Shown here: one piece after another, positions 1-64,000 of the stretch
Layout: the number at the start of each line of letters is the position of its first letter
Position numbering within the stretch: position 1 is the first letter of the stretch
DNA from: a virus
Taxonomy: Duplodnaviria > Heunggongvirae > Uroviricota > Caudoviricetes
Reading direction: 5' to 3' (one strand)
DNA: 64,000 nucleotides
IMG/VR virus record: IMGVR_UViG_3300045996_002451
Span: 147,172-211,171 of that record
Translations under genes and position numbers: made by a program
Notes under the pieces: model-generated
Seen by the model: only the letters and a program-made list of their open reading frames with translations
The model's database searches: none
What the model was told of the DNA's origin: nothing

Positions 1-14
1 ACTACTACGCGGCG

Positions 15-1502
15 ATGACCCTCAAAGACCACATCAAAGACATGTACCAGGGGCCTCTCATCATCCAGGGGTCCGGATGGATCAAACCGTACGACCTGTG
101 CCAGGTTCAAGATCTGGTGTCCGGGCTGAACGGACCGTGTGAGGTAAAAGAAGTCATCCACACCATGAGTGTGGAGAGCGGGTTCATCACCGAGGTGACG
201 CCGGACGCGTGTGTGACCTTTATGGACTTCGACGGGCAGGAGATCTACGGCTGGAGCCAGATGATGGCGCTGCAGCTCATGACCAACCTGACCGGTCTCA
301 CCTTGATGGGGCTGGTGGCCCGGCACACCTCGAACCGCATAGCGGTAAAGGGAGTGCGCTTGCTGCGTGACTGGCTGAAGCACGAACTGAAGCACACCAC
401 CGACAGCGCCCTCCTCAATACGATCGGGCGCAAAGAGGCCGAACGGTTACTCCAGTCGATCAACGACGACATCAACCGCACCAGTGGCCGCGGCATCAGC
501 ATCAACGTGCTGCAGCCCGGTAAGGCCACGCCGCTGCGCGAGATGCCGGGTCGCGTCGCCAACAACGTACGTTACTTGAATAACCTGATCCGTCGCGGAG
601 GCTCCGGCAACTACGACAAGATCAACACGCTGCTGACCGAGCTGGTAGATGAGCAAGGGCTGTACCACTCTGTCTTCGCCAAGGCGCCGATGCCGATTCG
701 GAGTGTGGTGTCCACAACGCATGGCCTGCGCCGGATGATCGGGTTCAGCCGGGAAAGCAGCGCCAAGGTCATGGAGAAGGGACGCGAGCTGACTGCCCTC
801 GGACTGGATAAGATCGCGGAGGGCTCTGCCGCCGCCATCGCCAAGTTCCGGGAGCAAGAAGACGCGGCGAGAAAGACCCTGCAAGCCCTGGATCGGCGCA
901 CGGTCAAAGGCCAACGCGTCTACCAACTGCTCCAGCTTAAGAAGAAAGATCTGGAAGCACTGGGAGATGAGGCGGTAAACCTGGTGAAGGAGCATAAGGC
1001 CGCACAGCGGCTGCTGACCCTTTCCCGCGCCGGAATCAAGGGTGCCGAGCAACTGGTCGTCACCTCCGGCAACGCGGTCCGGATGGGTCCCCACGCCCTC
1101 CAGTGGTTGGCGACTTCGGCAGGCTCCCTCGTAGGTAAAGCCGTGGTGATGTCCGTGATCACCGGTCTTACCGACGGCCTGGCCCAGATGATCTTGCGCT
1201 GGGCGATCTCCCGGCAATGTCTGGTGATGTGGCCGCTCAAGGTGCGCGAGACGATCCTGGAAGCCGGGATCAACGGACACCGGGGAGCTGTGGTCGGCGA
1301 CGCGCAGAGCCAGTTCGACGAACTGATTTCCAAGGCGCTGAACCTGGGGAACGAGCACTGGTGGGCAGGCTTCATCCCGATGGTCAGCAACCTCGCCGAA
1401 GGGCAAGTACGCTACGATCACAGCGATCTGAAGCACAAACTTTACGGCGATCTCCGCGAGCTGGAGAACCCTGATCTGGCGACGGATGGCCTGGAACACT
1501 AG
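15..1502 (+). CDS. Tail/baseplate-associated structural protein. The reading frame is open back to the window edge, so it may be the C-terminal part of a larger tail protein.
   Basis: 495-aa ORF with no in-frame stop between position 3 and the ATG at 15. It sits directly upstream of the lysin and baseplate genes. No recognisable catalytic motifs. Confidence 0.4.
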   Translation: MTLKDHIKDMYQGPLIIQGSGWIKPYDLCQVQDLVSGLNGPCEVKEVIHTMSVESGFITEVTPDACVTFMDFDGQEIYGWSQMMALQLMTNLTGLTLMGLVARHTSNRIAVKGVRLLRDWLKHELKHTTDSALLNTIGRKEAERLLQSINDDINRTSGRGISINVLQPGKATPLREMPGRVANNVRYLNNLIRRGGSGNYDKINTLLTELVDEQGLYHSVFAKAPMPIRSVVSTTHGLRRMIGFSRESSAKVMEKGRELTALGLDKIAEGSAAAIAKFREQEDAARKTLQALDRRTVKGQRVYQLLQLKKKDLEALGDEAVNLVKEHKAAQRLLTLSRAGIKGAEQLVVTSGNAVRMGPHALQWLATSAGSLVGKAVVMSVITGLTDGLAQMILRWAISRQCLVMWPLKVRETILEAGINGHRGAVVGDAQSQFDELISKALNLGNEHWWAGFIPMVSNLAEGQVRYDHSDLKHKLYGDLRELENPDLATDGLEH

Positions 1503-1519
1503 GTCCATCCGTGCCCGAC

Positions 1520-1528
1520 GGGTAACAT
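1520..1528 (+). promoter_or_regulatory. Motif C (GGGTAACAT).
   Basis: CGGGTAACATTCC, 30 nt upstream of the lysin ATG and 12 nt 5' of a motif A variant. Confidence 0.35.
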
Positions 1529-1540
1529 TCCTTACGTCCT

Positions 1541-1554
1541 GTTACACGGGTACC
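1541..1554. promoter_or_regulatory. Motif A variant (GTTACACGGGTACC).
   Basis: One-arm mismatch. 4 nt upstream of the lysin ATG. Confidence 0.4.
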
Positions 1555-1558
1555 CGAT

Positions 1559-2164
1559 ATGTTTGACTTCTTGCGGGCGCTCCGACGCGAACAGTTGCAG
1601 ACGAGTGTCGAACCTTTTTCGCGGGTGGTAGAACGCCTGGCGATGCTGAACCCGCAAGCCGCGGAGTTTCAGCCGACGTCGATCGACACCGGTACCAGCG
1701 AGACTGGTGCTACGTTTGACTCCACGGTAAATATCGGGGGTCCGGTTCCCACTCCGAGTGAGGGAACGGTCCAGATCGCCAGCGTACCGGGAGTCGAAGT
1801 AGTTTCGTGGATGAACGCGAAACAGCGGGTGGTGGACGCGGTGCTTTGGAGTGACGTCCAACGTATGGCCAAGGATCTAGGCTTTGGGATCCGGGTCATC
1901 AGCGGCTGGCGACCCCCGGGGAAAATGGGTCAGCGCGGACTGCACGTGCACAACAAAGCGCTGGACATTCAACCGGCAGGGCCTCGACAGGGATCGGCAC
2001 TGTTCAAGTCGCAAGGTGACCAGATGGCGACCTGGCTACAGCACCGCTCAGGCAGAGGCTACGTCCTGAACAAAACCAGCTACACCGGCAGCTCCTACTA
2101 CAGCATCTTGTGGTGGGTAGCAGATCATTACGATCACCTGCACATTGGGGCGCCTGGAAAGTAG
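1559..2164 (+). CDS. Peptidase M15-like (DD/LD-peptidase, Hedgehog-type) cell-wall hydrolase, probably a tail-associated lysin.
   Basis: The motifs 'ISGWRPPGKMGQRGLHVHNKALDIQP' and 'DHLHIG' match the SxxR...H...G.A.D...H zinc-binding signature of M15 peptidases. The gene lies in the tail module. Confidence 0.6.
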   Translation: MFDFLRALRREQLQTSVEPFSRVVERLAMLNPQAAEFQPTSIDTGTSETGATFDSTVNIGGPVPTPSEGTVQIASVPGVEVVSWMNAKQRVVDAVLWSDVQRMAKDLGFGIRVISGWRPPGKMGQRGLHVHNKALDIQPAGPRQGSALFKSQGDQMATWLQHRSGRGYVLNKTSYTGSSYYSILWWVADHYDHLHIGAPGK

Positions 2165-2175
2165 CAAGGACTAAG

Positions 2176-2742
2176 ATGTCACGGTACGAAGATTTGATGA
2201 CCGGGATCGCGCAGCGTGTCCTGAGTGAAGGCGCGCCGATCCCGAATGTCCAGGGCTACATCCCGAAAGACGGGATCAGCGAAAAAGATTGGACCTGCAC
2301 CGTACGGTATCCCAACCCGAAAGGTGGAATGGAAGCCGGACAGATTGCGGGGGGTGGCAGTTACCTGGAGTCGCAAGGGATCTCCCTCCCGCGCGCGCCA
2401 GGCGGCACCATTGAGGGTGTTCGGCAAAAGGTCAAGGAGCACGACTGCGCGGTACTCCTCGGCTTTCAAGGCAACGACATCGGCAAGCCGCACATCATCC
2501 AGTTGCTGGACATCACGCACGGCGTGGATGGTAAGCAGCAACAAAATACCGCGGAGCGGAGCAACCCCACGGCGGACCAGGCCAAGACTGCGGCCACTCC
2601 GGCAATGGCGGCACCCATTATGGGACCGCCGATCCCCCCGAATCTCGCCAGTAAGTACCCGCCTTCTCCGAGCGCTCAGGCCCACGTCCGCAGTGAGGCC
2701 AAACAGTTCAAAGAGTGGTTCAAGAAAGCGCAAGGTAAATGA
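2176..2742 (+). CDS. Hypothetical baseplate-module protein.
   Basis: ATG at 2176 preceded by AAGGAC. Position is between the lysin and the gp25-like gene. No confident family assignment. Confidence 0.4.
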   Translation: MSRYEDLMTGIAQRVLSEGAPIPNVQGYIPKDGISEKDWTCTVRYPNPKGGMEAGQIAGGGSYLESQGISLPRAPGGTIEGVRQKVKEHDCAVLLGFQGNDIGKPHIIQLLDITHGVDGKQQQNTAERSNPTADQAKTAATPAMAAPIMGPPIPPNLASKYPPSPSAQAHVRSEAKQFKEWFKKAQGK

Positions 2743-3365
2743 TGGGACTGGGAAAATCTTTCCGCGAGCTGATCCTGCGCGTCAAAGGCGAGACCCCGCA
2801 GAAGCGGGCAGAGGCGAAGAACTATCCCTCCGGGTACGAAGTAGGGCTGCGCCATCCGGATACCAGCGCCCACGTGCTGCTGGGCGATAACGGGATGGTG
2901 GACCTCAAAGCCAGCGCCGCACGCCTTCTACTCCAGAAGAGTAACGGCACGGCGTTCCTGGAAGGCTCGGCAGTCTCCTTGACCGGTAAGGACATCCACC
3001 TGCACGCCGATCGACTCTGGGTCCACGGCTGGCAGCAGTTCGATCCCCTCGGCATGTGGCACAGTCCAGTCGCGCCGCCTCCCGGAGACCTGACCTGGAC
3101 GTGGCGCTTTGCGCCCCTGGTCGGCAACAGCGCGGAGTTACTGGCTGCGCTGCTCTCGATGCCGTTTGTGGTGGGTGACCCGGCACAACCGCAGTACACG
3201 CGGCCCGGTCCGGGAGGCCCGGCGCACCCGCCCGGCTCCGGTCAGCACACCGCTTACCTGAGTTCGATGCTTCATCCTCAACCCCTTTTCGGACCCAACC
3301 GGCAGATGGAGATGCTCTTCAAGCATCTGGCGGCGTTGACCAAGGAACTGTCCCATGGCGAGTGA
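2739..3365 (+). CDS. Hypothetical baseplate-module protein, possibly a spike or hub component.
   Basis: ATGA stop/start overlap with the upstream gene. Sits in the position of gpV-like genes in Mu/P2-type baseplate operons. Sequence similarity is weak. Confidence 0.35.
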   Translation: MMGLGKSFRELILRVKGETPQKRAEAKNYPSGYEVGLRHPDTSAHVLLGDNGMVDLKASAARLLLQKSNGTAFLEGSAVSLTGKDIHLHADRLWVHGWQQFDPLGMWHSPVAPPPGDLTWTWRFAPLVGNSAELLAALLSMPFVVGDPAQPQYTRPGPGGPAHPPGSGQHTAYLSSMLHPQPLFGPNRQMEMLFKHLAALTKELSHGE

Positions 3366-3753
3366 ACTGGTGGACCTGTTTAGTGACGATCAGGGCGAGA
3401 TCTTTGTCGGCCACAACGGTGACCTGCAGATCGCCCGCGATGACGAAGTGCTGGTGCAGGAAGTCGTGATGCGTCTGAAGACCACGAAAGGGGACTGGCA
3501 GCTTGTCCCTGAGTGCGGGGCCGACCTGGAGCTGTTGATCGGTGAGCCGCAACTGCCCCAGACCGGGGCCATGATGGAGAACCAGATCTCCGAAGCCCTG
3601 ACCAACGACGGCTTCTTCAGCGGTCGGCTGGTCCGGGTCAAAGCGGTACCCATCAACTGGCAGCAACTAAAGGGTATCGTTGAACTGGAAGGCATCGACA
3701 GTGACTTTGGGGTAGCGATGGACCTCGACCTCAAAGAGGGTGTCTTGGGGTAG
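3355..3753 (+). CDS. Baseplate wedge protein, gp25 / GPW family.
   Basis: 'KGDWQLVPECGADLELLIGE' matches the conserved RxGxxxxxPEFGxxL core of T4 gp25 / Mu gp46. Size is 132 aa. It overlaps the upstream gene. Confidence 0.65.
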   Translation: MASELVDLFSDDQGEIFVGHNGDLQIARDDEVLVQEVVMRLKTTKGDWQLVPECGADLELLIGEPQLPQTGAMMENQISEALTNDGFFSGRLVRVKAVPINWQQLKGIVELEGIDSDFGVAMDLDLKEGVLG

Positions 3754-3754
3754 T

Positions 3755-3770
3755 GTAGGACGCGTCATAC
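3755..3770. promoter_or_regulatory. Motif B near-palindrome (GTAGGACGCGTCATAC).
   Basis: Between the gp25-like gene and the glycosyltransferase gene. Confidence 0.45.
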
Positions 3771-3783
3771 ATGGAGCGAGCGG

Positions 3784-4974
3784 GTGTTGTTAAAGTTTGA
3801 TCAGCCTTACCGGGACCTGCGCGTCCTGGGTCTCATTGCCGACATGGCTGCCTGCGGTTACTACCGCATGGAGTATCCGTTTGAGTTCTTACGCCGGGGT
3901 GGGGCCAAGGCCGACACCACCGGTGCCGTCAATCTCCCCCTGCTGCAGGAGTACGACATCATTGTGGTCCAGCGCAGCTACAGCCCGGAACTGTTCGGGA
4001 TGCTGCAAGAGGCCCGGCGCTTCGGTAAGACCGTCCTGTACGAGGTAGACGATTACCTGCACGGCGTGCACCCGCACAGTCCGGCCTACAAGACGTTCCG
4101 ACCCAACGGGATAAACGTGCACTGGGTCGATCAATGGCTGAAGGGATCAGCAGGTCTCCTGACCAGCACTCCGGAGCTGGCGGGCGCCTACGGGCCGCTG
4201 GTGCCGCGTACGTGGGTGCTGCCGAACAACCTCGACTTCGGGATCCGCAACTGGGATCGACCGGCCAGTCGAGATCCGCGGCTGGAAGGCAAGCTGGTGA
4301 TCGGGTGGGCCGGATCCTCGTTTCACCCGGACGACATGTTGCCGCTTCAAGGAAGCCTGAAGAAGGTTCTGGAAAAGTATGGATCGCGGGTGGTGTTTGC
4401 CATCGCCTCCGGTCCGGCGCAGGTACGGCAGTTCCTGCAGCCGCTGAACCTTCCGTCCGAGCAGGTTGTCATCCTGGACCCCGTCCACTTCTGGGACTAC
4501 CCCCAACTCCTTTCCCAGTTTGATATCGGACTTGCCCCGCTTTCCAATACACTCTTCAACCGGTGCAAGTCCGAGCTGAAGCTGCTGGAATACGGCGCTT
4601 GGGGTATCCCGTATGTAGCCTCCAAGGTTGCGCCGTATAACCGCTTCCATCTGGCTAGCGGCGGACACGGAGGTTACCTGGCGACCAACACCCAGGAATG
4701 GGAAGCCGCGCTGGGTGCCCTCGTAGAGGATCCCAACAACTGGGGTGACCGGCACCTGTTCATCAAGGACTACGTCCGGGATCAGCACGACCTGGCGAAA
4801 GCCGCCTACCTGTGGGCAGGTTCGCTGCGTCAAGCGCGCGATCTGGCGCAGTACCAACCCGAGTTACGGTTGACCCCTGCAACGGCGGGTGCGCGCACCC
4901 CCGGCAGGAATGATCGCTGTCCCTGCGAAAGTGGGAACAAGTACAAGAAATGTTGTAGTCCAGCTTACGGATAG
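3784..4974 (+). CDS. GT-B-fold glycosyltransferase (GT4-like) with a C-terminal SEC-C zinc-binding motif.
   Basis: 'ELKLLEYGAWGIPYVAS' is an E-x7-E-type GT4 motif. The C-terminus 'CPCESGNKYKKCC' matches the SecA C-terminal metal-binding (SEC-C) motif. GTG start. Confidence 0.65.
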   Translation: MLLKFDQPYRDLRVLGLIADMAACGYYRMEYPFEFLRRGGAKADTTGAVNLPLLQEYDIIVVQRSYSPELFGMLQEARRFGKTVLYEVDDYLHGVHPHSPAYKTFRPNGINVHWVDQWLKGSAGLLTSTPELAGAYGPLVPRTWVLPNNLDFGIRNWDRPASRDPRLEGKLVIGWAGSSFHPDDMLPLQGSLKKVLEKYGSRVVFAIASGPAQVRQFLQPLNLPSEQVVILDPVHFWDYPQLLSQFDIGLAPLSNTLFNRCKSELKLLEYGAWGIPYVASKVAPYNRFHLASGGHGGYLATNTQEWEAALGALVEDPNNWGDRHLFIKDYVRDQHDLAKAAYLWAGSLRQARDLAQYQPELRLTPATAGARTPGRNDRCPCESGNKYKKCCSPAYG

Positions 4975-4982
4975 GAGTTGTC

Positions 4983-5543
4983 ATGAACCGCAGAAAGTTT
5001 TTTACCGGCCTGGGGTTAGCAGGTACTGGCTCACTCTTACCACCCATCGAGGAGCATCCCTCGGAACTGGTCCGGATCGACCAACCATACTTCGACCAGG
5101 ACGGTCGGGAACAGCTCCCGCTGTACTCTACCTGGAGACTGAGCGCGTTGGCTGTTGCCACCTTGGTCAAAGAAAACGGTCAGGTGGTCGGAAAACTGCA
5201 GGAGATCCAGATCAACTGTTACCGGAAAGTCGAACGCCTTAAGTTCAAAGGTGAAGTTGTTTACCGGTACGGTCCCCGGATCTATCAAGGTGTGTTGACG
5301 CCCTCCACGTTTTCTCCGTGGAGTTGGAACAGCACGCTGCAGCACGAAGTTCTCCACCTAGAAGTCAAAGCGTTGGCAACTAAAAAGTTAGAACGCCCAG
5401 ACTTCCAGATGCGCAATCTACGCATCGAAAGCTCAGATCTCATTAAGTACATGGTCTTTGAAGCTGAGGGTGTCGGTCTTAACTCGCTCAGCGCCTACTG
5501 GCAATACAACCAGTACGTGGACATCGACGGACCTCGTTTTTAA
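4983..5543 (+). CDS. Hypothetical protein with a twin-arginine (Tat)-like signal peptide.
   Basis: The N-terminus 'MNRRKFFTGLGLAGTGSLL' has the RRxFF Tat consensus followed by a hydrophobic h-region. Confidence 0.5.
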   Translation: MNRRKFFTGLGLAGTGSLLPPIEEHPSELVRIDQPYFDQDGREQLPLYSTWRLSALAVATLVKENGQVVGKLQEIQINCYRKVERLKFKGEVVYRYGPRIYQGVLTPSTFSPWSWNSTLQHEVLHLEVKALATKKLERPDFQMRNLRIESSDLIKYMVFEAEGVGLNSLSAYWQYNQYVDIDGPRF

Positions 5544-5548
5544 CTCAT

Positions 5549-5572
5549 GGGGTGTTACACGTGTAACACCCC
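5549..5572. promoter_or_regulatory. 24-bp perfect palindrome GGGGTGTTACACGTGTAACACCCC, the symmetric form of motif A.
   Basis: Intergenic, between the Tat-signal gene and baseplate J. Confidence 0.5.
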
Positions 5573-5584
5573 AACCTTACCACC

Positions 5585-6685
5585 ATGCTTATCCCTCCTA
5601 CCCAAGAAGAACTCTTCGCGCGTTTCCGCAGCGCCATGGAAGCCGTCGGTCTGACGCACTGGAGCCAGGGTAGCCGCATCGGTGCCATGGGTCGAGTGCA
5701 GGCCGCATACGTAGAAGAACTGTGGCAAAGTTTAGCCCAGACCGAAAGTAATCTGAACCCCTCTACCGCCCGCGGTCTGTACCTGGATCGTATGGGTAAC
5801 CAGTTCGGGGTCAAGCGGCTCGGCGCCTTAACGGCGGGCACGCTCGGCCAAGGACCTTCGGTGCAGTTCACCAACAACGGGGGAACACAGCTCACCGTAC
5901 CAGGAGGCACGCGTGTCTGGAGCACCCAGTCTCCGGAACTCGCCTTCTTCACCGTGCAAGATCTGACCTTGAGCGGGGGCGCACAGGGGTTCGTGGACGT
6001 GATGGCGGGAGCGGCAGGCGACCTGCACAACGTCGGTGCCAACACCCTGAACGCCCACAACGCCGGGATGAATCAGCTTACGGTCGTGAACGTGCGCCCG
6101 ATTGGTGGGGGCACCTTGCCGGAGAGCGACGCCAGCTACCGGTTCCGCATCAGCCAGGCGATGATGTCTCGCAGCGGTCAGACTTCGATCGCTTTGCAGC
6201 AGGCACTGCTCAAGTTGCCGGGCGTGCGGGAAGTCCTGATTCGTTCGGGAGCGCGGGGCAGCGGTACGCTGGACGTGATCCTGGTGCCGATCGACCGGGT
6301 GCCCTCCCAGGCTTTGTTGAGCGCGGCAGAGCAAGAAGTTGACCTGAACGTTGCCGCGGGGATCTCCTGGCGACTACTCACCCCGATCGTACGCCGCGTG
6401 GACCTCGACATCCAGCTTCAGATGAAGAGCGGGACAACCGTAGCCAGCGTCAAGGCGGCTGTAGACGGAGCGGCCCGTGCCTACATGGATAACCTCCGCG
6501 TAGATGACGGACTGGGCGGCAGCACCTTGATCTACAACGAGTTGATCTCCCGGATCATGGATGCGCACATCGATATCCTGGACGTCTCGGTTTCCCTCAG
6601 CCTGGACGGAGAGCGGACCTTGCAGACCAACATCCCCACCCGCGCGGGTGAGCGGTTGGTGTCCGGGTCTATCGGGATCAACTAA
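5585..6685 (+). CDS. Baseplate J-like protein (Mu gp47 / P2 gpJ family).
   Basis: 366 aa. Gene order is gp25-like ... J-like ... fibre genes. Composition is typical of Baseplate_J proteins. The call rests mainly on position and size. Confidence 0.5.
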   Translation: MLIPPTQEELFARFRSAMEAVGLTHWSQGSRIGAMGRVQAAYVEELWQSLAQTESNLNPSTARGLYLDRMGNQFGVKRLGALTAGTLGQGPSVQFTNNGGTQLTVPGGTRVWSTQSPELAFFTVQDLTLSGGAQGFVDVMAGAAGDLHNVGANTLNAHNAGMNQLTVVNVRPIGGGTLPESDASYRFRISQAMMSRSGQTSIALQQALLKLPGVREVLIRSGARGSGTLDVILVPIDRVPSQALLSAAEQEVDLNVAAGISWRLLTPIVRRVDLDIQLQMKSGTTVASVKAAVDGAARAYMDNLRVDDGLGGSTLIYNELISRIMDAHIDILDVSVSLSLDGERTLQTNIPTRAGERLVSGSIGIN

Positions 6686-7275
6686 TGCGTACGTTGTCGG
6701 AAGTGCTGGCAGATCCCGCGACCGTCACACGACTGGAAGCGGTCTGCCGAAAGCACCTCACCCATTTTCCAGAAGACCCCCGCAGTAGCTGTCTGTTCAT
6801 GTCCGCAGCCCTCCGGGAAAGCGGCACGAACGTCTCCCTCTTGTACCGGACCGACTACCTGGTTGCGGCTTTACGGCAGCAGGGTTGGGTGCAGATTCAT
6901 CCGGGTGAACTCGGAGACGTGTATGTACGTGGAGAGCAGGTAGGCCTGGTAGACCTGCAGACGGATCTGGAGGATCCTACGCTGCAGTGCTTCCGACTGC
7001 TCTCAGCACCTCTGCCGGAAAAGCCTTCCGGGGGTCCGGGCACCGAGTTGAAAAAGCGGTTGAGCCAGCTAGGTATTCACGTCACCCCTAACTGCTCGTG
7101 TAATCGTCGTGCTGCCTTGATGGATCAGAAAGGTCCGGACTGGTGTACGGAAAACCTGGACCTGATCGTGACGTGGTTGGGTGAAGAGGCGGCTCGCCGC
7201 CATCTCCTATTTGTTCCTTCTATCGCCAAGCTGTTGGTAAAACAGGCGATCCGCGCGAGTCGTCAGGCGCGTTAA
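6685..7275 (+). CDS. Hypothetical baseplate/tail protein, in the gpI-like position.
   Basis: ATGA overlap with the J-like gene. 196 aa. Immediately precedes the fibre genes. Confidence 0.4.
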   Translation: MRTLSEVLADPATVTRLEAVCRKHLTHFPEDPRSSCLFMSAALRESGTNVSLLYRTDYLVAALRQQGWVQIHPGELGDVYVRGEQVGLVDLQTDLEDPTLQCFRLLSAPLPEKPSGGPGTELKKRLSQLGIHVTPNCSCNRRAALMDQKGPDWCTENLDLIVTWLGEEAARRHLLFVPSIAKLLVKQAIRASRQAR

Positions 7276-7287
7276 CCAGCCCTTATT

Positions 7288-9870
7288 ATGGCAGTAACCT
7301 TTCTCGTTAGCCACGCCAGCACTCCTGCCTCCGGCGTCAGTGTGCGGCTTAGGGGCTCCGCTCCCGGCGTACCGGAAGAAGAATGGTATGACACTACCAT
7401 CGTCACCGGTGGGGACGGGTTAGCCGCGTTTTCCGGTGAGGAAGACTGGTCGTCCTGGCAAATGGACACCAGCAAGGCGTGCTACGCGCCTGCCACCTAC
7501 AACTACAACGCCGAGCAGTTGCACAACGTCGATCTGGTCAACGAGATCGGCTACCACGAAGTAGGGATCACCTGGGTGGGCGGCGGGGAGTGTGGCGAGG
7601 AGCCATGTGATCCGGGCGAGCAGCCGGGGCCGTGTTATGTGCTTTCCGAGGACGGGTGTAGCTGGGAACCTCCCGATACCGACTGCGCGGAAGGCGAAGA
7701 GTGGGACGAAGACGAGTGCGAGTGCGTTGCGATCGATCCGGATGAGTGTGCGCTCTCCTTAACGGTGCGCTCCCTGTCCACAGGTAACCCGGTCAGCGGG
7801 GCCCTGGTCACTTTCAGTGATGGTACCAGCGGCACTACCGACGCCAGTGGAGAGGTCACCTTCCCGGAGATGACCGCGGGCACGCTGACCTGGAACGTCA
7901 GCGGCACCAATTATTTACCGGTCTGGGACTCCGGCGAGTGCGGCGAGCACGAGACTTGGCTGCCGGATGATGACGAAACTGTCTCCGAGGTCTCCTACTG
8001 TTTCAGTGATCCCGACTGCGCAGGCTCTGCTGGACCCACGCCTACCGAGTGCTATCCCGCCATTACCAGCGTCCAGATCGTCGAGGATGCGGACGGTATT
8101 CCGCCGATCGATCAGAGTCATACCTACGACTCCACGCCCACGTTCGCCTGGACGGCAGACGGGGGTGTTGAGCCGTACCTGTATGTTTGGGAAGTCCGCA
8201 GCAGTGATGGCACTACCCTACTGGCCAGCGGTACGACGGTAGCCAATTTGGTGGAGCTGCCGGAACTAGACTACGACGAGTATCAGTTCCGCGTGCACGT
8301 CACCGACTCCGAAGGACACTGCTCACTCTGGACCGGGTTTGGTTTTGAGAGCACGGTGTTCGTCCCGGACGTGGTGATCGAGGAACCACCCGTCCTGGAA
8401 CCGGTGATCCCCCGCGCGCCGGAGCTGCTGCGCTACCTGCCCCGGTGGTACTCCGTCTACGGGGATGAAGAAAACCCCGGCACCGCAACCACGCTTTACC
8501 AATACTTCGAGCCTCAGCTCGTGGAGTGGGCCCGGTTTAACCGCAGCGTGGAGGAAGTGGCACAGAGCCTCTCCTTGTTGGAAGCGCCCGTAGCTCAACC
8601 CAGACTGGCCTGGACCCTGCACACCCGGATGGATGTGAACGCATCCTTCACGGTGAACGTCCGGCTGGACGGGGCGAGCGGTACGTTGAGCGGGGAGGTA
8701 CGTCGGGCAGAAAGCCTGTACGACTTCACCACGGCGTACGAACCGATCTATGTCCTGGACGAACAGGGCCGGATGGTGTTTCGCAACCTCTGCAGCCGCA
8801 TGCGTAGCATCACGCCGGACGGGGAAGACGTCTACCACTTGACCGGAGAAACCTCCGGGTTGGTGCGAGATGCGGACCTGACGGTGCTGAAAGACGGACT
8901 CTGGTACATCCTACCGGTAGACGGGGGCAGTGTGAACGTCTACACTGGCTCCTTGATGCTGCCTGCTACCTATAGTGGCGCCGCCACGATCCGCTACCTC
9001 TCCCGACGGTACCAAGAGACGGTTGAGGTCTCGGTAGCCGGAGAGCCATGGCAGACGCCGTATACCCTGGACCTATGGAACCGCTTTGACGAGCTGGGAC
9101 TGTTGATCGGGATCACGCGCCGCGCAGGGGAGGACAACGGACATTACCGGGAACGGTTGTATGCCCGCTGTCTGTCCAAGATCGGCACGGCGCAGGACTC
9201 CCTGGAGCAGCATGTCGCCGAGGATCTCTCCTTGGTTACGGTGCTGGAATGGGACGGCATCAGCACCTTGAATCTCGCAGCCTCCGGTCACTGGGGGATC
9301 CAGGACATCTACATCCAGGACGTACCAGAACTGGGACACGCGGTGGAAGAGGAGTTGCTTCCTACCGGTACCGCGGGACTCTACAGCTCCCATAAGCGTA
9401 CGTGGCTGGAAGGTTATTACCTGCATGTGGATGGCCGCACCGCTACCACCCTCACGTATCCGGACCTGTCCGTCTCCGGAAACCTGGTGGACTTTGGGAC
9501 CGCGGTCCCTGGTCGGGTTTGGGCAAACTACCGTTACCGGAACTACACCTTGACCCGCAGCAGTCAGGACACCATCACCACGGTGACTCCGGTGTCCGGG
9601 AATCTACTTCCCGGAAGCTATCAGGTACTCCTGGTACGCGGGGTTGTCGCCCACACGCTGGACGAGCGTAACTTCATCAACACCGAGTTGTTGGACGGGG
9701 CAGGAAGACCTAATGGTTACTTCCGTCAACTCCGCGAAACCCTCCTGCAGGGCTCACCGGTGCACGTAGGACGTTCCGGTTGGAACGGCTCCTACTGGTT
9801 GGATCGGGAGGACGACCGACCCCAAGTCTCCTACTTACCGCTGGTCTTTGATCAGACGGGGGAGGAGTAA
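7288..9870 (+). CDS. Tail fibre protein 1, with a Cys/acidic-rich N-terminal region.
   Basis: 860 aa. The Cys-rich 'CGEEPCDPGEQPGPC...' segment is in the N-terminal part. The C-terminal ~450 aa are paralogous to the next gene (for example 'LDLWNRFDELGLLIGITRRAGEDNGHYRERLYA' and 'GRSGWNGSYWLDRE'). Confidence 0.55.
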   Translation: MAVTFLVSHASTPASGVSVRLRGSAPGVPEEEWYDTTIVTGGDGLAAFSGEEDWSSWQMDTSKACYAPATYNYNAEQLHNVDLVNEIGYHEVGITWVGGGECGEEPCDPGEQPGPCYVLSEDGCSWEPPDTDCAEGEEWDEDECECVAIDPDECALSLTVRSLSTGNPVSGALVTFSDGTSGTTDASGEVTFPEMTAGTLTWNVSGTNYLPVWDSGECGEHETWLPDDDETVSEVSYCFSDPDCAGSAGPTPTECYPAITSVQIVEDADGIPPIDQSHTYDSTPTFAWTADGGVEPYLYVWEVRSSDGTTLLASGTTVANLVELPELDYDEYQFRVHVTDSEGHCSLWTGFGFESTVFVPDVVIEEPPVLEPVIPRAPELLRYLPRWYSVYGDEENPGTATTLYQYFEPQLVEWARFNRSVEEVAQSLSLLEAPVAQPRLAWTLHTRMDVNASFTVNVRLDGASGTLSGEVRRAESLYDFTTAYEPIYVLDEQGRMVFRNLCSRMRSITPDGEDVYHLTGETSGLVRDADLTVLKDGLWYILPVDGGSVNVYTGSLMLPATYSGAATIRYLSRRYQETVEVSVAGEPWQTPYTLDLWNRFDELGLLIGITRRAGEDNGHYRERLYARCLSKIGTAQDSLEQHVAEDLSLVTVLEWDGISTLNLAASGHWGIQDIYIQDVPELGHAVEEELLPTGTAGLYSSHKRTWLEGYYLHVDGRTATTLTYPDLSVSGNLVDFGTAVPGRVWANYRYRNYTLTRSSQDTITTVTPVSGNLLPGSYQVLLVRGVVAHTLDERNFINTELLDGAGRPNGYFRQLRETLLQGSPVHVGRSGWNGSYWLDREDDRPQVSYLPLVFDQTGEE

Positions 9871-9875
9871 CGCTC

Positions 9876-11363
9876 ATGCCTACACCTAACTCAGAACGCG
9901 CTATCTATCGGCCTCAACCCTCCGGGGGCGAGCGTTACTTGCCCGGTTGGCACATTGCTCGCACGGATCCGGACAGCCTGGTTTACCGCCTGGTACACCA
10001 ACTGGTCGATGAGTGTGTCCCGCTCCGAGAAGAGCAGGCGCGCGCGTATCAGATGAACTGGTTGACCACCGCGCCCGTGGATGAGCCGCGAACGCAGTGG
10101 ACGTGCGTCTATCCGTTTGACCCGCAAGATGAACTGACCGTGACGGTGACGACCGCCGCCGATCTCGAGATCGAGGTGCGTGCCGCGCTGAGCGATCACG
10201 ACTTTGTGCGGGCGACCGATCCGGTCTGGAAGCTGGACACCCCGCAAGGGCGCCTGGTTTTTCGTAACCTGGCCACGGTGGAAAAGGAGCTGACCTCCGT
10301 CACCACCAGCTACACCGTAACCGGAGAAGCTTCGGGACTGGTCGCTGACGCTAATCTATACTGGCAGGGACAGACGGATGATCCCTGGCAAGTCCTATCG
10401 GCAGACAGTTCCTTGCGGGACGGGGTGACCTTTACCTTGCCGGTCACCGGCGTCATCTCGGTGCGTTACCAGTCCCAGGCACGCTACGCTGACCTGGTCT
10501 CGGGCACGGTGCTCTTAGAGCGTCGCAGCAGCCGCACGGTGCCGTTGCCGCTTACCGTGGAGCCGCTCCTGAACCTCTTCGATGGCTGGGGGTCGATCCT
10601 CGGGATCCCCCGCCTGCCGGATGAGGACAACGTCGCGTACAAAGCACGGCTGCTCGCGGAAGCGGAAGCGCCGCCTAACTCCACGGAGACAGGGGTGATT
10701 CGGGGCATCGCCTCGCGTCTGGGGTTGCTTTCGCGCACCTACTGGAACGGGATCGACGAACTCGAGTTCTCTGAAGAGGAGGTCACCGCGGTCCACCTGG
10801 TCGGTGTGGACATGTTCTTCGGGGTCACCGAGCAGCTTACGCCGGAGCCGCGGGAAAGCGTCACCGAACCGGTAGACACCTACTACGCGTCCTACACGGA
10901 CTGGCGGGAAGGGTGGTACGTCTATGTCGACGGCGTGCCCGCACAGGGCGTGACCGTTTCGGGTAACGTCGTTACACTAGGGGAAGAGACCAGTGGGGTG
11001 GTGACCGCGGCCTACACCGTCGCGCGGTACCAGTTGGAGCGCGACGCGGAAGATTACATCCTCAGCGTGCAGCCAGGTCAAGGCCTGCCGCCCGGTAACT
11101 ACGTGGTCCTTTACTCCCGCCAGGTCCTGGTCCATGGGCTGGGTGCGGAGACCGTGCAGGATGCGCTGCTCCTGACCGCAGCCGGGCTGCCGAATGAACT
11201 CTTCCTAGAGCTGCACCGTACCCTGGCGAGTGGGAGTACCACGTCGCTGGGAAGGGCGGGTTGGGAAACTGCGTATTGGTTTGCTTCCCCGGAAGAGACG
11301 CCGGGGACTACTCAGGTGGCGTTGCCGTTTGACGCGCACCTGACATTGGGTGATGATGAGTAA
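9876..11363 (+). CDS. Tail fibre protein 2, a paralogue of fibre 1.
   Basis: It shares blocks with fibre 1: 'LNLFDGWGSILGIPRLPDEDNVAYKARLLA', 'REGWYVYVDGVP...VSGNVVTLG' and 'GRAGWETAYWFASPEE'. Confidence 0.5.
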   Translation: MPTPNSERAIYRPQPSGGERYLPGWHIARTDPDSLVYRLVHQLVDECVPLREEQARAYQMNWLTTAPVDEPRTQWTCVYPFDPQDELTVTVTTAADLEIEVRAALSDHDFVRATDPVWKLDTPQGRLVFRNLATVEKELTSVTTSYTVTGEASGLVADANLYWQGQTDDPWQVLSADSSLRDGVTFTLPVTGVISVRYQSQARYADLVSGTVLLERRSSRTVPLPLTVEPLLNLFDGWGSILGIPRLPDEDNVAYKARLLAEAEAPPNSTETGVIRGIASRLGLLSRTYWNGIDELEFSEEEVTAVHLVGVDMFFGVTEQLTPEPRESVTEPVDTYYASYTDWREGWYVYVDGVPAQGVTVSGNVVTLGEETSGVVTAAYTVARYQLERDAEDYILSVQPGQGLPPGNYVVLYSRQVLVHGLGAETVQDALLLTAAGLPNELFLELHRTLASGSTTSLGRAGWETAYWFASPEETPGTTQVALPFDAHLTLGDDE

Positions 11364-14100
11364 CTACGCTTACAACTATAGCTACGGAACTCCCGTACTG
11401 GGTTCGCCTTCCCTAACCGGACCGGTCGCACCTGTGATGGAGCTGCAGGACGGAGAAGACCGCCTGCAGCTTTTTACGTTGCAGGGGGCGGAAAACTTTC
11501 TGCGCGCTTACGCCCAGCTTTCGGTACTGGAACAGGAAAGAAGGGTGACCTATTGGGTGCCACCCGAGCCCCGACCGACCACCCAAGCGTTAGGCGCCTA
11601 CCTCGGTGCGGACGTGCGTTACACGGGTAACGACTACACGCCGTGGATCCTGTCTCGCCCGCCCGATCCGGTATTGACCAAGGCAACTCGCTACGAAAGC
11701 TTCTACCTCCAGAACCACCTGGCGGTAGATGGGCACACCCAGCACTGGTATCCGGAGTATCCAGTACGCGACCTGCAGGAGCAGTTGCTTCGCGGGGTCA
11801 AGGGAACCCGCCCCAACGTACCCCTCCTGTATCTGGGCGGGGCCTTACCTGGAGGCACCGACGTGCCGCTGCATACCAACTGGTACCAGTATGCGGGGCA
11901 CTCCATGTATTGGAAGCTGCGTCCGGTGGTCGACCATCTTTCCGAAGCGACCGGTAGATTACTACGACAGATCGATCTCCAGCCCTGGAATGAGATGGAG
12001 CTGGAACCGCTCCTGTTTGACCCACTGGGTGAGTGGCAGATCCCGGAACTGATGGAGTGCTTGGCCTCGACCTCCACCGTTATCGGTCGACCGGGCCTGA
12101 CCACTCTCCTGGCTAGCATCCTCGGCAAACCGCTGCACCTTTACACGCCGGACAAGCTACGTATCGATTGGAACTTAGGTCCCCGGAAAGCGACGCAGTG
12201 GACGATTCCCTGGTCGAGTCTCGCTAAGTCGGACATTGACTTCTCATTCTACAACAACGTCTGGGGCGAGTTCCCGAAGCTGGTGGAGCCGAAGAACCGT
12301 CCCCTGCGCGTGGGCATCCTGACCCCGGCCATGCTGATTGGCGGCGTAGAGCAGTGGATCCTCTCCCTGGTCCAACACACAGATAGGCAGCGTCTCTCCT
12401 GGGAAGGCGTCGCCGTTCTTTATCCAGAAAACCTGGACACCCGGATGTCGGACCGCATCGAGCCGTACTGCCCGGTGGGTGTAGGCCTTGGTGAGGTTGC
12501 CCGGCTGTCCCGAAGTTGCGATGTCCTCCTGGCCTGGGGACTTCCGGAATGGTGGAACTTCCTACCTCCGGACCGTAAATGCCAGGTGGTCTACGTGAAC
12601 CACGGCGTGGGTGACTGGTCCACGGCTTCCTGTAAAGGCGCAAGCCATGCGAACGGCCTGGTAGCGGTCTCGACCGCATCCAAGGACTGCTTCCCGGTCA
12701 GCCACCGGTCCCGCGTCCAGGTGATCCCCAACGGAACCGACCGCAAGCGGCTGGAAACCAGCCAGACCAAGGAGTCGCAGAAGTGGGCCTGGGGGATCGC
12801 TCCGGATAAGAAGGTCCTGGGGTTCCTGGGACGCTTTGCGTATGAGAAGAACCCGGACCTCCTGGTCAGCGCTGTGGCCGCGCTGCCGGAAGACTGGGTC
12901 GGGGTGATGGTCGGCAGCGGCAGCCCGGAAGCCGAGTCCGGACTCAAGAGTCTGGCGGAGGCGTGCTGCCCGGGACGCATCTTCTTCCCCGGACCTACTG
13001 AGGACGTGGGCGGGGCGCTTACCGGGTTCGACGTCCTGCTCGTGCCTTCCCATGAAGAAGGCTTCTGTTACGTGGTGATCGAAGCCTGGTTGAACGGCAC
13101 GCCGGTGGTGGCGACTCCCACGGGGGTGGCTGCAGAAGAGGTCGGGCTGGTGGCGTACATTCAAGCCGACGCACTCGGTTATGAAGTAGCGGAAATCGTA
13201 GAGCAGACTTACTACGATAGCTGGCTGCCTGTCCTGCTGAAGGAAGGGGTGAGCACGGCTACTGAGAAATACAGTCAGACGGCGTTTGGTGCAAACTGGA
13301 CGAACTATCTTTGCAGCTTCCCAAAAATCGAGCGCCCGCAGGAGCAACTCTGGGATGTGCGTCAGTTGCCGTTGGAGTTGATTCCGGGTGTCCAGGTAGT
13401 CCTGGCCGCACACAACGCCGGTCCCTGGCTGCAGCGCTGCCTGGACTCCATCGAGGTCGCGATGGAAGGGCTGCACTGGGGACTCTTCCTGGCGGATGAC
13501 GCGAGCACCGACGACACCCTGGCGATCGCCAAGGCGCACCGCACCAGTGCGGACTACGTGCGCATCCAAAGCTTTGCTAAAGCCCGCACCACGGGGGAAG
13601 CCAAGAACCGCGCCCTCGCGCTGGGTGCCGACCTGCGGGAAACCCTTCCGGCAATCGTGCACATGGATGCCGATGACGTGATGATGCCAGGCCGCGTGCG
13701 CTTCTTGCTGGCGCAGGCAGTGCGCACCGGGAAGCCGTTGGTGCACGGCACGGTGCGTTTCCGTTCCGTACCGCCCCAAGGCGTGGCCCAGTTACTGGAA
13801 GTAGCCGGGGGTAACCGGGAACAGTACGAGGCAGCGAACTTAACGCCGTGTATTACCCTGCACCACGCGTGCCTGATCCCCGAAGACCACAAGCTCTTTT
13901 GTGAAGACCTGCGCGCCATCGAGGACGGCGAACTGTGGACCAGGCTCCGCCTCTCCGGCATCCAGAGTGTTCCTTGTCCGGGACCACTCTCCCATGATTA
14001 CTACCCGCACTGGAACAGCACGGCGTATAACCCGGAAACGGAAATAAACATCGAGCGCTACTATCGTCGACGCGCACTACTAAAGCAAGAGACCCTTTAG
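11350..14100 (+). CDS. Tri-domain glycosyltransferase: GT9-like, then GT4, then GT2.
   Basis: The N-terminal region 'VIGRPGLTTLLASILGKPLHLY' resembles the heptosyltransferase (GT9) C-half. The middle 'EGFCYVVIEAWLNGTPVVAT' is a GT4 E-x7-E motif. The C-terminal 'LADDASTDDT' and 'HMDADDVMMP' are GT2 DxD motifs. The start overlaps the fibre 2 stop within 'ATGATGATGAGTAA'. Confidence 0.7.
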   Translation: MMMSNYAYNYSYGTPVLGSPSLTGPVAPVMELQDGEDRLQLFTLQGAENFLRAYAQLSVLEQERRVTYWVPPEPRPTTQALGAYLGADVRYTGNDYTPWILSRPPDPVLTKATRYESFYLQNHLAVDGHTQHWYPEYPVRDLQEQLLRGVKGTRPNVPLLYLGGALPGGTDVPLHTNWYQYAGHSMYWKLRPVVDHLSEATGRLLRQIDLQPWNEMELEPLLFDPLGEWQIPELMECLASTSTVIGRPGLTTLLASILGKPLHLYTPDKLRIDWNLGPRKATQWTIPWSSLAKSDIDFSFYNNVWGEFPKLVEPKNRPLRVGILTPAMLIGGVEQWILSLVQHTDRQRLSWEGVAVLYPENLDTRMSDRIEPYCPVGVGLGEVARLSRSCDVLLAWGLPEWWNFLPPDRKCQVVYVNHGVGDWSTASCKGASHANGLVAVSTASKDCFPVSHRSRVQVIPNGTDRKRLETSQTKESQKWAWGIAPDKKVLGFLGRFAYEKNPDLLVSAVAALPEDWVGVMVGSGSPEAESGLKSLAEACCPGRIFFPGPTEDVGGALTGFDVLLVPSHEEGFCYVVIEAWLNGTPVVATPTGVAAEEVGLVAYIQADALGYEVAEIVEQTYYDSWLPVLLKEGVSTATEKYSQTAFGANWTNYLCSFPKIERPQEQLWDVRQLPLELIPGVQVVLAAHNAGPWLQRCLDSIEVAMEGLHWGLFLADDASTDDTLAIAKAHRTSADYVRIQSFAKARTTGEAKNRALALGADLRETLPAIVHMDADDVMMPGRVRFLLAQAVRTGKPLVHGTVRFRSVPPQGVAQLLEVAGGNREQYEAANLTPCITLHHACLIPEDHKLFCEDLRAIEDGELWTRLRLSGIQSVPCPGPLSHDYYPHWNSTAYNPETEINIERYYRRRALLKQETL

Positions 14101-14103
14101 GTG

Positions 14104-14112
14104 GGGTAACAT
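14104..14112 (+). promoter_or_regulatory. Motif C (GGGTAACAT), 2 nt before the GT2 ATG.
   Basis: GGGGTAACATTTATG. Confidence 0.4.
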
Positions 14113-14114
14113 TT

Positions 14115-14714
14115 ATGGAGTTCAGTATTCTAGTAGTTACGCACAACCACGCGCACTACCTGCAGCGCGCCTTGCGCTCGGTAGCCGCAGTGGCCAAGGA
14201 CAGTGCGTACGAGATCTTGGTGTGTGACGACGGCAGCACCGACCAGACGGCCAAGCTGGTCAAGCAACTGCGCGGTGCGCTGCCGCTGCGTTACTACGCA
14301 GACGATAAAGCTCCGACCATTGGGTTTGCTCGCAACCGCGCGCTCAAGCGGGCACGAGGTACGCACCTGATGTTCCTGGATGCGGACGACATGTTGCTAC
14401 CTGGTCACCTGACTGGGCTGCGCTCCGGAAAAAACCCGGTTACCTACGGAGAGGCAGAGGGACCCCCCTCGCACTTTCCGAAGTTGGGTACCTTGCTTTT
14501 TCGCCGGGAACTGTTTACCAAATCCGGACTGCGTTTTGATCCGCGGTTGAAATGTGGTGAGGACTGGGATCTCTGGCTGCGCCTGCAAGAGCGGCAGATC
14601 GCGACGCACCATGTGCCTCAACTGGTCTACCAGCATTTCGACGCCCCGGAAGCGTTGTCGCAGCAGTACGATCGTGCTGCGTGGGAAGCGTATGTTTCCG
14701 CCCGGCGTCCCTAG
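14115..14714 (+). CDS. GT2-family (GT-A fold) glycosyltransferase.
   Basis: 'ILVVTHNHAHYLQRALRSV', 'ILVCDDGSTDQT' and 'FLDADDMLLPGHL' are canonical GT2 motifs. Confidence 0.7.
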   Translation: MEFSILVVTHNHAHYLQRALRSVAAVAKDSAYEILVCDDGSTDQTAKLVKQLRGALPLRYYADDKAPTIGFARNRALKRARGTHLMFLDADDMLLPGHLTGLRSGKNPVTYGEAEGPPSHFPKLGTLLFRRELFTKSGLRFDPRLKCGEDWDLWLRLQERQIATHHVPQLVYQHFDAPEALSQQYDRAAWEAYVSARRP

Positions 14715-14715
14715 T

Positions 14716-14729
14716 GTTACCCGTGTAAC
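14716..14729. promoter_or_regulatory. Motif A (GTTACCCGTGTAAC).
   Basis: Intergenic, 22 nt upstream of the 14751 ATG. Confidence 0.5.
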
Positions 14730-14750
14730 GGCCTTTGTTTTGAGCACGCG

Positions 14751-16454
14751 ATGTTATTGTCACCCCTCGTTGGTATCGCCAGTTTTCAGTCGGGCGTAGG
14801 TGATCAGGACGACCTCAAAGTCCAGCTCCGTGAGGATCTGAACGGGGGTTGGTTTGTCCGGTTGCGGGAAGGCTTCTACTACATCGGGCACAATGAGAGC
14901 TATCTCTTTGCGCAGAAGGCGTATGCCGAGGACACGCCCGCCTCGACGACTGCGATTGAAACCATCACGGTTACCGGGTTCACCGAGGACCCGACCGAAC
15001 TGGGACCGATCCTCCTCCGCACCAGTACCGGCAAGTCGCTGACGCGCGTCAGCTCCCCTTTCCGCGCCTACCAAAACCTTACCTTCACTGTCTCCGGAGA
15101 CGTGGCGACTGCGCCGGTCTCCGGTTTTGTGGTTTCTGTGGTGTCCGACCCGGCCAGTGGGATCTACTTGCAGGTTCCCAGCCTGGCGGACATCCTCTCG
15201 GTCGAGGACTACGTCTTTGATCCGGTAGCCAACACCGTCAAGGTCAAGGACACCGATCCTCCCGAGCTGTTCGCAACCTGGCTGCGCCACGAAGTAACCG
15301 GCGACCAACTACTCCAGCATGAGATCGTACGCGTAGACCGGGATGGGTTTGTGCGGACCCAGTTGACCGCGGTCTCCATGGCAAGCGGCCTGGTGCCGAC
15401 GATTCGCAAACCCACGCCTACAGGCGCCATCGAGGTCGAGCCTACGGCAGCCTCGGGTAACGTCCTGACCTTACCGACGAACTCCGGCATCAGCTCCGGT
15501 GACCTGGTGGCTGTCGAGTACTACGCGCAAGGCACCTACAGTGCGGTCTACAGTGCCGGAACGTTGACGGTCAAGTACCTGGCGAAAGAGGCGGTCGAAC
15601 ATTATCTGGAGTGGGAAACCAAGAGCACCGGCTACTACGACACCAGCGAACTGCCGGAAAGTCACAACGACTACGTACAGTTGAACCCGCTGCTGGAGCG
15701 TCAAGAGCCGTGCTTCCTTTACCTGTGCGCCACCGATCTGGCCAAACCGGTCGGCACCCGCGTAACCGTTACCCTGGCGGAGCAGAACCCGGTCTGGAGC
15801 GCGGAGCGCCCGGAACCATGTCTGGTCCGCGTGCTGGTGGAGGACCCGGAGGGAACCCGGATCCCGAAGACCGCGGTGACCTTAACGGCTACCCTGGCAG
15901 GTAACCCGCTGGTCTCCCTGGTCGCGCACACGGACTGGCATGGGAAGGCCCTGTTCCAGGTCACGCCCAACGCCTCCGGCGCCCTGGTGCTGACCGCTAC
16001 CGCAGGCGCCGTTTCCGGTACGACCACCATTACCGTGCACGACCGGGCCGCGACCCAGGACAGCGACGAACTGCAGCTCGGCAAGCTGCTCCTGCATCTG
16101 GAGAAAACGCCGTACCGCGACAACCTGTACCGCGTCAGTGCCTACTACTGCCACCTGGACGGCCCCCCTTTCCAGCCCCACAGCACCGTCAGTTCTTCGG
16201 AACCCTGGCGAGGCTCAGTGCGTTTCACCACCCGTCAATCCACCCTCTACACCTTGCAAGGTAATAAGCTCGGCCCCTCAGGCGAAGCCCTGCTAGACGT
16301 GGATGCGGTAGCTACCCTCTTGATCCAGCCGAGTGCCGGAGATGTGTTGCGGGCCGAAATCTACAGCCCGGATGGCACGCGCCGTCGGGTAGCTCGTCCC
16401 CTCCGACTGGTGAGTGTGGACACGAACAGTGCTCCGACTTTGGAAGACGCGTAA
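14751..16454 (+). CDS. Tail fibre / structural protein with a probable bacterial Ig-like domain.
   Basis: 'VTLTATLAGNPLVSLVAHTDWHGKALFQVTPNASGALVLTATAGAVSGTTTITV' is Big-domain-like. Located within the fibre module. Confidence 0.45.
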   Translation: MLLSPLVGIASFQSGVGDQDDLKVQLREDLNGGWFVRLREGFYYIGHNESYLFAQKAYAEDTPASTTAIETITVTGFTEDPTELGPILLRTSTGKSLTRVSSPFRAYQNLTFTVSGDVATAPVSGFVVSVVSDPASGIYLQVPSLADILSVEDYVFDPVANTVKVKDTDPPELFATWLRHEVTGDQLLQHEIVRVDRDGFVRTQLTAVSMASGLVPTIRKPTPTGAIEVEPTAASGNVLTLPTNSGISSGDLVAVEYYAQGTYSAVYSAGTLTVKYLAKEAVEHYLEWETKSTGYYDTSELPESHNDYVQLNPLLERQEPCFLYLCATDLAKPVGTRVTVTLAEQNPVWSAERPEPCLVRVLVEDPEGTRIPKTAVTLTATLAGNPLVSLVAHTDWHGKALFQVTPNASGALVLTATAGAVSGTTTITVHDRAATQDSDELQLGKLLLHLEKTPYRDNLYRVSAYYCHLDGPPFQPHSTVSSSEPWRGSVRFTTRQSTLYTLQGNKLGPSGEALLDVDAVATLLIQPSAGDVLRAEIYSPDGTRRRVARPLRLVSVDTNSAPTLEDA

Positions 16455-16457
16455 CTC

Positions 16458-18425
16458 ATGGCCATCAGCACACCTGTAAATCTGGGCCAAGACTCAGTAA
16501 CCACCACCGCTACCACGACCCCGCTGGTCGTAACCGTGGCAGCCGCTGCCGGTTCCGCCGTGATCGTCACGCTGTACTGCCGGGACCTGTTCCAGGCAGC
16601 TAGCGGCATGACGGTGGCGGACAGCGCCGGGAATACGTACACGCTGGTCCAGTGGAACGGGAACCTGTCCACTTACGGACGGATGGTGGTGTTCGCGAAC
16701 TACGACCTGGACTTCGATCTGGATGTCAGCGACACCATCACGGTTACCCATACCTCCACCAGTTCGCGGCGGCTGATTGGCGCAGTCGGGGTGACTGGCA
16801 TCAACTCCGTTAACCTGTACCGCGGTGCGCATGGTTACTGGCAGTCGGCGGACTCCGGCTACACTGCCGAGGAGACGCAGGGCGAAGAGCTGATCCTCAG
16901 CTACGTCGGGTTCCATGACAACGGCAACGTGCCACCCTTGTTTGTAGAGGGGGATGGCTTGAGCCCGCTGGCGGGAGAGCGCACCACCCTGGAAGCGCTG
17001 AACACCAGCTACAAAATTGTGAACACGCCCACCCGGGCCCGCGCGTACGGCTGGTTCACCACGAACTGGGAGAACCGCGGTTTCTACGCGGCCTACAACG
17101 CGTTTGTCCTTTCCTTCAAACAGGACACCGAACCGTTCTATGTGACGGTGCAGGACGGGGGTAGCCTGGCGGAAAGCGTGGCGACCCTGGGAGGTAACCG
17201 CTCGTTCACTGTCACGGACAGTGGGAGCTTGACGGAAGCGATGGGCGGCGGTACCAGCACCGCTCCGCCCGACGGCGCGCCGTTTGCGTTTACCGCTACG
17301 GATCAGGGCAGCCTGGGTGAGCGGATCTCCATCGGTTACGGCAACGTCACCCATGAACTGCGACTGGGTTCCCGGGTGCCGGAAGGCGGCGTCAACCTTG
17401 CCTGGCTGCAGATCCCGATCCTCTTCCCGCATGAGAACCTGTCGATCATCGACACCGCCAGTTTTGTCGCGGAAAACGAGGACCTGGTCTGGAAAGAGAA
17501 CGTCCCTACGGAGAGCGGCTTCCTCGATTCCGAGAACGGCTGGCTGTACCGCACGATCTACAACGAGTCGCTTCCCGGGGTCAGCGGGACAATCGGTGAG
17601 GGGCTGGCCAACTACGAACTGACGCGTGCTCCGGACGTCGGCACCACCCCCGCACAGTGGCACTTGCAGCACTTCACCAGTGAGATCCGGGTGCACCATC
17701 CGCGCAGCGGCGAACAGGGTATCGGCTGGTATCCCCGCGTCCAGGATGGACTGGTGATCCGGCGTCACATCCTACAGGCGAACGATACCAGTTGGCTTTC
17801 GGAGGTCTTCACGCCAGGCGACGAGCTGGTGCTCTACTACACCGTCTACGAGGCGCAGGATCTGCCGTACGACTCGGACGATCGCACTCTCCAGGTAACC
17901 CATCTGGTGACGGACCTGGACGGGAAAAACCTGCAGCTCCCGGATGGACTGCTGACTGAAGTCTCGAGCATCCGGGTCAACGATCAGGAACTGCTCAGCG
18001 CGACCCTCGATGCCAGCAGCACCCTGCCGGACAGTGTGGTAACTGGTTGGGATCCCGAGCAGGGCACCGTGAAGCTGGCCCGGACGCTGGACCCCGCGGA
18101 CCGGGTGTATGTGACGTACAAGCACCAGGCCGAGTTGTATACTTTCCGGGGCTTCTACGACGACACGGACGCGGTGTACCGAGACCTCGACCTGAACCCC
18201 GAGCCGGGGCACACGTACGATGGGGGCAGCCCTACGAGCGAGCTGCTGGACCGACCGGTCTTTATCTACCTGTTGCCGACCGCGGCTTACCGCCGCAGCG
18301 TCAAGAACGCCGACGGTTCTCGCACCTACGAAACCGAGCGTGTGTTCTACAGCGGCACGCGGTTCACGAAAAGCTTCTTGCGCTGGCAGTTGGGCAGTCG
18401 CACCAACGAAGCGGGCGATGTCTAG
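16458..18425 (+). CDS. Structural protein, fibre or spike associated.
   Basis: 655 aa. ATGG overlap with the upstream gene. Thr/Ser/Gly-rich beta-type composition. Confidence 0.4.
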   Translation: MAISTPVNLGQDSVTTTATTTPLVVTVAAAAGSAVIVTLYCRDLFQAASGMTVADSAGNTYTLVQWNGNLSTYGRMVVFANYDLDFDLDVSDTITVTHTSTSSRRLIGAVGVTGINSVNLYRGAHGYWQSADSGYTAEETQGEELILSYVGFHDNGNVPPLFVEGDGLSPLAGERTTLEALNTSYKIVNTPTRARAYGWFTTNWENRGFYAAYNAFVLSFKQDTEPFYVTVQDGGSLAESVATLGGNRSFTVTDSGSLTEAMGGGTSTAPPDGAPFAFTATDQGSLGERISIGYGNVTHELRLGSRVPEGGVNLAWLQIPILFPHENLSIIDTASFVAENEDLVWKENVPTESGFLDSENGWLYRTIYNESLPGVSGTIGEGLANYELTRAPDVGTTPAQWHLQHFTSEIRVHHPRSGEQGIGWYPRVQDGLVIRRHILQANDTSWLSEVFTPGDELVLYYTVYEAQDLPYDSDDRTLQVTHLVTDLDGKNLQLPDGLLTEVSSIRVNDQELLSATLDASSTLPDSVVTGWDPEQGTVKLARTLDPADRVYVTYKHQAELYTFRGFYDDTDAVYRDLDLNPEPGHTYDGGSPTSELLDRPVFIYLLPTAAYRRSVKNADGSRTYETERVFYSGTRFTKSFLRWQLGSRTNEAGDV

Positions 18426-18434
18426 GGTTGCACC

Positions 18435-20126
18435 ATGTCTACCTACTATGTAAGCCCTCAGGGCAGTAACACCAACAACGGCTCCACCAACGCGCCGTTC
18501 AAGACCCTCGCGAAAGCGGAGACGGTGGTCGTGAGCGGCGACACGGTGGTCCTGCGTGCAGGTAACCACACGGGTGGCGTCCTGTTCTCCGGGATCGATA
18601 ACTTGACCCTGGAAGCAGAAGGGGTAGCGGTACTAAACGCGGCAGGTGCAGGGTATGCGCTCAAGGTAATCGAGTGTGAGAACCTGGCAATCTCGGGGAT
18701 CCACTGCAAGAACGCCACCAACCATGGGTTGTTCCTGGTGGATGTGTCGGGCGGCGTCATCGAAGAGTGCCACTTCTACGACAACGACAGCAACGGTCTT
18801 TTGACCGCGAACTCCTCCGACCTGATCATCCGTAATAACCAGGCGTACCGGAACGGCAGCCACGGCATCTACTGCTCCCAGTCCGGAGACAACCTGGAGA
18901 TCTACGAAAACGAGTTGTGGGAGAACGACAGCTCGCAGCTTCAGGTCAACGCCAACCAAAGCGGCAAAGACTCGGGCAATCCCTATGAAGATGGGATCAG
19001 TGAGAACTGCGAGATCTACCGCAACAAGATCTGGAATGGTGGGAAGAACGGCGGCGCTGCCATCAACTTGATGGGCGTACATACCAGCACAATCCACAAC
19101 AACCTGATCTACGGACAGGTGAGCGGCGGGGGCATCGCCCTCTCCGACGACGGTGCCGGTGCGGGTTTCGGTTGTGAAGACAATACGATCTACCACAACA
19201 CCATCGTCTTTAAGCGGGATGTGGGACGGTTCGGCATCCAGGTCGTGGAAGACTCCACCGGCAATACCCTGAAGGCCAACATCATCGTGCGGCCTGGTAC
19301 GGCTTACGACTGTTTGGACACGGACGCCAGCACCCTCGCCACGCTTACCAGCGACTACAACATTTTCTACGGGGACACCAACGGGGTAGTAGACGGCCTG
19401 ACCCTTGCGGCCTGGGTCACCGCCAGTGGGGAGGACACCAACTCCCAGTTCCTGGACCCGGGGCTGACCTCCGACTTCCAACTGCTCGCGGACTCTCCGT
19501 GCCGGGAAGCCGCCCCCTCAGGTCTGGTCACCGTAGACTACGCCGGGGTGACGCGCCCGCAGGGTACCTTGCCGGACATCGGCTGCTACGAAGCCGTGGC
19601 GCTGACCGAGGATGAAGAGGAAGAGATCGCGGACAACGGCACGGGCGAAGCGGAAAGCGGGGACTGCTCCAAGCGCAGCACCTTCGGCCACGTCACCTTC
19701 GCGCGGGCCTACTTCGTAAATAGTTTGCCGCAAGACGACAGCCTTCCTGAAGACGACACCGTTGGCGGCGGTCTGGCAACCCTCCCGTCGGCGCTCCTGC
19801 TGGCCAAGATCCATGTGACGCCGAACTCTCACCTCCAGAATCTGAAGCTGGTGGATACGCGCGTACGCGGAGGCGGGATCCCGGTGTCGGTCAATACTGC
19901 CGACGTCAACCTGCCGGGGAACACCCGGCGCCAGGCGGAGACCTACTGGGACATCGGTGGATGGGACGGCGTGCCGGTTCCACTGGCCGGTTCGGTCCTG
20001 GTCGATCTGCCGGAGGGCGTACGCAATGGCAGCAGCCAGTACGCGCAGTTCACCGAGGAAGAGATCCTCGAGATTGCTCAGCGACACGTAGCCGCAGGGG
20101 TACGGGTCCTCGTGAGGTACCGTTGA
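18435..20126 (+). CDS. Tailspike with a right-handed parallel beta-helix (pectate-lyase-like), a putative polysaccharide depolymerase.
   Basis: Repeated PbH1-like turns: 'GIHCKNATNHGLFLVDVSGGVIEECHFYDNDSNGLL', 'NQAYRNGSHGIYCSQSGDNLEIYENELWEND', 'IYRNKIWNGG' and 'IHNNLIYG'. Confidence 0.7.
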   Translation: MSTYYVSPQGSNTNNGSTNAPFKTLAKAETVVVSGDTVVLRAGNHTGGVLFSGIDNLTLEAEGVAVLNAAGAGYALKVIECENLAISGIHCKNATNHGLFLVDVSGGVIEECHFYDNDSNGLLTANSSDLIIRNNQAYRNGSHGIYCSQSGDNLEIYENELWENDSSQLQVNANQSGKDSGNPYEDGISENCEIYRNKIWNGGKNGGAAINLMGVHTSTIHNNLIYGQVSGGGIALSDDGAGAGFGCEDNTIYHNTIVFKRDVGRFGIQVVEDSTGNTLKANIIVRPGTAYDCLDTDASTLATLTSDYNIFYGDTNGVVDGLTLAAWVTASGEDTNSQFLDPGLTSDFQLLADSPCREAAPSGLVTVDYAGVTRPQGTLPDIGCYEAVALTEDEEEEIADNGTGEAESGDCSKRSTFGHVTFARAYFVNSLPQDDSLPEDDTVGGGLATLPSALLLAKIHVTPNSHLQNLKLVDTRVRGGGIPVSVNTADVNLPGNTRRQAETYWDIGGWDGVPVPLAGSVLVDLPEGVRNGSSQYAQFTEEEILEIAQRHVAAGVRVLVRYR

Positions 20127-20515
20127 TGGACACTAAGGTCATTCAGGTGGGGGACCGCTCCAATCTCCGCTCCACCATCAGTATGACGTTGAAGCGGGTG
20201 CAAGAAGAAAATCTTGGCATCGACTTCAACCTCTTTAGAAAAGTTGTAGGGATCCTCACACAACTAGAGGATCATCAACTTCCAGCAGTGCTCTCTGTGG
20301 CACGTACCGAAACAGAGACGTCCGGGTCGGCCCTTCTGCTAGGGTGGGCCTTGGGATCAGAGGTGTTGTTTTTTGTGCTCTTCTCTAAGGAAGGTATCGG
20401 AACCCGAACCGGAGTGCTCGAAGCCGACTCAGAGTACCAGCCTTATCTGGGCAACGATCTGATCGGGTTGATCCGCAAGGTGCTGGAAACAGAAGAGTTA
20501 CCGGTACTGCAGTAA
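20126..20515 (+). CDS. Hypothetical protein.
   Basis: An ATG at 20126 overlaps the upstream stop (TGATG). The longer M at 19961 would overlap the tailspike by 165 nt. Confidence 0.3.
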   Translation: MDTKVIQVGDRSNLRSTISMTLKRVQEENLGIDFNLFRKVVGILTQLEDHQLPAVLSVARTETETSGSALLLGWALGSEVLFFVLFSKEGIGTRTGVLEADSEYQPYLGNDLIGLIRKVLETEELPVLQ

Positions 20516-20518
20516 CGT

Positions 20519-20532
20519 GTTACACGGGTAAC
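20519..20532. promoter_or_regulatory. Motif A (GTTACACGGGTAAC).
   Basis: Intergenic, 32 nt upstream of the 20564 ATG. Confidence 0.5.
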
Positions 20533-20563
20533 AGGTGCGTGCACTGCTAAGAAACAAGAGAAC

Positions 20564-21067
20564 ATGGCGACTAACAGTTACGAACAAGTGGTCTATCCCC
20601 AGGGGATCGATACCTTCCGGGAAGTCTTTGAAGTAGACAACCCGGAGAACATCGTCCATGCGGAGTTGCTCAACAAGGCGCAGAACGCAGTCCGCGCGAT
20701 TCAAACACATGTGCTCTACACCGCGGTTGGTCCGGAGACCCATGCCCCGGTGCTTTGTGTGGTGGCCCAGACCAAGGTGATTACCGGAGACACCGGCAGC
20801 AAGCGGTACAAGCTCCGCTTTGAGGTAGAAAGCGGCGTAGCCGACACCCTCTTCGGCGGCGCCCCGTTTGACCGAGACTTCGGGGTGATTCCCGCGGTGA
20901 CGGGCTACCGGGTAAAGAACGGGGTGCGCCAGTACTTCCGCGTGCAGTGCGCGCTGGGACCGGTGGATGAGACCAGCCGCTCCGTAATCGTGGACTGCGT
21001 CAAGAGCGGCAACGAGTGGAAGCGCGGCGATCAGATCGAGTGCGAACTGCTTTTGGTGAAGTTGTAG
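20564..21067 (+). CDS. Hypothetical structural-module protein.
   Basis: 167-aa ORF downstream of a motif A site at 20519. Confidence 0.4.
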   Translation: MATNSYEQVVYPQGIDTFREVFEVDNPENIVHAELLNKAQNAVRAIQTHVLYTAVGPETHAPVLCVVAQTKVITGDTGSKRYKLRFEVESGVADTLFGGAPFDRDFGVIPAVTGYRVKNGVRQYFRVQCALGPVDETSRSVIVDCVKSGNEWKRGDQIECELLLVKL

Positions 21068-21076
21068 GAAAGCCCC

Positions 21077-21574
21077 ATGGCCAAGATCATTGATCAACTG
21101 GATAACCTGACCGACTTTCCCAGTGCGGTGGATACGTTCACCAACTACCGGGATGGTGAAGGTCAAAGCTCCTGCATCAGTGCGACCATCGTCAACAAGC
21201 TGGAAGGCGCGTTGTATCGCACGCAGGAGTACGGTCAGCGTGTGGTACGGGTGCAGGAGAGCGCCAGTGTTACGGGAGACCGTAAACGGCTGGCCGTCCA
21301 CGCCACGCTGACCCTGGCCGCGACCGTGAAGTTCTATGAGTACGATCTGGTACTCAGTGCCGAGCAGGTACGCTTCCTCGGTAACTCCCCCTTCCGTCCG
21401 GGGAACATGCTCTTGGTCTCGGTCGCTCGTACTGACGCAGGTGGGGTGTCCTACCGCGGGGTGGCCACGCCGGTGGGCAATGACACCTTACGGATCTACC
21501 TGGACAACCTGGACACCTCCGGCTCCTTGACGGCAGGAACCTATCACCTGAGCGTGACCATTCTCGGAGGTTAA
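21077..21574 (+). CDS. Hypothetical structural-module protein.
   Basis: 165-aa ORF, tightly packed. Confidence 0.4.
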   Translation: MAKIIDQLDNLTDFPSAVDTFTNYRDGEGQSSCISATIVNKLEGALYRTQEYGQRVVRVQESASVTGDRKRLAVHATLTLAATVKFYEYDLVLSAEQVRFLGNSPFRPGNMLLVSVARTDAGGVSYRGVATPVGNDTLRIYLDNLDTSGSLTAGTYHLSVTILGG

Positions 21575-21575
21575 G

Positions 21576-22112
21576 ATGGCGATCGATGGAGAGAGTTCGG
21601 ACTTCCCAGAACGGCTCGACGACTGGGGCGAAGCGTTCAAGAACAACCAGTGCCCTCCGGAACGCTTCCGTGCTTCCCGGATGAACGCCCTGCATGACGC
21701 GTTATACAATCTGGAACAGCACACCCGCCGCGTGCTGATCACTGGTGATACCAACCTGCGCACCGATACCGGGGCCGATCGGCCCAAGCTCATGGTCAAG
21801 ACCTTCGTGGTCACCGTAACGGGCGGCGACGCGGAGACCAAGACCGCTAACCTGGAGGCGTTCACCACGGCTGAACTGGCTTTCTGGGACGGTAACCCGC
21901 TGGCCGCTACGCACAACGTGCACCTCTACGTGCGCAAGATCCGGGTAGACAACACCGAGAAGCAGTCCTACGTGGCCGGGTTAGCCTCCCCCGTAGTGGC
22001 TAGCGGCTCCGGCCAAACGATCACGCTCGCCCCTCTTCGCGATACCACCGGGGAAACCAACCTCAAGATTGGCAATGGTGATTACATCGTGACTTTGCTG
22101 ATTACGCGTTAG
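21576..22112 (+). CDS. Hypothetical structural-module protein.
   Basis: 178-aa ORF, 2-nt spacing from the upstream gene. Confidence 0.4.
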   Translation: MAIDGESSDFPERLDDWGEAFKNNQCPPERFRASRMNALHDALYNLEQHTRRVLITGDTNLRTDTGADRPKLMVKTFVVTVTGGDAETKTANLEAFTTAELAFWDGNPLAATHNVHLYVRKIRVDNTEKQSYVAGLASPVVASGSGQTITLAPLRDTTGETNLKIGNGDYIVTLLITR

Positions 22113-22114
22113 CT

Positions 22115-25100
22115 ATGAACAGTCTTATTCACCTGGTCCAAACTCACCTGCCGCAAGGGCAGCGCCGCGCGCTCGCGCAGTTCCTGGAGGAAGTCCAGAC
22201 CGGACGGGTTCCGGGTAACACCGAGGAGCTGCAGCGCCTGCTTACCTACGTCGGCGAGCTGCTTCCGGCGCCGAACAGTGACGTGACGTTGTCCGAAGGG
22301 TACAACGGAACGCTGCGCTCACTTCTGGCAAACCTGGCCGGGATGTATGCTGAGTTGGATCGGGTCGAAGCGGCGCAGGACGGGATGCTCGTCATGAACC
22401 AGCAGGAGCTGGACCGCATGGAGCTGGCGCTGCGTGACCTGGCCTCGATCCTAGAACAGGCGCAGCGTCTCTATGCCCCCAGCCTGCAGTACCACGACGT
22501 CTTCTTCGAGACCTTCGGACCGGGTACCGAATGGGAGCGCGGGCGCGACTGGTACTTGCCGAACCCCTCGATTAGCAGCAGCACCCAGGTAGAAAGCTTT
22601 CTCCCGGCCTACATCGATCCTCAGGACCGCTCCTTGAAGCTGCGTCCGGGCGGAGACTTCTCTCGCTCGACGAACACGCGCGGAGAACCGCTGGTCCGGG
22701 CAGAGATCGAAGAGCTGCTGGGTCTTTCCCTGGACCGGGTCCACGATCTGGACAAAGCCCTGGATGGTCGAAACGATACCTACTGGCGCGAGCTGATCCT
22801 CTCCTCTGCTCCGATTGAAGGCGATCCGCTCACCACGCCGTGGTTGCCGGAAACCTACACCGGGGGAGCCGCCTGCCGGGTACACCTGCAGTTCCCGTTC
22901 GCAGTCCCTTTCACCGAGCTGCAACTGCGCCCCTTTTCCAGCTACCCCGTGCGTGCCCTCCAGGTTATCTGGGACAACCGCAAGGATCGTTCGGACAATT
23001 TGCTCGTCGACGCGGACTTCACCTCCGGGGCAGTAACCTGGCTGAGCTACGCCCCTTCAGGGACCGTGGAGTTTGAAAGCGACGGCGGCTACGACAACGC
23101 GCCGCACGCGGTTCTCACGCCTGGGGGCGCACGCGCTACCGTAACCAACGCGGCCCAGTTCGCTCTGGCCAATGAGACGTTTGGTTACCACTTCCATGCC
23201 AAGGTCAAGCGTCACTCCACGTCCACCGTCCGGACCTTGATGCAGTGGTACAGCAGCGGTTCCGTCTTGCTCCGTAGTGACTGGTTGGATGTCCTGGGGC
23301 CGGACCAGGAATGGTTCGAGTACAGCAAACTCTTGATCCCGCCGACGACTGCCGCCTACGGTCTGGTGACCATGATGGCCGACGGCTCCGGTTCGGTTTG
23401 CCTGACGGATGTCCAACTTTCACCCACTGCCGGGGTGAGTAACCTGAACGAGACCGCGGAGCTGGAGAGTGGGATCCTGACCCTGCCGGTAGAAGGCGCC
23501 ACCGCCACCGATGTCTGGCTGGTCCTGTGTCAGCCGCACTACGAGTTCCTGCAGGTCGCGATGCCGGAGTCGCATGTGGCGCGCGAAGAGGTGTGGGAAG
23601 AGATCCTGCTGGCCGCGGAAAGCCGGGCCGATCAGATCTTCAACACCACCTATTCCAACTGGCAACTGGAGTCCGGTAAAGGACTTCAGGTAGAGCGCGA
23701 ACTAGGCGACGAGTCGCTCCTATTGCAGCAGGCCAAACAGCTTGGCGGACGGGTCCGTCAACTGGTGGTCGACCTTCTGCGCTACGTAAAGCCGGGTCCG
23801 GAGACGGTGCAGCTAAACCGTTACCTGTATGTCCTGGGAGCCTGGGAGATCACGGTGCGCCACCGGGAGTACGCGCCGCAAGGACTCTGGGTCTCCACGC
23901 CGTACACCCCGCGCGGGGAAGTGCGCGAAGTGCGCCTGCTCACCAACCCGCCTCTGTCCCAGCTTACCGCAGGGGATCCTCCGGAGGTGCGCTTCTGGTT
24001 GACCGCCCGTGCCGAGGACGGCGTGGATAAGGCGCAGGAGTTCAATGGGCGAGCCACCTTTGCCGCGGCGCATGAAGAGGCTGCCGATCGCAGCGACACC
24101 CACTTCTCCTTGATCCCGATCACCAAGAGCGAAGCCTACAGCGGCACGGACTACCGCGGTATCCTGCCGCTCAACCACCACCCGTATGTAGACCGTGAGC
24201 GCGTCTGGGAGATCCAGCGCACCTTGACTGAAGGGGATGTGGCCTGGCCGCTGCAGTACGACCCCAATCAAGAAAGCTACCACCTGTACCAGGTCGGTAA
24301 CCCGGAGAAGCGGGCCGGGCTGCTGGATGGTGATTGGGAGCTGGTCCATGTAGACGGCTACCGACCACTGCGGATCTCCATCGAGTTCCCGAACGGTACG
24401 TATGCCTTGCCGGACATCCTGGGACCGGTGCACCGCGGGGACTTCGGTTACGCCGGACCCGAGCTGCTGCGTATCACGGAAGTAGAGGGTGAGCGCTACA
24501 GCGAGGACGACGTCGACGAGGACGGACTGCCCGATCCCGATTTCCAGATCTCTCCGGAAGACTTGCAGGCTTATCGTAAAGCGGTACGCCGTAATCGGCG
24601 CAAGCGCAACCAGCGCAACAGCCGCCGCGTCAAGCTGCTGGATGTCGCGCTCCAGACGCGCTTCCAGGGGATCGTAACCAGTCCGAAGGGATCGGCCTTT
24701 ACCCTCTACTGGCACAAGAGCAGTGACGTGGTTACCGGGGCCGTTCCAACTTCTGGTAACATCATTACGAGTGGGGACGTGCTGATCAGTCCGTCCCTCT
24801 ACACCGTCGATCCGGTGAACGGCATCATCACCGTACACGCCACGCCGCCGAGCAACAATGCGGAGTACGACGCGTTCGTCGCGTACTACCATTACTACCG
24901 CAGCGAGGTGAACGGGCGCGAAGAGTTCGACACCCAGCGGACCGGCAGCGTGCCGACCTCCGGCATCGACTACGAAGGGGTGGCGGTACAGACCTATCCG
25001 GTAACCCGGAACATGACCGACTACGTACAGGGCGATACCGCCCGCTTGCGTGCCCCGGTCCTGAGCGAACTGGCAGAAGACTACTACCCGGTCTACGAGT

Positions 25101-25309
25101 ACCTGATTGATGAACGCGGGCGCGTCATCTTTGCCCAGAACTTCCACCCCTTCTCCGACACCCCGGTGAAGAAGATCACGGTGGAGTATGAAACCCTGGC
25201 CATCGAACCACGCCTGATGATCGAGTTTCCGAAGCGCTCCTCTGGCGGGTTCGCCGTTAAGAGTCCGGTGCTGCACGACTTCACGTTGGCCATGAACAGC
25301 CGTCAGTAG
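22115..25309 (+). CDS. Large virion-associated protein with a discoidin (F5/8 type C)-like motif.
   Basis: 1064 aa. 'ALDGRNDTYWRELIL' resembles the carbohydrate-binding-module 'DG...T.W' signature. Highly expressed-looking long ORF in the structural arm. Confidence 0.45.
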   Translation: MNSLIHLVQTHLPQGQRRALAQFLEEVQTGRVPGNTEELQRLLTYVGELLPAPNSDVTLSEGYNGTLRSLLANLAGMYAELDRVEAAQDGMLVMNQQELDRMELALRDLASILEQAQRLYAPSLQYHDVFFETFGPGTEWERGRDWYLPNPSISSSTQVESFLPAYIDPQDRSLKLRPGGDFSRSTNTRGEPLVRAEIEELLGLSLDRVHDLDKALDGRNDTYWRELILSSAPIEGDPLTTPWLPETYTGGAACRVHLQFPFAVPFTELQLRPFSSYPVRALQVIWDNRKDRSDNLLVDADFTSGAVTWLSYAPSGTVEFESDGGYDNAPHAVLTPGGARATVTNAAQFALANETFGYHFHAKVKRHSTSTVRTLMQWYSSGSVLLRSDWLDVLGPDQEWFEYSKLLIPPTTAAYGLVTMMADGSGSVCLTDVQLSPTAGVSNLNETAELESGILTLPVEGATATDVWLVLCQPHYEFLQVAMPESHVAREEVWEEILLAAESRADQIFNTTYSNWQLESGKGLQVERELGDESLLLQQAKQLGGRVRQLVVDLLRYVKPGPETVQLNRYLYVLGAWEITVRHREYAPQGLWVSTPYTPRGEVREVRLLTNPPLSQLTAGDPPEVRFWLTARAEDGVDKAQEFNGRATFAAAHEEAADRSDTHFSLIPITKSEAYSGTDYRGILPLNHHPYVDRERVWEIQRTLTEGDVAWPLQYDPNQESYHLYQVGNPEKRAGLLDGDWELVHVDGYRPLRISIEFPNGTYALPDILGPVHRGDFGYAGPELLRITEVEGERYSEDDVDEDGLPDPDFQISPEDLQAYRKAVRRNRRKRNQRNSRRVKLLDVALQTRFQGIVTSPKGSAFTLYWHKSSDVVTGAVPTSGNIITSGDVLISPSLYTVDPVNGIITVHATPPSNNAEYDAFVAYYHYYRSEVNGREEFDTQRTGSVPTSGIDYEGVAVQTYPVTRNMTDYVQGDTARLRAPVLSELAEDYYPVYEYLIDERGRVIFAQNFHPFSDTPVKKITVEYETLAIEPRLMIEFPKRSSGGFAVKSPVLHDFTLAMNSRQ

Positions 25310-25311
25310 TT

Positions 25312-25325
25312 GTTACCCGTGTAAC
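25312..25325. promoter_or_regulatory. Motif A (GTTACCCGTGTAAC).
   Basis: Intergenic, 3 nt upstream of the 25328 ATG. Confidence 0.5.
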
Positions 25326-25327
25326 CC

Positions 25328-27256
25328 ATGCTTACTTCTCCCCCTCCTTACAAACCGATTGTCGCACGGGCTGCCCGCTTACTGGAAACGCTGAATCAGC
25401 AGCTTCAGTCCGGGCAGATCAAAACGCGGGCGGAACTCCTGTTCCGCCTGCTAGGCTCCGTGCAAAACTTCACCCGAAACTTGCGCACGCCGACCATGGT
25501 CCCGCAACCGATGGGACGCGACGACCTGCTGATGCGCCAGTTGGTGGAGACCCCGCTAGGGCAGGCGCGCGAAGACCTGACCCTGGGGTTCGAGCAGACC
25601 GAGGCGGCGCGCCAGCTAACGCGGCACGTCTTGAACCTCTCCCTCTCGGAGCAGGCAGGGATGCAGGAGCGGTTGGCGGAGGTTACCTCACTGGTGGACC
25701 AGTTCCGACTCTGGGTCTCGGACACTACCGGGGACTTTGTGTGGGCCGGGGACACCTTCAACGACCTGACTAAGGTCGAGCCGCTCTCCACGATCTGGGT
25801 GAACACGCGGGGCGGTTGGACCAGCCTCAAGCCCCTCAGTAGCCGTTCCCTAACGTCGTTCATCCGTTCGGCGACGATCGATCGCGAGTACTCCAAGTGC
25901 GGACTGCCAGGCAACAACCTGGAGATCCGGTTTCCCGGCCAGGAAGCGTTTACCCGAATCAACTCGGAGCCCAGCCCGGTCCTGTATCGCACGACCGGCA
26001 ACACGGACCGGCTTGCCAACCTCTGGGACGGGGATCCAGGCACGTGGTTTGAATGGGAGATGACCCTGGTCCCGATCCCGCAAAAGACCATCCAGGCCGG
26101 GCTCTCCTACGTCTACGACCCTTCCGGTAAAGAGAACAAGACGATCCCGAACCTGGGGGACTGGCGCTGCTACATCCAGTGGCCGGGAGAGCAGGGGATC
26201 GACACCGGGACCGCCCGGTCCGGCTACCCGCTGGTCCAGTTCCAGACTTCCTTGACCGGAGCTGGGGATGAGGCGGAACACCAGCATGTCGAGGCTACGG
26301 GTAAGCCGGTGCGCCGCAAAGGCACGCGCCGGATCCAACCGGTGAACACCGGCAACACACGACAGTACCCGGTCGTCGAAGACGATCACCGCCTCCGTCT
26401 CGGGCTGACGGTGGAGCTGGATCAGGCGCGACCGATCTCCTGGATCGAGCTAACCCCCTTTATCCAGGGCGGCACCTATCCCACCGTTGAGCAGATCCTG
26501 ATCTCCCAGGACGGCGAACGGTGGAAGACCCTGCTGACCGAACCGACGACGTTGCATCCACGAATGAACCGCGGCATCGACTTCCAGAGCTATGGGGTAA
26601 CGGGTAGTAACTTTGAAGGGGTCGGAGTCTGGCCACTGCCCAGCACCCCCATTCAGTACCTGAAGTTCCTCTTCAAGCAAGAGGATGCCTACGAGTGTCC
26701 CCTGGGTATTGGGCACAGCTACCTGGTCCGGAAGAAGGGCAAGAAGGGCAACCGCCTGAAGGGTCCGATCCTGGTGGTGGGCAACGCGGAAAGCACCCCG
26801 AACACCACCGAACGGATCGCCCCGGAAGAAAGCGCCCAACAGACCGGGCGGCGCCTCCAGACCGGCTACGACATTTTCCAGGCCAGTCGCATGGTGATCG
26901 CACTGCGGGACCTGATGTTGGAAGAGCGCACCTACCAGGAACTGGGGATGCTGCTTGCCAAGCCGTACCGGCTATCCCGTGCGGTGCGCGCCGTTAGCTT
27001 GCTGGCTACGGAAGCGCTGCCGGAAGACTGGGAGCCTACCGATCCCGACGGCAACCGCTGGATCGAGTACGAAGTCAGTCCGAACGGGACGAACTGGTCC
27101 CGTATCATTCCGCAAGAGACGGAGCTGGACGAGAGCGTGGTCACCTTTGCTCAGCCCACCGATACCCTCTACTTCCGGGCCTCTTTCCGCCGACCGGAAG
27201 CGGTCCTGTCCGGCTCGCCTGCGCTACTGGCCTACGCACTGAAGTGCCTGGTCTAA
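25328..27256 (+). CDS. Large virion-associated protein, discoidin-like.
   Basis: 642 aa. 'NLWDGDPGTWFEWEM' and 'WIELTPFIQGGTYPTVEQILISQDGERW' motifs. Preceded by motif A at 25312. Confidence 0.45.
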   Translation: MLTSPPPYKPIVARAARLLETLNQQLQSGQIKTRAELLFRLLGSVQNFTRNLRTPTMVPQPMGRDDLLMRQLVETPLGQAREDLTLGFEQTEAARQLTRHVLNLSLSEQAGMQERLAEVTSLVDQFRLWVSDTTGDFVWAGDTFNDLTKVEPLSTIWVNTRGGWTSLKPLSSRSLTSFIRSATIDREYSKCGLPGNNLEIRFPGQEAFTRINSEPSPVLYRTTGNTDRLANLWDGDPGTWFEWEMTLVPIPQKTIQAGLSYVYDPSGKENKTIPNLGDWRCYIQWPGEQGIDTGTARSGYPLVQFQTSLTGAGDEAEHQHVEATGKPVRRKGTRRIQPVNTGNTRQYPVVEDDHRLRLGLTVELDQARPISWIELTPFIQGGTYPTVEQILISQDGERWKTLLTEPTTLHPRMNRGIDFQSYGVTGSNFEGVGVWPLPSTPIQYLKFLFKQEDAYECPLGIGHSYLVRKKGKKGNRLKGPILVVGNAESTPNTTERIAPEESAQQTGRRLQTGYDIFQASRMVIALRDLMLEERTYQELGMLLAKPYRLSRAVRAVSLLATEALPEDWEPTDPDGNRWIEYEVSPNGTNWSRIIPQETELDESVVTFAQPTDTLYFRASFRRPEAVLSGSPALLAYALKCLV

Positions 27257-27268
27257 AGGGTTGTTCGT

Positions 27269-29530
27269 ATGATTGCACGCCTGCAGAAAACTAAGCTCGT
27301 GGAGGAGATCCTCCTTAAAACGTTACAGTCCGGCGTCTACCCGGAGACGTCCAGCGTCCTGGAAGAGGTGCAGGCCCAACTGGGGAACCGGGCGTTCGGA
27401 AAACCGTTGACCCGGCTGCGACCCGCAGTACCCGGCAGACCGATCGGAAACACCCTCGGCACGGATCTGTACCTCACCCAGCTTGAGCTACGCGAAGATC
27501 TCGAGACCCTGTACACTGGGTTGATTAACCTCTCGGCGCGCGCGGTGGATGCCTACTCGATCTTTTCCGTGCGCCGGGACCGGCTCAGCTTGAAGATGGC
27601 GCAGCTCAAGGTGCAGGCCGGGACCATGCTGGCCCAGGTCTCTGCGGGCAGCCGGGCCTCGGTCAGCGACTCGTTCAATACGCTGGAGCATGTCGATCTG
27701 GACCGGACCAACGCCTACCTCGAACTGAACGAGGGCGTGGCCACCTTGAAGCCGGACAACGCGCAAAGCGTCGCTTACGACGGACGCCGGATCCGGGTCA
27801 CCCAACTGAACCGCCCGCTGGGAGCCGTGGAACTGGGGATGCCGTTCAGCGCGGTCTTTACCGCCTACCGGACCGATGCCTGGTACGTACAGGTCCCCAG
27901 CCTGGAAAGTGAATACGACGTAGTCGTCTCGGTTACGGGCGCAGACTACGAGCAGGGAGATACCGAAGAGGTTGAGGTCAACGCGCTGCGCGTGCAGCCG
28001 ACCGGTCCGCTCAAGCTGCGCCTGCAGTGGAGTCCGGACGGGTTCAACTGGCATGAGTTGGAGCCGGGCGTAGACACCCTGGTCACAGACCAGCGGACCT
28101 TCCACTTCCAGACCATTCGGGCCGGTTACCTGCGCCTGCGTCTCAAGCCCAGCGGCGGCGTCAGCAACAACGCCTACGTCCTGGGTCTCAAGAAGATCGA
28201 GCTGTTCCAGCGCGGGTATAACACCCAGACCACCCTCTACTCCCAGGAGTGGACGTTCTCGCAACCGGTACATACGGTGGTGGCGGAACTGGAAAAGGAA
28301 ACGCCCAGCGGTACGCGGATCGACAGCTACTTGGCGCAGAACCCGGACGGTCCCTGGATCAAGATCGGCAACGGCCCGGTAGCGTTTGGCACGGTGCGGG
28401 CGCCGCAGATCACCTTGAAAGACTTCAACCCGGAAAGCGACCTGAAGCGGTTCTACTACAGCACGGTGCCGGATCAGTACGTACTGCCGGAATCTGGAGA
28501 GCTGTGGGGCGGACGCAATCAGGTGCACCTCTCCGCGTTCCCCTGGAACTGGAACGCCAGCATGGACCGCGACCACCTGCCGATGCGCGAAGACTGGCAA
28601 CAGCCGCGCGGTGTGGTGCGGCAAGGGATCTTCGGTAACCGCGGCGAGCTTTCTTCTGCCGACGCCGTCGAGGACGGTTGGGTGGAAGACCGCAACCCGC
28701 TCGCGTTCCAAGAGTACAACGGTGAAAGCTACAGCGTCCTGGCCGTCACCCAGAGCGACGGCGAGTTCTCCCTGCAGCCGGGGTACAACTACCGCGTGCG
28801 CTCCTACCTGTACTGCAGCACGCCGCTTACCCTGGAAGGGCAGAAGATCGGCGTAGTGAACCCCGCGGATACCGGGGGCATCAGCAGCGCCGTCGTAGCG
28901 CCGCACAGTCTTTACCTGAACGGGGTCAAGGTGTACGAGCGCAAGGACTGCGTCCTTTCCCTGGACAACCTGACCGAAAGTTACCAGGCCACGCTGCCGT
29001 TGCAGCAAGGGTGGAACGAGCTGGAACTGCTGGTGCAGATTCCGGCAGACTTGCCCACGCTGCGTGAGACAGAAGATAGCGGCGTCTCCTCAGGTGGGAT
29101 CTACCTCTACTTCCAGCCGGATGTCTTCAACCACATCGACTCCATCATCACGGAAAGCCGCGCTTACCGCGAGCCCTGGAAGAAAGTCAGCGAGTTTGAT
29201 CTCCGCTACAACGTAGCTCCAGGTCGACGGGAAGTCTGGAGTTGGTGGAGGGACGCGACGACCGATGCGGTCTCCGGCGTCCTGTTTAACCACAACCCTG
29301 CGAACCCTACGTCGGGGTCTGTGGACTTCGATGAGGATGCTCCGTTCTACACCGTAGACGGACTGAACGCCGGGCGCGTGGTCGAGCTGGAACTGCGCTA
29401 CACCGTCGAGCGGACCGACCTGGATACCGACATCTATCCACGTAGCCTTTGGTTCCGCGCTGACCTGTCCAAGGACCCGGACGCGACCAGTCCGCCGCTC
29501 CTACACGGCTACCGGCTCATCGTGAACTAG
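27269..29530 (+). CDS. Large virion-associated protein.
   Basis: 753 aa. Contains 'LRLRLKPSGGVSNNAYVLGLKKIELFQ'. Same operon as the discoidin-like proteins. Confidence 0.45.
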   Translation: MIARLQKTKLVEEILLKTLQSGVYPETSSVLEEVQAQLGNRAFGKPLTRLRPAVPGRPIGNTLGTDLYLTQLELREDLETLYTGLINLSARAVDAYSIFSVRRDRLSLKMAQLKVQAGTMLAQVSAGSRASVSDSFNTLEHVDLDRTNAYLELNEGVATLKPDNAQSVAYDGRRIRVTQLNRPLGAVELGMPFSAVFTAYRTDAWYVQVPSLESEYDVVVSVTGADYEQGDTEEVEVNALRVQPTGPLKLRLQWSPDGFNWHELEPGVDTLVTDQRTFHFQTIRAGYLRLRLKPSGGVSNNAYVLGLKKIELFQRGYNTQTTLYSQEWTFSQPVHTVVAELEKETPSGTRIDSYLAQNPDGPWIKIGNGPVAFGTVRAPQITLKDFNPESDLKRFYYSTVPDQYVLPESGELWGGRNQVHLSAFPWNWNASMDRDHLPMREDWQQPRGVVRQGIFGNRGELSSADAVEDGWVEDRNPLAFQEYNGESYSVLAVTQSDGEFSLQPGYNYRVRSYLYCSTPLTLEGQKIGVVNPADTGGISSAVVAPHSLYLNGVKVYERKDCVLSLDNLTESYQATLPLQQGWNELELLVQIPADLPTLRETEDSGVSSGGIYLYFQPDVFNHIDSIITESRAYREPWKKVSEFDLRYNVAPGRREVWSWWRDATTDAVSGVLFNHNPANPTSGSVDFDEDAPFYTVDGLNAGRVVELELRYTVERTDLDTDIYPRSLWFRADLSKDPDATSPPLLHGYRLIVN

Positions 29531-29566
29531 GGGAACATTACATGTCTCTCAAAGATTGGAGTTGAT

Positions 29567-30010
29567 ATGGAAACCTTTATCCCCGTTCCGCCCATGCGTC
29601 CCGCAGCCTGTCTAACCACCACAAAAGGTCTAGGTTTTAACTGTACGTACGAACAGTACCCCAGTGCCGAAGCTTGGTTCCAGGCCCGCATCGGGGTAGA
29701 CAAGTTCACCCAAAGCTTGACCGACCTCCTTAATAAGCACCAAGCCGTGCTCAAGGCCAACGACCTTTGCGCGCGCCTGATCTTCGAGGCCCTGCTCCTC
29801 ACCGCGATGATCACCAATATGGGAGATGTAGGGCATCCCTACCTCGAGTTCATGGTACGCGGTGGGGGCAAAGACACAATGGACTTTTCCAGTTTGGATA
29901 TCCTGGTCGCGGAGATCCATGACGCGTACACCGATCGGGTCTTTCTGAAGGTCCGTATCACACGTGATCCGGAAAGTGACCAACTCCTCATCACCTCGGT
30001 TACCACCTAA
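29567..30010 (+). CDS. Hypothetical protein.
   Basis: 147-aa ORF. An upstream 'GGGGAACATTACATG' motif C variant lies at 29530. Confidence 0.4.
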   Translation: METFIPVPPMRPAACLTTTKGLGFNCTYEQYPSAEAWFQARIGVDKFTQSLTDLLNKHQAVLKANDLCARLIFEALLLTAMITNMGDVGHPYLEFMVRGGGKDTMDFSSLDILVAEIHDAYTDRVFLKVRITRDPESDQLLITSVTT

Positions 30011-30019
30011 CCGCTCGCT

Positions 30020-30033
30020 GGTACACGGGTAAC
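30020..30033. promoter_or_regulatory. Motif A variant (GGTACACGGGTAAC).
   Basis: Abuts the ATG at 30035. Confidence 0.4.
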
Positions 30034-30034
30034 A

Positions 30035-30259
30035 ATGATGTTCCCTTTCTGTCTGGATGATGCTCAGACCCTGCTCGCACTTGAAGCCGTCACCCGTATC
30101 CACCAAGAAGAAATCCTGCAAGTCAGCGCGATGTTGCAGGCTCCGATGGATAGAGAGTGGGCTGAAAATCTTCGTTACCACCGGGATCGTCGCAACGTCT
30201 CCCACGAAGTGATGGAGATCCTGAAAGAAGGACTACCAGATGCAGAGCCAGAAGGCTAA
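30035..30259 (+). CDS. Hypothetical small protein.
   Basis: 74 aa. The ATG directly follows a motif A variant ('GGTACACGGGTAACAATGATG'). Confidence 0.3.
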   Translation: MMFPFCLDDAQTLLALEAVTRIHQEEILQVSAMLQAPMDREWAENLRYHRDRRNVSHEVMEILKEGLPDAEPEG

Positions 30260-30470
30260 TCATCGCAAGCGCGGTTACCGAGAGAGCCGGACGTTTGTCA
30301 GCCGAGGTAAGCTGGCGGCGTCCGATCTCGCTCGCTTGCGTCAGGCGCAGCAGGTGAATGAACAAACTGCGCTGGAACTGCGCGACCTCTTTGTAGCGCC
30401 GCGGGAAACCTCCGTCAGTGCAGTTCAACACCTGCGCGCTCAACTTGCGTTTTACCTCAGAAACAACTAA
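30240..30470 (+). CDS. Hypothetical small protein.
   Basis: 76-aa ORF overlapping the previous gene by 20 nt. Confidence 0.3.
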   Translation: MQSQKANHRKRGYRESRTFVSRGKLAASDLARLRQAQQVNEQTALELRDLFVAPRETSVSAVQHLRAQLAFYLRNN

Positions 30471-30473
30471 GCC

Positions 30474-31535
30474 ATGGCCAACGAACAGCTTCGCTCCGCC
30501 CGCTCCCTCATGGAGACGGCAGACCTGGATACGATGCAGGCCGGGGGCCCCAGCAGCAGCACGCTCCTCAATGAGCAGCAGGCGTCCTTACTGACCGACC
30601 TGGTGGAACTGGATCGTCGCACCAGCGAGACGGAAACGGAGCTGGACCTGGCGACGCTTCTTTTCACGCACCAAAACTCGGCGCTGGCAGCACTACTGAC
30701 CAGCTTGGAGAGTCAGCTCCCGGCCACCTCCGAAACCTGGCTGGCCGACTTCTACACAGACAGCTACGTAGATGCGTCCACCACGGCAGAACACTCGGTG
30801 GAGTACGGTCAGGTGACGCTGCCGATTCTGCGTACGCAGGAAAACCTGGTGGGGTTCGACAGCCGCGAGCAGATCTGGGTACCGAAGACCACCCGCATCG
30901 CCTATGCCACCAGCGACGAAACGCCGGAAGAACAGGAATGGCTTTTCGACGACCGCGCGGTCTACGCCCTGGACGGGCGCAAAGATACGACGTGGTGGCG
31001 CGCGCGTCCTACGACGGAGGTCGTCTGGGTACGGGTGCAGGTCCCGGCGAACCTGAACGCTAGTCGTCTTTCCAATTGCATCATCCTCCACGCGTTTCCC
31101 TCCTTTGGGGCGGCACTGCTCTCCCTAGAGTACCGCGATCCGGCAGGTAACTGGACCGCGGCAGACCTTTCCTACCTGCCCGGTTGGGACGAGACGCAGG
31201 TGCAGAACATCGCCAACCTGCGCCTCTGGCTACCGCCGACCCAGATCACGGAGTTCCGGCTCAAGCTCGACCTGTCCGGCACGCAAGCCGATCTCTGGGG
31301 GTTCTCGAACATCCAACTCCAGTGGGTGGAGTTCCAGCCGTCGGCTACCTTGGTGGTAGACTACAGTCAACATTCTCCGCCTACCCTCGAAACCATCACG
31401 GTACTGGGTAAGGATCAGGATGCGCTGGAGTACCTGACGCAGAACCTGGTCGGTCCGCAAGTCTCGATCGGGTTGACGCAGGTCAGCCAGGGTACTACCC
31501 CGGTAATCACCGGTGTCCAGGTCGAAGCTGCGTAA
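30474..31535 (+). CDS. Discoidin-like domain protein.
   Basis: 'VYALDGRKDTTWWRARPTTEVVWVRVQVP' is a classic F5/8-type-C-like motif. 353 aa. Last gene before the hairpin at 31573. Confidence 0.45.
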   Translation: MANEQLRSARSLMETADLDTMQAGGPSSSTLLNEQQASLLTDLVELDRRTSETETELDLATLLFTHQNSALAALLTSLESQLPATSETWLADFYTDSYVDASTTAEHSVEYGQVTLPILRTQENLVGFDSREQIWVPKTTRIAYATSDETPEEQEWLFDDRAVYALDGRKDTTWWRARPTTEVVWVRVQVPANLNASRLSNCIILHAFPSFGAALLSLEYRDPAGNWTAADLSYLPGWDETQVQNIANLRLWLPPTQITEFRLKLDLSGTQADLWGFSNIQLQWVEFQPSATLVVDYSQHSPPTLETITVLGKDQDALEYLTQNLVGPQVSIGLTQVSQGTTPVITGVQVEAA

Positions 31536-31562
31536 AATAACTGCGTCGCCTTTGTCCATTTT

Positions 31563-31571
31563 GGGTAACAT
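31563..31571 (+). promoter_or_regulatory. Motif C (GGGTAACAT) followed by a hairpin.
   Basis: TGGGTAACATATAGTG, then an 11-bp-stem hairpin at 31573-31603. Confidence 0.4.
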
Positions 31572-31625
31572 ATAGTGCCTACTGAATCGCTAAGTAGGCA
31601 CTACGGATACTTAAAGGAACACTCA

Positions 31626-32555
31626 ATGGAACAGACAAAAGGGCGCTGGGTTCAGATCGGTCGAGCTGATTCGCGCGACATCCTCCTGGACATCACCGAC
31701 CCGGATGCGGACGGCGCGTTTTGGGATCGCTCGGAGGAGCGGCGCAAAAAGCAGAACAACGAACCGTTCAAGCGCGAACCGCGTTATGCGTTGACCCTGG
31801 TCAAGTACGACAAGTCCAAACCTGCGGGCAGCCGCGGTGAGGAGACGACGCACTGGCTGGAGGAGAACGCGTTGCTGCTCCTCATGCATGACATCCTCTC
31901 CCTTCGAAAAGGCGCAGAGAAAGAAGGCACCAACGGACGCAAGTTCCGAGAGCCGATCTGCCGCGACTACAAGGGAAGTCCGGAAGTCATCGAAGAGGGT
32001 AAACCCAAGGTCATGGTTTCCCGCAGTCTGACCGTCAAGTACAACGACGGACTCACCATGGGACCGGTCTACGAGTTCAACTTCATGAAGTGTGAAGGCG
32101 TAGCCAATGATCAGGGTGCCGTGGAACCCAAGAAGGGACCCGACGGCAAACCCGCCAAGGTCTTCTACGAAGGCGTGATCCGCGTTGGTACGGTCGGCAA
32201 CAAGCAGGGTGACTTTGTCCGCGAGATGGCGATGGGTGTCATCGAGTACATCCGGGCCAAGAAGTCGGCACAGCTCGCCCAGTTCCGCAACCAGTCAACC
32301 AAGTCGACTCCGTCTTACAGAGAGCGGCGACAAAACAACTACGAGCGTCCGGCGCCTCAGGAAGCGCCAGAACGCAACGTAGCTCCGCCCATCGGTCGCC
32401 AGGCTCCGGTAACGAGCCACGGTAACGGACGCCCACCGGTGGCAGAAACCGCTCCGGTACTCGCCGGTCCGGCTACCATCGACGATGGACAGTTTGACGA
32501 TCCGTTTTCGGAAGCCAACCTCGTGCCGCCGCCTCCGCCTAGCCGCGGCGGCTAG
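31626..32555 (+). CDS. Hypothetical protein with a disordered Pro/Gln-rich linker and an acidic 'DDGQFDDPF' C-terminal region (SSB-like tail). Function uncertain.
   Basis: ATG at 31626 with 'AAAGGAAC' upstream. The alternative GTG at 31575 lies inside a hairpin. The C-terminal architecture resembles SSB acidic tips. Confidence 0.35.
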   Translation: MEQTKGRWVQIGRADSRDILLDITDPDADGAFWDRSEERRKKQNNEPFKREPRYALTLVKYDKSKPAGSRGEETTHWLEENALLLLMHDILSLRKGAEKEGTNGRKFREPICRDYKGSPEVIEEGKPKVMVSRSLTVKYNDGLTMGPVYEFNFMKCEGVANDQGAVEPKKGPDGKPAKVFYEGVIRVGTVGNKQGDFVREMAMGVIEYIRAKKSAQLAQFRNQSTKSTPSYRERRQNNYERPAPQEAPERNVAPPIGRQAPVTSHGNGRPPVAETAPVLAGPATIDDGQFDDPFSEANLVPPPPPSRGG

Positions 32556-32561
32556 TCACGG

Positions 32562-32577
32562 TATGACGCGTCATACA
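32562..32577. promoter_or_regulatory. Motif B perfect palindrome (GTATGACGCGTCATAC).
   Basis: Immediately 5' of the 32580 terminator. Confidence 0.5.
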
Positions 32578-32579
32578 GC

Positions 32580-32607
32580 CCGAGAGATCGATCTCTCGGG
32601 CTTTTTC
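32580..32607 (+). terminator. Rho-independent terminator.
   Basis: Palindrome CCGAGAGATCGATCTCTCGG followed by GCTTTTTCTTG. Confidence 0.6.
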
Positions 32608-32613
32608 TTGTTC

Positions 32614-32622
32614 GGGTAACAT
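32614..32622 (+). promoter_or_regulatory. Motif C (GGGTAACAT) just after a terminator.
   Basis: CGGGTAACATC, ~95 nt upstream of the 32718 ATG. Confidence 0.35.
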
Positions 32623-32717
32623 CTTTCAGTGCACGTGCACACCCCGCTTCCGCTCCTTTTTTGCAAGCTGTACCCGGCCTCTGGTAAGGCGCCCCGGTTG
32701 GCCCTTTGGAGTATGTT

Positions 32718-33299
32718 ATGGCGTCGAGTCAACCACTCAATACGCACCCTTCGTTGAAGTCCTTAGCCGCAGACGAAGTAGAGATTGTCGTCAACTGGAT
32801 CCAGGATCTGGCCAAAGCTTCCCTAGAGCCGGACGCGCAGGTCCTCCTGCAAAACCTGGACAGCCTGATCTTCGGAAACAGCACCTCCGCCAAGTCCATT
32901 CCAGAACGTCTCCTGAACGAGATCAAGGACTGGCTGGACGAAGATGCGAACGAGGCTGGGATCCTCAACCTGTTGCAGCACGCCCTGGAGCGTGCAGGCA
33001 AGACGCGCTCTATCCCGCGCGCCACCCCGGAACAGATCAACATCATTCTGGAAAGCCAGGAAGAGGTCGGGGTCTTCTGGACCGTCGTCCAGCTTGAGGA
33101 CCTGACCCGCTGGCAAGCCGACACGATCATCAAAGGGTTGATCGTGCGCTCGGAAGTACGCCGGGCCACGGACTATTACGATTACCCGATCCGGCGCTTA
33201 CGCCGTGCGGTACGCGAAGAGCTGAACCTGGCCAAGGGTGAAGCAGCATCCGTACCGATTCGCCGCCCCGTGCGGCCCCACCTGGCCACGAACAGTTAA
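32718..33299 (+). CDS. Hypothetical protein.
   Basis: ATG at 32718 with GGAG 6 nt upstream. 194 aa. Confidence 0.4.
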   Translation: MASSQPLNTHPSLKSLAADEVEIVVNWIQDLAKASLEPDAQVLLQNLDSLIFGNSTSAKSIPERLLNEIKDWLDEDANEAGILNLLQHALERAGKTRSIPRATPEQINIILESQEEVGVFWTVVQLEDLTRWQADTIIKGLIVRSEVRRATDYYDYPIRRLRRAVREELNLAKGEAASVPIRRPVRPHLATNS

Positions 33300-33313
33300 C
33301 CCGAGAAACGTAG

Positions 33314-33709
33314 ATGCTCGACTTCATTTTCCAGAATGTGCCGCAAGTCACACCTCCTGCCGGGATGACGGTAGAGCAACTTGTTTCCGGTGTCGTCGGG
33401 ACGATGGTCCCGTTCCTCGCACAGATCGTGCGCAACCAAGTAATTGAGTTGAAGGGCTTGCAAGCGCTAGCCTTATCCATTATAGTGTCTGCAGTGCTCA
33501 CACTTTGGGGCTACCTAAGCCTGGACACCACCCCTACGACTGGTGAGTTCCTAACCAACCTAAGTGTGTGTTTCGCGAGCGCTCAGTTGGTTTACAATAG
33601 CTTGCAGAAAGGTGCTGTAAGCCAAGTGGCCAACCTAGCTGTAGGACTTCCTACCCTGACCGGAACCCCCCAACCGGAGCTGGAAAAGGAAGAGGCGCAG
33701 ACCGATTAA
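33314..33709 (+). CDS. Small membrane protein with 2-3 TM helices, a holin-like candidate.
   Basis: The hydrophobic segments 'GVVGTMVPFLAQIV', 'ALALSIIVSAVLTLWGYL' and 'LSVCFASAQLVY' are followed by a charged C-terminus. Confidence 0.35.
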   Translation: MLDFIFQNVPQVTPPAGMTVEQLVSGVVGTMVPFLAQIVRNQVIELKGLQALALSIIVSAVLTLWGYLSLDTTPTTGEFLTNLSVCFASAQLVYNSLQKGAVSQVANLAVGLPTLTGTPQPELEKEEAQTD

Positions 33710-33717
33710 CTCCTGCC

Positions 33718-33731
33718 GTTACCCGTGTAAC
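33718..33731. promoter_or_regulatory. Motif A (GTTACCCGTGTAAC).
   Basis: Intergenic, 16 nt upstream of the 33747 ATG. Confidence 0.5.
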
Positions 33732-33746
33732 CTTGTCCCGAAGTGA

Positions 33747-34442
33747 GTGTTGAAGATGCCTGCCCCGCGTAAGACCTCCACGAGCACCAAAGCGTTAGGC
33801 CCGGATGAGAAAATCGTCCAGCTCTTTTTCAAGAGTGTGGGCGCGCAGCTCGGTTATTACAACGCGCAGACCAAGTCGTTTAGCGACGACATGAAGATGC
33901 AGCCTCAATACCACACCACCCTCAAGGTGGTGCAGGAAGTCCTGACCAGCGGACAACTGAGCAGCAAGGAACTGGAGGACCTGATCCTCGACCGGTATCG
34001 TGCCGGGGAGCGTACGGTCAGTCTGGCCTCCCTGTTGCCCAAGCAGAAGAAGGCACTCGACGGTTCGGAGAACCTCCTAGAAGACGGGTTTACCTACGCT
34101 CATACGTACCTGTACGAGCGTACGAACCCGTCTTTTGCGATTGTGGGAGAGGGAATGGTCGCCACGGTTCCGGGTCGGGTCGCGTTGAAGAAGACCTTTA
34201 CCCTGGATGACCTGCTCACCTACTACTACGCCAAGACCGGGTGTGCCAAGGTTCCCGGTCGCAAGAACCGCGACCTGGGTGCGTTCCGTTACCTGCTCGA
34301 AGCGTATCCGCTCGACCGCGTGCTGCACGCCATTGACCTGGCTGGAGACATCGGGGTTCGGTCGGTACTCAAGTTAGAAGATCACATGGACGCCGCGGAA
34401 AAGGAAGTCAAGTACCTTGCCGCCCGTCGCCACGCCCTCTAA
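33747..34442 (+). CDS. Hypothetical protein.
   Basis: 231-aa ORF downstream of motif A at 33718. Confidence 0.4.
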   Translation: MLKMPAPRKTSTSTKALGPDEKIVQLFFKSVGAQLGYYNAQTKSFSDDMKMQPQYHTTLKVVQEVLTSGQLSSKELEDLILDRYRAGERTVSLASLLPKQKKALDGSENLLEDGFTYAHTYLYERTNPSFAIVGEGMVATVPGRVALKKTFTLDDLLTYYYAKTGCAKVPGRKNRDLGAFRYLLEAYPLDRVLHAIDLAGDIGVRSVLKLEDHMDAAEKEVKYLAARRHAL

Positions 34443-34452
34443 GGAGTTGATT

Positions 34453-34911
34453 ATGTCGTCCAAGTCTATTTACGAGATCCCTGCCGAACTGCGCGAAGCC
34501 GTGGCACAGATGGACAGCAACTGCGCCCTGGAAACCACCGTCTTTGATGCGATCGATGCGGCTGCCGACCTCCTCCAGTCCGTAGGCCTTGCGATGCGCC
34601 AGCGCAACCACCTCCAGCGCCAGATGAGCCTGGACACCTGTGGTGAAGGAGAACCGCTGGTGACCTACCTGGTAGAGATCAACAAGATGTTCAACCGCGT
34701 CGGCGTGCGCGTGCAAGCTCACCTCGAAGAGGGCATGAGCGCTGCCGTCGGGTTCGACAACGCAGAGTTCGGCACCGACTATGTGTTTGAGTTCGATGCG
34801 GACGGGCAGAACCGCCTAACGACTGCATCGGCCCAGAAGATGGAGCGGGAGTCGGGCAGCGATAAGGTAGCCGACATGTACCTGGCCGACACGGTCGGGG
34901 TGGAAGAGTAA
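34453..34911 (+). CDS. Hypothetical protein.
   Basis: ATG at 34453 preceded by AAGGAG. Confidence 0.4.
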   Translation: MSSKSIYEIPAELREAVAQMDSNCALETTVFDAIDAAADLLQSVGLAMRQRNHLQRQMSLDTCGEGEPLVTYLVEINKMFNRVGVRVQAHLEEGMSAAVGFDNAEFGTDYVFEFDADGQNRLTTASAQKMERESGSDKVADMYLADTVGVEE

Positions 34912-35531
34912 TGATCCTTTCCGATCAATGCATCCTCCGCGCACTGGAAGAACGGGGACTAGCCGTAGAGCCGCTAGAACTCGGTCATGTTGGTCCCAGT
35001 TCTTTTGATGTGCGTCTCGGAGTCGACCTGCAGCGCTTTCCCCGGAATGGAGACTGGGACAGCGAAGAGCTAGAAACGGTCTGGTGTCCGCGCTCCAAGC
35101 GTTATATTGGAGTGCTCGATCCGCTCAACCCCAAGTCTTTCCCGACGATGGTGCAGAACCGGATCAGCCGCGAAGCTCCGTACATCTTGATGCCCAACGA
35201 GTTCATCCTCGGCACTACCCTGGAGCGGGTAGTGATCCCCGCGGACCTGTGCGCGTTGGTAGATGGTCGGAGCAGCTACGGTCGACTCGGTCTGCTGGTG
35301 CACGCCACGGCAGGGTTCATCGACGCGGGGTTCGAGGGTCAGATCACCCTGGAAATTAAGAACTTGAACGACCACGCGATCAAGCTCTATCCCGGGGAAC
35401 GTTTGGGACAACTGCTGTTCTTTCAGCAGACCAGCCCGTCGCAAGTGCCCTATGGTCAGCGACCGGGCAGCAAGTATCAGGGTCAGACTGGGACCACGGC
35501 CAGTCGAGTTTGTTTGGATACTGAAAAGTAG
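34911..35531 (+). CDS. dcd: dCTP deaminase (dUTPase superfamily).
   Basis: 'MILSDQCILRALEERGLAVEP' is the canonical Dcd N-terminus. 'GFIDAGFEGQITLEIKN' is the conserved Dcd/dUTPase motif. Confidence 0.75.
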   Translation: MILSDQCILRALEERGLAVEPLELGHVGPSSFDVRLGVDLQRFPRNGDWDSEELETVWCPRSKRYIGVLDPLNPKSFPTMVQNRISREAPYILMPNEFILGTTLERVVIPADLCALVDGRSSYGRLGLLVHATAGFIDAGFEGQITLEIKNLNDHAIKLYPGERLGQLLFFQQTSPSQVPYGQRPGSKYQGQTGTTASRVCLDTEK

Positions 35532-35546
35532 TTTACGGAGTTTACG

Positions 35547-36569
35547 TTGCCACCTGCTGTTGCCTCCTCCCCGTTGCGTATCGGTCAGCCCGGGGGAAAC
35601 ATTTTTGACGCGCTAGAGACGAGTTGGTATCTGCGTGACTTCCACGACCGCGGTCTGCAGGTCACGGAGCCCCACTGGAACTTCGGCCAGTTCGAGAAGC
35701 TCGGAGCGTCCCTTCCCCAGCTCCGTGCCGGGATCTGGTACCACATTGCCCCGGAGAACGTGGGTAAGTCCATGTGGATGATCAACCTGGCGTGGCAGAT
35801 CCTGCAGAACAACGAGAACTGTTACTGGCTCGATTTCTCGCTGGATGACAGCAAGGACATGCGCTACAGCTACATCCTGGCGCGCACCGGGGAGATGCCG
35901 ATCGGACTAACCCTCCGGGCCGGAGATGCGTCGCTGGAGGACCGCCAACTGCGCACTTCGGAGATCGGGAAGTTCGCCAAGAACTGGTCCACGCGCCACA
36001 AGGTCTTTGCTACCTATCGTCAGAAGGACGGTCAGCCGGTAGAACCGCCGCGCCACGCGGAGCGGATCATCGACTGCATCAAGGAAGCCCGCAAGCAGAT
36101 CGGTCCGGACGCCAAGCTATGGGTCACCATCGACGGGTTCCACGACATTCGCCTGGAAGCCCGCGCCCAGGACGAAAACGAGCGTCAGCGCATCAAGAGC
36201 CAGATGTTCAAGGATGCGGCTCCGATGTACGACGCCATGATCATGATGAGCGCGCACTGCCGCAAGGACAGTCGCCGCCGTGGTATGAACGCCGACTCTT
36301 TCAAGGGGGATGACTCGGTGCTCTACGACGCGGTCGTCGTTACCACGGTTTACTCCGACGTGAACCTGAACCGCGAAGCCGCCGAACTCTCCTGGCAGCA
36401 GGAAGGTTCCGAGCGCAAGCTGCCGGTCCACGAGATCGATATCCAGAAGAACAAAGCGGGCGGGAACAAGGACGTTCTCTTCTACAACTTCCTGCCAGAA
36501 CGCTGCTGGGACTTCGAAGTAGACGAGGCTACCCAGACCTTCTACCGCAGCCTACTCTTCGGAGGTTAA
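35547..36569 (+). CDS. RecA-superfamily P-loop ATPase (DnaB-C / AAA_25-like), a putative replication helicase or loader.
   Basis: Walker A-like 'APENVGKS' and Walker B-like 'LWVTIDGFHD'. TTG start with ACGGAG upstream. Confidence 0.4.
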   Translation: MPPAVASSPLRIGQPGGNIFDALETSWYLRDFHDRGLQVTEPHWNFGQFEKLGASLPQLRAGIWYHIAPENVGKSMWMINLAWQILQNNENCYWLDFSLDDSKDMRYSYILARTGEMPIGLTLRAGDASLEDRQLRTSEIGKFAKNWSTRHKVFATYRQKDGQPVEPPRHAERIIDCIKEARKQIGPDAKLWVTIDGFHDIRLEARAQDENERQRIKSQMFKDAAPMYDAMIMMSAHCRKDSRRRGMNADSFKGDDSVLYDAVVVTTVYSDVNLNREAAELSWQQEGSERKLPVHEIDIQKNKAGGNKDVLFYNFLPERCWDFEVDEATQTFYRSLLFGG

Positions 36570-36592
36570 CTCCGAGAAAGGAGGGACCCACC

Positions 36593-36922
36593 GTGAAGCG
36601 CCCCCCTAGTTTCACGACGTGGGTCCGCCGCCAGGCAGGTCGCGACGACCTGATCGGTGACGTCGGACGCGCCGCGCAGAAAGAGGACTGGCCTCTCTGG
36701 GCATGGAAGCGGGAACACTACGCCGCTCACCTGCGCACTCATTCCTTTCGCAGCGCACAAAAAGCCCTGCGTATGGCCTGGTCCGAGTTCCAAGCAGAAC
36801 TGGAACGGCTAACAAAGCGGGAACCCCATGGCCGACAAAGAGACCCCCGACCAGACCCTGGACTTGATGGTCAAGTTACCGTCAGTGTACCAGTCCACTT
36901 TCCACCCTCTGTACAACGCTGA
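36593..36922 (+). CDS. Hypothetical protein.
   Basis: GTG-start ORF overlapping the next gene by ~95 nt. Boundaries uncertain. Confidence 0.25.
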   Translation: MKRPPSFTTWVRRQAGRDDLIGDVGRAAQKEDWPLWAWKREHYAAHLRTHSFRSAQKALRMAWSEFQAELERLTKREPHGRQRDPRPDPGLDGQVTVSVPVHFPPSVQR

Positions 36923-37424
36923 GATCATCCACGGCGACGAGGTCGAAGCGATTCTGGACGCTGCCGCCGAGCGAGGTCACCTGAACCTGCCGATGTCGGA
37001 TCTGCCGGTCAAGCACGCCTTAGCCAGAGCGTGGAAGTGTTACTGCAAAGAGGTGGAGCTGCCGTATATCGTAGTGGAGATCGACGCCTTGTGGGGTGGC
37101 TCGATTGAGTATGACCTGCGCCCGATGGGAGCGAAGATCCCGAGCATCCCTTTCCAGCTTTTCTGCCATGAGTTAAACGACTACCACGCCTCGTGTGTCG
37201 GTAAGGTTTCGAACCTGCTCCTGTCGATGCTGTACCGAGTCGCACCCACGGATGGGACGATCCTCTTTACCGCAAGCCGCTACGACGCCGTCCAGTTGGT
37301 CTTGGGCTACATTCTGGAAGTGCGTAACCGTTGTTGGGTCGAACAGGCCCCTGTGAACCCGAAAGACGTTGATGAGCAAATCGAACAGTCTGGTCCTGAT
37401 GATGGGCCGACCGAAGCACGGTAA
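36828..37424 (+). CDS. Hypothetical protein.
   Basis: 198-aa ORF. Confidence 0.35.
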   Translation: MADKETPDQTLDLMVKLPSVYQSTFHPLYNAEIIHGDEVEAILDAAAERGHLNLPMSDLPVKHALARAWKCYCKEVELPYIVVEIDALWGGSIEYDLRPMGAKIPSIPFQLFCHELNDYHASCVGKVSNLLLSMLYRVAPTDGTILFTASRYDAVQLVLGYILEVRNRCWVEQAPVNPKDVDEQIEQSGPDDGPTEAR

Positions 37425-37881
37425 AACTACCTTTGCCCGCAAAGCCGCGGCTGAACTAAAGGTACCGCTGGTTTCTTACCGGGACTTGTTTCAAGCGTTG
37501 ACCGGAGGCATCGTGGTCGACGAGTTCAATGTCAGACTGAACCAGGTGGTGCTGGATACAATTGGTTGGTACTTGTTAAAGGGGAAAACCGTCATCTATG
37601 ATGCGGGGAACATGACACGTGCCTCCCGGCAACCCCTGATGGAGATGGCGCAGGTGTTGGAGATCCCGGTGCACGGGATCTGGTGCGTGTGTGATGCTGC
37701 CACCCAGAAGGAACGTTTGCTTAGCGCAGGGTTCCCCCTGGAGCAGGCAGAGTTGATTAACCGTGTCTGGGAAGCGCCGAACATGGACGAGGGGTACGAA
37801 GAGATCGTCGTCCAGTTCACCGATGCTTCCGCGTTGTCCGAAGTAAAGTTGGTACATGATGGAGACCTCGGAAAAGCCTAA
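37369..37881 (+). CDS. P-loop kinase (AAA_33 / polynucleotide-kinase-like), a possible (d)NMP kinase.
   Basis: Walker A 'LMMGRPKHGKTTFA'. Small size. Sits in the nucleotide-metabolism neighbourhood. Confidence 0.5.
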   Translation: MMSKSNSLVLMMGRPKHGKTTFARKAAAELKVPLVSYRDLFQALTGGIVVDEFNVRLNQVVLDTIGWYLLKGKTVIYDAGNMTRASRQPLMEMAQVLEIPVHGIWCVCDAATQKERLLSAGFPLEQAELINRVWEAPNMDEGYEEIVVQFTDASALSEVKLVHDGDLGKA

Positions 37882-38254
37882 GCCCTGCTACTGGCTATTG
37901 CGGATCCCGCCGCTTGCCGTCGTGAAGCTGCTCTTTCGCGAAGACGGCATCTACTTCTGGAAAGCCCGGCTTAAAGGGAAGGTGGTGGACCCCGAGACCC
38001 AGGTGATCCGGGTAGGCTACGACATGGAGACCGACGCGATCCTGATGGTACTTCAGGGAAACAACGGATACCTGGTACCTGAAGGATCAACCATCCCCAC
38101 CGTCGCTCCAGAAATCACCCTGGTCAATCTGGACTACGAAGAGTTGGAACAACTACCCGAGCTGTTCGCTGACCCGGACTGCGGCAAAGGGGTAGAAGCC
38201 TGGGTGCGCCAGGTTACCGAAGACATGAAAGCCCTCGTAGGTAAACCGCTATGA
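37856..38254 (+). CDS. Hypothetical protein.
   Basis: 132-aa ORF. Confidence 0.35.
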   Translation: MMETSEKPKPCYWLLRIPPLAVVKLLFREDGIYFWKARLKGKVVDPETQVIRVGYDMETDAILMVLQGNNGYLVPEGSTIPTVAPEITLVNLDYEELEQLPELFADPDCGKGVEAWVRQVTEDMKALVGKPL

Positions 38255-38451
38255 GTATCGATCTCTTGTTAAGACGTGTAAGCAAAGAGCTAGCACAGCT
38301 CGAAGACGACCGTCTTTTCGCTAAGAGCTACACACAACGTTACCAATATCAACCGGACTTCGGACCGGGATATTACACGCTGTTGGGAGAGCCGATGCTC
38401 TCTTTTGCCAAGCGCCGTGCCGAACGCGCGTTGACTCAACTGAACTCATGA
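38251..38451 (+). CDS. Hypothetical small protein.
   Basis: 66 aa. ATGA overlap. Confidence 0.3.
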   Translation: MSIDLLLRRVSKELAQLEDDRLFAKSYTQRYQYQPDFGPGYYTLLGEPMLSFAKRRAERALTQLNS

Positions 38452-38666
38452 AACGTAAAGACCTTTCGCCTAATCCTTTAGACGCCCTCTTGTGTGCGCT
38501 GGCAGTGCTCGCGTTCTGCTACGGACTTGCCCACTTGGTCAGTACGTCGGAACGTGCGGTAAGGGTAGTCCAACCGCCTGCGCGTCTAAACGACGGCTGG
38601 CCCCACTTCTCCGCCAAACGTAACCGACGGCAGCGTCGGACGGGTAATGATTGGGATGTCGGATAA
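38448..38666 (+). CDS. Small membrane protein.
   Basis: 'LLCALAVLAFCYGLAHLV' is a TM segment. Confidence 0.3.
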   Translation: MKRKDLSPNPLDALLCALAVLAFCYGLAHLVSTSERAVRVVQPPARLNDGWPHFSAKRNRRQRRTGNDWDVG

Positions 38667-38913
38667 GCAGCTTCCTGTACTCCACGTAGGAGATAAAGTC
38701 TGGATCGAGGGCGAAGTCGTCGGTCTGACCAATATGAAGGGAGAGGCTCGGGTGAAGATCCGGGCCCTCTCTGGTTTTAGAGACGGTCGTACCCTTGTCC
38801 CGGCCCGGTTCTTGCAGCCGGACCGCTGGAACTGGGGACGCCGTCTGCGCGCGCGCCTGGGTGTTTGGTGGCGCTGTAAAGTCTGTCGACAGCAAGGACC
38901 CCCATGTCTTTAG
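38647..38913 (+). CDS. Hypothetical small protein.
   Basis: 88 aa. Followed by a terminator. Confidence 0.3.
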   Translation: MIGMSDKQLPVLHVGDKVWIEGEVVGLTNMKGEARVKIRALSGFRDGRTLVPARFLQPDRWNWGRRLRARLGVWWRCKVCRQQGPPCL

Positions 38914-38919
38914 CTCGAT

Positions 38920-38956
38920 AAGCAAGCCCTCTCTTGAAAGGGGGCTTGCTTTTTAT
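38920..38956 (+). terminator. Rho-independent terminator.
   Basis: AAGCAAGCCC / GGGCTTGCTT stem followed by TTTTATTT. Confidence 0.6.
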
Positions 38957-38980
38957 TTGGACCTCTCGTACAATACTGGT

Positions 38981-38996
38981 GTATGACGCGTCATAC
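38981..38996. promoter_or_regulatory. Motif B perfect palindrome (GTATGACGCGTCATAC).
   Basis: Immediately 3' of the 38920 terminator. Confidence 0.5.
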
Positions 38997-39019
38997 AATA
39001 TTTTGAACCGGAGATCTCG

Positions 39020-39469
39020 TTGAACTACCGTTCCCTCACCACCAAATTACTCTTCGTGTTCCTGGCTGGCTGTGTGGGGTTGGCACTGTACGACTTCCTG
39101 CCTGCGACTAATCGCGCCAATGGGGACACGATCAGCGAGGTTATGGGAGGCTTACCGCCGATCCCGATCCTCCTCATTGTCCTACTGGTTGGACTGCTGG
39201 TAGGTCATTTCTGGTGGGAGAACCCGCTGTGGCGCAAGCTGGAGTTCCAGCGTATCCAGCAGTGGTTTGCGTTGGCGCCGCAACGCTGTGCGCTTTGCCG
39301 CCTGGAGTCTTACGGTTATACAGAGGGGTTCATCGATGCTGGAGCGCCCTGGCCGGAGCACGCCTGCGGTGACGCTCTGGCCAAATGTACCCGGCTTCCG
39401 CACGACGGGCCGTGTAACGGGTTACCGTGTGATTACGTGCTGGAAAAGCTAGCAGAGCAAACCAAGTAA
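39020..39469 (+). CDS. Membrane protein with a Cys-rich C-terminus and a possible lipoprotein signal.
   Basis: 'LLFVFLAGCVGLALYDF' lipobox-like segment, a second TM, and multiple Cys in the C-terminus. TTG start. Confidence 0.35.
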   Translation: MNYRSLTTKLLFVFLAGCVGLALYDFLPATNRANGDTISEVMGGLPPIPILLIVLLVGLLVGHFWWENPLWRKLEFQRIQQWFALAPQRCALCRLESYGYTEGFIDAGAPWPEHACGDALAKCTRLPHDGPCNGLPCDYVLEKLAEQTK

Positions 39470-39669
39470 TGAGCAACCTTTACTTTACGAAGGAAGAGTT
39501 TGCCGAGTGCTACCCATCCTTAGCTAAGCCGCTTTTCGAGTCGCCGGACGGCGTCTACCTAGGGGCACGGCTGCGTTACAAACTGGTCGGGAACGTGGTG
39601 ATCGCGGGACAGATGGGTTTCTGGGAAACCCTCGGTCACTTGTTCAAGACGTGGAGGAAACACGCCTGA
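39469..39669 (+). CDS. Hypothetical small protein.
   Basis: 66-aa ORF. Confidence 0.3.
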   Translation: MSNLYFTKEEFAECYPSLAKPLFESPDGVYLGARLRYKLVGNVVIAGQMGFWETLGHLFKTWRKHA

Positions 39670-39935
39670 TGGAATACGTCCATGTCAACGTCAACCGGAT
39701 CAAGAGCAACGGGGTGAAACTGCGCGAAGGCGCCGTCACCACCCTGGCAGAACTGGAACCGGTAGTGACCGCCAAGCCTAGTCGGAGCGAAACCGGTGTC
39801 TACGGCCAGCGGATCGCGATCCTGGATGCCCTCGGTAACGAGGTGGCGTACGTGACCTACGATCCGTTTCATCCACTGCCGTGCGGAGCCAAGGCGTGGA
39901 TCGAAGCACCGCATGGGACTAAGGTAATCGCATGA
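39651..39935 (+). CDS. Hypothetical small protein.
   Basis: 94-aa ORF. Confidence 0.3.
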   Translation: MEETRLMEYVHVNVNRIKSNGVKLREGAVTTLAELEPVVTAKPSRSETGVYGQRIAILDALGNEVAYVTYDPFHPLPCGAKAWIEAPHGTKVIA

Positions 39936-40495
39936 GCCAGATCAAGACCAAACGCGAAGCGATCGACCTGGCACAGCGCGGACGTTTCGGCAATACGATG
40001 CCGGTGTGGAAAAGCCTGGAAGAGGTAGAGGCTAGCGGTTACACGGGTAACGTGATGGTCCGCTACGCCGAGCCGGGCAGCGCCTGGAATATACCCAGTG
40101 CCGATCTCGCCACGGCAGGTTATTGGGTCCACGCTTTCTGTCGCCAAGGGGCGCTGCTCGAAAAGTTTCACTTCACCGTCGGCGGAAGCTGCGGTAGCCG
40201 CCTGATCAACGGCGAGGTGATGCAAAACTACTTAGGCTTCCAACTGCACTACAACGACACGCAGCCGACGATGGTCATGCGGGAGTCGTTGAAGCAGGAA
40301 AACGGTGTCAAGAACGCCTCCGGCCTCCAGGCTAAGCTGATCCTCCAGCACTACATGGACCCCTCCAGCTACGCCGACCTGGAGGCGATCTGGGACGAAT
40401 GGCCGGATGCCGTGGTGGAGTTTACGGTGTTCAGTCAGGATGTGGGGAACATCCCTCGTCGCAACACCATCTTCTGGGAAGTACGCAGCTATTGA
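39932..40495 (+). CDS. Hypothetical protein.
   Basis: 187-aa ORF. Contains an in-coding motif A copy at 40038. Confidence 0.4.
   Translation: MSQIKTKREAIDLAQRGRFGNTMPVWKSLEEVEASGYTGNVMVRYAEPGSAWNIPSADLATAGYWVHAFCRQGALLEKFHFTVGGSCGSRLINGEVMQNYLGFQLHYNDTQPTMVMRESLKQENGVKNASGLQAKLILQHYMDPSSYADLEAIWDEWPDAVVEFTVFSQDVGNIPRRNTIFWEVRSY
40038..40051. promoter_or_regulatory. Motif A (GTTACACGGGTAAC) inside coding sequence.
   Basis: Lies within the 39932-40495 ORF. A possible internal regulatory site. Confidence 0.3.
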
Positions 40496-40733
40496 AACCC
40501 CTAGCACAAGACGTCCGGATCGATTACACCAACTGGCGCAACGAACGCTCCAGTCGGATCATCTCTCCGATCGAGTTGTTCTTCGGCTCCAACCTCTACC
40601 ATCCAGAAGCTCAGTGGCTTCTCGTGGCCCTGGATGTAGAGAAGAACGCCACACGCACCTTTGCGTTGAAGAACATCCATCATTGGCAGCCCGCTCGCTC
40701 AACCCACATGCTCTCGGAGCAGAAAGAAACCCC

Positions 40734-41303
40734 ATGAGTTTTACTAAGCAGCAGATTACCGGTTTCCTGAAGCGCACCTACGAGTTGGCCAGTCAGAGCC
40801 GCGACACCAGCAACCAGAACGGCGCCATCATCGTGGACTCCTATTCAGGGAAGATCCTGAGCGAAGGGTTCAATGACTTCCCGACCGGCTGCCAGGATCT
40901 TCCGGAGCGTCACGAGCGCCCCCTCAAGTACTCCTACTTCCGCCATGCCGAGCGACACGCCTGCTACAACGCGGCCAAGCGCGGCAACAAGACCGACGGC
41001 ATGACGATGATCTGTCCCTGGTTCGCCTGCGACAGTTGCGCCATTGCCATCATCGAGTCCGGCGTACGCCGTGTCATCGGCCATCAGCAGCGTATGGCAG
41101 AGACGCCGGAGCGCTGGAAAGAGAATGTGGATCTCGCCCTGGAGATGCTGGCCGAAGCGGGGGTGGACTACACCTTTTTCGACGGCCCGGTGAAGGCTGA
41201 CCCCATCATCGTCAACAGCGTGCTCTGGTCTCCGAGCGGTAAGATCGTGGTACCCGTTGCTGCCCCGGTGGTACCGGTAGAGGTGCAGCATGTGGCGGAA
41301 TGA
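40734..41303 (+). CDS. dCMP / cytidine-deoxycytidylate deaminase.
   Basis: 'FRHAERHACYNA' (H-A-E) and 'CPWFACDSC' (PCxxC) zinc-binding motifs. ATG at 40734. Confidence 0.7.
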   Translation: MSFTKQQITGFLKRTYELASQSRDTSNQNGAIIVDSYSGKILSEGFNDFPTGCQDLPERHERPLKYSYFRHAERHACYNAAKRGNKTDGMTMICPWFACDSCAIAIIESGVRRVIGHQQRMAETPERWKENVDLALEMLAEAGVDYTFFDGPVKADPIIVNSVLWSPSGKIVVPVAAPVVPVEVQHVAE

Positions 41304-41754
41304 AACTCCGGAGAAGCGCGTAGACCGCTTGTGGTGGGGCGGTCTAACCTTGCTCATTCTCGTTGGTATTCTCCTCCTAGGGCTGGCGATCAAACACGTG
41401 ATCACCACCCCGGTAAAAGCTGAGATTACCTGGGAAGCGGGTAAGGGCTACACCAACGGGATCGATAACGACTACCTGGGAGAGGAGGGCGTGAAGCACA
41501 CCCCGGTGGTGATCGCGGAAGCACAACTCACACCCCTCTCGCGCGAGCGCTCGTTATACACCGTCGTCTTCTATGACCGTGAGACCGCCACCAAGTGGGT
41601 CCTCCAAGGCAGCGAGGAGAGCCTGGCTGAGCGTGTCTGGAGCCGGGTCGTTGAGAACGACGGCGTAGAGATGGACTGGACCGGTAGCCCGGAAAACGCG
41701 CTGATCGTTGGTTGTAGCTGGGGTACGGAAGACAACGTGACGGAAGTACGCTAA
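41290..41754 (+). CDS. Membrane protein.
   Basis: The N-terminal segment 'LWWGGLTLLILVGILLLGLAI' is a TM helix. Confidence 0.4.
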   Translation: MWRNETPEKRVDRLWWGGLTLLILVGILLLGLAIKHVITTPVKAEITWEAGKGYTNGIDNDYLGEEGVKHTPVVIAEAQLTPLSRERSLYTVVFYDRETATKWVLQGSEESLAERVWSRVVENDGVEMDWTGSPENALIVGCSWGTEDNVTEVR

Positions 41755-42095
41755 TGGCCAAGCGAAAGAGCCTGAAGCCAGAGCACTGTGAGATCCGACC
41801 GATCCATGCGCTGACGTGTGACGAAACCGGGGCGCTCGTTTGGCAAACAGGAAGCTGGGAGCTGGTGCTGCGCACCGAGGATGAAGACTCCTTTATGGAC
41901 GGGGACATCTTCCTTTCCATGACCCCGGAAGCGATGCGCATGATTCATCGGTTGCTCGGCGTCGCTCTTTCCCAGGAAGAGATCTTCGGAAAAGAAACGC
42001 CCTACCCGCCTCCGGTTGAGCAGACTGAAGAGTTGACCCCTACCCATGAAACCCCCAAAGCCGCAGTTGGAAAGTTCGACACCCGCCCGCGTTAG
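41754..42095 (+). CDS. Hypothetical protein.
   Basis: 113-aa ORF. ATGG overlap. Confidence 0.35.
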   Translation: MAKRKSLKPEHCEIRPIHALTCDETGALVWQTGSWELVLRTEDEDSFMDGDIFLSMTPEAMRMIHRLLGVALSQEEIFGKETPYPPPVEQTEELTPTHETPKAAVGKFDTRPR

Positions 42096-42393
42096 CTGGT
42101 TCTGGAACGACGTTAAGCTCGTAGGTAAGTACTCCCCTTACGTGTCGATGGTGCTGCTGGAGTCCGCCAACCTCCAGCAGCTCTGGCAAATGTGGACGCG
42201 GCAGACCGCAGCCGGGCAGTCCTTTACCGGTTGGTTCACGGTCTGGCTGGCCCTGGTGGTCTGGTGCAACTTCTACCGCACCATTGCGCCGGAGCAAAAC
42301 CGCTCCGCCTTCCGGGTAACGCTGGTGGGGGTAGCCATCAACTCCCTGGTCTGGGGGTCGGTGCTGTACTTCCGCATGATCGGGAGAGGTTGA
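42046..42393 (+). CDS. Membrane protein. Start uncertain.
   Basis: Trp-rich TM segments 'WFTVWLALVVWCNFY' and 'VGVAINSLVWGSVLYF'. The listed start overlaps the upstream gene by 50 nt. Confidence 0.3.
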   Translation: MKPPKPQLESSTPARVSWFWNDVKLVGKYSPYVSMVLLESANLQQLWQMWTRQTAAGQSFTGWFTVWLALVVWCNFYRTIAPEQNRSAFRVTLVGVAINSLVWGSVLYFRMIGRG

Positions 42394-42770
42394 TGATCTC
42401 GCTAAAAGATTGGTATGCCAAGCTCGTAGGTAATCGTGAAGAGTCGAAGGTAGAGAAACCGGAACCTACCGTGCTTGAGCCTCAACCCGTAAGACGCCTG
42501 GTCAGTACTCTGCTGTACGACACGGAACTCGCGGAGAAGGTAGCCTGGAAGATGGAAACCAGCTACAACGGTCGGTACATGTACTACAAATGGATCCTCT
42601 ACCGTACCGATAACGGACGCTGGTTTCGGGTGAACTACCTAGATGACCGAGAACAGTTAACGCCGCTGGATACCGGTATGGCAGAACAACACCTGAGAGA
42701 GACGCTGCCGATGCAGCAGCTCCTACCGCTATTGGAAAAGCACTTTAACGTGCGGGTGTCTCCCGCGTGA
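42393..42770 (+). CDS. Hypothetical protein.
   Basis: An ATG at 42393 overlaps the upstream stop (TGATGA). ~125 aa. Confidence 0.4.
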   Translation: MISLKDWYAKLVGNREESKVEKPEPTVLEPQPVRRLVSTLLYDTELAEKVAWKMETSYNGRYMYYKWILYRTDNGRWFRVNYLDDREQLTPLDTGMAEQHLRETLPMQQLLPLLEKHFNVRVSPA

Positions 42771-42786
42771 AATCAGGAAACGGATC

Positions 42787-42972
42787 ATGCCTAGTTGGGG
42801 AGAGGTCACGCAGGTCAAACAATGCGCGTGCTGTAAGCAGGTGGACGACCCACTCTACTTCCAGGAGTTCAAGGATCAACACACCATGAGTGATTACCTG
42901 AACAAGGAGAACTGGGTCTGCCGCGGCTGCCTGAACACCGGGAAGCCTCAAGCAGCCAAGGGTAACATCTGA
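42787..42972 (+). CDS. Small zinc-ribbon protein.
   Basis: 'CACCKQ ... CRGC' pairs. 61 aa. Confidence 0.35.
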   Translation: MPSWGEVTQVKQCACCKQVDDPLYFQEFKDQHTMSDYLNKENWVCRGCLNTGKPQAAKGNI

Positions 42973-43191
42973 GGGGATCACGTCCCCTTTTCCACCGCTG
43001 CTCTCCCCTCAGGACCACCGCCATGTCCGACCAGAACGAAGTGATCTTTAGTGCCGACTTCAAAGGTCTCCCGCTCAAAAACAGCCAGTACGGCGGGCCG
43101 AAGCCGCCGAAAGGACCCAGTACCTCCAAAGGCTCCAAGCCGCCGAAAGGCAAAGGCTCCGGCAAGTCCGGCAAGAAGTAGGAGTACGGGG

Positions 43192-43557
43192 ATGCCACGC
43201 CAGCCCAAGCCGCCTCGACGCCGGACCGTTATCTACGGTCTCGTGGATCCACGCGATGGCTTGATCTACTACGTTGGCAAGACCACGAACCCGAGCCGTC
43301 GGGTTGAGGGTCACCTGAAGGAGACCGTCAACAAGAACCGGGTCGCGTGGATCAAGGATCTGGTAGCACACAAGTTGCTGCCGATCCTGATCATCCTGGA
43401 AACGGTCCCCAAGGACAAGACCTGGGAAGATACGGAAATCTATTGGATCGCCAAGGGAAGGGCGCTGGGATGGCCGCTGCTTAACGTCAGCGACGGCGGC
43501 AACGAACCGCCTCGCTACACCAACGTGCCTACCCGAGGAACACGCAGAGGATACTGA
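43192..43557 (+). CDS. GIY-YIG endonuclease, a free-standing homing-endonuclease-like gene.
   Basis: 'VIYGLVDPRDGLIYYVGKTTNPSRRVEGH' is the GIY-x10-YIG motif with a conserved R and H. ATG at 43192 with GGAG upstream. Preceded by a 52-aa Lys/Pro/Gly-rich ORF (43022-43180). Confidence 0.6.
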   Translation: MPRQPKPPRRRTVIYGLVDPRDGLIYYVGKTTNPSRRVEGHLKETVNKNRVAWIKDLVAHKLLPILIILETVPKDKTWEDTEIYWIAKGRALGWPLLNVSDGGNEPPRYTNVPTRGTRRGY

Positions 43558-43568
43558 TGAGCCCTCCT

Positions 43569-43582
43569 GTTACCCGTGTAAC
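43569..43582. promoter_or_regulatory. Motif A (GTTACCCGTGTAAC).
   Basis: Just after the GIY-YIG gene stop. Confidence 0.45.
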
Positions 43583-43767
43583 ACGTTCCCTGCACTGTAA
43601 GTTGTTGGGAGCACTGGGTAACCCGATGACCGCTTACGGAGGCGGCGTGCTCACCACGATCAGTTTGTTAGTGAACGAGAAGCTGCCGGAACTGGCAGTG
43701 CTTACCCATCTAGCCATGGTGGTTCTGGTGGTTGGAGTACTGTCGGGCTGGCGAGATTACGGAGAAG

Positions 43768-44004
43768 ATGATGGCAGGTAATAACGCGGTGCGCCGACCT
43801 TCAGTGATGCTGTGCAAGGCATGCAAGGCTGAAGCCGTTGTGGGCCAGGGGAACTTCCGCAAGGAAACCCGCATGGCATACCGAGAGATCGGAGACCCCA
43901 CGCAAAAGGAAAGCTATTCCCGCTCCCTGGCCGTTAGCCAGGAGGTGCTGGTGTGCATCCACTGCAACCACGTGCAGGAAGAACTCGGCTTCATTCGGAG
44001 CTAA
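43768..44004 (+). CDS. Small zinc-ribbon protein.
   Basis: 'CKAC ... CIHC' pairs. Confidence 0.35.
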   Translation: MMAGNNAVRRPSVMLCKACKAEAVVGQGNFRKETRMAYREIGDPTQKESYSRSLAVSQEVLVCIHCNHVQEELGFIRS

Positions 44005-44121
44005 GTAATGAACCTGGAAGAGCGCATCCTACTCGTGATCAGTCTGGTGCTGGTAGGAGCGCTCGCCCTTTTTTCCGCGTTGATTCAGTTGAGTCTGGTT
44101 AGTCGTTAACGGGGTAGAATA

Positions 44122-44409
44122 ATGAACAACCGAGCGTTGAACCGAAATGAGTGGGGCGTGCGAGTAGAGACCCAGATCGTCCGGGCCGGGGCACAGCACC
44201 GGGTGGAAGCGACCAAAGCACAGATCCAGAAATGGGATCCCGCGCTAGTCGGCAAGAGTGTCTTTAATGAGCAGCGACTGGTGGAAGCCCGAGAGCGCCT
44301 GCAGCGCGACCAACTGTACCTCTCGGTGCTACAAAGCCACGGGGCGCCGCACATCATCCTCTCGGTTGAAGACTGCGTCTACTTTGGTCTGCATGTGTTA
44401 GAGAGCTAG
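44122..44409 (+). CDS. Hypothetical protein.
   Basis: 95-aa ORF. Confidence 0.35.
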   Translation: MNNRALNRNEWGVRVETQIVRAGAQHRVEATKAQIQKWDPALVGKSVFNEQRLVEARERLQRDQLYLSVLQSHGAPHIILSVEDCVYFGLHVLES

Positions 44410-44415
44410 AACCTC

Positions 44416-45018
44416 GTGGCTAACAGCTTTGAGAACGAGATGAGCGAGAGCGCGCAGCATCTGGGCATCTGTTACCAGAAGCTGGCAATCCCCATGCGGC
44501 TCTGCCACATGACCAAGCGCTTGATCAAGCTAAAAACCAACCCTTACGACGCCTTTGCCATCCATGAAGGTCGGCACTACGCGCTGGAGTTGAAAAGCTT
44601 GGACGAGCACGGCAGCTTTCCACTGGTCAACATCGAACCTCATCAGATCGAAGGTCTCCAGTCCGCGGCGATCTCCGGGGCCAAAGCCTTCTTACTGGTT
44701 AACATGAGAAGGCAGAAGGGCAAGACAGCGAACCGCGCGTGGTCGCTTCCTATTGAGTACTGGGATGAACTCCTGGCTTTACTGGAAACGGCCAAGCGGA
44801 AGAGTATTCCCTACCGCTACTTTACGGAAGAGCTGCTCTTTACTGAGTTGCCTCGCCGCCGAGTAGAGAACGCGTTTGGTGCAGAGGAGCTGGTCTGGGA
44901 CCTCCGGGTTCCGCTGGGTATCGTAACTGAGCCGGTCAAGCTGCCTGCGTTAGATGATGAGCCTCCTTATGATCCGGAGAACCCTTGGGCGTTGCCTCCG
45001 GTTGAAGTACGCGTGTAG
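44416..45018 (+). CDS. Putative PD-(D/E)xK nuclease (VRR-NUC / RecU-like).
   Basis: 'YDAFAIHEGRHYALELKS' fits a D ... E-x-K catalytic core. Tentative. Confidence 0.3.
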   Translation: MANSFENEMSESAQHLGICYQKLAIPMRLCHMTKRLIKLKTNPYDAFAIHEGRHYALELKSLDEHGSFPLVNIEPHQIEGLQSAAISGAKAFLLVNMRRQKGKTANRAWSLPIEYWDELLALLETAKRKSIPYRYFTEELLFTELPRRRVENAFGAEELVWDLRVPLGIVTEPVKLPALDDEPPYDPENPWALPPVEVRV

Positions 45019-45024
45019 CACGCG

Positions 45025-45040
45025 TCATACATAGAGTCCG
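45025..45040. promoter_or_regulatory. Motif B variant (GTAGCACGCGTCATAC).
   Basis: Upstream of the GroES-like gene. Confidence 0.4.
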
Positions 45041-45061
45041 TATCCCGAGTTAAGAGAGTTT

Positions 45062-45604
45062 ATGAACACCCTGCTTTCCCAGATCCTTGAAAACAAGAAC
45101 CTCGCCCTGAAGACGATCGGCGCCAACCCGCAGCTTGTCCAGCCGCTCGGCAGCTACATCGTCGTGAAGCTGATCAAGGCGGACGAGTACACCCTGGGTG
45201 GGATCGCCCTGACCGCGCAGTCCATCGAGAAGAACCAGCCGCAGCTTGCGGAGGTGATCAGCGTGGGCCCGGGACAGCGCGGCATGACCGACGGCGTCGC
45301 GATCCCGGTCTGCACCAAGCCGGGCGATCTGGTGCTGGTCGTAAAGCACACCCCGTACGAGATCAAGCTGAACGGCGAAGTCTTCTGGGTGGCGTTTGAA
45401 GGCGACCTGCTGGGCGTCATCAACCAGGAAGAGCTGGCGGTGACCCTGGCCGTAGAGCAGGCCCGCCTGGAAGCGGAGCGGCTGGACCGAGAAGCCAAGC
45501 TCGCTGCCGAAGAGGCGACGAAGGGCAAACTGGTCGAGAAGCTGGATGATGGAGAGCTGCGCGAGAGCAAGGGCGGCATCCTGATCGCCACTGCGGGGGC
45601 CTAA
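45062..45604 (+). CDS. GroES / Cpn10-like co-chaperonin (T4 gp31-like) with a charged coiled-coil C-terminal extension.
   Basis: The pattern 'YIVVKLIKADEYTLGGIALTAQSIEKNQPQLAEVISVGPG ... KPGDLVLVVKHTPYEIKLNGEVFWVAFEGDLLGVI' parallels the GroES mobile-loop and roof-hairpin layout. Confidence 0.5.
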   Translation: MNTLLSQILENKNLALKTIGANPQLVQPLGSYIVVKLIKADEYTLGGIALTAQSIEKNQPQLAEVISVGPGQRGMTDGVAIPVCTKPGDLVLVVKHTPYEIKLNGEVFWVAFEGDLLGVINQEELAVTLAVEQARLEAERLDREAKLAAEEATKGKLVEKLDDGELRESKGGILIATAGA

Positions 45605-45609
45605 GCCCT

Positions 45610-45960
45610 ATGTCCCAGAAGCTTTCACCCCCTGCCTTGCGCGGGGGGTTGTACCCTTCGGCGCACATGCGGCGCTGCCCGGCCTTCCACTACTGCGCGC
45701 GCTGTCACATGTGCGCGAACTTCAACATCCATAATGAGATGTGTAATCGGTGTGAAGAACGGAAAGCGCCCAAGCGTTACTGCAAGTGTACGCCTGCAGA
45801 ACGCCACGCTCTGATCCAGGTGGAGAAGATCACGAACAAACCGCTCTGGGATCCAAACAACGCCGAGCGCGGCGAAGTGTTAATCCAGACGGACCACACC
45901 CCGATCAACCAGGACATGGTCCAGGCGATCAAAGAGATGAAGTCCGCGGGTCAGGAGTAG
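45610..45960 (+). CDS. Cys/His-rich small protein.
   Basis: 'RRCPAFHYCARCHMCANFNIHNEMCNRCEERKAPKRYCKC' is a multi-Cys metal-binding-like segment. Confidence 0.35.
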   Translation: MSQKLSPPALRGGLYPSAHMRRCPAFHYCARCHMCANFNIHNEMCNRCEERKAPKRYCKCTPAERHALIQVEKITNKPLWDPNNAERGEVLIQTDHTPINQDMVQAIKEMKSAGQE

Positions 45961-45962
45961 CG

Positions 45963-46136
45963 ATGTCGTACCTAGAGATTGTTCGTAAAGACGGCACCGT
46001 CCTCGGTACGATCGATGAGGTGAACCACCACGTTGAGGTGGGCGTGGACTGGGCTAACCAGCCGCATAAGACCGTTAAGCAGGCTAAAGCCAAGAAGGCT
46101 AAGGCCAAGAAAGAAGAGCAGATCGATGAGCGTTGA
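45963..46136 (+). CDS. Hypothetical small basic protein.
   Basis: 57 aa with a 'KAKKAKAKKEE' tail. ATG at 45963. Confidence 0.3.
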   Translation: MSYLEIVRKDGTVLGTIDEVNHHVEVGVDWANQPHKTVKQAKAKKAKAKKEEQIDER

Positions 46137-46614
46137 GAACACTGGCGTAGAAGGTACCGAGATCAACTTTGAGGTGATCGTGCTGCGCTTCCTGCAGGCG
46201 TGTCAGCAGATCCGGGAGATGGGCACGTACATTCATCACGTCCGCATCCATCCCGACCTGAAGCAAGGGTTTCAAGCAGAGTTGGGACGCGTGCCGGAGG
46301 AGGTCCTACCCTCCGCGATGATTGCCAAGATTCAGATCGAAGAAGATCCCTCTGAAAAAGAGATCCGGATCATCACGGGTAAGGACATCGAACGCATGTA
46401 CCTGGAGCGGCACTTCGGTCCGCGCGAGGAAGGCGGCACGGGAGTCCTGCCCAATCTGATGAACTACCTACAGAAGAACAAGATCCCCGTTACGGTAGAT
46501 CTCCCCTTCCTACGTACCCTCTTTCTTTTGGAGGCCGTGGAACGGATCGACAGTCGGGTAATCACCGCTTCTGCAGGAGCGCTTCCCAACCTCGCCGATT
46601 TGCGTCGGCGATAA
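46126..46614 (+). CDS. Hypothetical protein.
   Basis: ATG at 46126. 162 aa. Followed by a terminator. Confidence 0.35.
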   Translation: MSVENTGVEGTEINFEVIVLRFLQACQQIREMGTYIHHVRIHPDLKQGFQAELGRVPEEVLPSAMIAKIQIEEDPSEKEIRIITGKDIERMYLERHFGPREEGGTGVLPNLMNYLQKNKIPVTVDLPFLRTLFLLEAVERIDSRVITASAGALPNLADLRRR

Positions 46615-46626
46615 CCGACGGTCTTT

Positions 46627-46657
46627 AAGGTCACCTGGAAACGGGTGACCTTTTTTA
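46627..46657 (+). terminator. Rho-independent terminator upstream of the sigma factor gene.
   Basis: AAGGTCACC-tggaaacg-GGTGACCTT followed by TTTTTT. Confidence 0.6.
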
Positions 46658-46662
46658 ACGCT

Positions 46663-47289
46663 ATGGAACCTAAAAGCTGTGCCGATCAGTCCAGCGCTTT
46701 AACCGAGAGTATCGCGCGTTACCAAGCTGGAGACTCGCAGGCGGCTGCCGAGCTGCTCACGTCCTGCGAAGCTTATCTGAACCGCTGGTTCCGACTCCTG
46801 ATCCAGGGAACGTTCACCAAGAACGACACGGAGATCCGCCAGTTTCTAGGGCTGCTTAGCAGTGATCTGGAGCCCGCCCTGGCTGCCAAGAACCTGGCCC
46901 GCCAGTTGCGCTCCTATTCCTCAGCCGATCTACGGCAGGAGGTACGCGCGCTCTTTCTCCAGCTTGCTCTGGAACATGGTGAGATCTACGCGCACTTTCC
47001 GCACCAGCTCAAGGGACGCATCCACGTCCTCCTCGGCGATCCCCTCAACTATCAGGACGAGCTAGGGAACAGCACACCCTTCGGCGCACTGGACGAAGCT
47101 TGGGTACAGGGACAGTGTGGAAACGGGTTCTCGCAGCTTACAGAGCAGCAGAGACGTATTGTGCGCTGCTGCTTCTGGCACGCCTACCCGATTCCCCACA
47201 CGGCGCACATCTTAAAGCTCTCGGTGGAAGAGATCCAGCAAGAACTGGCCACTATCCGGAACGCGTTAAAAGACCTAAACCGACGTTAA
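46663..47289 (+). CDS. Sigma-70-family (ECF-like) sigma factor.
   Basis: Region-2-like 'SIARYQAGDSQAAAELL ... YLNRWFRLL' and region-4 HTH 'LTEQQRRIVRCCFWHAYPIPHTAHILKLSVEEIQQELATIRNALKDL'. The ATG at 46663 follows a terminator. Confidence 0.55.
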   Translation: MEPKSCADQSSALTESIARYQAGDSQAAAELLTSCEAYLNRWFRLLIQGTFTKNDTEIRQFLGLLSSDLEPALAAKNLARQLRSYSSADLRQEVRALFLQLALEHGEIYAHFPHQLKGRIHVLLGDPLNYQDELGNSTPFGALDEAWVQGQCGNGFSQLTEQQRRIVRCCFWHAYPIPHTAHILKLSVEEIQQELATIRNALKDLNRR

Positions 47290-47306
47290 ACAGCTTAAAG
47301 AAACTC

Positions 47307-47343
47307 AGCTAGTGGTGGCCCTAGGGCCACCACTAGCTTTTTG
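47307..47343 (+). terminator. Rho-independent terminator.
   Basis: A 32-bp perfect palindrome AGCTAGTGGTGGCCCTAGGGCCACCACTAGCT followed by TTTTT. Confidence 0.65.
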
Positions 47344-47356
47344 TTACACGGGTAAT
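47343..47356. promoter_or_regulatory. Motif A variant (GTTACACGGGTAAT).
   Basis: Immediately after the 47307 terminator, upstream of the nuclease gene. Confidence 0.4.
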
Positions 47357-47423
47357 TGCGTGAGTCAAGCGAGGGCATCTTCGCTACATTAAAGTAGATG
47401 TAGAGCGCTTGCACTCCCCCAAG

Positions 47424-47432
47424 GGGTAACAT
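47424..47432 (+). promoter_or_regulatory. Motif C (GGGTAACAT) overlapping the TTG at 47432.
   Basis: GGGGTAACATTGAG. Confidence 0.4.
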
Positions 47433-48604
47433 TGAGTAGTAAGCAGCACCACCGGAAACGAGGAATCAGTATGGGTGTACGACTCGCCAAACCAGTCCTG
47501 GACTGGGCAGCCACCGAAGACGTGGCCACCGCGCTTCATCTGGAGCGTGATGTCTCTCCGCGAGACAACAGCTACATCCGCCTTTCCGGGCTCTACCAGT
47601 GTAAGCGTCAGCTCGCGTACCGCGTTAACTGGTTCAAGGAAGGGCGTGAAGAGCTGCCGATGGGTGCGCAGACCCTGGGGATCTTTGACGTCGGTCACGC
47701 GATGCACTACCACCTACAGATGCGGCTGTCCAAGCACGGAACGCTGGGTTGGGTGGACGCAGATCCGGTGATCGCTGAAAACGCGGACGGGAAGAAGCGC
47801 CTGGACTGGGAAGGAAACTTCGAAGTCTCCCTGATCGACCATGAGTACCGGGTGCGAGGTACGTTGGACTGTCTGACGTATCCGCTGCTCCTGAAGACCG
47901 TGGAGCGCGATGGTCAGACGTTCGAGACGTACGAGGTTGTGCCAGAAGGTACGGAAGGTGCCAAACGGTACATCATCGACATCAAGACGTGTTCAGCACG
48001 CGACACGTGGAAGGTCAACAAGAAAACGGGGAACCTGGAACGTAAGCCTTCCGGTTTCGAAAAGCTGGAGGCGCCTAAGCCGGAGCACGTGACTCAGGCC
48101 ATGATGTATAGCTGGATGGTGACCCGTCCGAACTTCTCGACGGAGCGCGAACCCAAGCCCCTGGCCGTGATGCCAGACGTCATGATCCTGTACGTGGCGA
48201 AGGACGTACCACCTGATTACTACTCTCGCTATCCCGAGATGTACCCCGAGGACAAGCGCCTGCTCCACTCGCCGTACAAGATCTTCCGGGTAGCGGCAGA
48301 CATGGTGCGGGTGAACACCGCCCTGACCAAGGTGAACTCGGTCTGGTCAGACCTGGATAACAACCGTCTTCCGAGTCGTGATTATCAACACCGGGTGGAC
48401 TGGCCTGCGTATCCTTGCCTTGATTGTGGCTTCCGCAAGGAGTGCTACTCCGAAGAAGGTTTCTTCAAAGCGGATCCTGAAGACTACCCGCTGCGCGTCC
48501 TTTACCGACGTGAACAGCTTCTGGAGCAAATCGATGCCCGCAAAACCGCAGACGCTCAAGATGGTACGAACGGTGGCGGAGGTAGCAGTCTACCAATTGG
48601 GTAA
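47432..48604 (+). CDS. RecB-family / Cas4-like PD-(D/E)xK exonuclease with a C-terminal Cys cluster.
   Basis: 'GIFDVGHAMHYHLQ', 'IDHEYRVRGTLDCL', 'YIIDIKT' (D-x-K), the 'QAMMY' (QxxxY) motif, and C-terminal 'CLDCGFRKEC'. TTG at 47432 or ATG at 47472. Confidence 0.5.
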   Translation: MSSKQHHRKRGISMGVRLAKPVLDWAATEDVATALHLERDVSPRDNSYIRLSGLYQCKRQLAYRVNWFKEGREELPMGAQTLGIFDVGHAMHYHLQMRLSKHGTLGWVDADPVIAENADGKKRLDWEGNFEVSLIDHEYRVRGTLDCLTYPLLLKTVERDGQTFETYEVVPEGTEGAKRYIIDIKTCSARDTWKVNKKTGNLERKPSGFEKLEAPKPEHVTQAMMYSWMVTRPNFSTEREPKPLAVMPDVMILYVAKDVPPDYYSRYPEMYPEDKRLLHSPYKIFRVAADMVRVNTALTKVNSVWSDLDNNRLPSRDYQHRVDWPAYPCLDCGFRKECYSEEGFFKADPEDYPLRVLYRREQLLEQIDARKTADAQDGTNGGGGSSLPIG

Positions 48605-48926
48605 CTGCGCGGACCCGAGCTGCAATGCGCCGCTGATCCCTGCAATGAAGCAGATGCTCTTCGTGATCTCGGAGAGCACCTGCATGGGCTTCTGTGATCG
48701 CGAATGCTACCTGTCGGGGCATCAGGCCTTACTGGAACGCTATGAAGCGAGTAAGGCCGTAGAGAAGACAGACATGCTCAGCGGACTGGGTTACGATGAG
48801 CACAAGCCGGAACCGGTCGGTGAAAACGAAGGGTTAGCGGTCAGTCCGAAAGCGGAAGCCGTCGCAGCCAAACCGGTGAAGACCCGTACTCGGAAGGTGA
48901 AGAAGCCTACCACAGAAGGCACCTAA
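48561..48926 (+). CDS. Cys-rich hypothetical protein. Start uncertain.
   Basis: 'CADPSCNAP ... CMGFCDRECY'. The last + strand gene before the convergent terminator. It overlaps the upstream gene for any candidate start before 48646. Confidence 0.3.
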   Translation: MVRTVAEVAVYQLGNCADPSCNAPLIPAMKQMLFVISESTCMGFCDRECYLSGHQALLERYEASKAVEKTDMLSGLGYDEHKPEPVGENEGLAVSPKAEAVAAKPVKTRTRKVKKPTTEGT

Positions 48927-48951
48927 ACCCGGCGAGCAAACGAAAATAAGC

Positions 48952-48984
48952 GGCACCCCTCCGAATCAGGAGGGGTGCCTTTTT
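48952..48984. terminator. Bidirectional rho-independent terminator at the convergence of the + and - arms.
   Basis: GGCACCCCTCC-gaatca-GGAGGGGTGCC with TTTTT downstream and AAAATAAG upstream, which reads as a T-run on the - strand. Confidence 0.65.
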
Positions 48985-49193
48985 ATTGGTCAGACACTCA
49001 AGGCTTTTGCGGATGCAGTAGACCGGTCCACCGACACGACTGACAGTTCCAGCGACCGTGTTTAGGTGGTAGGGACGTCCGCAGCGTCTTTTTCAAGGTA
49101 GCCGCAGACGTGGCTACTTGCATCTTTACACTCTGGCAGCGCGGGCACTCCGGCCAACCATCCCCATTCCAGGTGGTGGTGAGCCGTTCTTCT

Positions 49194-49574
49194 TTAGGTT
49201 TGGCCATGGGGCTCAACCGGCTCAGGCAGCATGCTGGCGTCCAGTACCGCGTCTACGTAGGCGCCGATACTCTCTGCCAAGCTACGACTCCGGGGGTCTG
49301 CCGAGGCGCTGGCCAATACGTGTAGGCCTTTTTCGCGGACTTGCTTCAAAGTCGTGTGCAGCGTGTTCATGTTACGCCGGACCAACTGCAGCTCGTCCGT
49401 CACACGAACTAGCTCTAACGCCGCGCGCGGTGCGGTCTTCTGCAACAGAAAGTATTTTTGCGTACGCTCGACGGCTTCCCCGTGTGCGATCCGCAACTCT
49501 CCGGCCAACGTGTCCCGTTCAGCGCGCAGCGCGTCCAGCTCGGCTTGCAAAGACTCCAGGGTAGGTTCCGACAT
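49194..49574 (-). CDS. Hypothetical coiled-coil protein.
   Basis: An ATG at 49574 is preceded by AAGGAG. 'LESLQAELDALRAERDTLAGELR' is coiled-coil-like. Confidence 0.4.
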   Translation of the reverse strand: MSEPTLESLQAELDALRAERDTLAGELRIAHGEAVERTQKYFLLQKTAPRAALELVRVTDELQLVRRNMNTLHTTLKQVREKGLHVLASASADPRSRSLAESIGAYVDAVLDASMLPEPVEPHGQT

Positions 49575-49578
49575 AGGG

Positions 49579-49956
49579 CTACTCCTTCTTCTTACTCCGC
49601 CGCGCCTGTTCTTCCAGAATGATCTTACGGATGGACTTGGCGGCATCCTTCACGTTGCCGTAATGGCTGACCAGCCCGTCGAAGTCCGCCATAAGTTGGA
49701 CCCGTTCCAGGTTCTCGTTCAACGGCTTCTGCGGAAAGTGAATGCCGTTCTCGGCATACTTCCAGTCTTCCAGATGACCCACCAGGCAGCGCGCGCCTGC
49801 GGCGTTGACGAACTTTCCCTCGACCCAGTGTTCGGGTCGGGTAATCACGATGCGCGCGAGCACCTCATCGGACAGCTTCTTCACCGCGGCGGTAATCCGG
49901 CTCAATCGTTCAGAAGCAGTGGGCTCAGTGTAGCCCTTAGTTGCACCCCAGGCCAT
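49579..49956 (-). CDS. Hypothetical protein.
   Basis: An ATG at 49956 is preceded by AAGGAAG. Confidence 0.4.
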   Translation of the reverse strand: MAWGATKGYTEPTASERLSRITAAVKKLSDEVLARIVITRPEHWVEGKFVNAAGARCLVGHLEDWKYAENGIHFPQKPLNENLERVQLMADFDGLVSHYGNVKDAAKSIRKIILEEQARRSKKKE

Positions 49957-49960
49957 GGTA

Positions 49961-50374
49961 TTATCTCTTCCTTTTTTGTTGCCCTTTGATGTACGGGGCA
50001 CGGTCGTCCAGCTCAGTGAAGACAAAGCTGCAGTGATGACAACTGGTGTTCGCTTTCAAGATCTGATGCTTGCAGACAGGGCACTGTTTCTCGGCACTTG
50101 CGGTCATCCGAGAGCCTTCTTGGCTAAGCCAGGTCGAGGTTTCCCTGTCCCTGGCTAGTTGGATCCGCTGACTAACATCTCCGCTGTAGTGCCGTTTCAT
50201 CCGTTCTTGATAGGTCTGCTTCGGCTCGATTGCTTTGATAACGTGCTGCTGCAAGTACGTGAACTTTTCCCCGCACTCCGGACTGTGGTGGGTGATCTCG
50301 ACGTCCAACAGGTAGATCCAAATCTCCTGGAGACAGAAGGGGCAACGTACCAACCAACGAAGTTTGTCTGCCAT
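49961..50374 (-). CDS. Zinc-ribbon protein.
   Basis: 'CPFC ... HHSPEC' and 'CPVCKH ... CHHC' knuckles. Confidence 0.4.
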   Translation of the reverse strand: MADKLRWLVRCPFCLQEIWIYLLDVEITHHSPECGEKFTYLQQHVIKAIEPKQTYQERMKRHYSGDVSQRIQLARDRETSTWLSQEGSRMTASAEKQCPVCKHQILKANTSCHHCSFVFTELDDRAPYIKGQQKRKR

Positions 50375-50379
50375 AGGAT

Positions 50380-50772
50380 CTAGACTTCAGGTCGAGGCGG
50401 GGACTTACTGGGACCTTCGGCCCCGACCATCGCGATCCTCGATATCAAGCTGGAAAAGAAGGGATGTTCGTCCATGCCATTCTGCTCGGTCCAATCGATC
50501 AGCTCCCCGAAAAGTGCGTAGTAGTCCCGCTCGCGCAGTTCGTACGCCAGGTTCGCCTTTTCGAGGTAGTCCAGTGAGCGCTGCTGGCGAGCTACTAGCT
50601 CCAACAAGAAGACGACGTCTCGATCGTAGAAGTCGACGTAGTCATATTTTTTCCACCGGCTCCGCGTGGGTAGGTTCTTTTCGATCCACGCCAGGCGCGT
50701 CGCGATCTCTTCTTCGACGAACCAGTGCCACTTTCTTTTGGACTTGGCCTGCTTCTTCTTTTTCTTAGCCAT
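50380..50772 (-). CDS. Hypothetical protein with a Lys-rich N-terminus.
   Basis: 'MAKKKKKQAKSKRK ...'. GGAGGA RBS. Follows a - strand terminator and a motif A site. Confidence 0.4.
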   Translation of the reverse strand: MAKKKKKQAKSKRKWHWFVEEEIATRLAWIEKNLPTRSRWKKYDYVDFYDRDVVFLLELVARQQRSLDYLEKANLAYELRERDYYALFGELIDWTEQNGMDEHPFFSSLISRIAMVGAEGPSKSPPRPEV

Positions 50773-50803
50773 TAGCTCGTCCTCCAGGTAAGTATAGTAG
50801 GTT

Positions 50804-50835
50804 CAAAAAGAGGGAGGCTCAATTGAGCCTCCCTC
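50804..50835 (-). terminator. Rho-independent terminator on the - strand.
   Basis: GAGGGAGGCTC-aatt-GAGCCTCCCTC. The plus-strand AAAAA at 50805-50809 reads as a T-run on the - strand. Confidence 0.6.
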
Positions 50836-50842
50836 GGTGGGT

Positions 50843-50856
50843 GTTACCCGTGTAAC
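50843..50856. promoter_or_regulatory. Motif A (GTTACCCGTGTAAC).
   Basis: Between the SPFH gene stop and the - strand terminator. Confidence 0.5.
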
Positions 50857-50859
50857 CGG

Positions 50860-51717
50860 TTAGCGCAGTTGAATGTTGGTGAACGGGATCCCGGGAGTAC
50901 CGACCCGCGGCACTTCGCCGCCCGCCTTCTTCCACTTCTCGATCGCCAGTTTGCGCAGCTCCAGCTTTTTGATCTTGATCGCAGTGCTGCCGCTCTGGGA
51001 ACCCAGCAACCGGTTTTGTTCGGCTTGCTGCTGGGCCTTGATCAGGATGGTCTGGGCTTCCTGCTCGGCACGCTTCTGCTCGGCCTGCGCGTTACCCAGT
51101 TCTTGCCGGGCTTCGAGGCGTTCCTTGATACGAGCTTCGATCTCATTGGGGCGCCGCATGTCCTGGATGTACAGGTTGTCCAGGGTAAAGCCGGACTCAC
51201 TCATCGATGCACGCAAGGCGGACTGAGCCTGGTCGCCGAAGAGGGCCTTCTTGTTGGCCACGATCTCGGCGAAACTCATCTTGGTGGCGGCGTTGACCAT
51301 CGCTTCCTGGGTAAAAACCAGAAGGATCTCGTGGAACTTGCTCATGTCCGCGGTGCCGAAGGTCTCAAAGACGCGCACGGCGTTGGACTTATCCACGTGA
51401 AACGCGACAGTGGTGTCCACCTCGATCGGGACACCCTCCTGGGTGACCACCACGATGGCGTCCCCTTCGGCGTCCGACTCGTCCACCTTCTTCTGGGCGA
51501 AGCTAACGTTGATCGTCTTGGTGGGGAAGTCCTCTACCCGCTCCTGGTCCAGCGGGTTGACGCTGACCACGCTCGGCTCGAGCGGTTGGGAGTTAATCCC
51601 GGTGCGCCCGTTGTACTTGATCCCCACATGGGAGGGCGGGATCTGGTGACAGCCGGAGGTGAACCCCAGGACGATCAGGGCGCCGAGCCCGCAGAGCACG
51701 TTTTTCCAGTTCTTCAT
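50860..51717 (-). CDS. SPFH / Band-7 (prohibitin / HflC-like) protein with a signal peptide and possible lipobox.
   Basis: N-terminal 'LCGLGALIVLGFTSGC'. The SPFH core is followed by a long Ala/Gln/Glu-rich coiled coil 'EARIKERLEARQELGNAQAEQKRAEQEAQ'. Confidence 0.6.
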   Translation of the reverse strand: MKNWKNVLCGLGALIVLGFTSGCHQIPPSHVGIKYNGRTGINSQPLEPSVVSVNPLDQERVEDFPTKTINVSFAQKKVDESDAEGDAIVVVTQEGVPIEVDTTVAFHVDKSNAVRVFETFGTADMSKFHEILLVFTQEAMVNAATKMSFAEIVANKKALFGDQAQSALRASMSESGFTLDNLYIQDMRRPNEIEARIKERLEARQELGNAQAEQKRAEQEAQTILIKAQQQAEQNRLLGSQSGSTAIKIKKLELRKLAIEKWKKAGGEVPRVGTPGIPFTNIQLR

Positions 51718-52640
51718 TAGTTTCCTCCCACGGCCACTGCGGCCTCGCCGACGACTACCGAGACGCCCTTACCACTGGGCACATCCGGGAAGCGCCCGTT
51801 CCAGGCGTCGATCGCCGCTTCGTCAATTTCCAAGCTCATCATTTCCAGCGAAGCGCTGTGGGTCTTCGTGGCGGTCATCTCCCGGGCCTTGGCCTGGGCG
51901 TTGGCGGTAATGAGCGCCGTCTTGCGCTCGATCTCCGCCTGCTCCTTGTGCGTCTTGGCGATCTCCGTACCGGTCATGATGTTGACCCGCTGGTTGATCT
52001 TGGTCTGCACGTTAGCATCCGGGTAGGGACGCAGGAAGAAGGCACGGTAGATGGTGATCCCCTTGCTCTCGAGTTTCTTCTTGAGGTTCAGGGTAAGCTT
52101 CTTGCCCGCGTCTTCCAGGGCCGGGGCGATTAACGTCTGCGCATCATACTCCGGACCGATGTCGTTCGCGGCATCCTGCAGCGCCCGGCGAATGTGCTGG
52201 CTCTGGATCGTCCGGATATCCGCTTTGCCGAAGTTGGCAAAGACGGTACCGAGCTTATCCGGATCGATGTGGTAAAGCACGCCGACATCAAAGAGAGTGG
52301 ACGCGGTGTCCGAGGTGGTGATGCGCACCGCGTCGGCCTGCTTCAGATCGCCGACCCGAGCATCCTGGGTGTAGAGGGCGAGCTGCGGCTTCGTGGGGAA
52401 CGTGTACAACTCATACATCGGCGCCACGTAGTGACGTCCGGGCTTGAAGATCTTCACGGTACCGTCCGGGTTGATCACCAGACCGTTCTTGGTGTTTGCG
52501 CCTGCACGGGCGCTGTACATCACCCCGACTTCACCGGCGTCTACCCGGGTCCCGGTGAAGAACCACACGCCCCAGACCACCACAATGACCGCCAAGGCGG
52601 CGATCAGGGCACATCCTACGTTGCTTGATTTACTGGACAT
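51717..52640 (-). CDS. SPFH / Band-7 (HflK-like) membrane protein.
   Basis: N-terminal TM 'CALIAALAVIVVVWGVWFF'. SPFH-type core with a C-terminal coiled coil 'EQAEIERKTALITANAQAKARE'. Confidence 0.6.
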   Translation of the reverse strand: MSSKSSNVGCALIAALAVIVVVWGVWFFTGTRVDAGEVGVMYSARAGANTKNGLVINPDGTVKIFKPGRHYVAPMYELYTFPTKPQLALYTQDARVGDLKQADAVRITTSDTASTLFDVGVLYHIDPDKLGTVFANFGKADIRTIQSQHIRRALQDAANDIGPEYDAQTLIAPALEDAGKKLTLNLKKKLESKGITIYRAFFLRPYPDANVQTKINQRVNIMTGTEIAKTHKEQAEIERKTALITANAQAKAREMTATKTHSASLEMMSLEIDEAAIDAWNGRFPDVPSGKGVSVVVGEAAVAVGGN

Positions 52641-52861
52641 TAGTTTCCTTTTCCGAACCGAGCTTGAAGGTCCTGCTCGATTTCTTGGTGTGCGCGCTGT
52701 TTCAACTCGGCGTCCAGCGCCGCGCGCTGACGTTTTTCCTCATCCTCTTGGGAGAGGCGCTGCCAGTCCTGCTTGATCCGTCTCCACACGCGCGCCGCGG
52801 TGAAGCCGAGCACTAAGCCCAGGATCAGCAGTAAAAACATGTTCAGCCAGATTGCTGTCAT
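52640..52861 (-). CDS. Small single-TM protein co-encoded with the SPFH pair, an NfeD-like accessory candidate.
   Basis: 'IWLNMFLLLILGLVLGF' TM segment then a charged coiled coil. ATGT/ATGA overlaps on both sides. Confidence 0.4.
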   Translation of the reverse strand: MTAIWLNMFLLLILGLVLGFTAARVWRRIKQDWQRLSQEDEEKRQRAALDAELKQRAHQEIEQDLQARFGKGN

Positions 52862-54510
52862 TCTTGGTCCTTGTGATTTCTCACCGCGTCCAGGAACGCG
52901 TTGAACAGGGGGTGCGCTGCCTCGAACTGACTCTTGTACTCGGGGTGGTACTGGACACCGACAAAGAAAGGATGCACGGATGGATCCAGCTCAACCGCAT
53001 CGTACGTATCTCGACCATTGTCCTTGGCCATCGCAGAGATGGTCAAGCCTCCCTCGATCAGTTTTGGCGCATACTCCGGGTTCAGTTGGTACCGGTGCCG
53101 GTAGCGCTCTTGCACGACTTCCCCTTCGATGTAGATCTCCTGAAGGCGCGTCCCGGACCCAAAGGCCACCGAGACGTTTCCCTTACGTAAGGCACCCCGA
53201 ATATCGGTGGAGGAGAAGCGTTGGATAACCACCGGATGCGGCGTCTTCGGATCGATCTCCGTACTGTTTGCCCCGGCCAGGGCCAGCACGTTTTGCGCGT
53301 ACTCGACCACCGCCATCTGGAACCCATAGCAGAGTCCCAGGTAAGGCAGCTTCTTTTCTCGCGCGTAACGGATCGCACGGATCTTACCGTCGGCGCCGCG
53401 GCTGCCCCACCCCTGCGGGATGATCACCCCGTCGCAGTACTTCATGGTGGTCTCGAAGCTTTCAGGATCTTGTTCGATCCCTTCCGCATCGATCCATTCT
53501 ACCAGGACCCGCACGCCGGTATGCGTCTCAGAGTGCTTCAGCGCCTCAATGACGGACACGTAGCTATCGGGAAGCTGGTAGTCGCCGGAACCGAGGTACT
53601 TGGCCACGATGCCGATGCGAACGGCGGCGCCCTCTCCGTTCAAGAGGAGATTGACCCGCTTCTTCCAGTTCGCTAACTTGGGCCGGGCAATGACCGTAAC
53701 CCCCAGGCGCTTCAGTAGTTTCTGCGCGAACTTCTGCTCTTCGAACAAGAGCGGCACCTGGTAGATGGTCTTCACGTCCGGGGCCAGGATGATCTCATCC
53801 TCACGCAGGTGCGTGTTGGCTGCGATCTTCTCCTTGCGCACCCCGTCTACCACGTACTTAGCGGCGGAACGAAGCACCAGGAAATCCGGCTGGATCCCCG
53901 CATCATAAAGCTGGCGAATGGAGAGCTGTACCGGTTTGCTCTTCATCTCGCCCAGGCTCTCGATGTACGGCAGGTACGCCACGTGAACGTGCGCCACCCG
54001 TCCGGGATGCTTCTTGGTCATCATCCGCGCAGCTTCCAGGAAGACCTGGATCTGGTACTCACCCACCGTGCCGCCAAACTCGCAGATGACGAAGTCGGCT
54101 TCATGGTGTTTCCCGCAGGCTTCCACGCGGCGGATGACCGCCTCGGGCACGTGGGGTACCATCTCCAAGGTCTTCCCGCCGAAGGCGTGGGAGCGCTCCT
54201 CATCCATGATCTCGCGAAGCACGCTGCCCATCGTGAGGTAGTTGTGGGCCGTCGTGTCTTCACCGATGAAGCGCTCGTAGTGTCCCAGGTCTTGGTCGGT
54301 CTCGAGCCCGTCCGAAGTGACAAACACTTCGCCGTGCTCCACCGGGTTCATCGTGCCTGCATCGCCATTCAAGTACGCGTCGGCTTTCATGCAAGCCACG
54401 GAATAACCGCGCGTCCGAAGTAGCGTGCCAAGGGAAGCAGCCACGATCCCCTTACCCAGACCGGAGATCACGCCTCCGGAAATGAAAATGTAACGTGTGT
54501 GGTTAGCCAT
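52858..54510 (-). CDS. pyrG: CTP synthase.
   Basis: N-terminal 'TRYIFISGGVISGLGKGI' is the canonical PyrG start. The GATase domain has 'LGLCYGFQMAVVEYA' and 'YHPEY'. 550 aa. Confidence 0.85.
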   Translation of the reverse strand: MANHTRYIFISGGVISGLGKGIVAASLGTLLRTRGYSVACMKADAYLNGDAGTMNPVEHGEVFVTSDGLETDQDLGHYERFIGEDTTAHNYLTMGSVLREIMDEERSHAFGGKTLEMVPHVPEAVIRRVEACGKHHEADFVICEFGGTVGEYQIQVFLEAARMMTKKHPGRVAHVHVAYLPYIESLGEMKSKPVQLSIRQLYDAGIQPDFLVLRSAAKYVVDGVRKEKIAANTHLREDEIILAPDVKTIYQVPLLFEEQKFAQKLLKRLGVTVIARPKLANWKKRVNLLLNGEGAAVRIGIVAKYLGSGDYQLPDSYVSVIEALKHSETHTGVRVLVEWIDAEGIEQDPESFETTMKYCDGVIIPQGWGSRGADGKIRAIRYAREKKLPYLGLCYGFQMAVVEYAQNVLALAGANSTEIDPKTPHPVVIQRFSSTDIRGALRKGNVSVAFGSGTRLQEIYIEGEVVQERYRHRYQLNPEYAPKLIEGGLTISAMAKDNGRDTYDAVELDPSVHPFFVGVQYHPEYKSQFEAAHPLFNAFLDAVRNHKDQE

Positions 54511-55298
54511 CAGTCCTCAAAGTCGTAAAGACGCACCAGTACTTCCGGTTCCGGTTCCGCTGCAGGGGGTTCTGGGTTGGGTGAGAACGCTCGAAGTTGG
54601 GCCGCTTCGGTGTAGTAGTTTCCGTTTCGGTTCTTAAGGCGTGCTTTTCTTAACGTTTCCAAACCGCTAAAGAAAATACGCAGCATGATTTGTTCCGGAG
54701 GAACGTTAGCCCAACGGCTGATCGAGGTCACCCGTTCCTGTACGGTGCGCCACGGCATATTGGGGTTTACGGCGTCCTGGAGTTCGTCGAGTACGCTATC
54801 GATCCGGTCTTCCCGCGTCTCCTCTCGGCGACTAAAGAGGGGAATAGAGGGGTCGACAGGGTTAAGGCCTTGGATGTAGTTCTCATAAAACCGCACCTGA
54901 TTAGCGCGCTCAACCTCCTGCATGCTGATACGTTTCTGCCTAACATCCGAGAAGTCGATGGCGGGTGGTGTGGGCTTGGCAGCGTTCTTCCAGTACTGAC
55001 CTAAATTTGGGAAACTGATTGCTTCTATCTTTTCCAACGAAGCTAATAAGCGATTCGCTTCGCCTCCGCCCGCGATACTCTCCGCGCGTGCAGCACCCGT
55101 CTCTCCAGACACTCCAGTTGGATCTGGAAGGGGTGTTGAAACTGGGTCTTGCGACACAACGCCTTGAGCTTCAGCTTCGCTTCCGTCAGGCTGGAAAGTG
55201 GACTTTCGACGAGCTTTTTCACGTAAACGGGGAAGCTTCCCTTTTCCACCTGACTTAGTTGGTTTGCCGCTACCAGTTCCATCTTTTGGATCGTCCAT
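54510..55298 (-). CDS. Hypothetical protein ending in 'VRLYDFED'. Start uncertain.
   Basis: C-terminal motif shared with the family. The listed start overlaps the 55043-55540 ORF. An alternative in-frame ATG lies at 54923. Confidence 0.35.
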   Translation of the reverse strand: MDDPKDGTGSGKPTKSGGKGKLPRLREKARRKSTFQPDGSEAEAQGVVSQDPVSTPLPDPTGVSGETGAARAESIAGGGEANRLLASLEKIEAISFPNLGQYWKNAAKPTPPAIDFSDVRQKRISMQEVERANQVRFYENYIQGLNPVDPSIPLFSRREETREDRIDSVLDELQDAVNPNMPWRTVQERVTSISRWANVPPEQIMLRIFFSGLETLRKARLKNRNGNYYTEAAQLRAFSPNPEPPAAEPEPEVLVRLYDFED

Positions 55299-55540
55299 AC
55301 CGTCACTACCCCTCCCAAAAACCCGGGTTCTTCTCTCTGCTGCACCACCAGGGCAGTTCGGTATTCATCCTGTTCCGCCCGCTGGAATAGTAGCTCTTCC
55401 GCCTCTGCTTGCGTGGCGCACTGTTCTACAGGTACCAGGTGATACCACAACGTGCTCCAGAGAGAGTCGTAGTCTTCTTCGCTAGGCCGCACGAAGGTAA
55501 ACAGACTGTAGACGATTTGGAAATCGGTGGTGGCAGCCAT
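55043..55540 (-). CDS. Hypothetical protein.
   Basis: An ATG at 55540 immediately follows a motif B half-site. Confidence 0.35.
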   Translation of the reverse strand: MAATTDFQIVYSLFTFVRPSEEDYDSLWSTLWYHLVPVEQCATQAEAEELLFQRAEQDEYRTALVVQQREEPGFLGGVVTVWTIQKMELVAANQLSQVEKGSFPVYVKKLVESPLSSLTEAKLKLKALCRKTQFQHPFQIQLECLERRVLHARRVSRAEAKRIAY

Positions 55541-55544
55541 AGTG

Positions 55545-55560
55545 TAACACGCGTCATACA
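55545..55560. promoter_or_regulatory. Motif B variant (GTAACACGCGTCATAC).
   Basis: Abuts the 55540 start codon on the - strand. Confidence 0.4.
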
Positions 55561-55615
55561 AGAGAGCAAGCAACGGCTGATTTAGTGTAACGCTAAATGG
55601 GACTTATGTCACTTC

Positions 55616-56014
55616 CTACGATGGGATCGCGTCTTCCGGATCGTCAAAATCATACAGGCGTACTGGTGCTTGTTCTGGCTCCGGGGGCGTTACTGCTCGC
55701 TTCTGATTCTTAGGCATCCAACCTTTGTACGGCTTAGGCTCCGGAGGACTGATTTTGATAGGAATGGCTGCCATCTGAGCGATCAACTGGTCTTGCAGTT
55801 TTGTGTAATCTTTTTTCGAAGCACGCGCGGATCCCTGCTGAACTGTGCGTTCAGCTCTAAGCTTTTCCGCGACGCTTTGATCGTAGACCAGTTCAGTGCC
55901 TTCCCAATTAAGGGGTACTAAACAGATGCGGCAGTAAGAAGGTTGCTCAGCTATTTTCAAGCGGGTGTAACAAACCGGGCAACCCGTCGTCTTAGAGATG
56001 TCTAGGCTTGGCAT
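55616..56014 (-). CDS. N-terminal zinc-ribbon protein with C-terminal 'VRLYDFDDPEDAIPS'.
   Basis: 'CPVC ... CRIC' plus the shared terminal motif. Confidence 0.45.
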   Translation of the reverse strand: MPSLDISKTTGCPVCYTRLKIAEQPSYCRICLVPLNWEGTELVYDQSVAEKLRAERTVQQGSARASKKDYTKLQDQLIAQMAAIPIKISPPEPKPYKGWMPKNQKRAVTPPEPEQAPVRLYDFDDPEDAIPS

Positions 56015-56838
56015 GGTACGCTAAAGAACTCCCGCTGAGGCAGCATCACCGCGGTCAGTAGACCGCCGTAGCAACTTCCGGTATCGATCCCAATCTTTTC
56101 CGGACGGTTCAAAGGCTTCCAGCTATCTTTCATCCCAGGTTGCCAGATACCACTCTGCACCTCCGTGGACTGCGGCGTGTGTCCGAAGATCACCGGCTTG
56201 TCCAGACGATGCTTGGTGTCGTAGATCCATTCGTCCCGGATCCAGAGCTTCTGAAAACGGCTGCACTGGCCGGGACGCTTCCCCGGCTGGAAACCGGCGT
56301 GCACGTAGTAACCGTGCTCGTCCTCATAGTCCAGCTTCAGGGAAGCAAACCAGTTCATCAAATCTTGGCCCAGCAGGGAGGTGATCCCTTCCGCGGCCAC
56401 GCCGAGAAATACCTTTTCCAGCAGTTTCAAGGTGACTGCGCGGCGTCCACCTGCGACATCGATCAGGCGCGCAAACTCCACCGGACCCAGGAAGCTTTTC
56501 ATCGCTTCGACGCCGCCGTTGCTTTCCCAGAGACCCGCATCGTAGAGTCTATGTCCACCCTGTTCCACCCGCAGGTGATCCAGCAGCATGTCCTCATGGT
56601 TGCCGATTAAGGTCACCACGGGTCCGGGCCAATAAGCCTGGCACTCTTTGGCCACTCCCCATTCCTGCAGCTCCTGCACGATGCGGATCACACCCCGACT
56701 GTCGGGGCCCCGGTCGATGTAGTCGCCTACAAAGACCAGGGTATCCCCTTCTTCAGCCAGGGGCTCGATCTGCGCCAGCAACTGCTGCAAAGGTTCGGCA
56801 AAGCCGTGTACATCACCGATCGCAAAGGTTTTACTCAT
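56002..56838 (-). CDS. Ser/Thr protein phosphatase (PPP-family metallophosphoesterase, lambda-PPase / ApaH-like).
   Basis: 'GDVHG', 'GDYIDRG' and 'GNHE' metallophosphatase motifs. Confidence 0.75.
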   Translation of the reverse strand: MSKTFAIGDVHGFAEPLQQLLAQIEPLAEEGDTLVFVGDYIDRGPDSRGVIRIVQELQEWGVAKECQAYWPGPVVTLIGNHEDMLLDHLRVEQGGHRLYDAGLWESNGGVEAMKSFLGPVEFARLIDVAGGRRAVTLKLLEKVFLGVAAEGITSLLGQDLMNWFASLKLDYEDEHGYYVHAGFQPGKRPGQCSRFQKLWIRDEWIYDTKHRLDKPVIFGHTPQSTEVQSGIWQPGMKDSWKPLNRPEKIGIDTGSCYGGLLTAVMLPQREFFSVPCQA

Positions 56839-56871
56839 GGGTTTCTCCGGCTTCGCCTTACCTACCTCTGG

Positions 56872-57804
56872 CTACGTCACGATCTCCAGGACTTCCATCG
56901 CCTGACGCAGCAAGTTTAACCGAGCGTCTCGGGTCATACTGCGCCACTGCTGCTTACTCATCCCGGTACTGCCGCCACTCACCAGCTCCAGTACGGCATC
57001 CAGGTTGCCGACAGGCACCACCGCGGTGGTGCGCGTAGCATCGGGCTGGATGTGGTGACCCCGCTTCACCGCCTCGGAAGGGCGCACGCGGACCGAGGTG
57101 ATTTTCGTGCCACTGCGGCGAGGAGGCGCAGCGGTGAGCGGCGTGCGCGTATTGGTACGCATCACCCCGTTCTTGATGTTGCGCGCCAACATCTGTACGT
57201 AGCTGTACACCGCGTTAGCGACTTTGCCGATCTCCACCTGTTCGGTGTAGGTGGGCATGCGCTTGCGGGGATCGATCCCCCGGGCCAGCAACTCCTTGAC
57301 GATCGTATGGGCCTTGGTGCCCTCTTGAAAGTTCTGGAGCAGGTCCTGGGACGGATCAGCGGGAGGAGCCGTTTCGATCACCTCAGTCGGAGAGGTCGTC
57401 ATGATTTGTCGAGGTCCTACTTGGTAGACCGGAGGCGCTTTGGCGTCCTGCGCGCTGACGTACTCGAAGAACGCCTCCAGCACGCGCAGCTCGTTCAAAG
57501 CCCTTCGGACCAGAATACATGGGATATCCAGCTTATCAGCCGCCTTACGGGTATTGACGGAGTTGGTGTGGCTGATGCAGTCGAGCATGATCATGGCAAG
57601 ATCTGCCCCGGACAGCTCCTGCTCCAGCTTTCGCAGGGGCAAGCGCCTTTTCGTGTCCACCCACACCAACTCCGCCGCTAACAGTTCGGAGAGTGCTTCA
57701 AGCCGTTTTTCCTCTCGCCTGCCACCAATCAGGAAGATCCGTTTGCCCTGGGTAAGCGACAGGACACGTTCCATAAATGGTTCGGTGGAAGAGGGGGTTT
57801 GCAT
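56872..57804 (-). CDS. Hypothetical protein with a possible N-terminal Rossmann / SLOG-like domain and a low-complexity C-terminus.
   Basis: The spacing in 'RIFLIGGRREEK ... LAMIMLDCISHTNS ... DIPCILV' resembles DUF2325/SLOG. An ATG at 57804 has GGAG upstream. Confidence 0.35.
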   Translation of the reverse strand: MQTPSSTEPFMERVLSLTQGKRIFLIGGRREEKRLEALSELLAAELVWVDTKRRLPLRKLEQELSGADLAMIMLDCISHTNSVNTRKAADKLDIPCILVRRALNELRVLEAFFEYVSAQDAKAPPVYQVGPRQIMTTSPTEVIETAPPADPSQDLLQNFQEGTKAHTIVKELLARGIDPRKRMPTYTEQVEIGKVANAVYSYVQMLARNIKNGVMRTNTRTPLTAAPPRRSGTKITSVRVRPSEAVKRGHHIQPDATRTTAVVPVGNLDAVLELVSGGSTGMSKQQWRSMTRDARLNLLRQAMEVLEIVT

Positions 57805-57808
57805 GCGG

Positions 57809-59383
57809 TTACTCCGGCTCGGCACTGCCTTCGAGGATGCGCGCCTGGGTCTTAGGATACAGGGCGTACCACTTCTTAAGCAAGCGTCGATAGTCGTTGG
57901 CGTATTTGTACAGCGCCCCTACGCCCGTGCGCAGCTCGCACTCGTAGAGGAACTTGTCTGCTGTGGTGCCGTGCTCGTAGCTACTCTCCGCGCCCAACAC
58001 CAACCAGTAGACATAGGTAGAGTACCCTTGCGTCAGCAGGTTCAACGCCGTACGCGTCATCGTCCGCCCGATCTCCGCAAGCGCTTCTAGCTGTTTGCGT
58101 TCCTCCTGGGCCCAGCTCGGCAACTCATCCTCGGCCCAGTAGAAACCGACCGGGATCAGCGGCGCGAACTTGTACCCCGTACGGTGCCGGTTCATGTCCC
58201 GCAGACAAGCGAAGTCTACGGCTCCGATCGAAAAGCGTACAAAGGTACGCCGCAGCCAGGCCCCTACCCAGGCATACCGGTTCTCGTGGAACTCCAGGTC
58301 CTGGTAGAACTCCCCGTCGAAGAAGTTGCGTTCTTCTTGGTGCCCGTAGAACGTGTGCTCTGTTTCAGGACACCAGACGGCCAGGTGAACCGGCGAAGTC
58401 GCACTGGAACGGGTGATCGGAAGCGTCTCATTCAGGAAGGTCTGCCCGATCCCGGTATAGGAAGTCTGCCGCGCGGCCTTGAACTCCTGCTCGAAGCCTT
58501 GGGTCCAGTACGCCTTGGCCACGGCGTGCTTGACCAGTCGCGGGGTAACCAGCTCCAGTTCTTCCCGCAGCAGCTTGCCTAGCGCCTGGCCTTCGGACAG
58601 CGGTTGAGACAGCAGCTTCTGGATCAACTCGGTCCAGCCGCGGGCGTTCATGACCAGCATCACGTTGGTCTGTACGGCAGCCGGGATGAAGCAGCGTGCC
58701 CGGTCGAAGGCGTAGTTGCGCTTCAGCCGTTCCAGCTTGAGCCGGGCTTTTTCGTCGGTCTTGGCTTCTTCGATGAGTGAACTGGGGATCTTGGCGACGG
58801 TGGGATCCTTTTCGAAGATTCCGGACCAGAGCGCGTACGCCTGATTGTAGGCGTCAAACGCGAGCGCGGTCTGCTGCGTCCATTCAGGGGCGTCCACTAC
58901 GCCTAGCGCCTCTGCCGAAGGTAAGCCTTCCGCGGAGAACTTGCAGTAGCGCGTGCTCGTCTCCTGTCCGGAGGCCGTCGGCACCTGACTCCAGATCCAG
59001 TAGACCAGGTAGACCGAGACGTTGTCGAGGAACATCGCGACTGGCGCCATGTCCGCAATCGAGGCATGGCCGTAGTCCACCATCTTGAAGATGGAGTCGA
59101 CCCCTTTGTCCGGGTTGCCGGGGCGATAATTGTTCGCTACGGTGTGGAAGCGTTCGTAATCGTCATCCCATTCCGCACGGTGGCTTTCTGCCACGAGCGT
59201 AAGGAACTTCTCGAGGGTTTCCTGCTTGTTACCAAGATCAATCTTTTCGAGGATCGCCTCCAAGCCCTCTCCATTGCGACTGTAGCGCGCGCCGGTGGCA
59301 GCTAGTTCTTCGGCGGTCAGGGCAACCTTCCCCGCGGCCAGCGCGGCTTCAGTGGGCTTTAGGGCGACGTATGTAACTTTCAT
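57809..59383 (-). CDS. Tandem-domain flavin-dependent thymidylate synthase (ThyX)-like protein.
   Basis: 'ARCFIPAAVQTNVMLVMNARGWTELI' matches the ThyX AR..LP...T...N.R motif. The first half has 'ETSTRY' without RHR. The second half has 'NRHRTGYKF'. 524 aa is about twice ThyX length. Confidence 0.45.
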   Translation of the reverse strand: MKVTYVALKPTEAALAAGKVALTAEELAATGARYSRNGEGLEAILEKIDLGNKQETLEKFLTLVAESHRAEWDDDYERFHTVANNYRPGNPDKGVDSIFKMVDYGHASIADMAPVAMFLDNVSVYLVYWIWSQVPTASGQETSTRYCKFSAEGLPSAEALGVVDAPEWTQQTALAFDAYNQAYALWSGIFEKDPTVAKIPSSLIEEAKTDEKARLKLERLKRNYAFDRARCFIPAAVQTNVMLVMNARGWTELIQKLLSQPLSEGQALGKLLREELELVTPRLVKHAVAKAYWTQGFEQEFKAARQTSYTGIGQTFLNETLPITRSSATSPVHLAVWCPETEHTFYGHQEERNFFDGEFYQDLEFHENRYAWVGAWLRRTFVRFSIGAVDFACLRDMNRHRTGYKFAPLIPVGFYWAEDELPSWAQEERKQLEALAEIGRTMTRTALNLLTQGYSTYVYWLVLGAESSYEHGTTADKFLYECELRTGVGALYKYANDYRRLLKKWYALYPKTQARILEGSAEPE

Positions 59384-59393
59384 CGCGTTCTTT

Positions 59394-59804
59394 CTAGTTG
59401 AGGACCGCAGCTTTTCGGGGGAGGGGGCGAGACGGTACGTCGTCCATGTCTTGCATGTCCGGACAGTCGGGTCCGTGTACCGGACAGATCCCTTCCTTCA
59501 AACCCTGCATCGCCAGCAGGACCTGGGTGACCTTACCTAACGTATCCATCGCGACATCGATACCGACGGCAAGCACGGCATCTATCTGCTTGGGCATATC
59601 GGTATGCCCTTCCACCAGTTCGACCATGGCAGATACGAGCTTCCAGCGTACGGCGTCGTCGCCTTCCAGCACCAGGTTGTCCAGACTGAGGCTCACGGGA
59701 GGTTCGGGGATCCCCTGTGCTTTACGACTCAGCGCTTCCTGGGAGATCCGCTTGGTCGTTTCAACCAATGCTTGCATGTTTTCCAGGGTTAAATCTCTGC
59801 GCAT
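59394..59804 (-). CDS. Hypothetical protein.
   Basis: 136-aa ORF downstream of a hairpin and motif A at 59825. Confidence 0.4.
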   Translation of the reverse strand: MRRDLTLENMQALVETTKRISQEALSRKAQGIPEPPVSLSLDNLVLEGDDAVRWKLVSAMVELVEGHTDMPKQIDAVLAVGIDVAMDTLGKVTQVLLAMQGLKEGICPVHGPDCPDMQDMDDVPSRPLPRKAAVLN

Positions 59805-59824
59805 CCCAGTGTTCCTAACTACGG

Positions 59825-59838
59825 GTTACCCGTGTAAC
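59825..59838. promoter_or_regulatory. Motif A (GTTACCCGTGTAAC).
   Basis: 20 nt upstream (on the - strand) of the 59804 start codon. Confidence 0.5.
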
Positions 59839-59846
59839 AAAGATGA

Positions 59847-59881
59847 GTGCCTGGAGCCGATCGGACTGTGCTCCAGGCACA
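59847..59881 (-). terminator. Hairpin (11-bp stem) immediately 3' of the 59888 gene. A weak terminator or an RNA processing site.
   Basis: GTGCCTGGAGC-12 nt loop-GCTCCAGGCAC with a weak T-tract. Confidence 0.35.
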
Positions 59882-59887
59882 GTGGCA

Positions 59888-60235
59888 TCAACTCCCGGTA
59901 ATGGCGTGAAGGAATCCGAACCTCTTGAGGTGTTCCGGCTCTTCAAATTGAATGGCCGCTTCTGCGAACCCTTCCACGATTGTCGGTGTGAAGCCTTGTT
60001 CAGACGTTAAGGTGACTACCTTTACTTTGAACGAGACGGTGACGTGATGTAGCTCAAGTTCTTCGTGAGGTCGTACCTCCTCAACCTGAAGAGAACCAAC
60101 CTCATAGGTGTATTGACACAGATGATCGAACCCTTCCGGGGTACCCCCGTTGACCTGCGCTGGAACCATTGCGTCCAACTGGCGGCGGAGATCTTCGAGC
60201 ATGGTGTCAGTGACACTATAAAACTGAGCGGGCAC
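59888..60235 (-). CDS. Hypothetical protein.
   Basis: 115-aa ORF. Confidence 0.4.
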   Translation of the reverse strand: MPAQFYSVTDTMLEDLRRQLDAMVPAQVNGGTPEGFDHLCQYTYEVGSLQVEEVRPHEELELHHVTVSFKVKVVTLTSEQGFTPTIVEGFAEAAIQFEEPEHLKRFGFLHAITGS

Positions 60236-60301
60236 ACTGCCTCCATTATGCAGTTTTTAGCGGCTAGATTGCCGCGGCAGCAGGATAACTGAACAGTTAC
60301 C

Positions 60302-60535
60302 CTACTTCGGTTCCTCGCAAGGCACCTCGACTACCAGGGTCTCGTTCCAGTCAACTGCTGGTTGGACTACCCGGAAGGACCGCCGATAGCCACGGTTCGT
60401 GTCCCAGCCTGAGACAACCTCACCGATACGTGGTTTGGACGCACCTTGAAATTGCAGGCGGACCTCACGAGGACATTCTTGGACCCGTAACACGTGGGTC
60501 CGAGCTTTTCTACGCATCCTAACTCTTCTGGGCAA
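60302..60535 (-). CDS. Hypothetical small basic protein.
   Basis: 77 aa, starting 'MPRRVRMRRKAR'. Confidence 0.3.
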   Translation of the reverse strand: MPRRVRMRRKARTHVLRVQECPREVRLQFQGASKPRIGEVVSGWDTNRGYRRSFRVVQPAVDWNETLVVEVPCEEPK

Positions 60536-60540
60536 GCAGG

Positions 60541-60643
60541 TAGTGAGACAGGGTGCCCTTAAAAGTGCAGCACGCTGAAGTCGCCCTCCATTGTAACTGT
60601 TCGCCCTGTCTCACTACCTGCTCTTTAAGCGGACCCTGACCCG
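60541..60643. other. Structured non-coding region: a ~20-bp inverted repeat enclosing a ~45-nt loop, plus smaller hairpins.
   Basis: GCAGGTAGTGAGACAGGG(T)G at 60546-60565 pairs with CGCCCTGTCTCACTACCTGC at ~60612-60631. The 175-nt gap between - strand genes has no convincing ORF. Confidence 0.4.
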
Positions 60644-60709
60644 CCCACGGCCAGGTCCTACCGGTCAGTCTTCCCAAACCCACCGGTAGCTGTTTCACCC
60701 GGCACCTGG

Positions 60710-61369
60710 TTAGCCGCCCATACCCGGTGCGAGCTGGTCCGAAGTCTTGACTACGGGACACTTAAGGAGTTTTCCGTTGTAGTTAGGGAAGACTTGCGTG
60801 AAGACGCGCGTCTGCGTCTCGAAGTCCTCGATGGCCTCCAAGAAGTTCACAGCTTCAGCGCCCATTGATTGCCGGACGTGGTTGCGCATCGCAATCCGCA
60901 TCTGCTCCTGAGCCAGCTCGTAGGTTGCACAAACCTGTAAGCTGGCAGTTTCTCCAACAGGTTGCAGAATGACCAAGAACACCTCGTCTCGCGGTTCTTG
61001 GGCGTCCGTCAGTACTGCTTCCTCAGGCTCGGGTGCCGGGTTAGGATCGGGAAGCAACGAAACCAGTACGTCATCCGGAAGGGTGTTGCGATGATTGATC
61101 TGGGATGCGAGCAGGTCCACACGGGCGTAGTCCGGGAGGCTGGCGATCGGAATGACGCCACCGGGGTCTTCGACGGAGAAACCATCCTTGACCCAGTAGA
61201 AGATGGCTTCAGTCGCCTGGAGCCTGATCGCGTTCTGTTCTTCCGGCTCCGCGTTGCTCTGCAGGTAGTGGCGTTTGAACGCACCGGTGGGTCGTTCTTC
61301 GAGCACACAGGTTGGTGCCGAGCGCCGGTCAAACTCCACCAACACGATCGTTTCGGGGTTTACACTCAT
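60710..61369 (-). CDS. Hypothetical protein.
   Basis: 219-aa ORF. Confidence 0.4.
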   Translation of the reverse strand: MSVNPETIVLVEFDRRSAPTCVLEERPTGAFKRHYLQSNAEPEEQNAIRLQATEAIFYWVKDGFSVEDPGGVIPIASLPDYARVDLLASQINHRNTLPDDVLVSLLPDPNPAPEPEEAVLTDAQEPRDEVFLVILQPVGETASLQVCATYELAQEQMRIAMRNHVRQSMGAEAVNFLEAIEDFETQTRVFTQVFPNYNGKLLKCPVVKTSDQLAPGMGG

Positions 61370-61380
61370 GGGATATCCTC

Positions 61381-61785
61381 TCAGGTTTTCTTACGCGGAA
61401 CGATGGTGACACGTCCCTCTTTATCGGAAGCATCAAACGCTTCCAAGGCCTCTAACTGCAACCGCTCGTAAACGGAGATCTTCTCTAGGCCTAGATTCGA
61501 CGTCTTCCTATTGCCTACATAACGGCGCATCGCGTTTACCAGCTTATCCAGTACAGCGGTAGGAAGCTGCGTCATCTGGTTCTTTTTACGGTTCGCCAAC
61601 TCAACTTCCGCCTGTTGGATCAACGTGGTGATCTCCCCGTCTTCCAGATCCTCCAGATTAAACGCCAGGGAGTTTTCGTCTGCAAACGGATCATAACCGT
61701 AGATACGGGTGTTCGAGTTGGGAGGGGGAGTGTCTTGCGACGCAGGATCATCTTCTCCCAAAAAATCGTACATACGCTCAGACAA
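61381..61785 (-). CDS. Hypothetical protein with an N-terminal 'RMYDFLGEDDP' motif.
   Basis: Terminal motif family. Also an internal 'RIYGYDPFADE'. Confidence 0.4.
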   Translation of the reverse strand: MSERMYDFLGEDDPASQDTPPPNSNTRIYGYDPFADENSLAFNLEDLEDGEITTLIQQAEVELANRKKNQMTQLPTAVLDKLVNAMRRYVGNRKTSNLGLEKISVYERLQLEALEAFDASDKEGRVTIVPRKKT

Positions 61786-61803
61786 CCGTTTCCTCCTTTC
61801 TAC

Positions 61804-62220
61804 TTACGTCGATTCCTCGAAGTCGTAGAGACGAGGACGCTTTTCCGTCATGGTGTAGTACCGGGTCTCGGCGGTGTGCGTGGTTGCAGGCGCCGCGGTC
61901 ATTTCTGGTAACGGTTGCCCAGCCTTTAAGTAGACGACCTCTCGGTCAATCAGGTCTCCGAACTCCGACTCCCAACCCAGCACTTCGGGAGCTACCGTAA
62001 CAAAGTCGCGCTTCATGCGGTCCATGACAAAGGTGTTGTGCATCCGCAGGGCCTCGTCCACGGTGCCGAAGCAGCTCTGCATCGAGGTAGAGAGGTGTTT
62101 AAGCGTACCCCAATGCGTGCGAAAGTAGTAACGCTTTCCTTGCTTGAGGACCCTGGAGACAAAGGCTTCCTTTTTAGACCCCTTGGTGCGGAGCAGGTAG
62201 ACAGAGGCAATGACACTCAT
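61804..62220 (-). CDS. Hypothetical protein ending in 'RLYDFEEST'.
   Basis: C-terminal motif family. Confidence 0.4.
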   Translation of the reverse strand: MSVIASVYLLRTKGSKKEAFVSRVLKQGKRYYFRTHWGTLKHLSTSMQSCFGTVDEALRMHNTFVMDRMKRDFVTVAPEVLGWESEFGDLIDREVVYLKAGQPLPEMTAAPATTHTAETRYYTMTEKRPRLYDFEEST

Positions 62221-62221
62221 T

Positions 62222-62521
62222 TTAACCTACCTGTTCCAGATCGGCGAGTAGCTGCGCGGCAGTCTTGATCCCGTAGATAGAGATCGGTGACCAGATACCT
62301 TGGACCTCGTACGGAAAGAACCCTTGCCGGAGTACGTACTGTTCGGGATCGGCGTAGCGCGTCAGTGCTGCGTGCAGTCGATTGAAGAGCGGACGCTCGA
62401 TTACAATCGGTGTCTTGCGGCGCTGTGCCACGAACTCCAGCAGTTCTTCATCCGTGTACTGGTTCAGGGGATGCTGGTGCGAATTGGGAAGCGCATCAAA
62501 ATCATAAGCTCGTGCAGACAT
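62222..62521 (-). CDS. Hypothetical protein with N-terminal 'MSARAYDFD'.
   Basis: Its ATG overlaps the stop of the upstream gene (TGATG). No Cys. Confidence 0.4.
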   Translation of the reverse strand: MSARAYDFDALPNSHQHPLNQYTDEELLEFVAQRRKTPIVIERPLFNRLHAALTRYADPEQYVLRQGFFPYEVQGIWSPISIYGIKTAAQLLADLEQVG

Positions 62522-62796
62522 CACTCTTCTCCGAAACTATAGACCCGGTTGATGTTGCTGGAAACGGTGGGTCCGCTCACGAGCAACGCGTCCGATCTAG
62601 CGAGGATGGCATGCCGGGGGCAGTAATCCTTTTTGTTGGGCTTGTCGTAGACCCAGCCCTGCTTTTCCAGCGCCTGTCGGGCCACACCCGGCGTGAACTG
62701 CTCATGGTTAAAGAGCGGAGTCGGCATCTGGCAGGCGTCGCAGCAGACGTTGAAGTGTTTAGCTGCTGGACCTTTTCCTCCGCGCCTAGTAATCAT
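62521..62796 (-). CDS. Small zinc-ribbon protein, paralogue E, ending in 'NRVYSFGEE'.
   Basis: 'CCDAC ... GWVYD ... DYCPRH'. Alignable with paralogues A-D. Confidence 0.45.
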   Translation of the reverse strand: MITRRGGKGPAAKHFNVCCDACQMPTPLFNHEQFTPGVARQALEKQGWVYDKPNKKDYCPRHAILARSDALLVSGPTVSSNINRVYSFGEE

Positions 62797-62798
62797 CT

Positions 62799-63134
62799 TC
62801 ACTCCTCAAAATCGTAAACCCGGTTGGGTGACTCAGTCTCTCCGAGCTGATCCGTTTTGTAGCGCAAGTCCACCACGATACCTGCGTCTTCGAGCGCTGA
62901 CTTGGCAATGGCCAGATCGATACGCAGTTGCGTGACCAGACAGCGTGGACAGCTAGGTCCACGGCGACTAGACCCAGGAAGCGGGACATCCCAGCCGCGG
63001 ATCGTCAACTCTTCGCGTAACTCGGCATCGTCCAGCTCGAACGCGGTCTTCCAATTGATCTTTACGTTACAAAACTCACAGCCCACGTCATAAAGCCAAC
63101 TGGAGGACATCTGGGTCTTTCTGAGGTACCGCAT
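62799..63134 (-). CDS. Small zinc-ribbon protein, paralogue D, ending in 'NRVYDFEE'.
   Basis: 'WLYDVGCEFCN ... LTIRGW ... SCPRC'. Confidence 0.45.
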   Translation of the reverse strand: MRYLRKTQMSSSWLYDVGCEFCNVKINWKTAFELDDAELREELTIRGWDVPLPGSSRRGPSCPRCLVTQLRIDLAIAKSALEDAGIVVDLRYKTDQLGETESPNRVYDFEE

Positions 63135-63139
63135 GTGCG

Positions 63140-63421
63140 TTAGTCCTCGAAGTCGTAGATGCGCGTGGGCGAGGTCTTAGCGATGAAGCCCTGGGTGATC
63201 CGATCCTGGCAAACGGGACAGACGTCCATGATCGTATTGGTCTTCTCGTGGATCTCGGTCGTCCAGCCTTCGCTTTTGGCGAGCGCTCGAACCTTGGACT
63301 CCAGACCTGCGCCGCGGGAAAAAGCGGCTCGAAACGCGGTATGGCATCCCGGCACGTTACAGCCAAGGTAATACACCACGAGTTTACTTTCCGCTTCTTT
63401 ACCCCAAGCTGTATCGATCAT
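63140..63421 (-). CDS. Small zinc-ribbon protein, paralogue C, ending in 'TRIYDFED'.
   Basis: 'YYLGCNVPGCH ... LAKSEGW ... DVCPVCQ'. Confidence 0.45.
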   Translation of the reverse strand: MIDTAWGKEAESKLVVYYLGCNVPGCHTAFRAAFSRGAGLESKVRALAKSEGWTTEIHEKTNTIMDVCPVCQDRITQGFIAKTSPTRIYDFED

Positions 63422-63696
63422 TAGGGATCCTCGAAGCTGTAGACGCGGTTGCTCTCTTTTTCAGCTTTTGGTTGGGCTACATCTGTAAGCGCGCACTGTT
63501 CGCAATAGTCCATGCTGGTGACCAAATCAGGTCTAGCGTAGCAGACCCAACCGTGCTTAGCAGAAAGCTCCCGTAAACCTACTGGGTTGTTGTAACCGTC
63601 AAAGCAACCCAGACGCAGTGCCCGCACACACCGATATCCAGAGCAGTAAAGGTAGTACCACGACCAACTGCCCCTGTCCTTAAAGATGTGGAACAT
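63421..63696 (-). CDS. Small zinc-ribbon protein, paralogue B, ending in 'NRVYSFEDP'.
   Basis: 'YYLYCSGYRC ... LSAKHGW ... DYCEQC'. TAATG overlap with paralogue C. Confidence 0.45.
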   Translation of the reverse strand: MFHIFKDRGSWSWYYLYCSGYRCVRALRLGCFDGYNNPVGLRELSAKHGWVCYARPDLVTSMDYCEQCALTDVAQPKAEKESNRVYSFEDP

Positions 63697-63698
63697 GA

Positions 63699-64000
63699 CT
63701 ACTCCTCAAAGCTGTAGATCCGGTTTTGAAGGGTTGGTTCTGGGGATGGCGGTGCTTGTTCGACCTGACATGCCGGACAGACGTCTTTTACATTCATATT
63801 TACAGGCGTAGCAACACTACTACGCCACGACACGCTAAAGTTATCCCAATTGTAGCGTCTCTTTACTTCTGCTCTTAGTTTCGCTCGATCGCTAATAGAG
63901 AGCACGAGATCTCTTTGTACGAGAGCTACCGCATGGTGACACCCGTGAATGTCACAATGAACGAAGTACAGGTACGTGTTACGGTTACTGTCACCTAAGT
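63699..64000 (-). CDS. Small zinc-ribbon protein, paralogue A, ending in 'NRIYSFEE'. Its 5' end is cut by the window edge.
   Basis: The in-frame upstream translation to the window edge gives 'YLYFVHCDIHGCHH ... VKRRYNW ... DVCPACQ', which is the same architecture. The listed GTG start is therefore probably internal. Confidence 0.4.
   Translation of the reverse strand, partial: LGDSNRNTYLYFVHCDIHGCHHAVALVQRDLVLSISDRAKLRAEVKRRYNWDNFSVSWRSSVATPVNMNVKDVCPACQVEQAPPSPEPTLQNRIYSFEE

What the first reader, a model, noticed from the sequence alone, without database searches (positions are those of the whole stretch)
62521..64000. Tandem array of at least six paralogous small zinc-ribbon proteins with a conserved C-terminal NR[VI]Y[SD]FE[ED] tail
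Five complete genes (62521-62796, 62799-63134, 63140-63421, 63421-63696, 63699-63905+) and the upstream continuation to the window edge share one architecture. That architecture is an aromatic residue followed by G-C-x2-4-C, then about 25 aa, then L-x-x-x-G-W, then D-x-C-P-x-C, then a tail ending NRVY[SD]FE[ED]. The genes overlap or abut each other (TAATG, TGATG). A multi-copy family of metal-binding mini-proteins at the far end of the early arm looks like a diversified host-takeover or anti-defence repertoire. I do not recognise the family.
Basis: seen in the sequence. Interest (0 to 1): 0.85.

Follow-up and report, generated by a model that had tools for sequence, protein, structure and literature searches.

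The report
Shared docking tail on phage mini-proteins
Five tandem genes for small zinc-finger proteins in an uncultured large phage are real paralogues. Their conserved tail, however, is a portable address tag also carried by at least five unrelated neighbouring proteins, which suggests many phage proteins plug into one still-unknown partner.

Summary
The array is real but misdescribed. On the minus strand there are five zinc-finger paralogues, not six; the "sixth" is the N-terminal half of the fifth gene. They stay mutually detectable with the tail removed (leave-one-out HMM E 6e-6 to 2e-15). They have no Pfam, NCBIfam or solved-structure relative; tail-less cousins occur in other phages.

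The tail R-[VIL]-Y-[DS]-F-[EDG]-[ED] is not specific to this family. A related regex hits 10 times in the six-frame translation. All hits are on the minus strand and within 9 residues of a protein terminus (8 C-terminal, 2 N-terminal), against 0.04 expected. Five carriers are unrelated proteins.

R, Y and F codons are fixed at positions 1-2 and free at position 3, so selection acts on the protein. Related phage contigs carry the same tail on eight proteins, including a Cdc48-like AAA ATPase and a DUF3150-like protein. Across 80 viral contigs a looser tail, R-x-h-x-h-acidic, is enriched 2.8-fold at C-termini (p=2e-28).

Best reading: a terminal docking peptide that tethers varied proteins to one receptor, with the zinc fingers as interchangeable heads. 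The receptor is unidentified.

The parts
63699..64000 (-). Zinc-finger paralogue 5, which runs off the window (at least 99 aa seen). Cys pair CDIHGC, then SW after an insertion, then DVCPAC. Tail is QNRIYSFEE* (motif at 63708-63722).
   Evidence: Leave-one-out HMM E 6.3e-6.
63421..63696 (-). Zinc-finger paralogue 4 (91 aa, identical to database protein P0001). CSGYRC ... GW ... DYCEQC. Tail is SNRVYSFEDP* (63433-63447). Its stop overlaps the next start (TAATG).
   Evidence: Leave-one-out E 4.7e-11.
63140..63421 (-). Zinc-finger paralogue 3 (93 aa, identical to P0002). CNVPGC ... GW ... DVCPVC. Tail is PTRIYDFED* (63149-63163). This copy was modelled: fold beta-beta-alpha-beta-beta-alpha, with the second Cys pair at the start of the last helix (treble-clef-like) and a disordered tail.
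   Evidence: AF2 pLDDT 81 overall, core >90, last 14 residues 57-65. Leave-one-out E 2.4e-15.
62799..63134 (-). Zinc-finger paralogue 2 (111 aa from the first ATG; the source database calls it 103 aa from MSSSW, P0003). CEFC ... GW ... SCPRC, with a longer linker. Tail is PNRVYDFEE* (62808-62822). The GAGGAG codons of its FEE sit 5 nt upstream of the next ATG.
   Evidence: Leave-one-out E 1.1e-9.
62521..62802 (-). Zinc-finger paralogue 1 (93 aa). CCDAC ... GW ... DYCPRH (Cys3His). Tail is INRVYSFGEE* (62533-62547). The database call of 68 aa (P0004) starts after the first Cys pair and is probably too short.
   Evidence: Leave-one-out E 4.3e-12. Closest relative is P0006 in L009 (E 2e-17).
62222..62524 (-). 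Unrelated 100-aa protein with the motif at its N-terminus: MMSARAYDFDALP (62498-62512).
   Evidence: No family hit.
61804..62220 (-). Unrelated 138-aa protein with a C-terminal tail RPRLYDFEEST* (61819-61833).
   Evidence: No family hit.
61381..61785 (-). Unrelated 134-aa protein with the motif at its N-terminus, MSERMYDFLGEDD (61762-61776). A second motif-like stretch, TRIYGYDPF, lies within an acidic, probably disordered N-terminal region.
   Evidence: No family hit.
55616..56014 (-). 132-aa protein with a different N-terminal CxxC...CxxC pair, a P/E-rich linker and the tail APVRLYDFDDPEDAIPS* (55646-55660). Its C-terminal part matches L006 18807-19232 (tail VRLYDFEEDAV*), which occupies a comparable place in the syntenic block, so that gene is the probable counterpart.
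54510..55298 (-). 262-aa protein of unknown family. P/E-rich linker and tail EVLVRLYDFED* (54519-54533). It lies directly upstream of the CTP synthase gene.

Best explanation
The conserved tail is a short linear docking peptide: R-x-aromatic-x-Phe followed by acidic residues, held on a flexible Pro/Glu-rich linker at either protein terminus. Many otherwise unrelated non-structural proteins of this phage use it to bind one common receptor. The alternating R-x-h-x-h pattern suggests it binds as an added beta-strand.

The five tandem genes encode a fast-diverging family of about 70-residue Cys4/Cys3His zinc-finger heads. These heads would recognise different ligands and are all delivered to, or regulated by, that same receptor through the tail.

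The window's R[VIL]Y[DS]FE[ED] is the local dialect of an older, widespread phage tail, R-x-[ILV]-x-[LVF]-acidic. That older tail is found on a DUF3150-like protein, on a Cdc48-like double-ring AAA ATPase and on a few accessory proteins of the same replication/recombination gene block. In this clade the tag changed dialect and spread to about a third of the block.

Shown: the motif, its terminal position, protein-level selection, its presence on unrelated folds, its conservation in relatives, and the homology of the heads.

Inferred: that it binds a receptor; that there is one receptor; that the receptor is phage-encoded and belongs to the AAA/DUF3150 module (my preferred guess, about 35%); and that the heads act as adaptors.
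For: - Motif statistics: 10 regex hits in six frames, all on the minus strand and all within 9 residues of a terminus, against 0.038 expected.
- Five carriers are not zinc-finger paralogues and have no detectable similarity to them or to each other.
- Codon analysis of 24 tails: R, Y and F codons are invariant at positions 1-2 but carry 0.8-1.5 bits of entropy at position 3.
- Linkers before the tail are P/E-rich. The tail is low-confidence and unstructured in both AF2 models.
- The syntenic relative L006 has 8 tail-bearing proteins, including an AAA ATPase, a DUF3150-like protein and 3 zinc-finger paralogues. L008 and L009 also carry it.
- Negative controls: 851 kb around ThyX-like homologues has no convincing terminal tail. 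IMG/VR and one-genome-per-species scans for PVRLYDF[DE] return only internal or chance hits.
- Deep roots: the tail Arg is >=90% conserved in 117 AAA homologues. 61 of 120 end in R-x-h-x-h, against 7% of random windows.
- In L152 and L154 the same kind of tail sits on the AAA, the DUF3150-like protein, a YqaJ exonuclease, Ku and small ORFs.
- In 80 IMG/VR loci the C-terminal enrichment is 2.8-fold (p=2e-28), against 1.4-fold in control loci. The DUF3150-like protein carries it in 51 of 67 loci.
- Tails of non-homologous proteins are more alike within a genome than between genomes (permutation p=0.015).
Against: - No receptor was identified, and binding is entirely inferred.
- The AAA tail and the DUF3150-like tail of the same genome do not clearly co-vary (p=0.05-0.34), so they may not share a receptor.
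- AF2 of the AAA monomer does not dock its own tail.
- Whether the window's own phage encodes the AAA/DUF3150 module is unknown. That region would lie beyond position 64000. No AAA homologue from the 211-kb source contig appeared among the 120 listed of 809 hits.
- The loose R-x-h-x-h regex has a 2% background, so individual calls in distant loci may be chance.
- The acidic pair of the tail also encodes the Shine-Dalgarno sequence of the next gene, which contributes to its conservation in the array.
Confidence: 0.6

Rival explanations
1. The tail is a degron or processing tag. A protease or unfoldase (phage Cdc48-like AAA, or host ClpXP/Lon/HslUV) recognises the terminal peptide to remove or cleave a whole class of early proteins at a set time.
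For: - The position at either terminus on a flexible linker is typical of degrons.
- A Cdc48/p97-like unfoldase is the most conserved neighbour of tail-bearing genes.
- In 18 of 61 AAA homologues the motif ends exactly at the C-terminus, resembling C-terminal recognition signals.
Against: - The unfoldase itself and conserved enzymes (YqaJ exonuclease, Ku) carry the tail, which is odd for a destruction signal.
- The motif resembles no known bacterial degron, judged from memory and not tested.
- Genome-specific dialects fit a co-evolving phage receptor better than a conserved host protease.
Confidence: 0.13
2. The receptor is the phage's own PPP-family phosphatase (window 56002-56838). The tail would be an analogue of the eukaryotic PP1 'RVxF' ([KR][KR][VI]x[FW]) or calcineurin 'PxIxIT' docking motifs. 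Tail-bearing proteins would be targeting subunits or substrates, and the zinc-finger array a set of alternative targeting subunits.
For: - The ancestral form of the tail (RKITV, RRITFDE, RAISFEED, RSLSF) fits [KR]-x-[VI]-x-[FLV] with an acidic flank.
- The window and L006 both encode a phosphatase with GDxHG / GDxxDRG / GNHE motifs in the same gene block.
Against: - No phosphatase homologue lies within 10 kb of the AAA gene in any of 80 IMG/VR loci that carry the tails.
- The window dialect has Tyr where PP1 ligands need Val or Ile.
- Whether bacterial-type PPP enzymes have an RVxF groove was not tested.
- NCBIfam places the enzyme nearer ApaH/PrpA/Pnkp than PP1.
Confidence: 0.08
3. The tail is a virion- or compartment-targeting peptide that loads a set of proteins into the capsid for injection, or into an intracellular phage compartment. 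The models are the capsid targeting sequence of T4 internal proteins and encapsulin cargo-loading peptides.
For: - Many unrelated small proteins share one short terminal tag on a flexible linker, at either the N- or C-terminus.
- The source is a 211-kb phage. From memory, large phages often package internal proteins.
Against: - The carriers lie in the nucleotide-metabolism/replication block on the strand opposite to the structural genes.
- The same kind of tail occurs in phage contigs of about 60 kb, on replication/repair enzymes.
- There is no similarity to known targeting peptides and no cleavage motif.
Confidence: 0.07
4. One reading: the tail is simply a conserved C-terminal part of one paralogous family of independent host-takeover or anti-defence mini-proteins, with no common partner.
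For: - Tandem, fast-diverging small genes are typical of phage counter-defence loci.
- Tail-less homologues open an early-looking operon in an actinophage-like contig.
Against: - The tail occurs on five non-homologous proteins here, and on an AAA ATPase and a DUF3150-like protein in relatives.
- The domain exists without the tail in other phages.
Confidence: 0.07
5. The conservation is at nucleic-acid level (translational coupling, Shine-Dalgarno, recombination junction), and the peptide itself is irrelevant.
For: In the array, the GAGGAG/GAGGAT codons of FEE/FED lie 5-9 nt upstream of the next start codon.
Against: - Third codon positions of R, Y and F vary freely while positions 1-2 are invariant.
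- Ser is encoded by AGY and Asp by GAY at the same site.
- Tails occur where the next gene is 45-65 nt away, at N-termini, and with 2-12 extra residues after the motif.
Confidence: 0.03

Closest known systems
PP1 RVxF / calcineurin PxIxIT docking motifs (eukaryotic PPP phosphatases)
   Same: A 5-residue basic-x-hydrophobic-x-aromatic peptide with an acidic flank, sitting in disordered regions of many unrelated proteins and binding one hub. A PPP-family phosphatase is encoded in the same gene block.
   Different: Eukaryotic system. The window dialect has Tyr at the Val/Ile position. The phosphatase is absent near the tails in 80 other phage loci. No binding evidence exists.
Capsid targeting sequence of T4 internal proteins (IPI, IPII, IPIII, Alt); knowledge from memory
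   Same: Unrelated small phage proteins, some of them anti-defence, share one short terminal address peptide and vary rapidly otherwise.
   Different: The T4 sequence is N-terminal and is cleaved by the prohead protease, and its genes are linked to head morphogenesis. Here the tag is mostly C-terminal, sits in the replication/nucleotide-metabolism block, and shows no sequence similarity.
Shared C-terminal docking tails of proteasome activators (HbYX; mycobacterial Mpa and Bpa 'GQYL') and the HslU C-terminal tail on HslV; knowledge from memory
   Same: An AAA unfoldase and non-ATPase proteins carry the same C-terminal peptide to dock on one ring-shaped partner. The phage AAA is Cdc48-like, and in many homologues the motif is the very C-terminus.
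   Different: In the window the motif is followed by 2-9 residues or sits at the N-terminus, so a free carboxylate cannot be required. No peptidase partner was identified.
Sliding-clamp binding motifs (bacterial QL[SD]LF, T4/RB69 C-terminal peptides, PIP box); knowledge from memory
   Same: A short hydrophobic/aromatic peptide at either the N- or C-terminus of many replication/repair proteins. Carriers elsewhere include Ku and an exonuclease.
   Different: The pattern differs: an invariant Arg replaces Gln, and the hydrophobic spacing is different. No clamp gene was seen in the available sequence.
Uncharacterised small proteins of actinobacteriophages (Microbacterium phage Teamocil A0A649VWN2, Arthrobacter phage Melons, Mycobacterium phage Barnyard Q856A1) and tail-less metagenomic homologues P0008-P0015
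   Same: The same small fold and ligand pattern, C..C ... R..L...GW ... DYCP.[CH].
   Different: They lack the tail, and similarity is weak (Foldseek E 3e-3 to 1e-2, TM about 0.5; HMM E 1e-4 to 8e-4). None has a known function.
Papillomavirus E7 (analogy only)
   Same: A small viral zinc-binding domain with two Cys pairs, joined to a short linear motif that docks on a hub protein. Weak Foldseek hits to E7.
   Different: The hits are not significant (probability 0.2-0.5). E7 has a different motif (LxCxE) at the other end of the protein, and infects a different domain of life.

Membership tests
Zinc ribbon / treble-clef Cys4 zinc finger | Two pairs of Cys/His ligands conserved across members | tested here: met
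   Both Cys of the first pair and the first Cys of the second pair are invariant in the 8 tail-bearing members. C21 and C68 are also invariant across all 14 sequences including tail-less relatives. The fourth ligand is Cys, or His in 62521-62802, P0008, P0014 and P0015.
Zinc ribbon / treble-clef Cys4 zinc finger | Ligand pairs sit on a beta-hairpin knuckle and on a second knuckle or helix start | tested here: met
   In the AF2 model (pLDDT 81) the first pair lies in the loop between strands 14-20 and 29-35. The second pair lies at the end of strand 63-67 and the start of helix 69-76, which is a treble-clef-like arrangement rather than a classical two-hairpin ribbon.
Zinc ribbon / treble-clef Cys4 zinc finger | Actual metal binding | not testable with these tools
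   Needs purified protein (ICP-MS or PAR assay).
Any curated protein family (Pfam, PHROGs, NCBIfam) or solved structure | Significant profile or fold match | tested here: not met
Bacterial beta-clamp binding motif | Consensus Q-L-[SD]-L-F or Q-x-x-L-x-F | tested here: not met
   All 22 aligned tails have an invariant R, Y and F in the pattern R-x-Y-x-F and no Gln. The consensus itself is taken from memory.
PP1-type RVxF docking motif | [KR]-[KR]-[VI]-x-[FW] in a disordered region | tested here: inconclusive
   Tails in distant relatives fit (RRITF, RKITV, RAISF). The window tails have Tyr at the V/I position.
PP1-type RVxF docking motif | Co-occurrence with, and binding to, a PPP phosphatase | tested here: inconclusive
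   The phosphatase is present in the window and in L006. It is absent within 10 kb in 80 other tail-bearing loci. Binding is not testable here.
HbYX / C-terminal activator tails; DegS-activating YxF-COOH | Motif must be the extreme C-terminus with a free carboxylate | tested here: not met
   Window tails are followed by 2-9 residues, and two are N-terminal.
T4-type capsid targeting sequence | N-terminal peptide removed by the prohead protease; genes tied to head assembly | tested here: not met
   8 of 10 tails are C-terminal. The genes lie in the nucleotide-metabolism/replication block on the strand opposite to the structural genes. Cleavage is not testable here.
Short linear motif (SLiM) in the general sense | 3-10 conserved residues in a disordered segment, recurring on unrelated proteins, under protein-level selection | tested here: met

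The most novel reading that the evidence does not exclude
A previously unnoticed and widespread phage 'address code': a C-terminal R-x-h-x-h-acidic peptide wires a Cdc48-like double-ring AAA unfoldase, a DUF3150-like protein and fast-evolving accessory proteins to one receptor. In this clade the code switched dialect to R-h-Y-D-F-E-E and spread to about a third of the non-structural genes. It now includes a tandem array of zinc-finger heads that would work as exchangeable substrate or target adaptors. That would amount to a modular, reprogrammable delivery system in a bacterial virus, comparable in logic to p97 cofactors or PP1 holoenzymes.
Probability: 0.3. Interest if true: 0.85.

Novelty: new variant of a known kind. 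Interest (0 to 1): 0.7.

Why it matters
Hub-and-motif wiring is well known in eukaryotic viruses and cells. In phages it is documented for only a few cases, such as clamp-binding peptides and the T4 capsid targeting sequence.

Here one genome shows ten proteins, and a relative eight, carrying the same terminal tag. The tag has a traceable ancestry in hundreds of uncultured phages. This gives a direct experimental handle: a 7-residue peptide with three invariant residues can be used as bait to find the receptor. In one step that could assign a working context to a block of genes that currently have no annotation: the zinc-finger family, the DUF3150-like protein and the Cdc48-like ATPase.

If the zinc fingers are interchangeable adaptors, the array would be a natural library of target-recognition modules.

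Tried and rejected
- DNA similarity of 58-64 kb to 50,697 phage records: no match.
- Exact-protein look-ups to extend the source contig beyond 64000: not on record.
- IMG/VR search with one paralogue: nothing.
- Word-indexed protein searches with the family profiles found almost only the window's own proteins. Only the exhaustive HMM search found relatives.
- The metagenome locus search with the zinc-finger alignment failed for lack of a conserved stretch. It returned mostly bacterial contexts without tails, which served only as a negative control.
- The tail-only profile could not be searched because the E-value ceiling is 10.
- Scans for the PVRLYDF[DE] coding pattern in IMG/VR and in one genome per species gave only chance or internal hits. 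One archaeal C-terminal hit is a spurious ORF overlapping a SUI1-like gene.
- Literature searches on jumbo-phage C-terminal motifs, 'YDF motif', DUF1257/DUF2997, DUF3150 and Ycf46 gave no relevant description. The cohesin-binding 'YDF motif' and the OMP YxF-DegS motif are analogies only.
- AF2 of the AAA ATPase did not dock its own tail.
- Lineage-specific substitutions in the AAA of the YxF-dialect clade are scattered and uninformative.
- Co-variation between the AAA tail and the DUF3150-like tail within genomes was not significant.
- Tunturiibacter phage Tunturi_3, the only cultured phage with an AAA homologue, is too distant (37% identity) and its tails are too weak to be useful.
Full report
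**What is in the sequence.** The genes of the finding lie on the minus strand: 62521-62802 (93 aa), 62799-63134 (111 aa), 63140-63421 (93 aa), 63421-63696 (91 aa) and 63699 to beyond 64000. Translating 63699-63998 in frame gives one uninterrupted protein. There are therefore five paralogues, the last cut by the window edge. The junctions TAATG and TGATG are as described.

**The paralogy is real.** The five proteins align with an invariant Cys, Arg, Trp and Cys, plus R, Y and F of the tail, at 15-30% pairwise identity. To separate the domain from the tail, I removed the tails and ran a leave-one-out test. HMMs built from the other family members recover each window copy at E 6e-6 to 2e-15. No hit appears among 694 decoy ORFs of the window.

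**The zinc-finger head is an unrecognised family.**
- Pfam and NCBIfam give nothing above threshold. PHROGs gives only marginal hits to families of unknown function.
- An exhaustive HMM search of 1.84 billion representative proteins found only 15 hits at E<1e-3.
- Four of those are the window's own proteins, on a JGI contig of 211,171 bp.
- Three are head-plus-tail proteins from related phages (P0005, P0006, P0007).
- Six are tail-less proteins with the same core, C..C ... R..L...GW ... DYCP.[CH]. One of these opens an operon in an actinophage-like contig.
- An AF2 model of the 63140-63421 product (14-sequence alignment, pLDDT 81, core >90) has the fold beta-beta-alpha-beta-beta-alpha.
- In that model the first Cys pair sits in a hairpin and the second at the start of a helix. 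This is a treble-clef-like arrangement. The last 14 residues are of low confidence.
- Foldseek against viral models finds uncharacterised small proteins of actinophages at E 3e-3 to 1e-2.

**The tail is not a family feature.** A regex for [RK][VILMA]Y[DSE]F over the six-frame translation of the whole window gives 10 matches. All are on the minus strand between 54.5 and 64 kb, and all lie within 9 residues of a protein terminus.
- Eight are C-terminal: the five zinc fingers plus 61804-62220, 55616-56014 and 54510-55298.
- Two are N-terminal: 62222-62524 and 61381-61785.
- Residue shuffling of the 26 minus-strand proteins predicts 0.038 matches.
- The five extra carriers have no family hits and no similarity to the zinc fingers or to one another.
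- The tail is usually preceded by a Pro/Glu-rich stretch.

**Selection acts on the peptide, not the RNA.**
- In 24 tails from the window and its relatives, the R, Y and F codons have zero entropy at positions 1-2 and 0.8-1.5 bits at position 3.
- The fourth residue switches between GAY (Asp) and AGY (Ser).
- The GAGGAG/GAGGAT codons of FEE/FED do double as the Shine-Dalgarno sequence of the next cistron inside the array.
- That dual coding cannot explain R-x-Y-x-F, the N-terminal copies, or tails followed by long spacers.

**Relatives carry the same tail.**
- P0005 lies on a 45-kb JGI contig (L006, GC 63%).
- L006 is syntenic with the window: a zinc-finger array, homologues of the 219-aa and 115-aa window proteins, a ThyX-like gene (50% identity), a PPP phosphatase and DUF2325.
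- Upstream, where the window ends, L006 continues with a DUF3150-like gene, an AAA ATPase, a RecA-like gene and a UvrD helicase.
- Eight L006 proteins end in R-x-Y-D-F.
  - These include the AAA ATPase (ARGYDFTEE*) and the DUF3150-like protein (NRVYDFEDEDV*).
  - They also include three zinc-finger paralogues and the probable counterpart of window gene 55616-56014.
- Two short Logan contigs (L008, L009) show further tandem zinc-finger-plus-tail genes.

**Negative controls show the tail is confined to this lineage.**
- 851 kb of loci around ThyX-like homologues contain no convincing terminal tail.
- Exact-pattern scans for PVRLYDF[DE] in IMG/VR (4 hits) and in one genome per prokaryotic species (55 hits, about the number I estimated from pattern degeneracy and collection size) gave only internal or spurious matches.
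- The Y-D-F dialect is therefore confined to a small, rarely sampled phage lineage.

**The tail has deep roots.**
- The L006 AAA ATPase has more than 800 homologues.
- Its AAA domain is closest to p97/Cdc48/VAT.
- Its AF2 model (pLDDT 93.6) aligns along its full length with the D1-D2 tandem of Cdc48, p97 and Rix7. Its last 15 residues or so are disordered.
- In 117 aligned homologues the tail Arg is at least 90% conserved.
- 61 of 120 end in R-x-[ILVFYMW]-x-[ILVFYMW] within the last 14 residues, against 7% of random windows.
- In two distant phage contigs the same kind of tail sits on several unrelated proteins.
  - L152: the AAA, a 328-aa protein, a 107-aa protein and a YqaJ exonuclease.
  - L154: the AAA, a 161-aa protein, the DUF3150-like protein, Ku and a 93-aa protein.
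- In 80 IMG/VR loci around AAA homologues, a stricter C-terminal pattern occurs in 6.5% of genes against 2.3% of internal windows. That is a 2.8-fold enrichment (p=2e-28). Control loci show 1.4-fold.
- The DUF3150-like protein carries the tail in 51 of 67 loci.
- Tails of non-homologous proteins are slightly more alike within a genome than between genomes (p=0.015). The AAA and DUF3150-like tails do not clearly co-vary.

**Interpretation.** The simplest account is a short linear docking motif.
- It is a flexible, terminal, protein-level-conserved peptide that recurs on unrelated folds.
- It is old, and it shows genome-specific dialects.
- Such peptides normally bind a groove on a common partner. 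The alternating R-x-h-x-h pattern fits strand addition.
- The zinc fingers would then be diverged heads that share one delivery or regulation route.

**Candidate receptors.** I could not identify the receptor.
- A component of the conserved AAA/DUF3150 module is my preferred guess.
- A host or phage ring-shaped peptidase is possible, by analogy with HbYX, GQYL and HslU tails.
- The phage PPP phosphatase is possible. The ancestral tail resembles PP1 RVxF, but the phosphatase is absent near the tails in 80 other loci.
- A clamp-like hub is possible.
- Degron and packaging-signal readings remain possible.
- A purely nucleic-acid explanation is essentially excluded.

**Context and limits.**
- The window is part of a large tailed phage. 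It encodes baseplate J, beta-helix fibres, glycosyltransferases, a dCMP deaminase, a sigma-70 region-4 protein, RecU, two SPFH proteins, a CTP synthase and a long ThyX-like protein.
- Its host is unknown. An AAA homologue in Tunturiibacter phage Tunturi_3 and names given to some homologues (Armatimonadota, Myxococcota) hint at soil bacteria.
- Nothing here bears on expression timing, metal binding or phenotype.
- The presence of the AAA/DUF3150 module in the window's own genome is inferred only from synteny with L006.

Noticed in passing
window 57809-59383 (-): A ThyX-like protein of 524 aa, about twice the usual length. The Thy1 domain covers only residues 92-281. It has more than 100 homologues at 35-48% identity in soil, peat and freshwater metagenome contigs, several of which look bacterial rather than viral in the few inspected.
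   Followed up: partly
window 50860-51717, 51717-52640 and 52640-52861 (-): Two adjacent SPFH/Band-7 proteins (an HflK/HflC-like pair) plus a 73-aa membrane protein, encoded by a phage next to a full-length CTP synthase (52858-54510).
   Followed up: no
window 56002-56838 (-): A PPP-family metallophosphatase (GDxHG, GDxxDRG, GNHE). NCBIfam places it nearest ApaH/PrpA/Pnkp phosphatases. It is conserved at 50% identity in L006. I considered it as a possible receptor of the tails, but it is not found near the tails in other phages.
   Followed up: partly
window 3784-4974 (+) and 11350-14100 (+): A glycosyltransferase ending in a SEC-C zinc motif, and a 916-aa protein with both GT1 and GT2 domains, both lying among tail and baseplate genes.
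   Followed up: no
window 46645-47289 (+): A 214-aa protein with a sigma-70 region-4 domain, possibly a phage sigma factor.
   Followed up: no
window 62799-62822, 63140-63163, 63421-63447, 63699-63722 (-): The acidic pair of each tail is encoded as GAGGAG, GAGGAT or GAGGAC, 5-9 nt upstream of the next gene's ATG. The tail codons therefore also provide the ribosome-binding site of the next cistron.
   Followed up: partly
window 61381-61785 (-), N-terminal 50 residues: Besides RMYDF at residues 4-8, there is a second motif-like stretch, TRIYGYDPF, in an acidic low-complexity region. This may be a double docking site.
   Followed up: no
window 35547-36569 (+): A plus-strand 340-aa protein ends in ...ERCWDFEVDEATQTFYRSLLFGG, a motif-like R-x-W-D-F-E 17 residues from the end. 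This may be chance.
   Followed up: no
L006 1095-1774; L152 12088-12601; L154 12016-12567: DUF1257-like and DUF2997-like small genes (the latter with His-rich ends in L152 and L154) consistently accompany the Cdc48-like AAA ATPase and the DUF3150-like gene. Together they form an uncharacterised conserved module in many uncultured phages.
   Followed up: partly
L154 15879-16721: A phage-encoded Ku protein carries the genome's tail dialect (KRKITLDEE) just before its Lys-rich C-terminus.
   Followed up: no
window 62521-62802 and 62799-63134: The gene calls of the source database (P0004 at 68 aa, P0003 at 103 aa) start downstream of the ORF starts. The 68-aa call would delete the first Cys pair, so it is probably a mis-called start.
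   Followed up: partly
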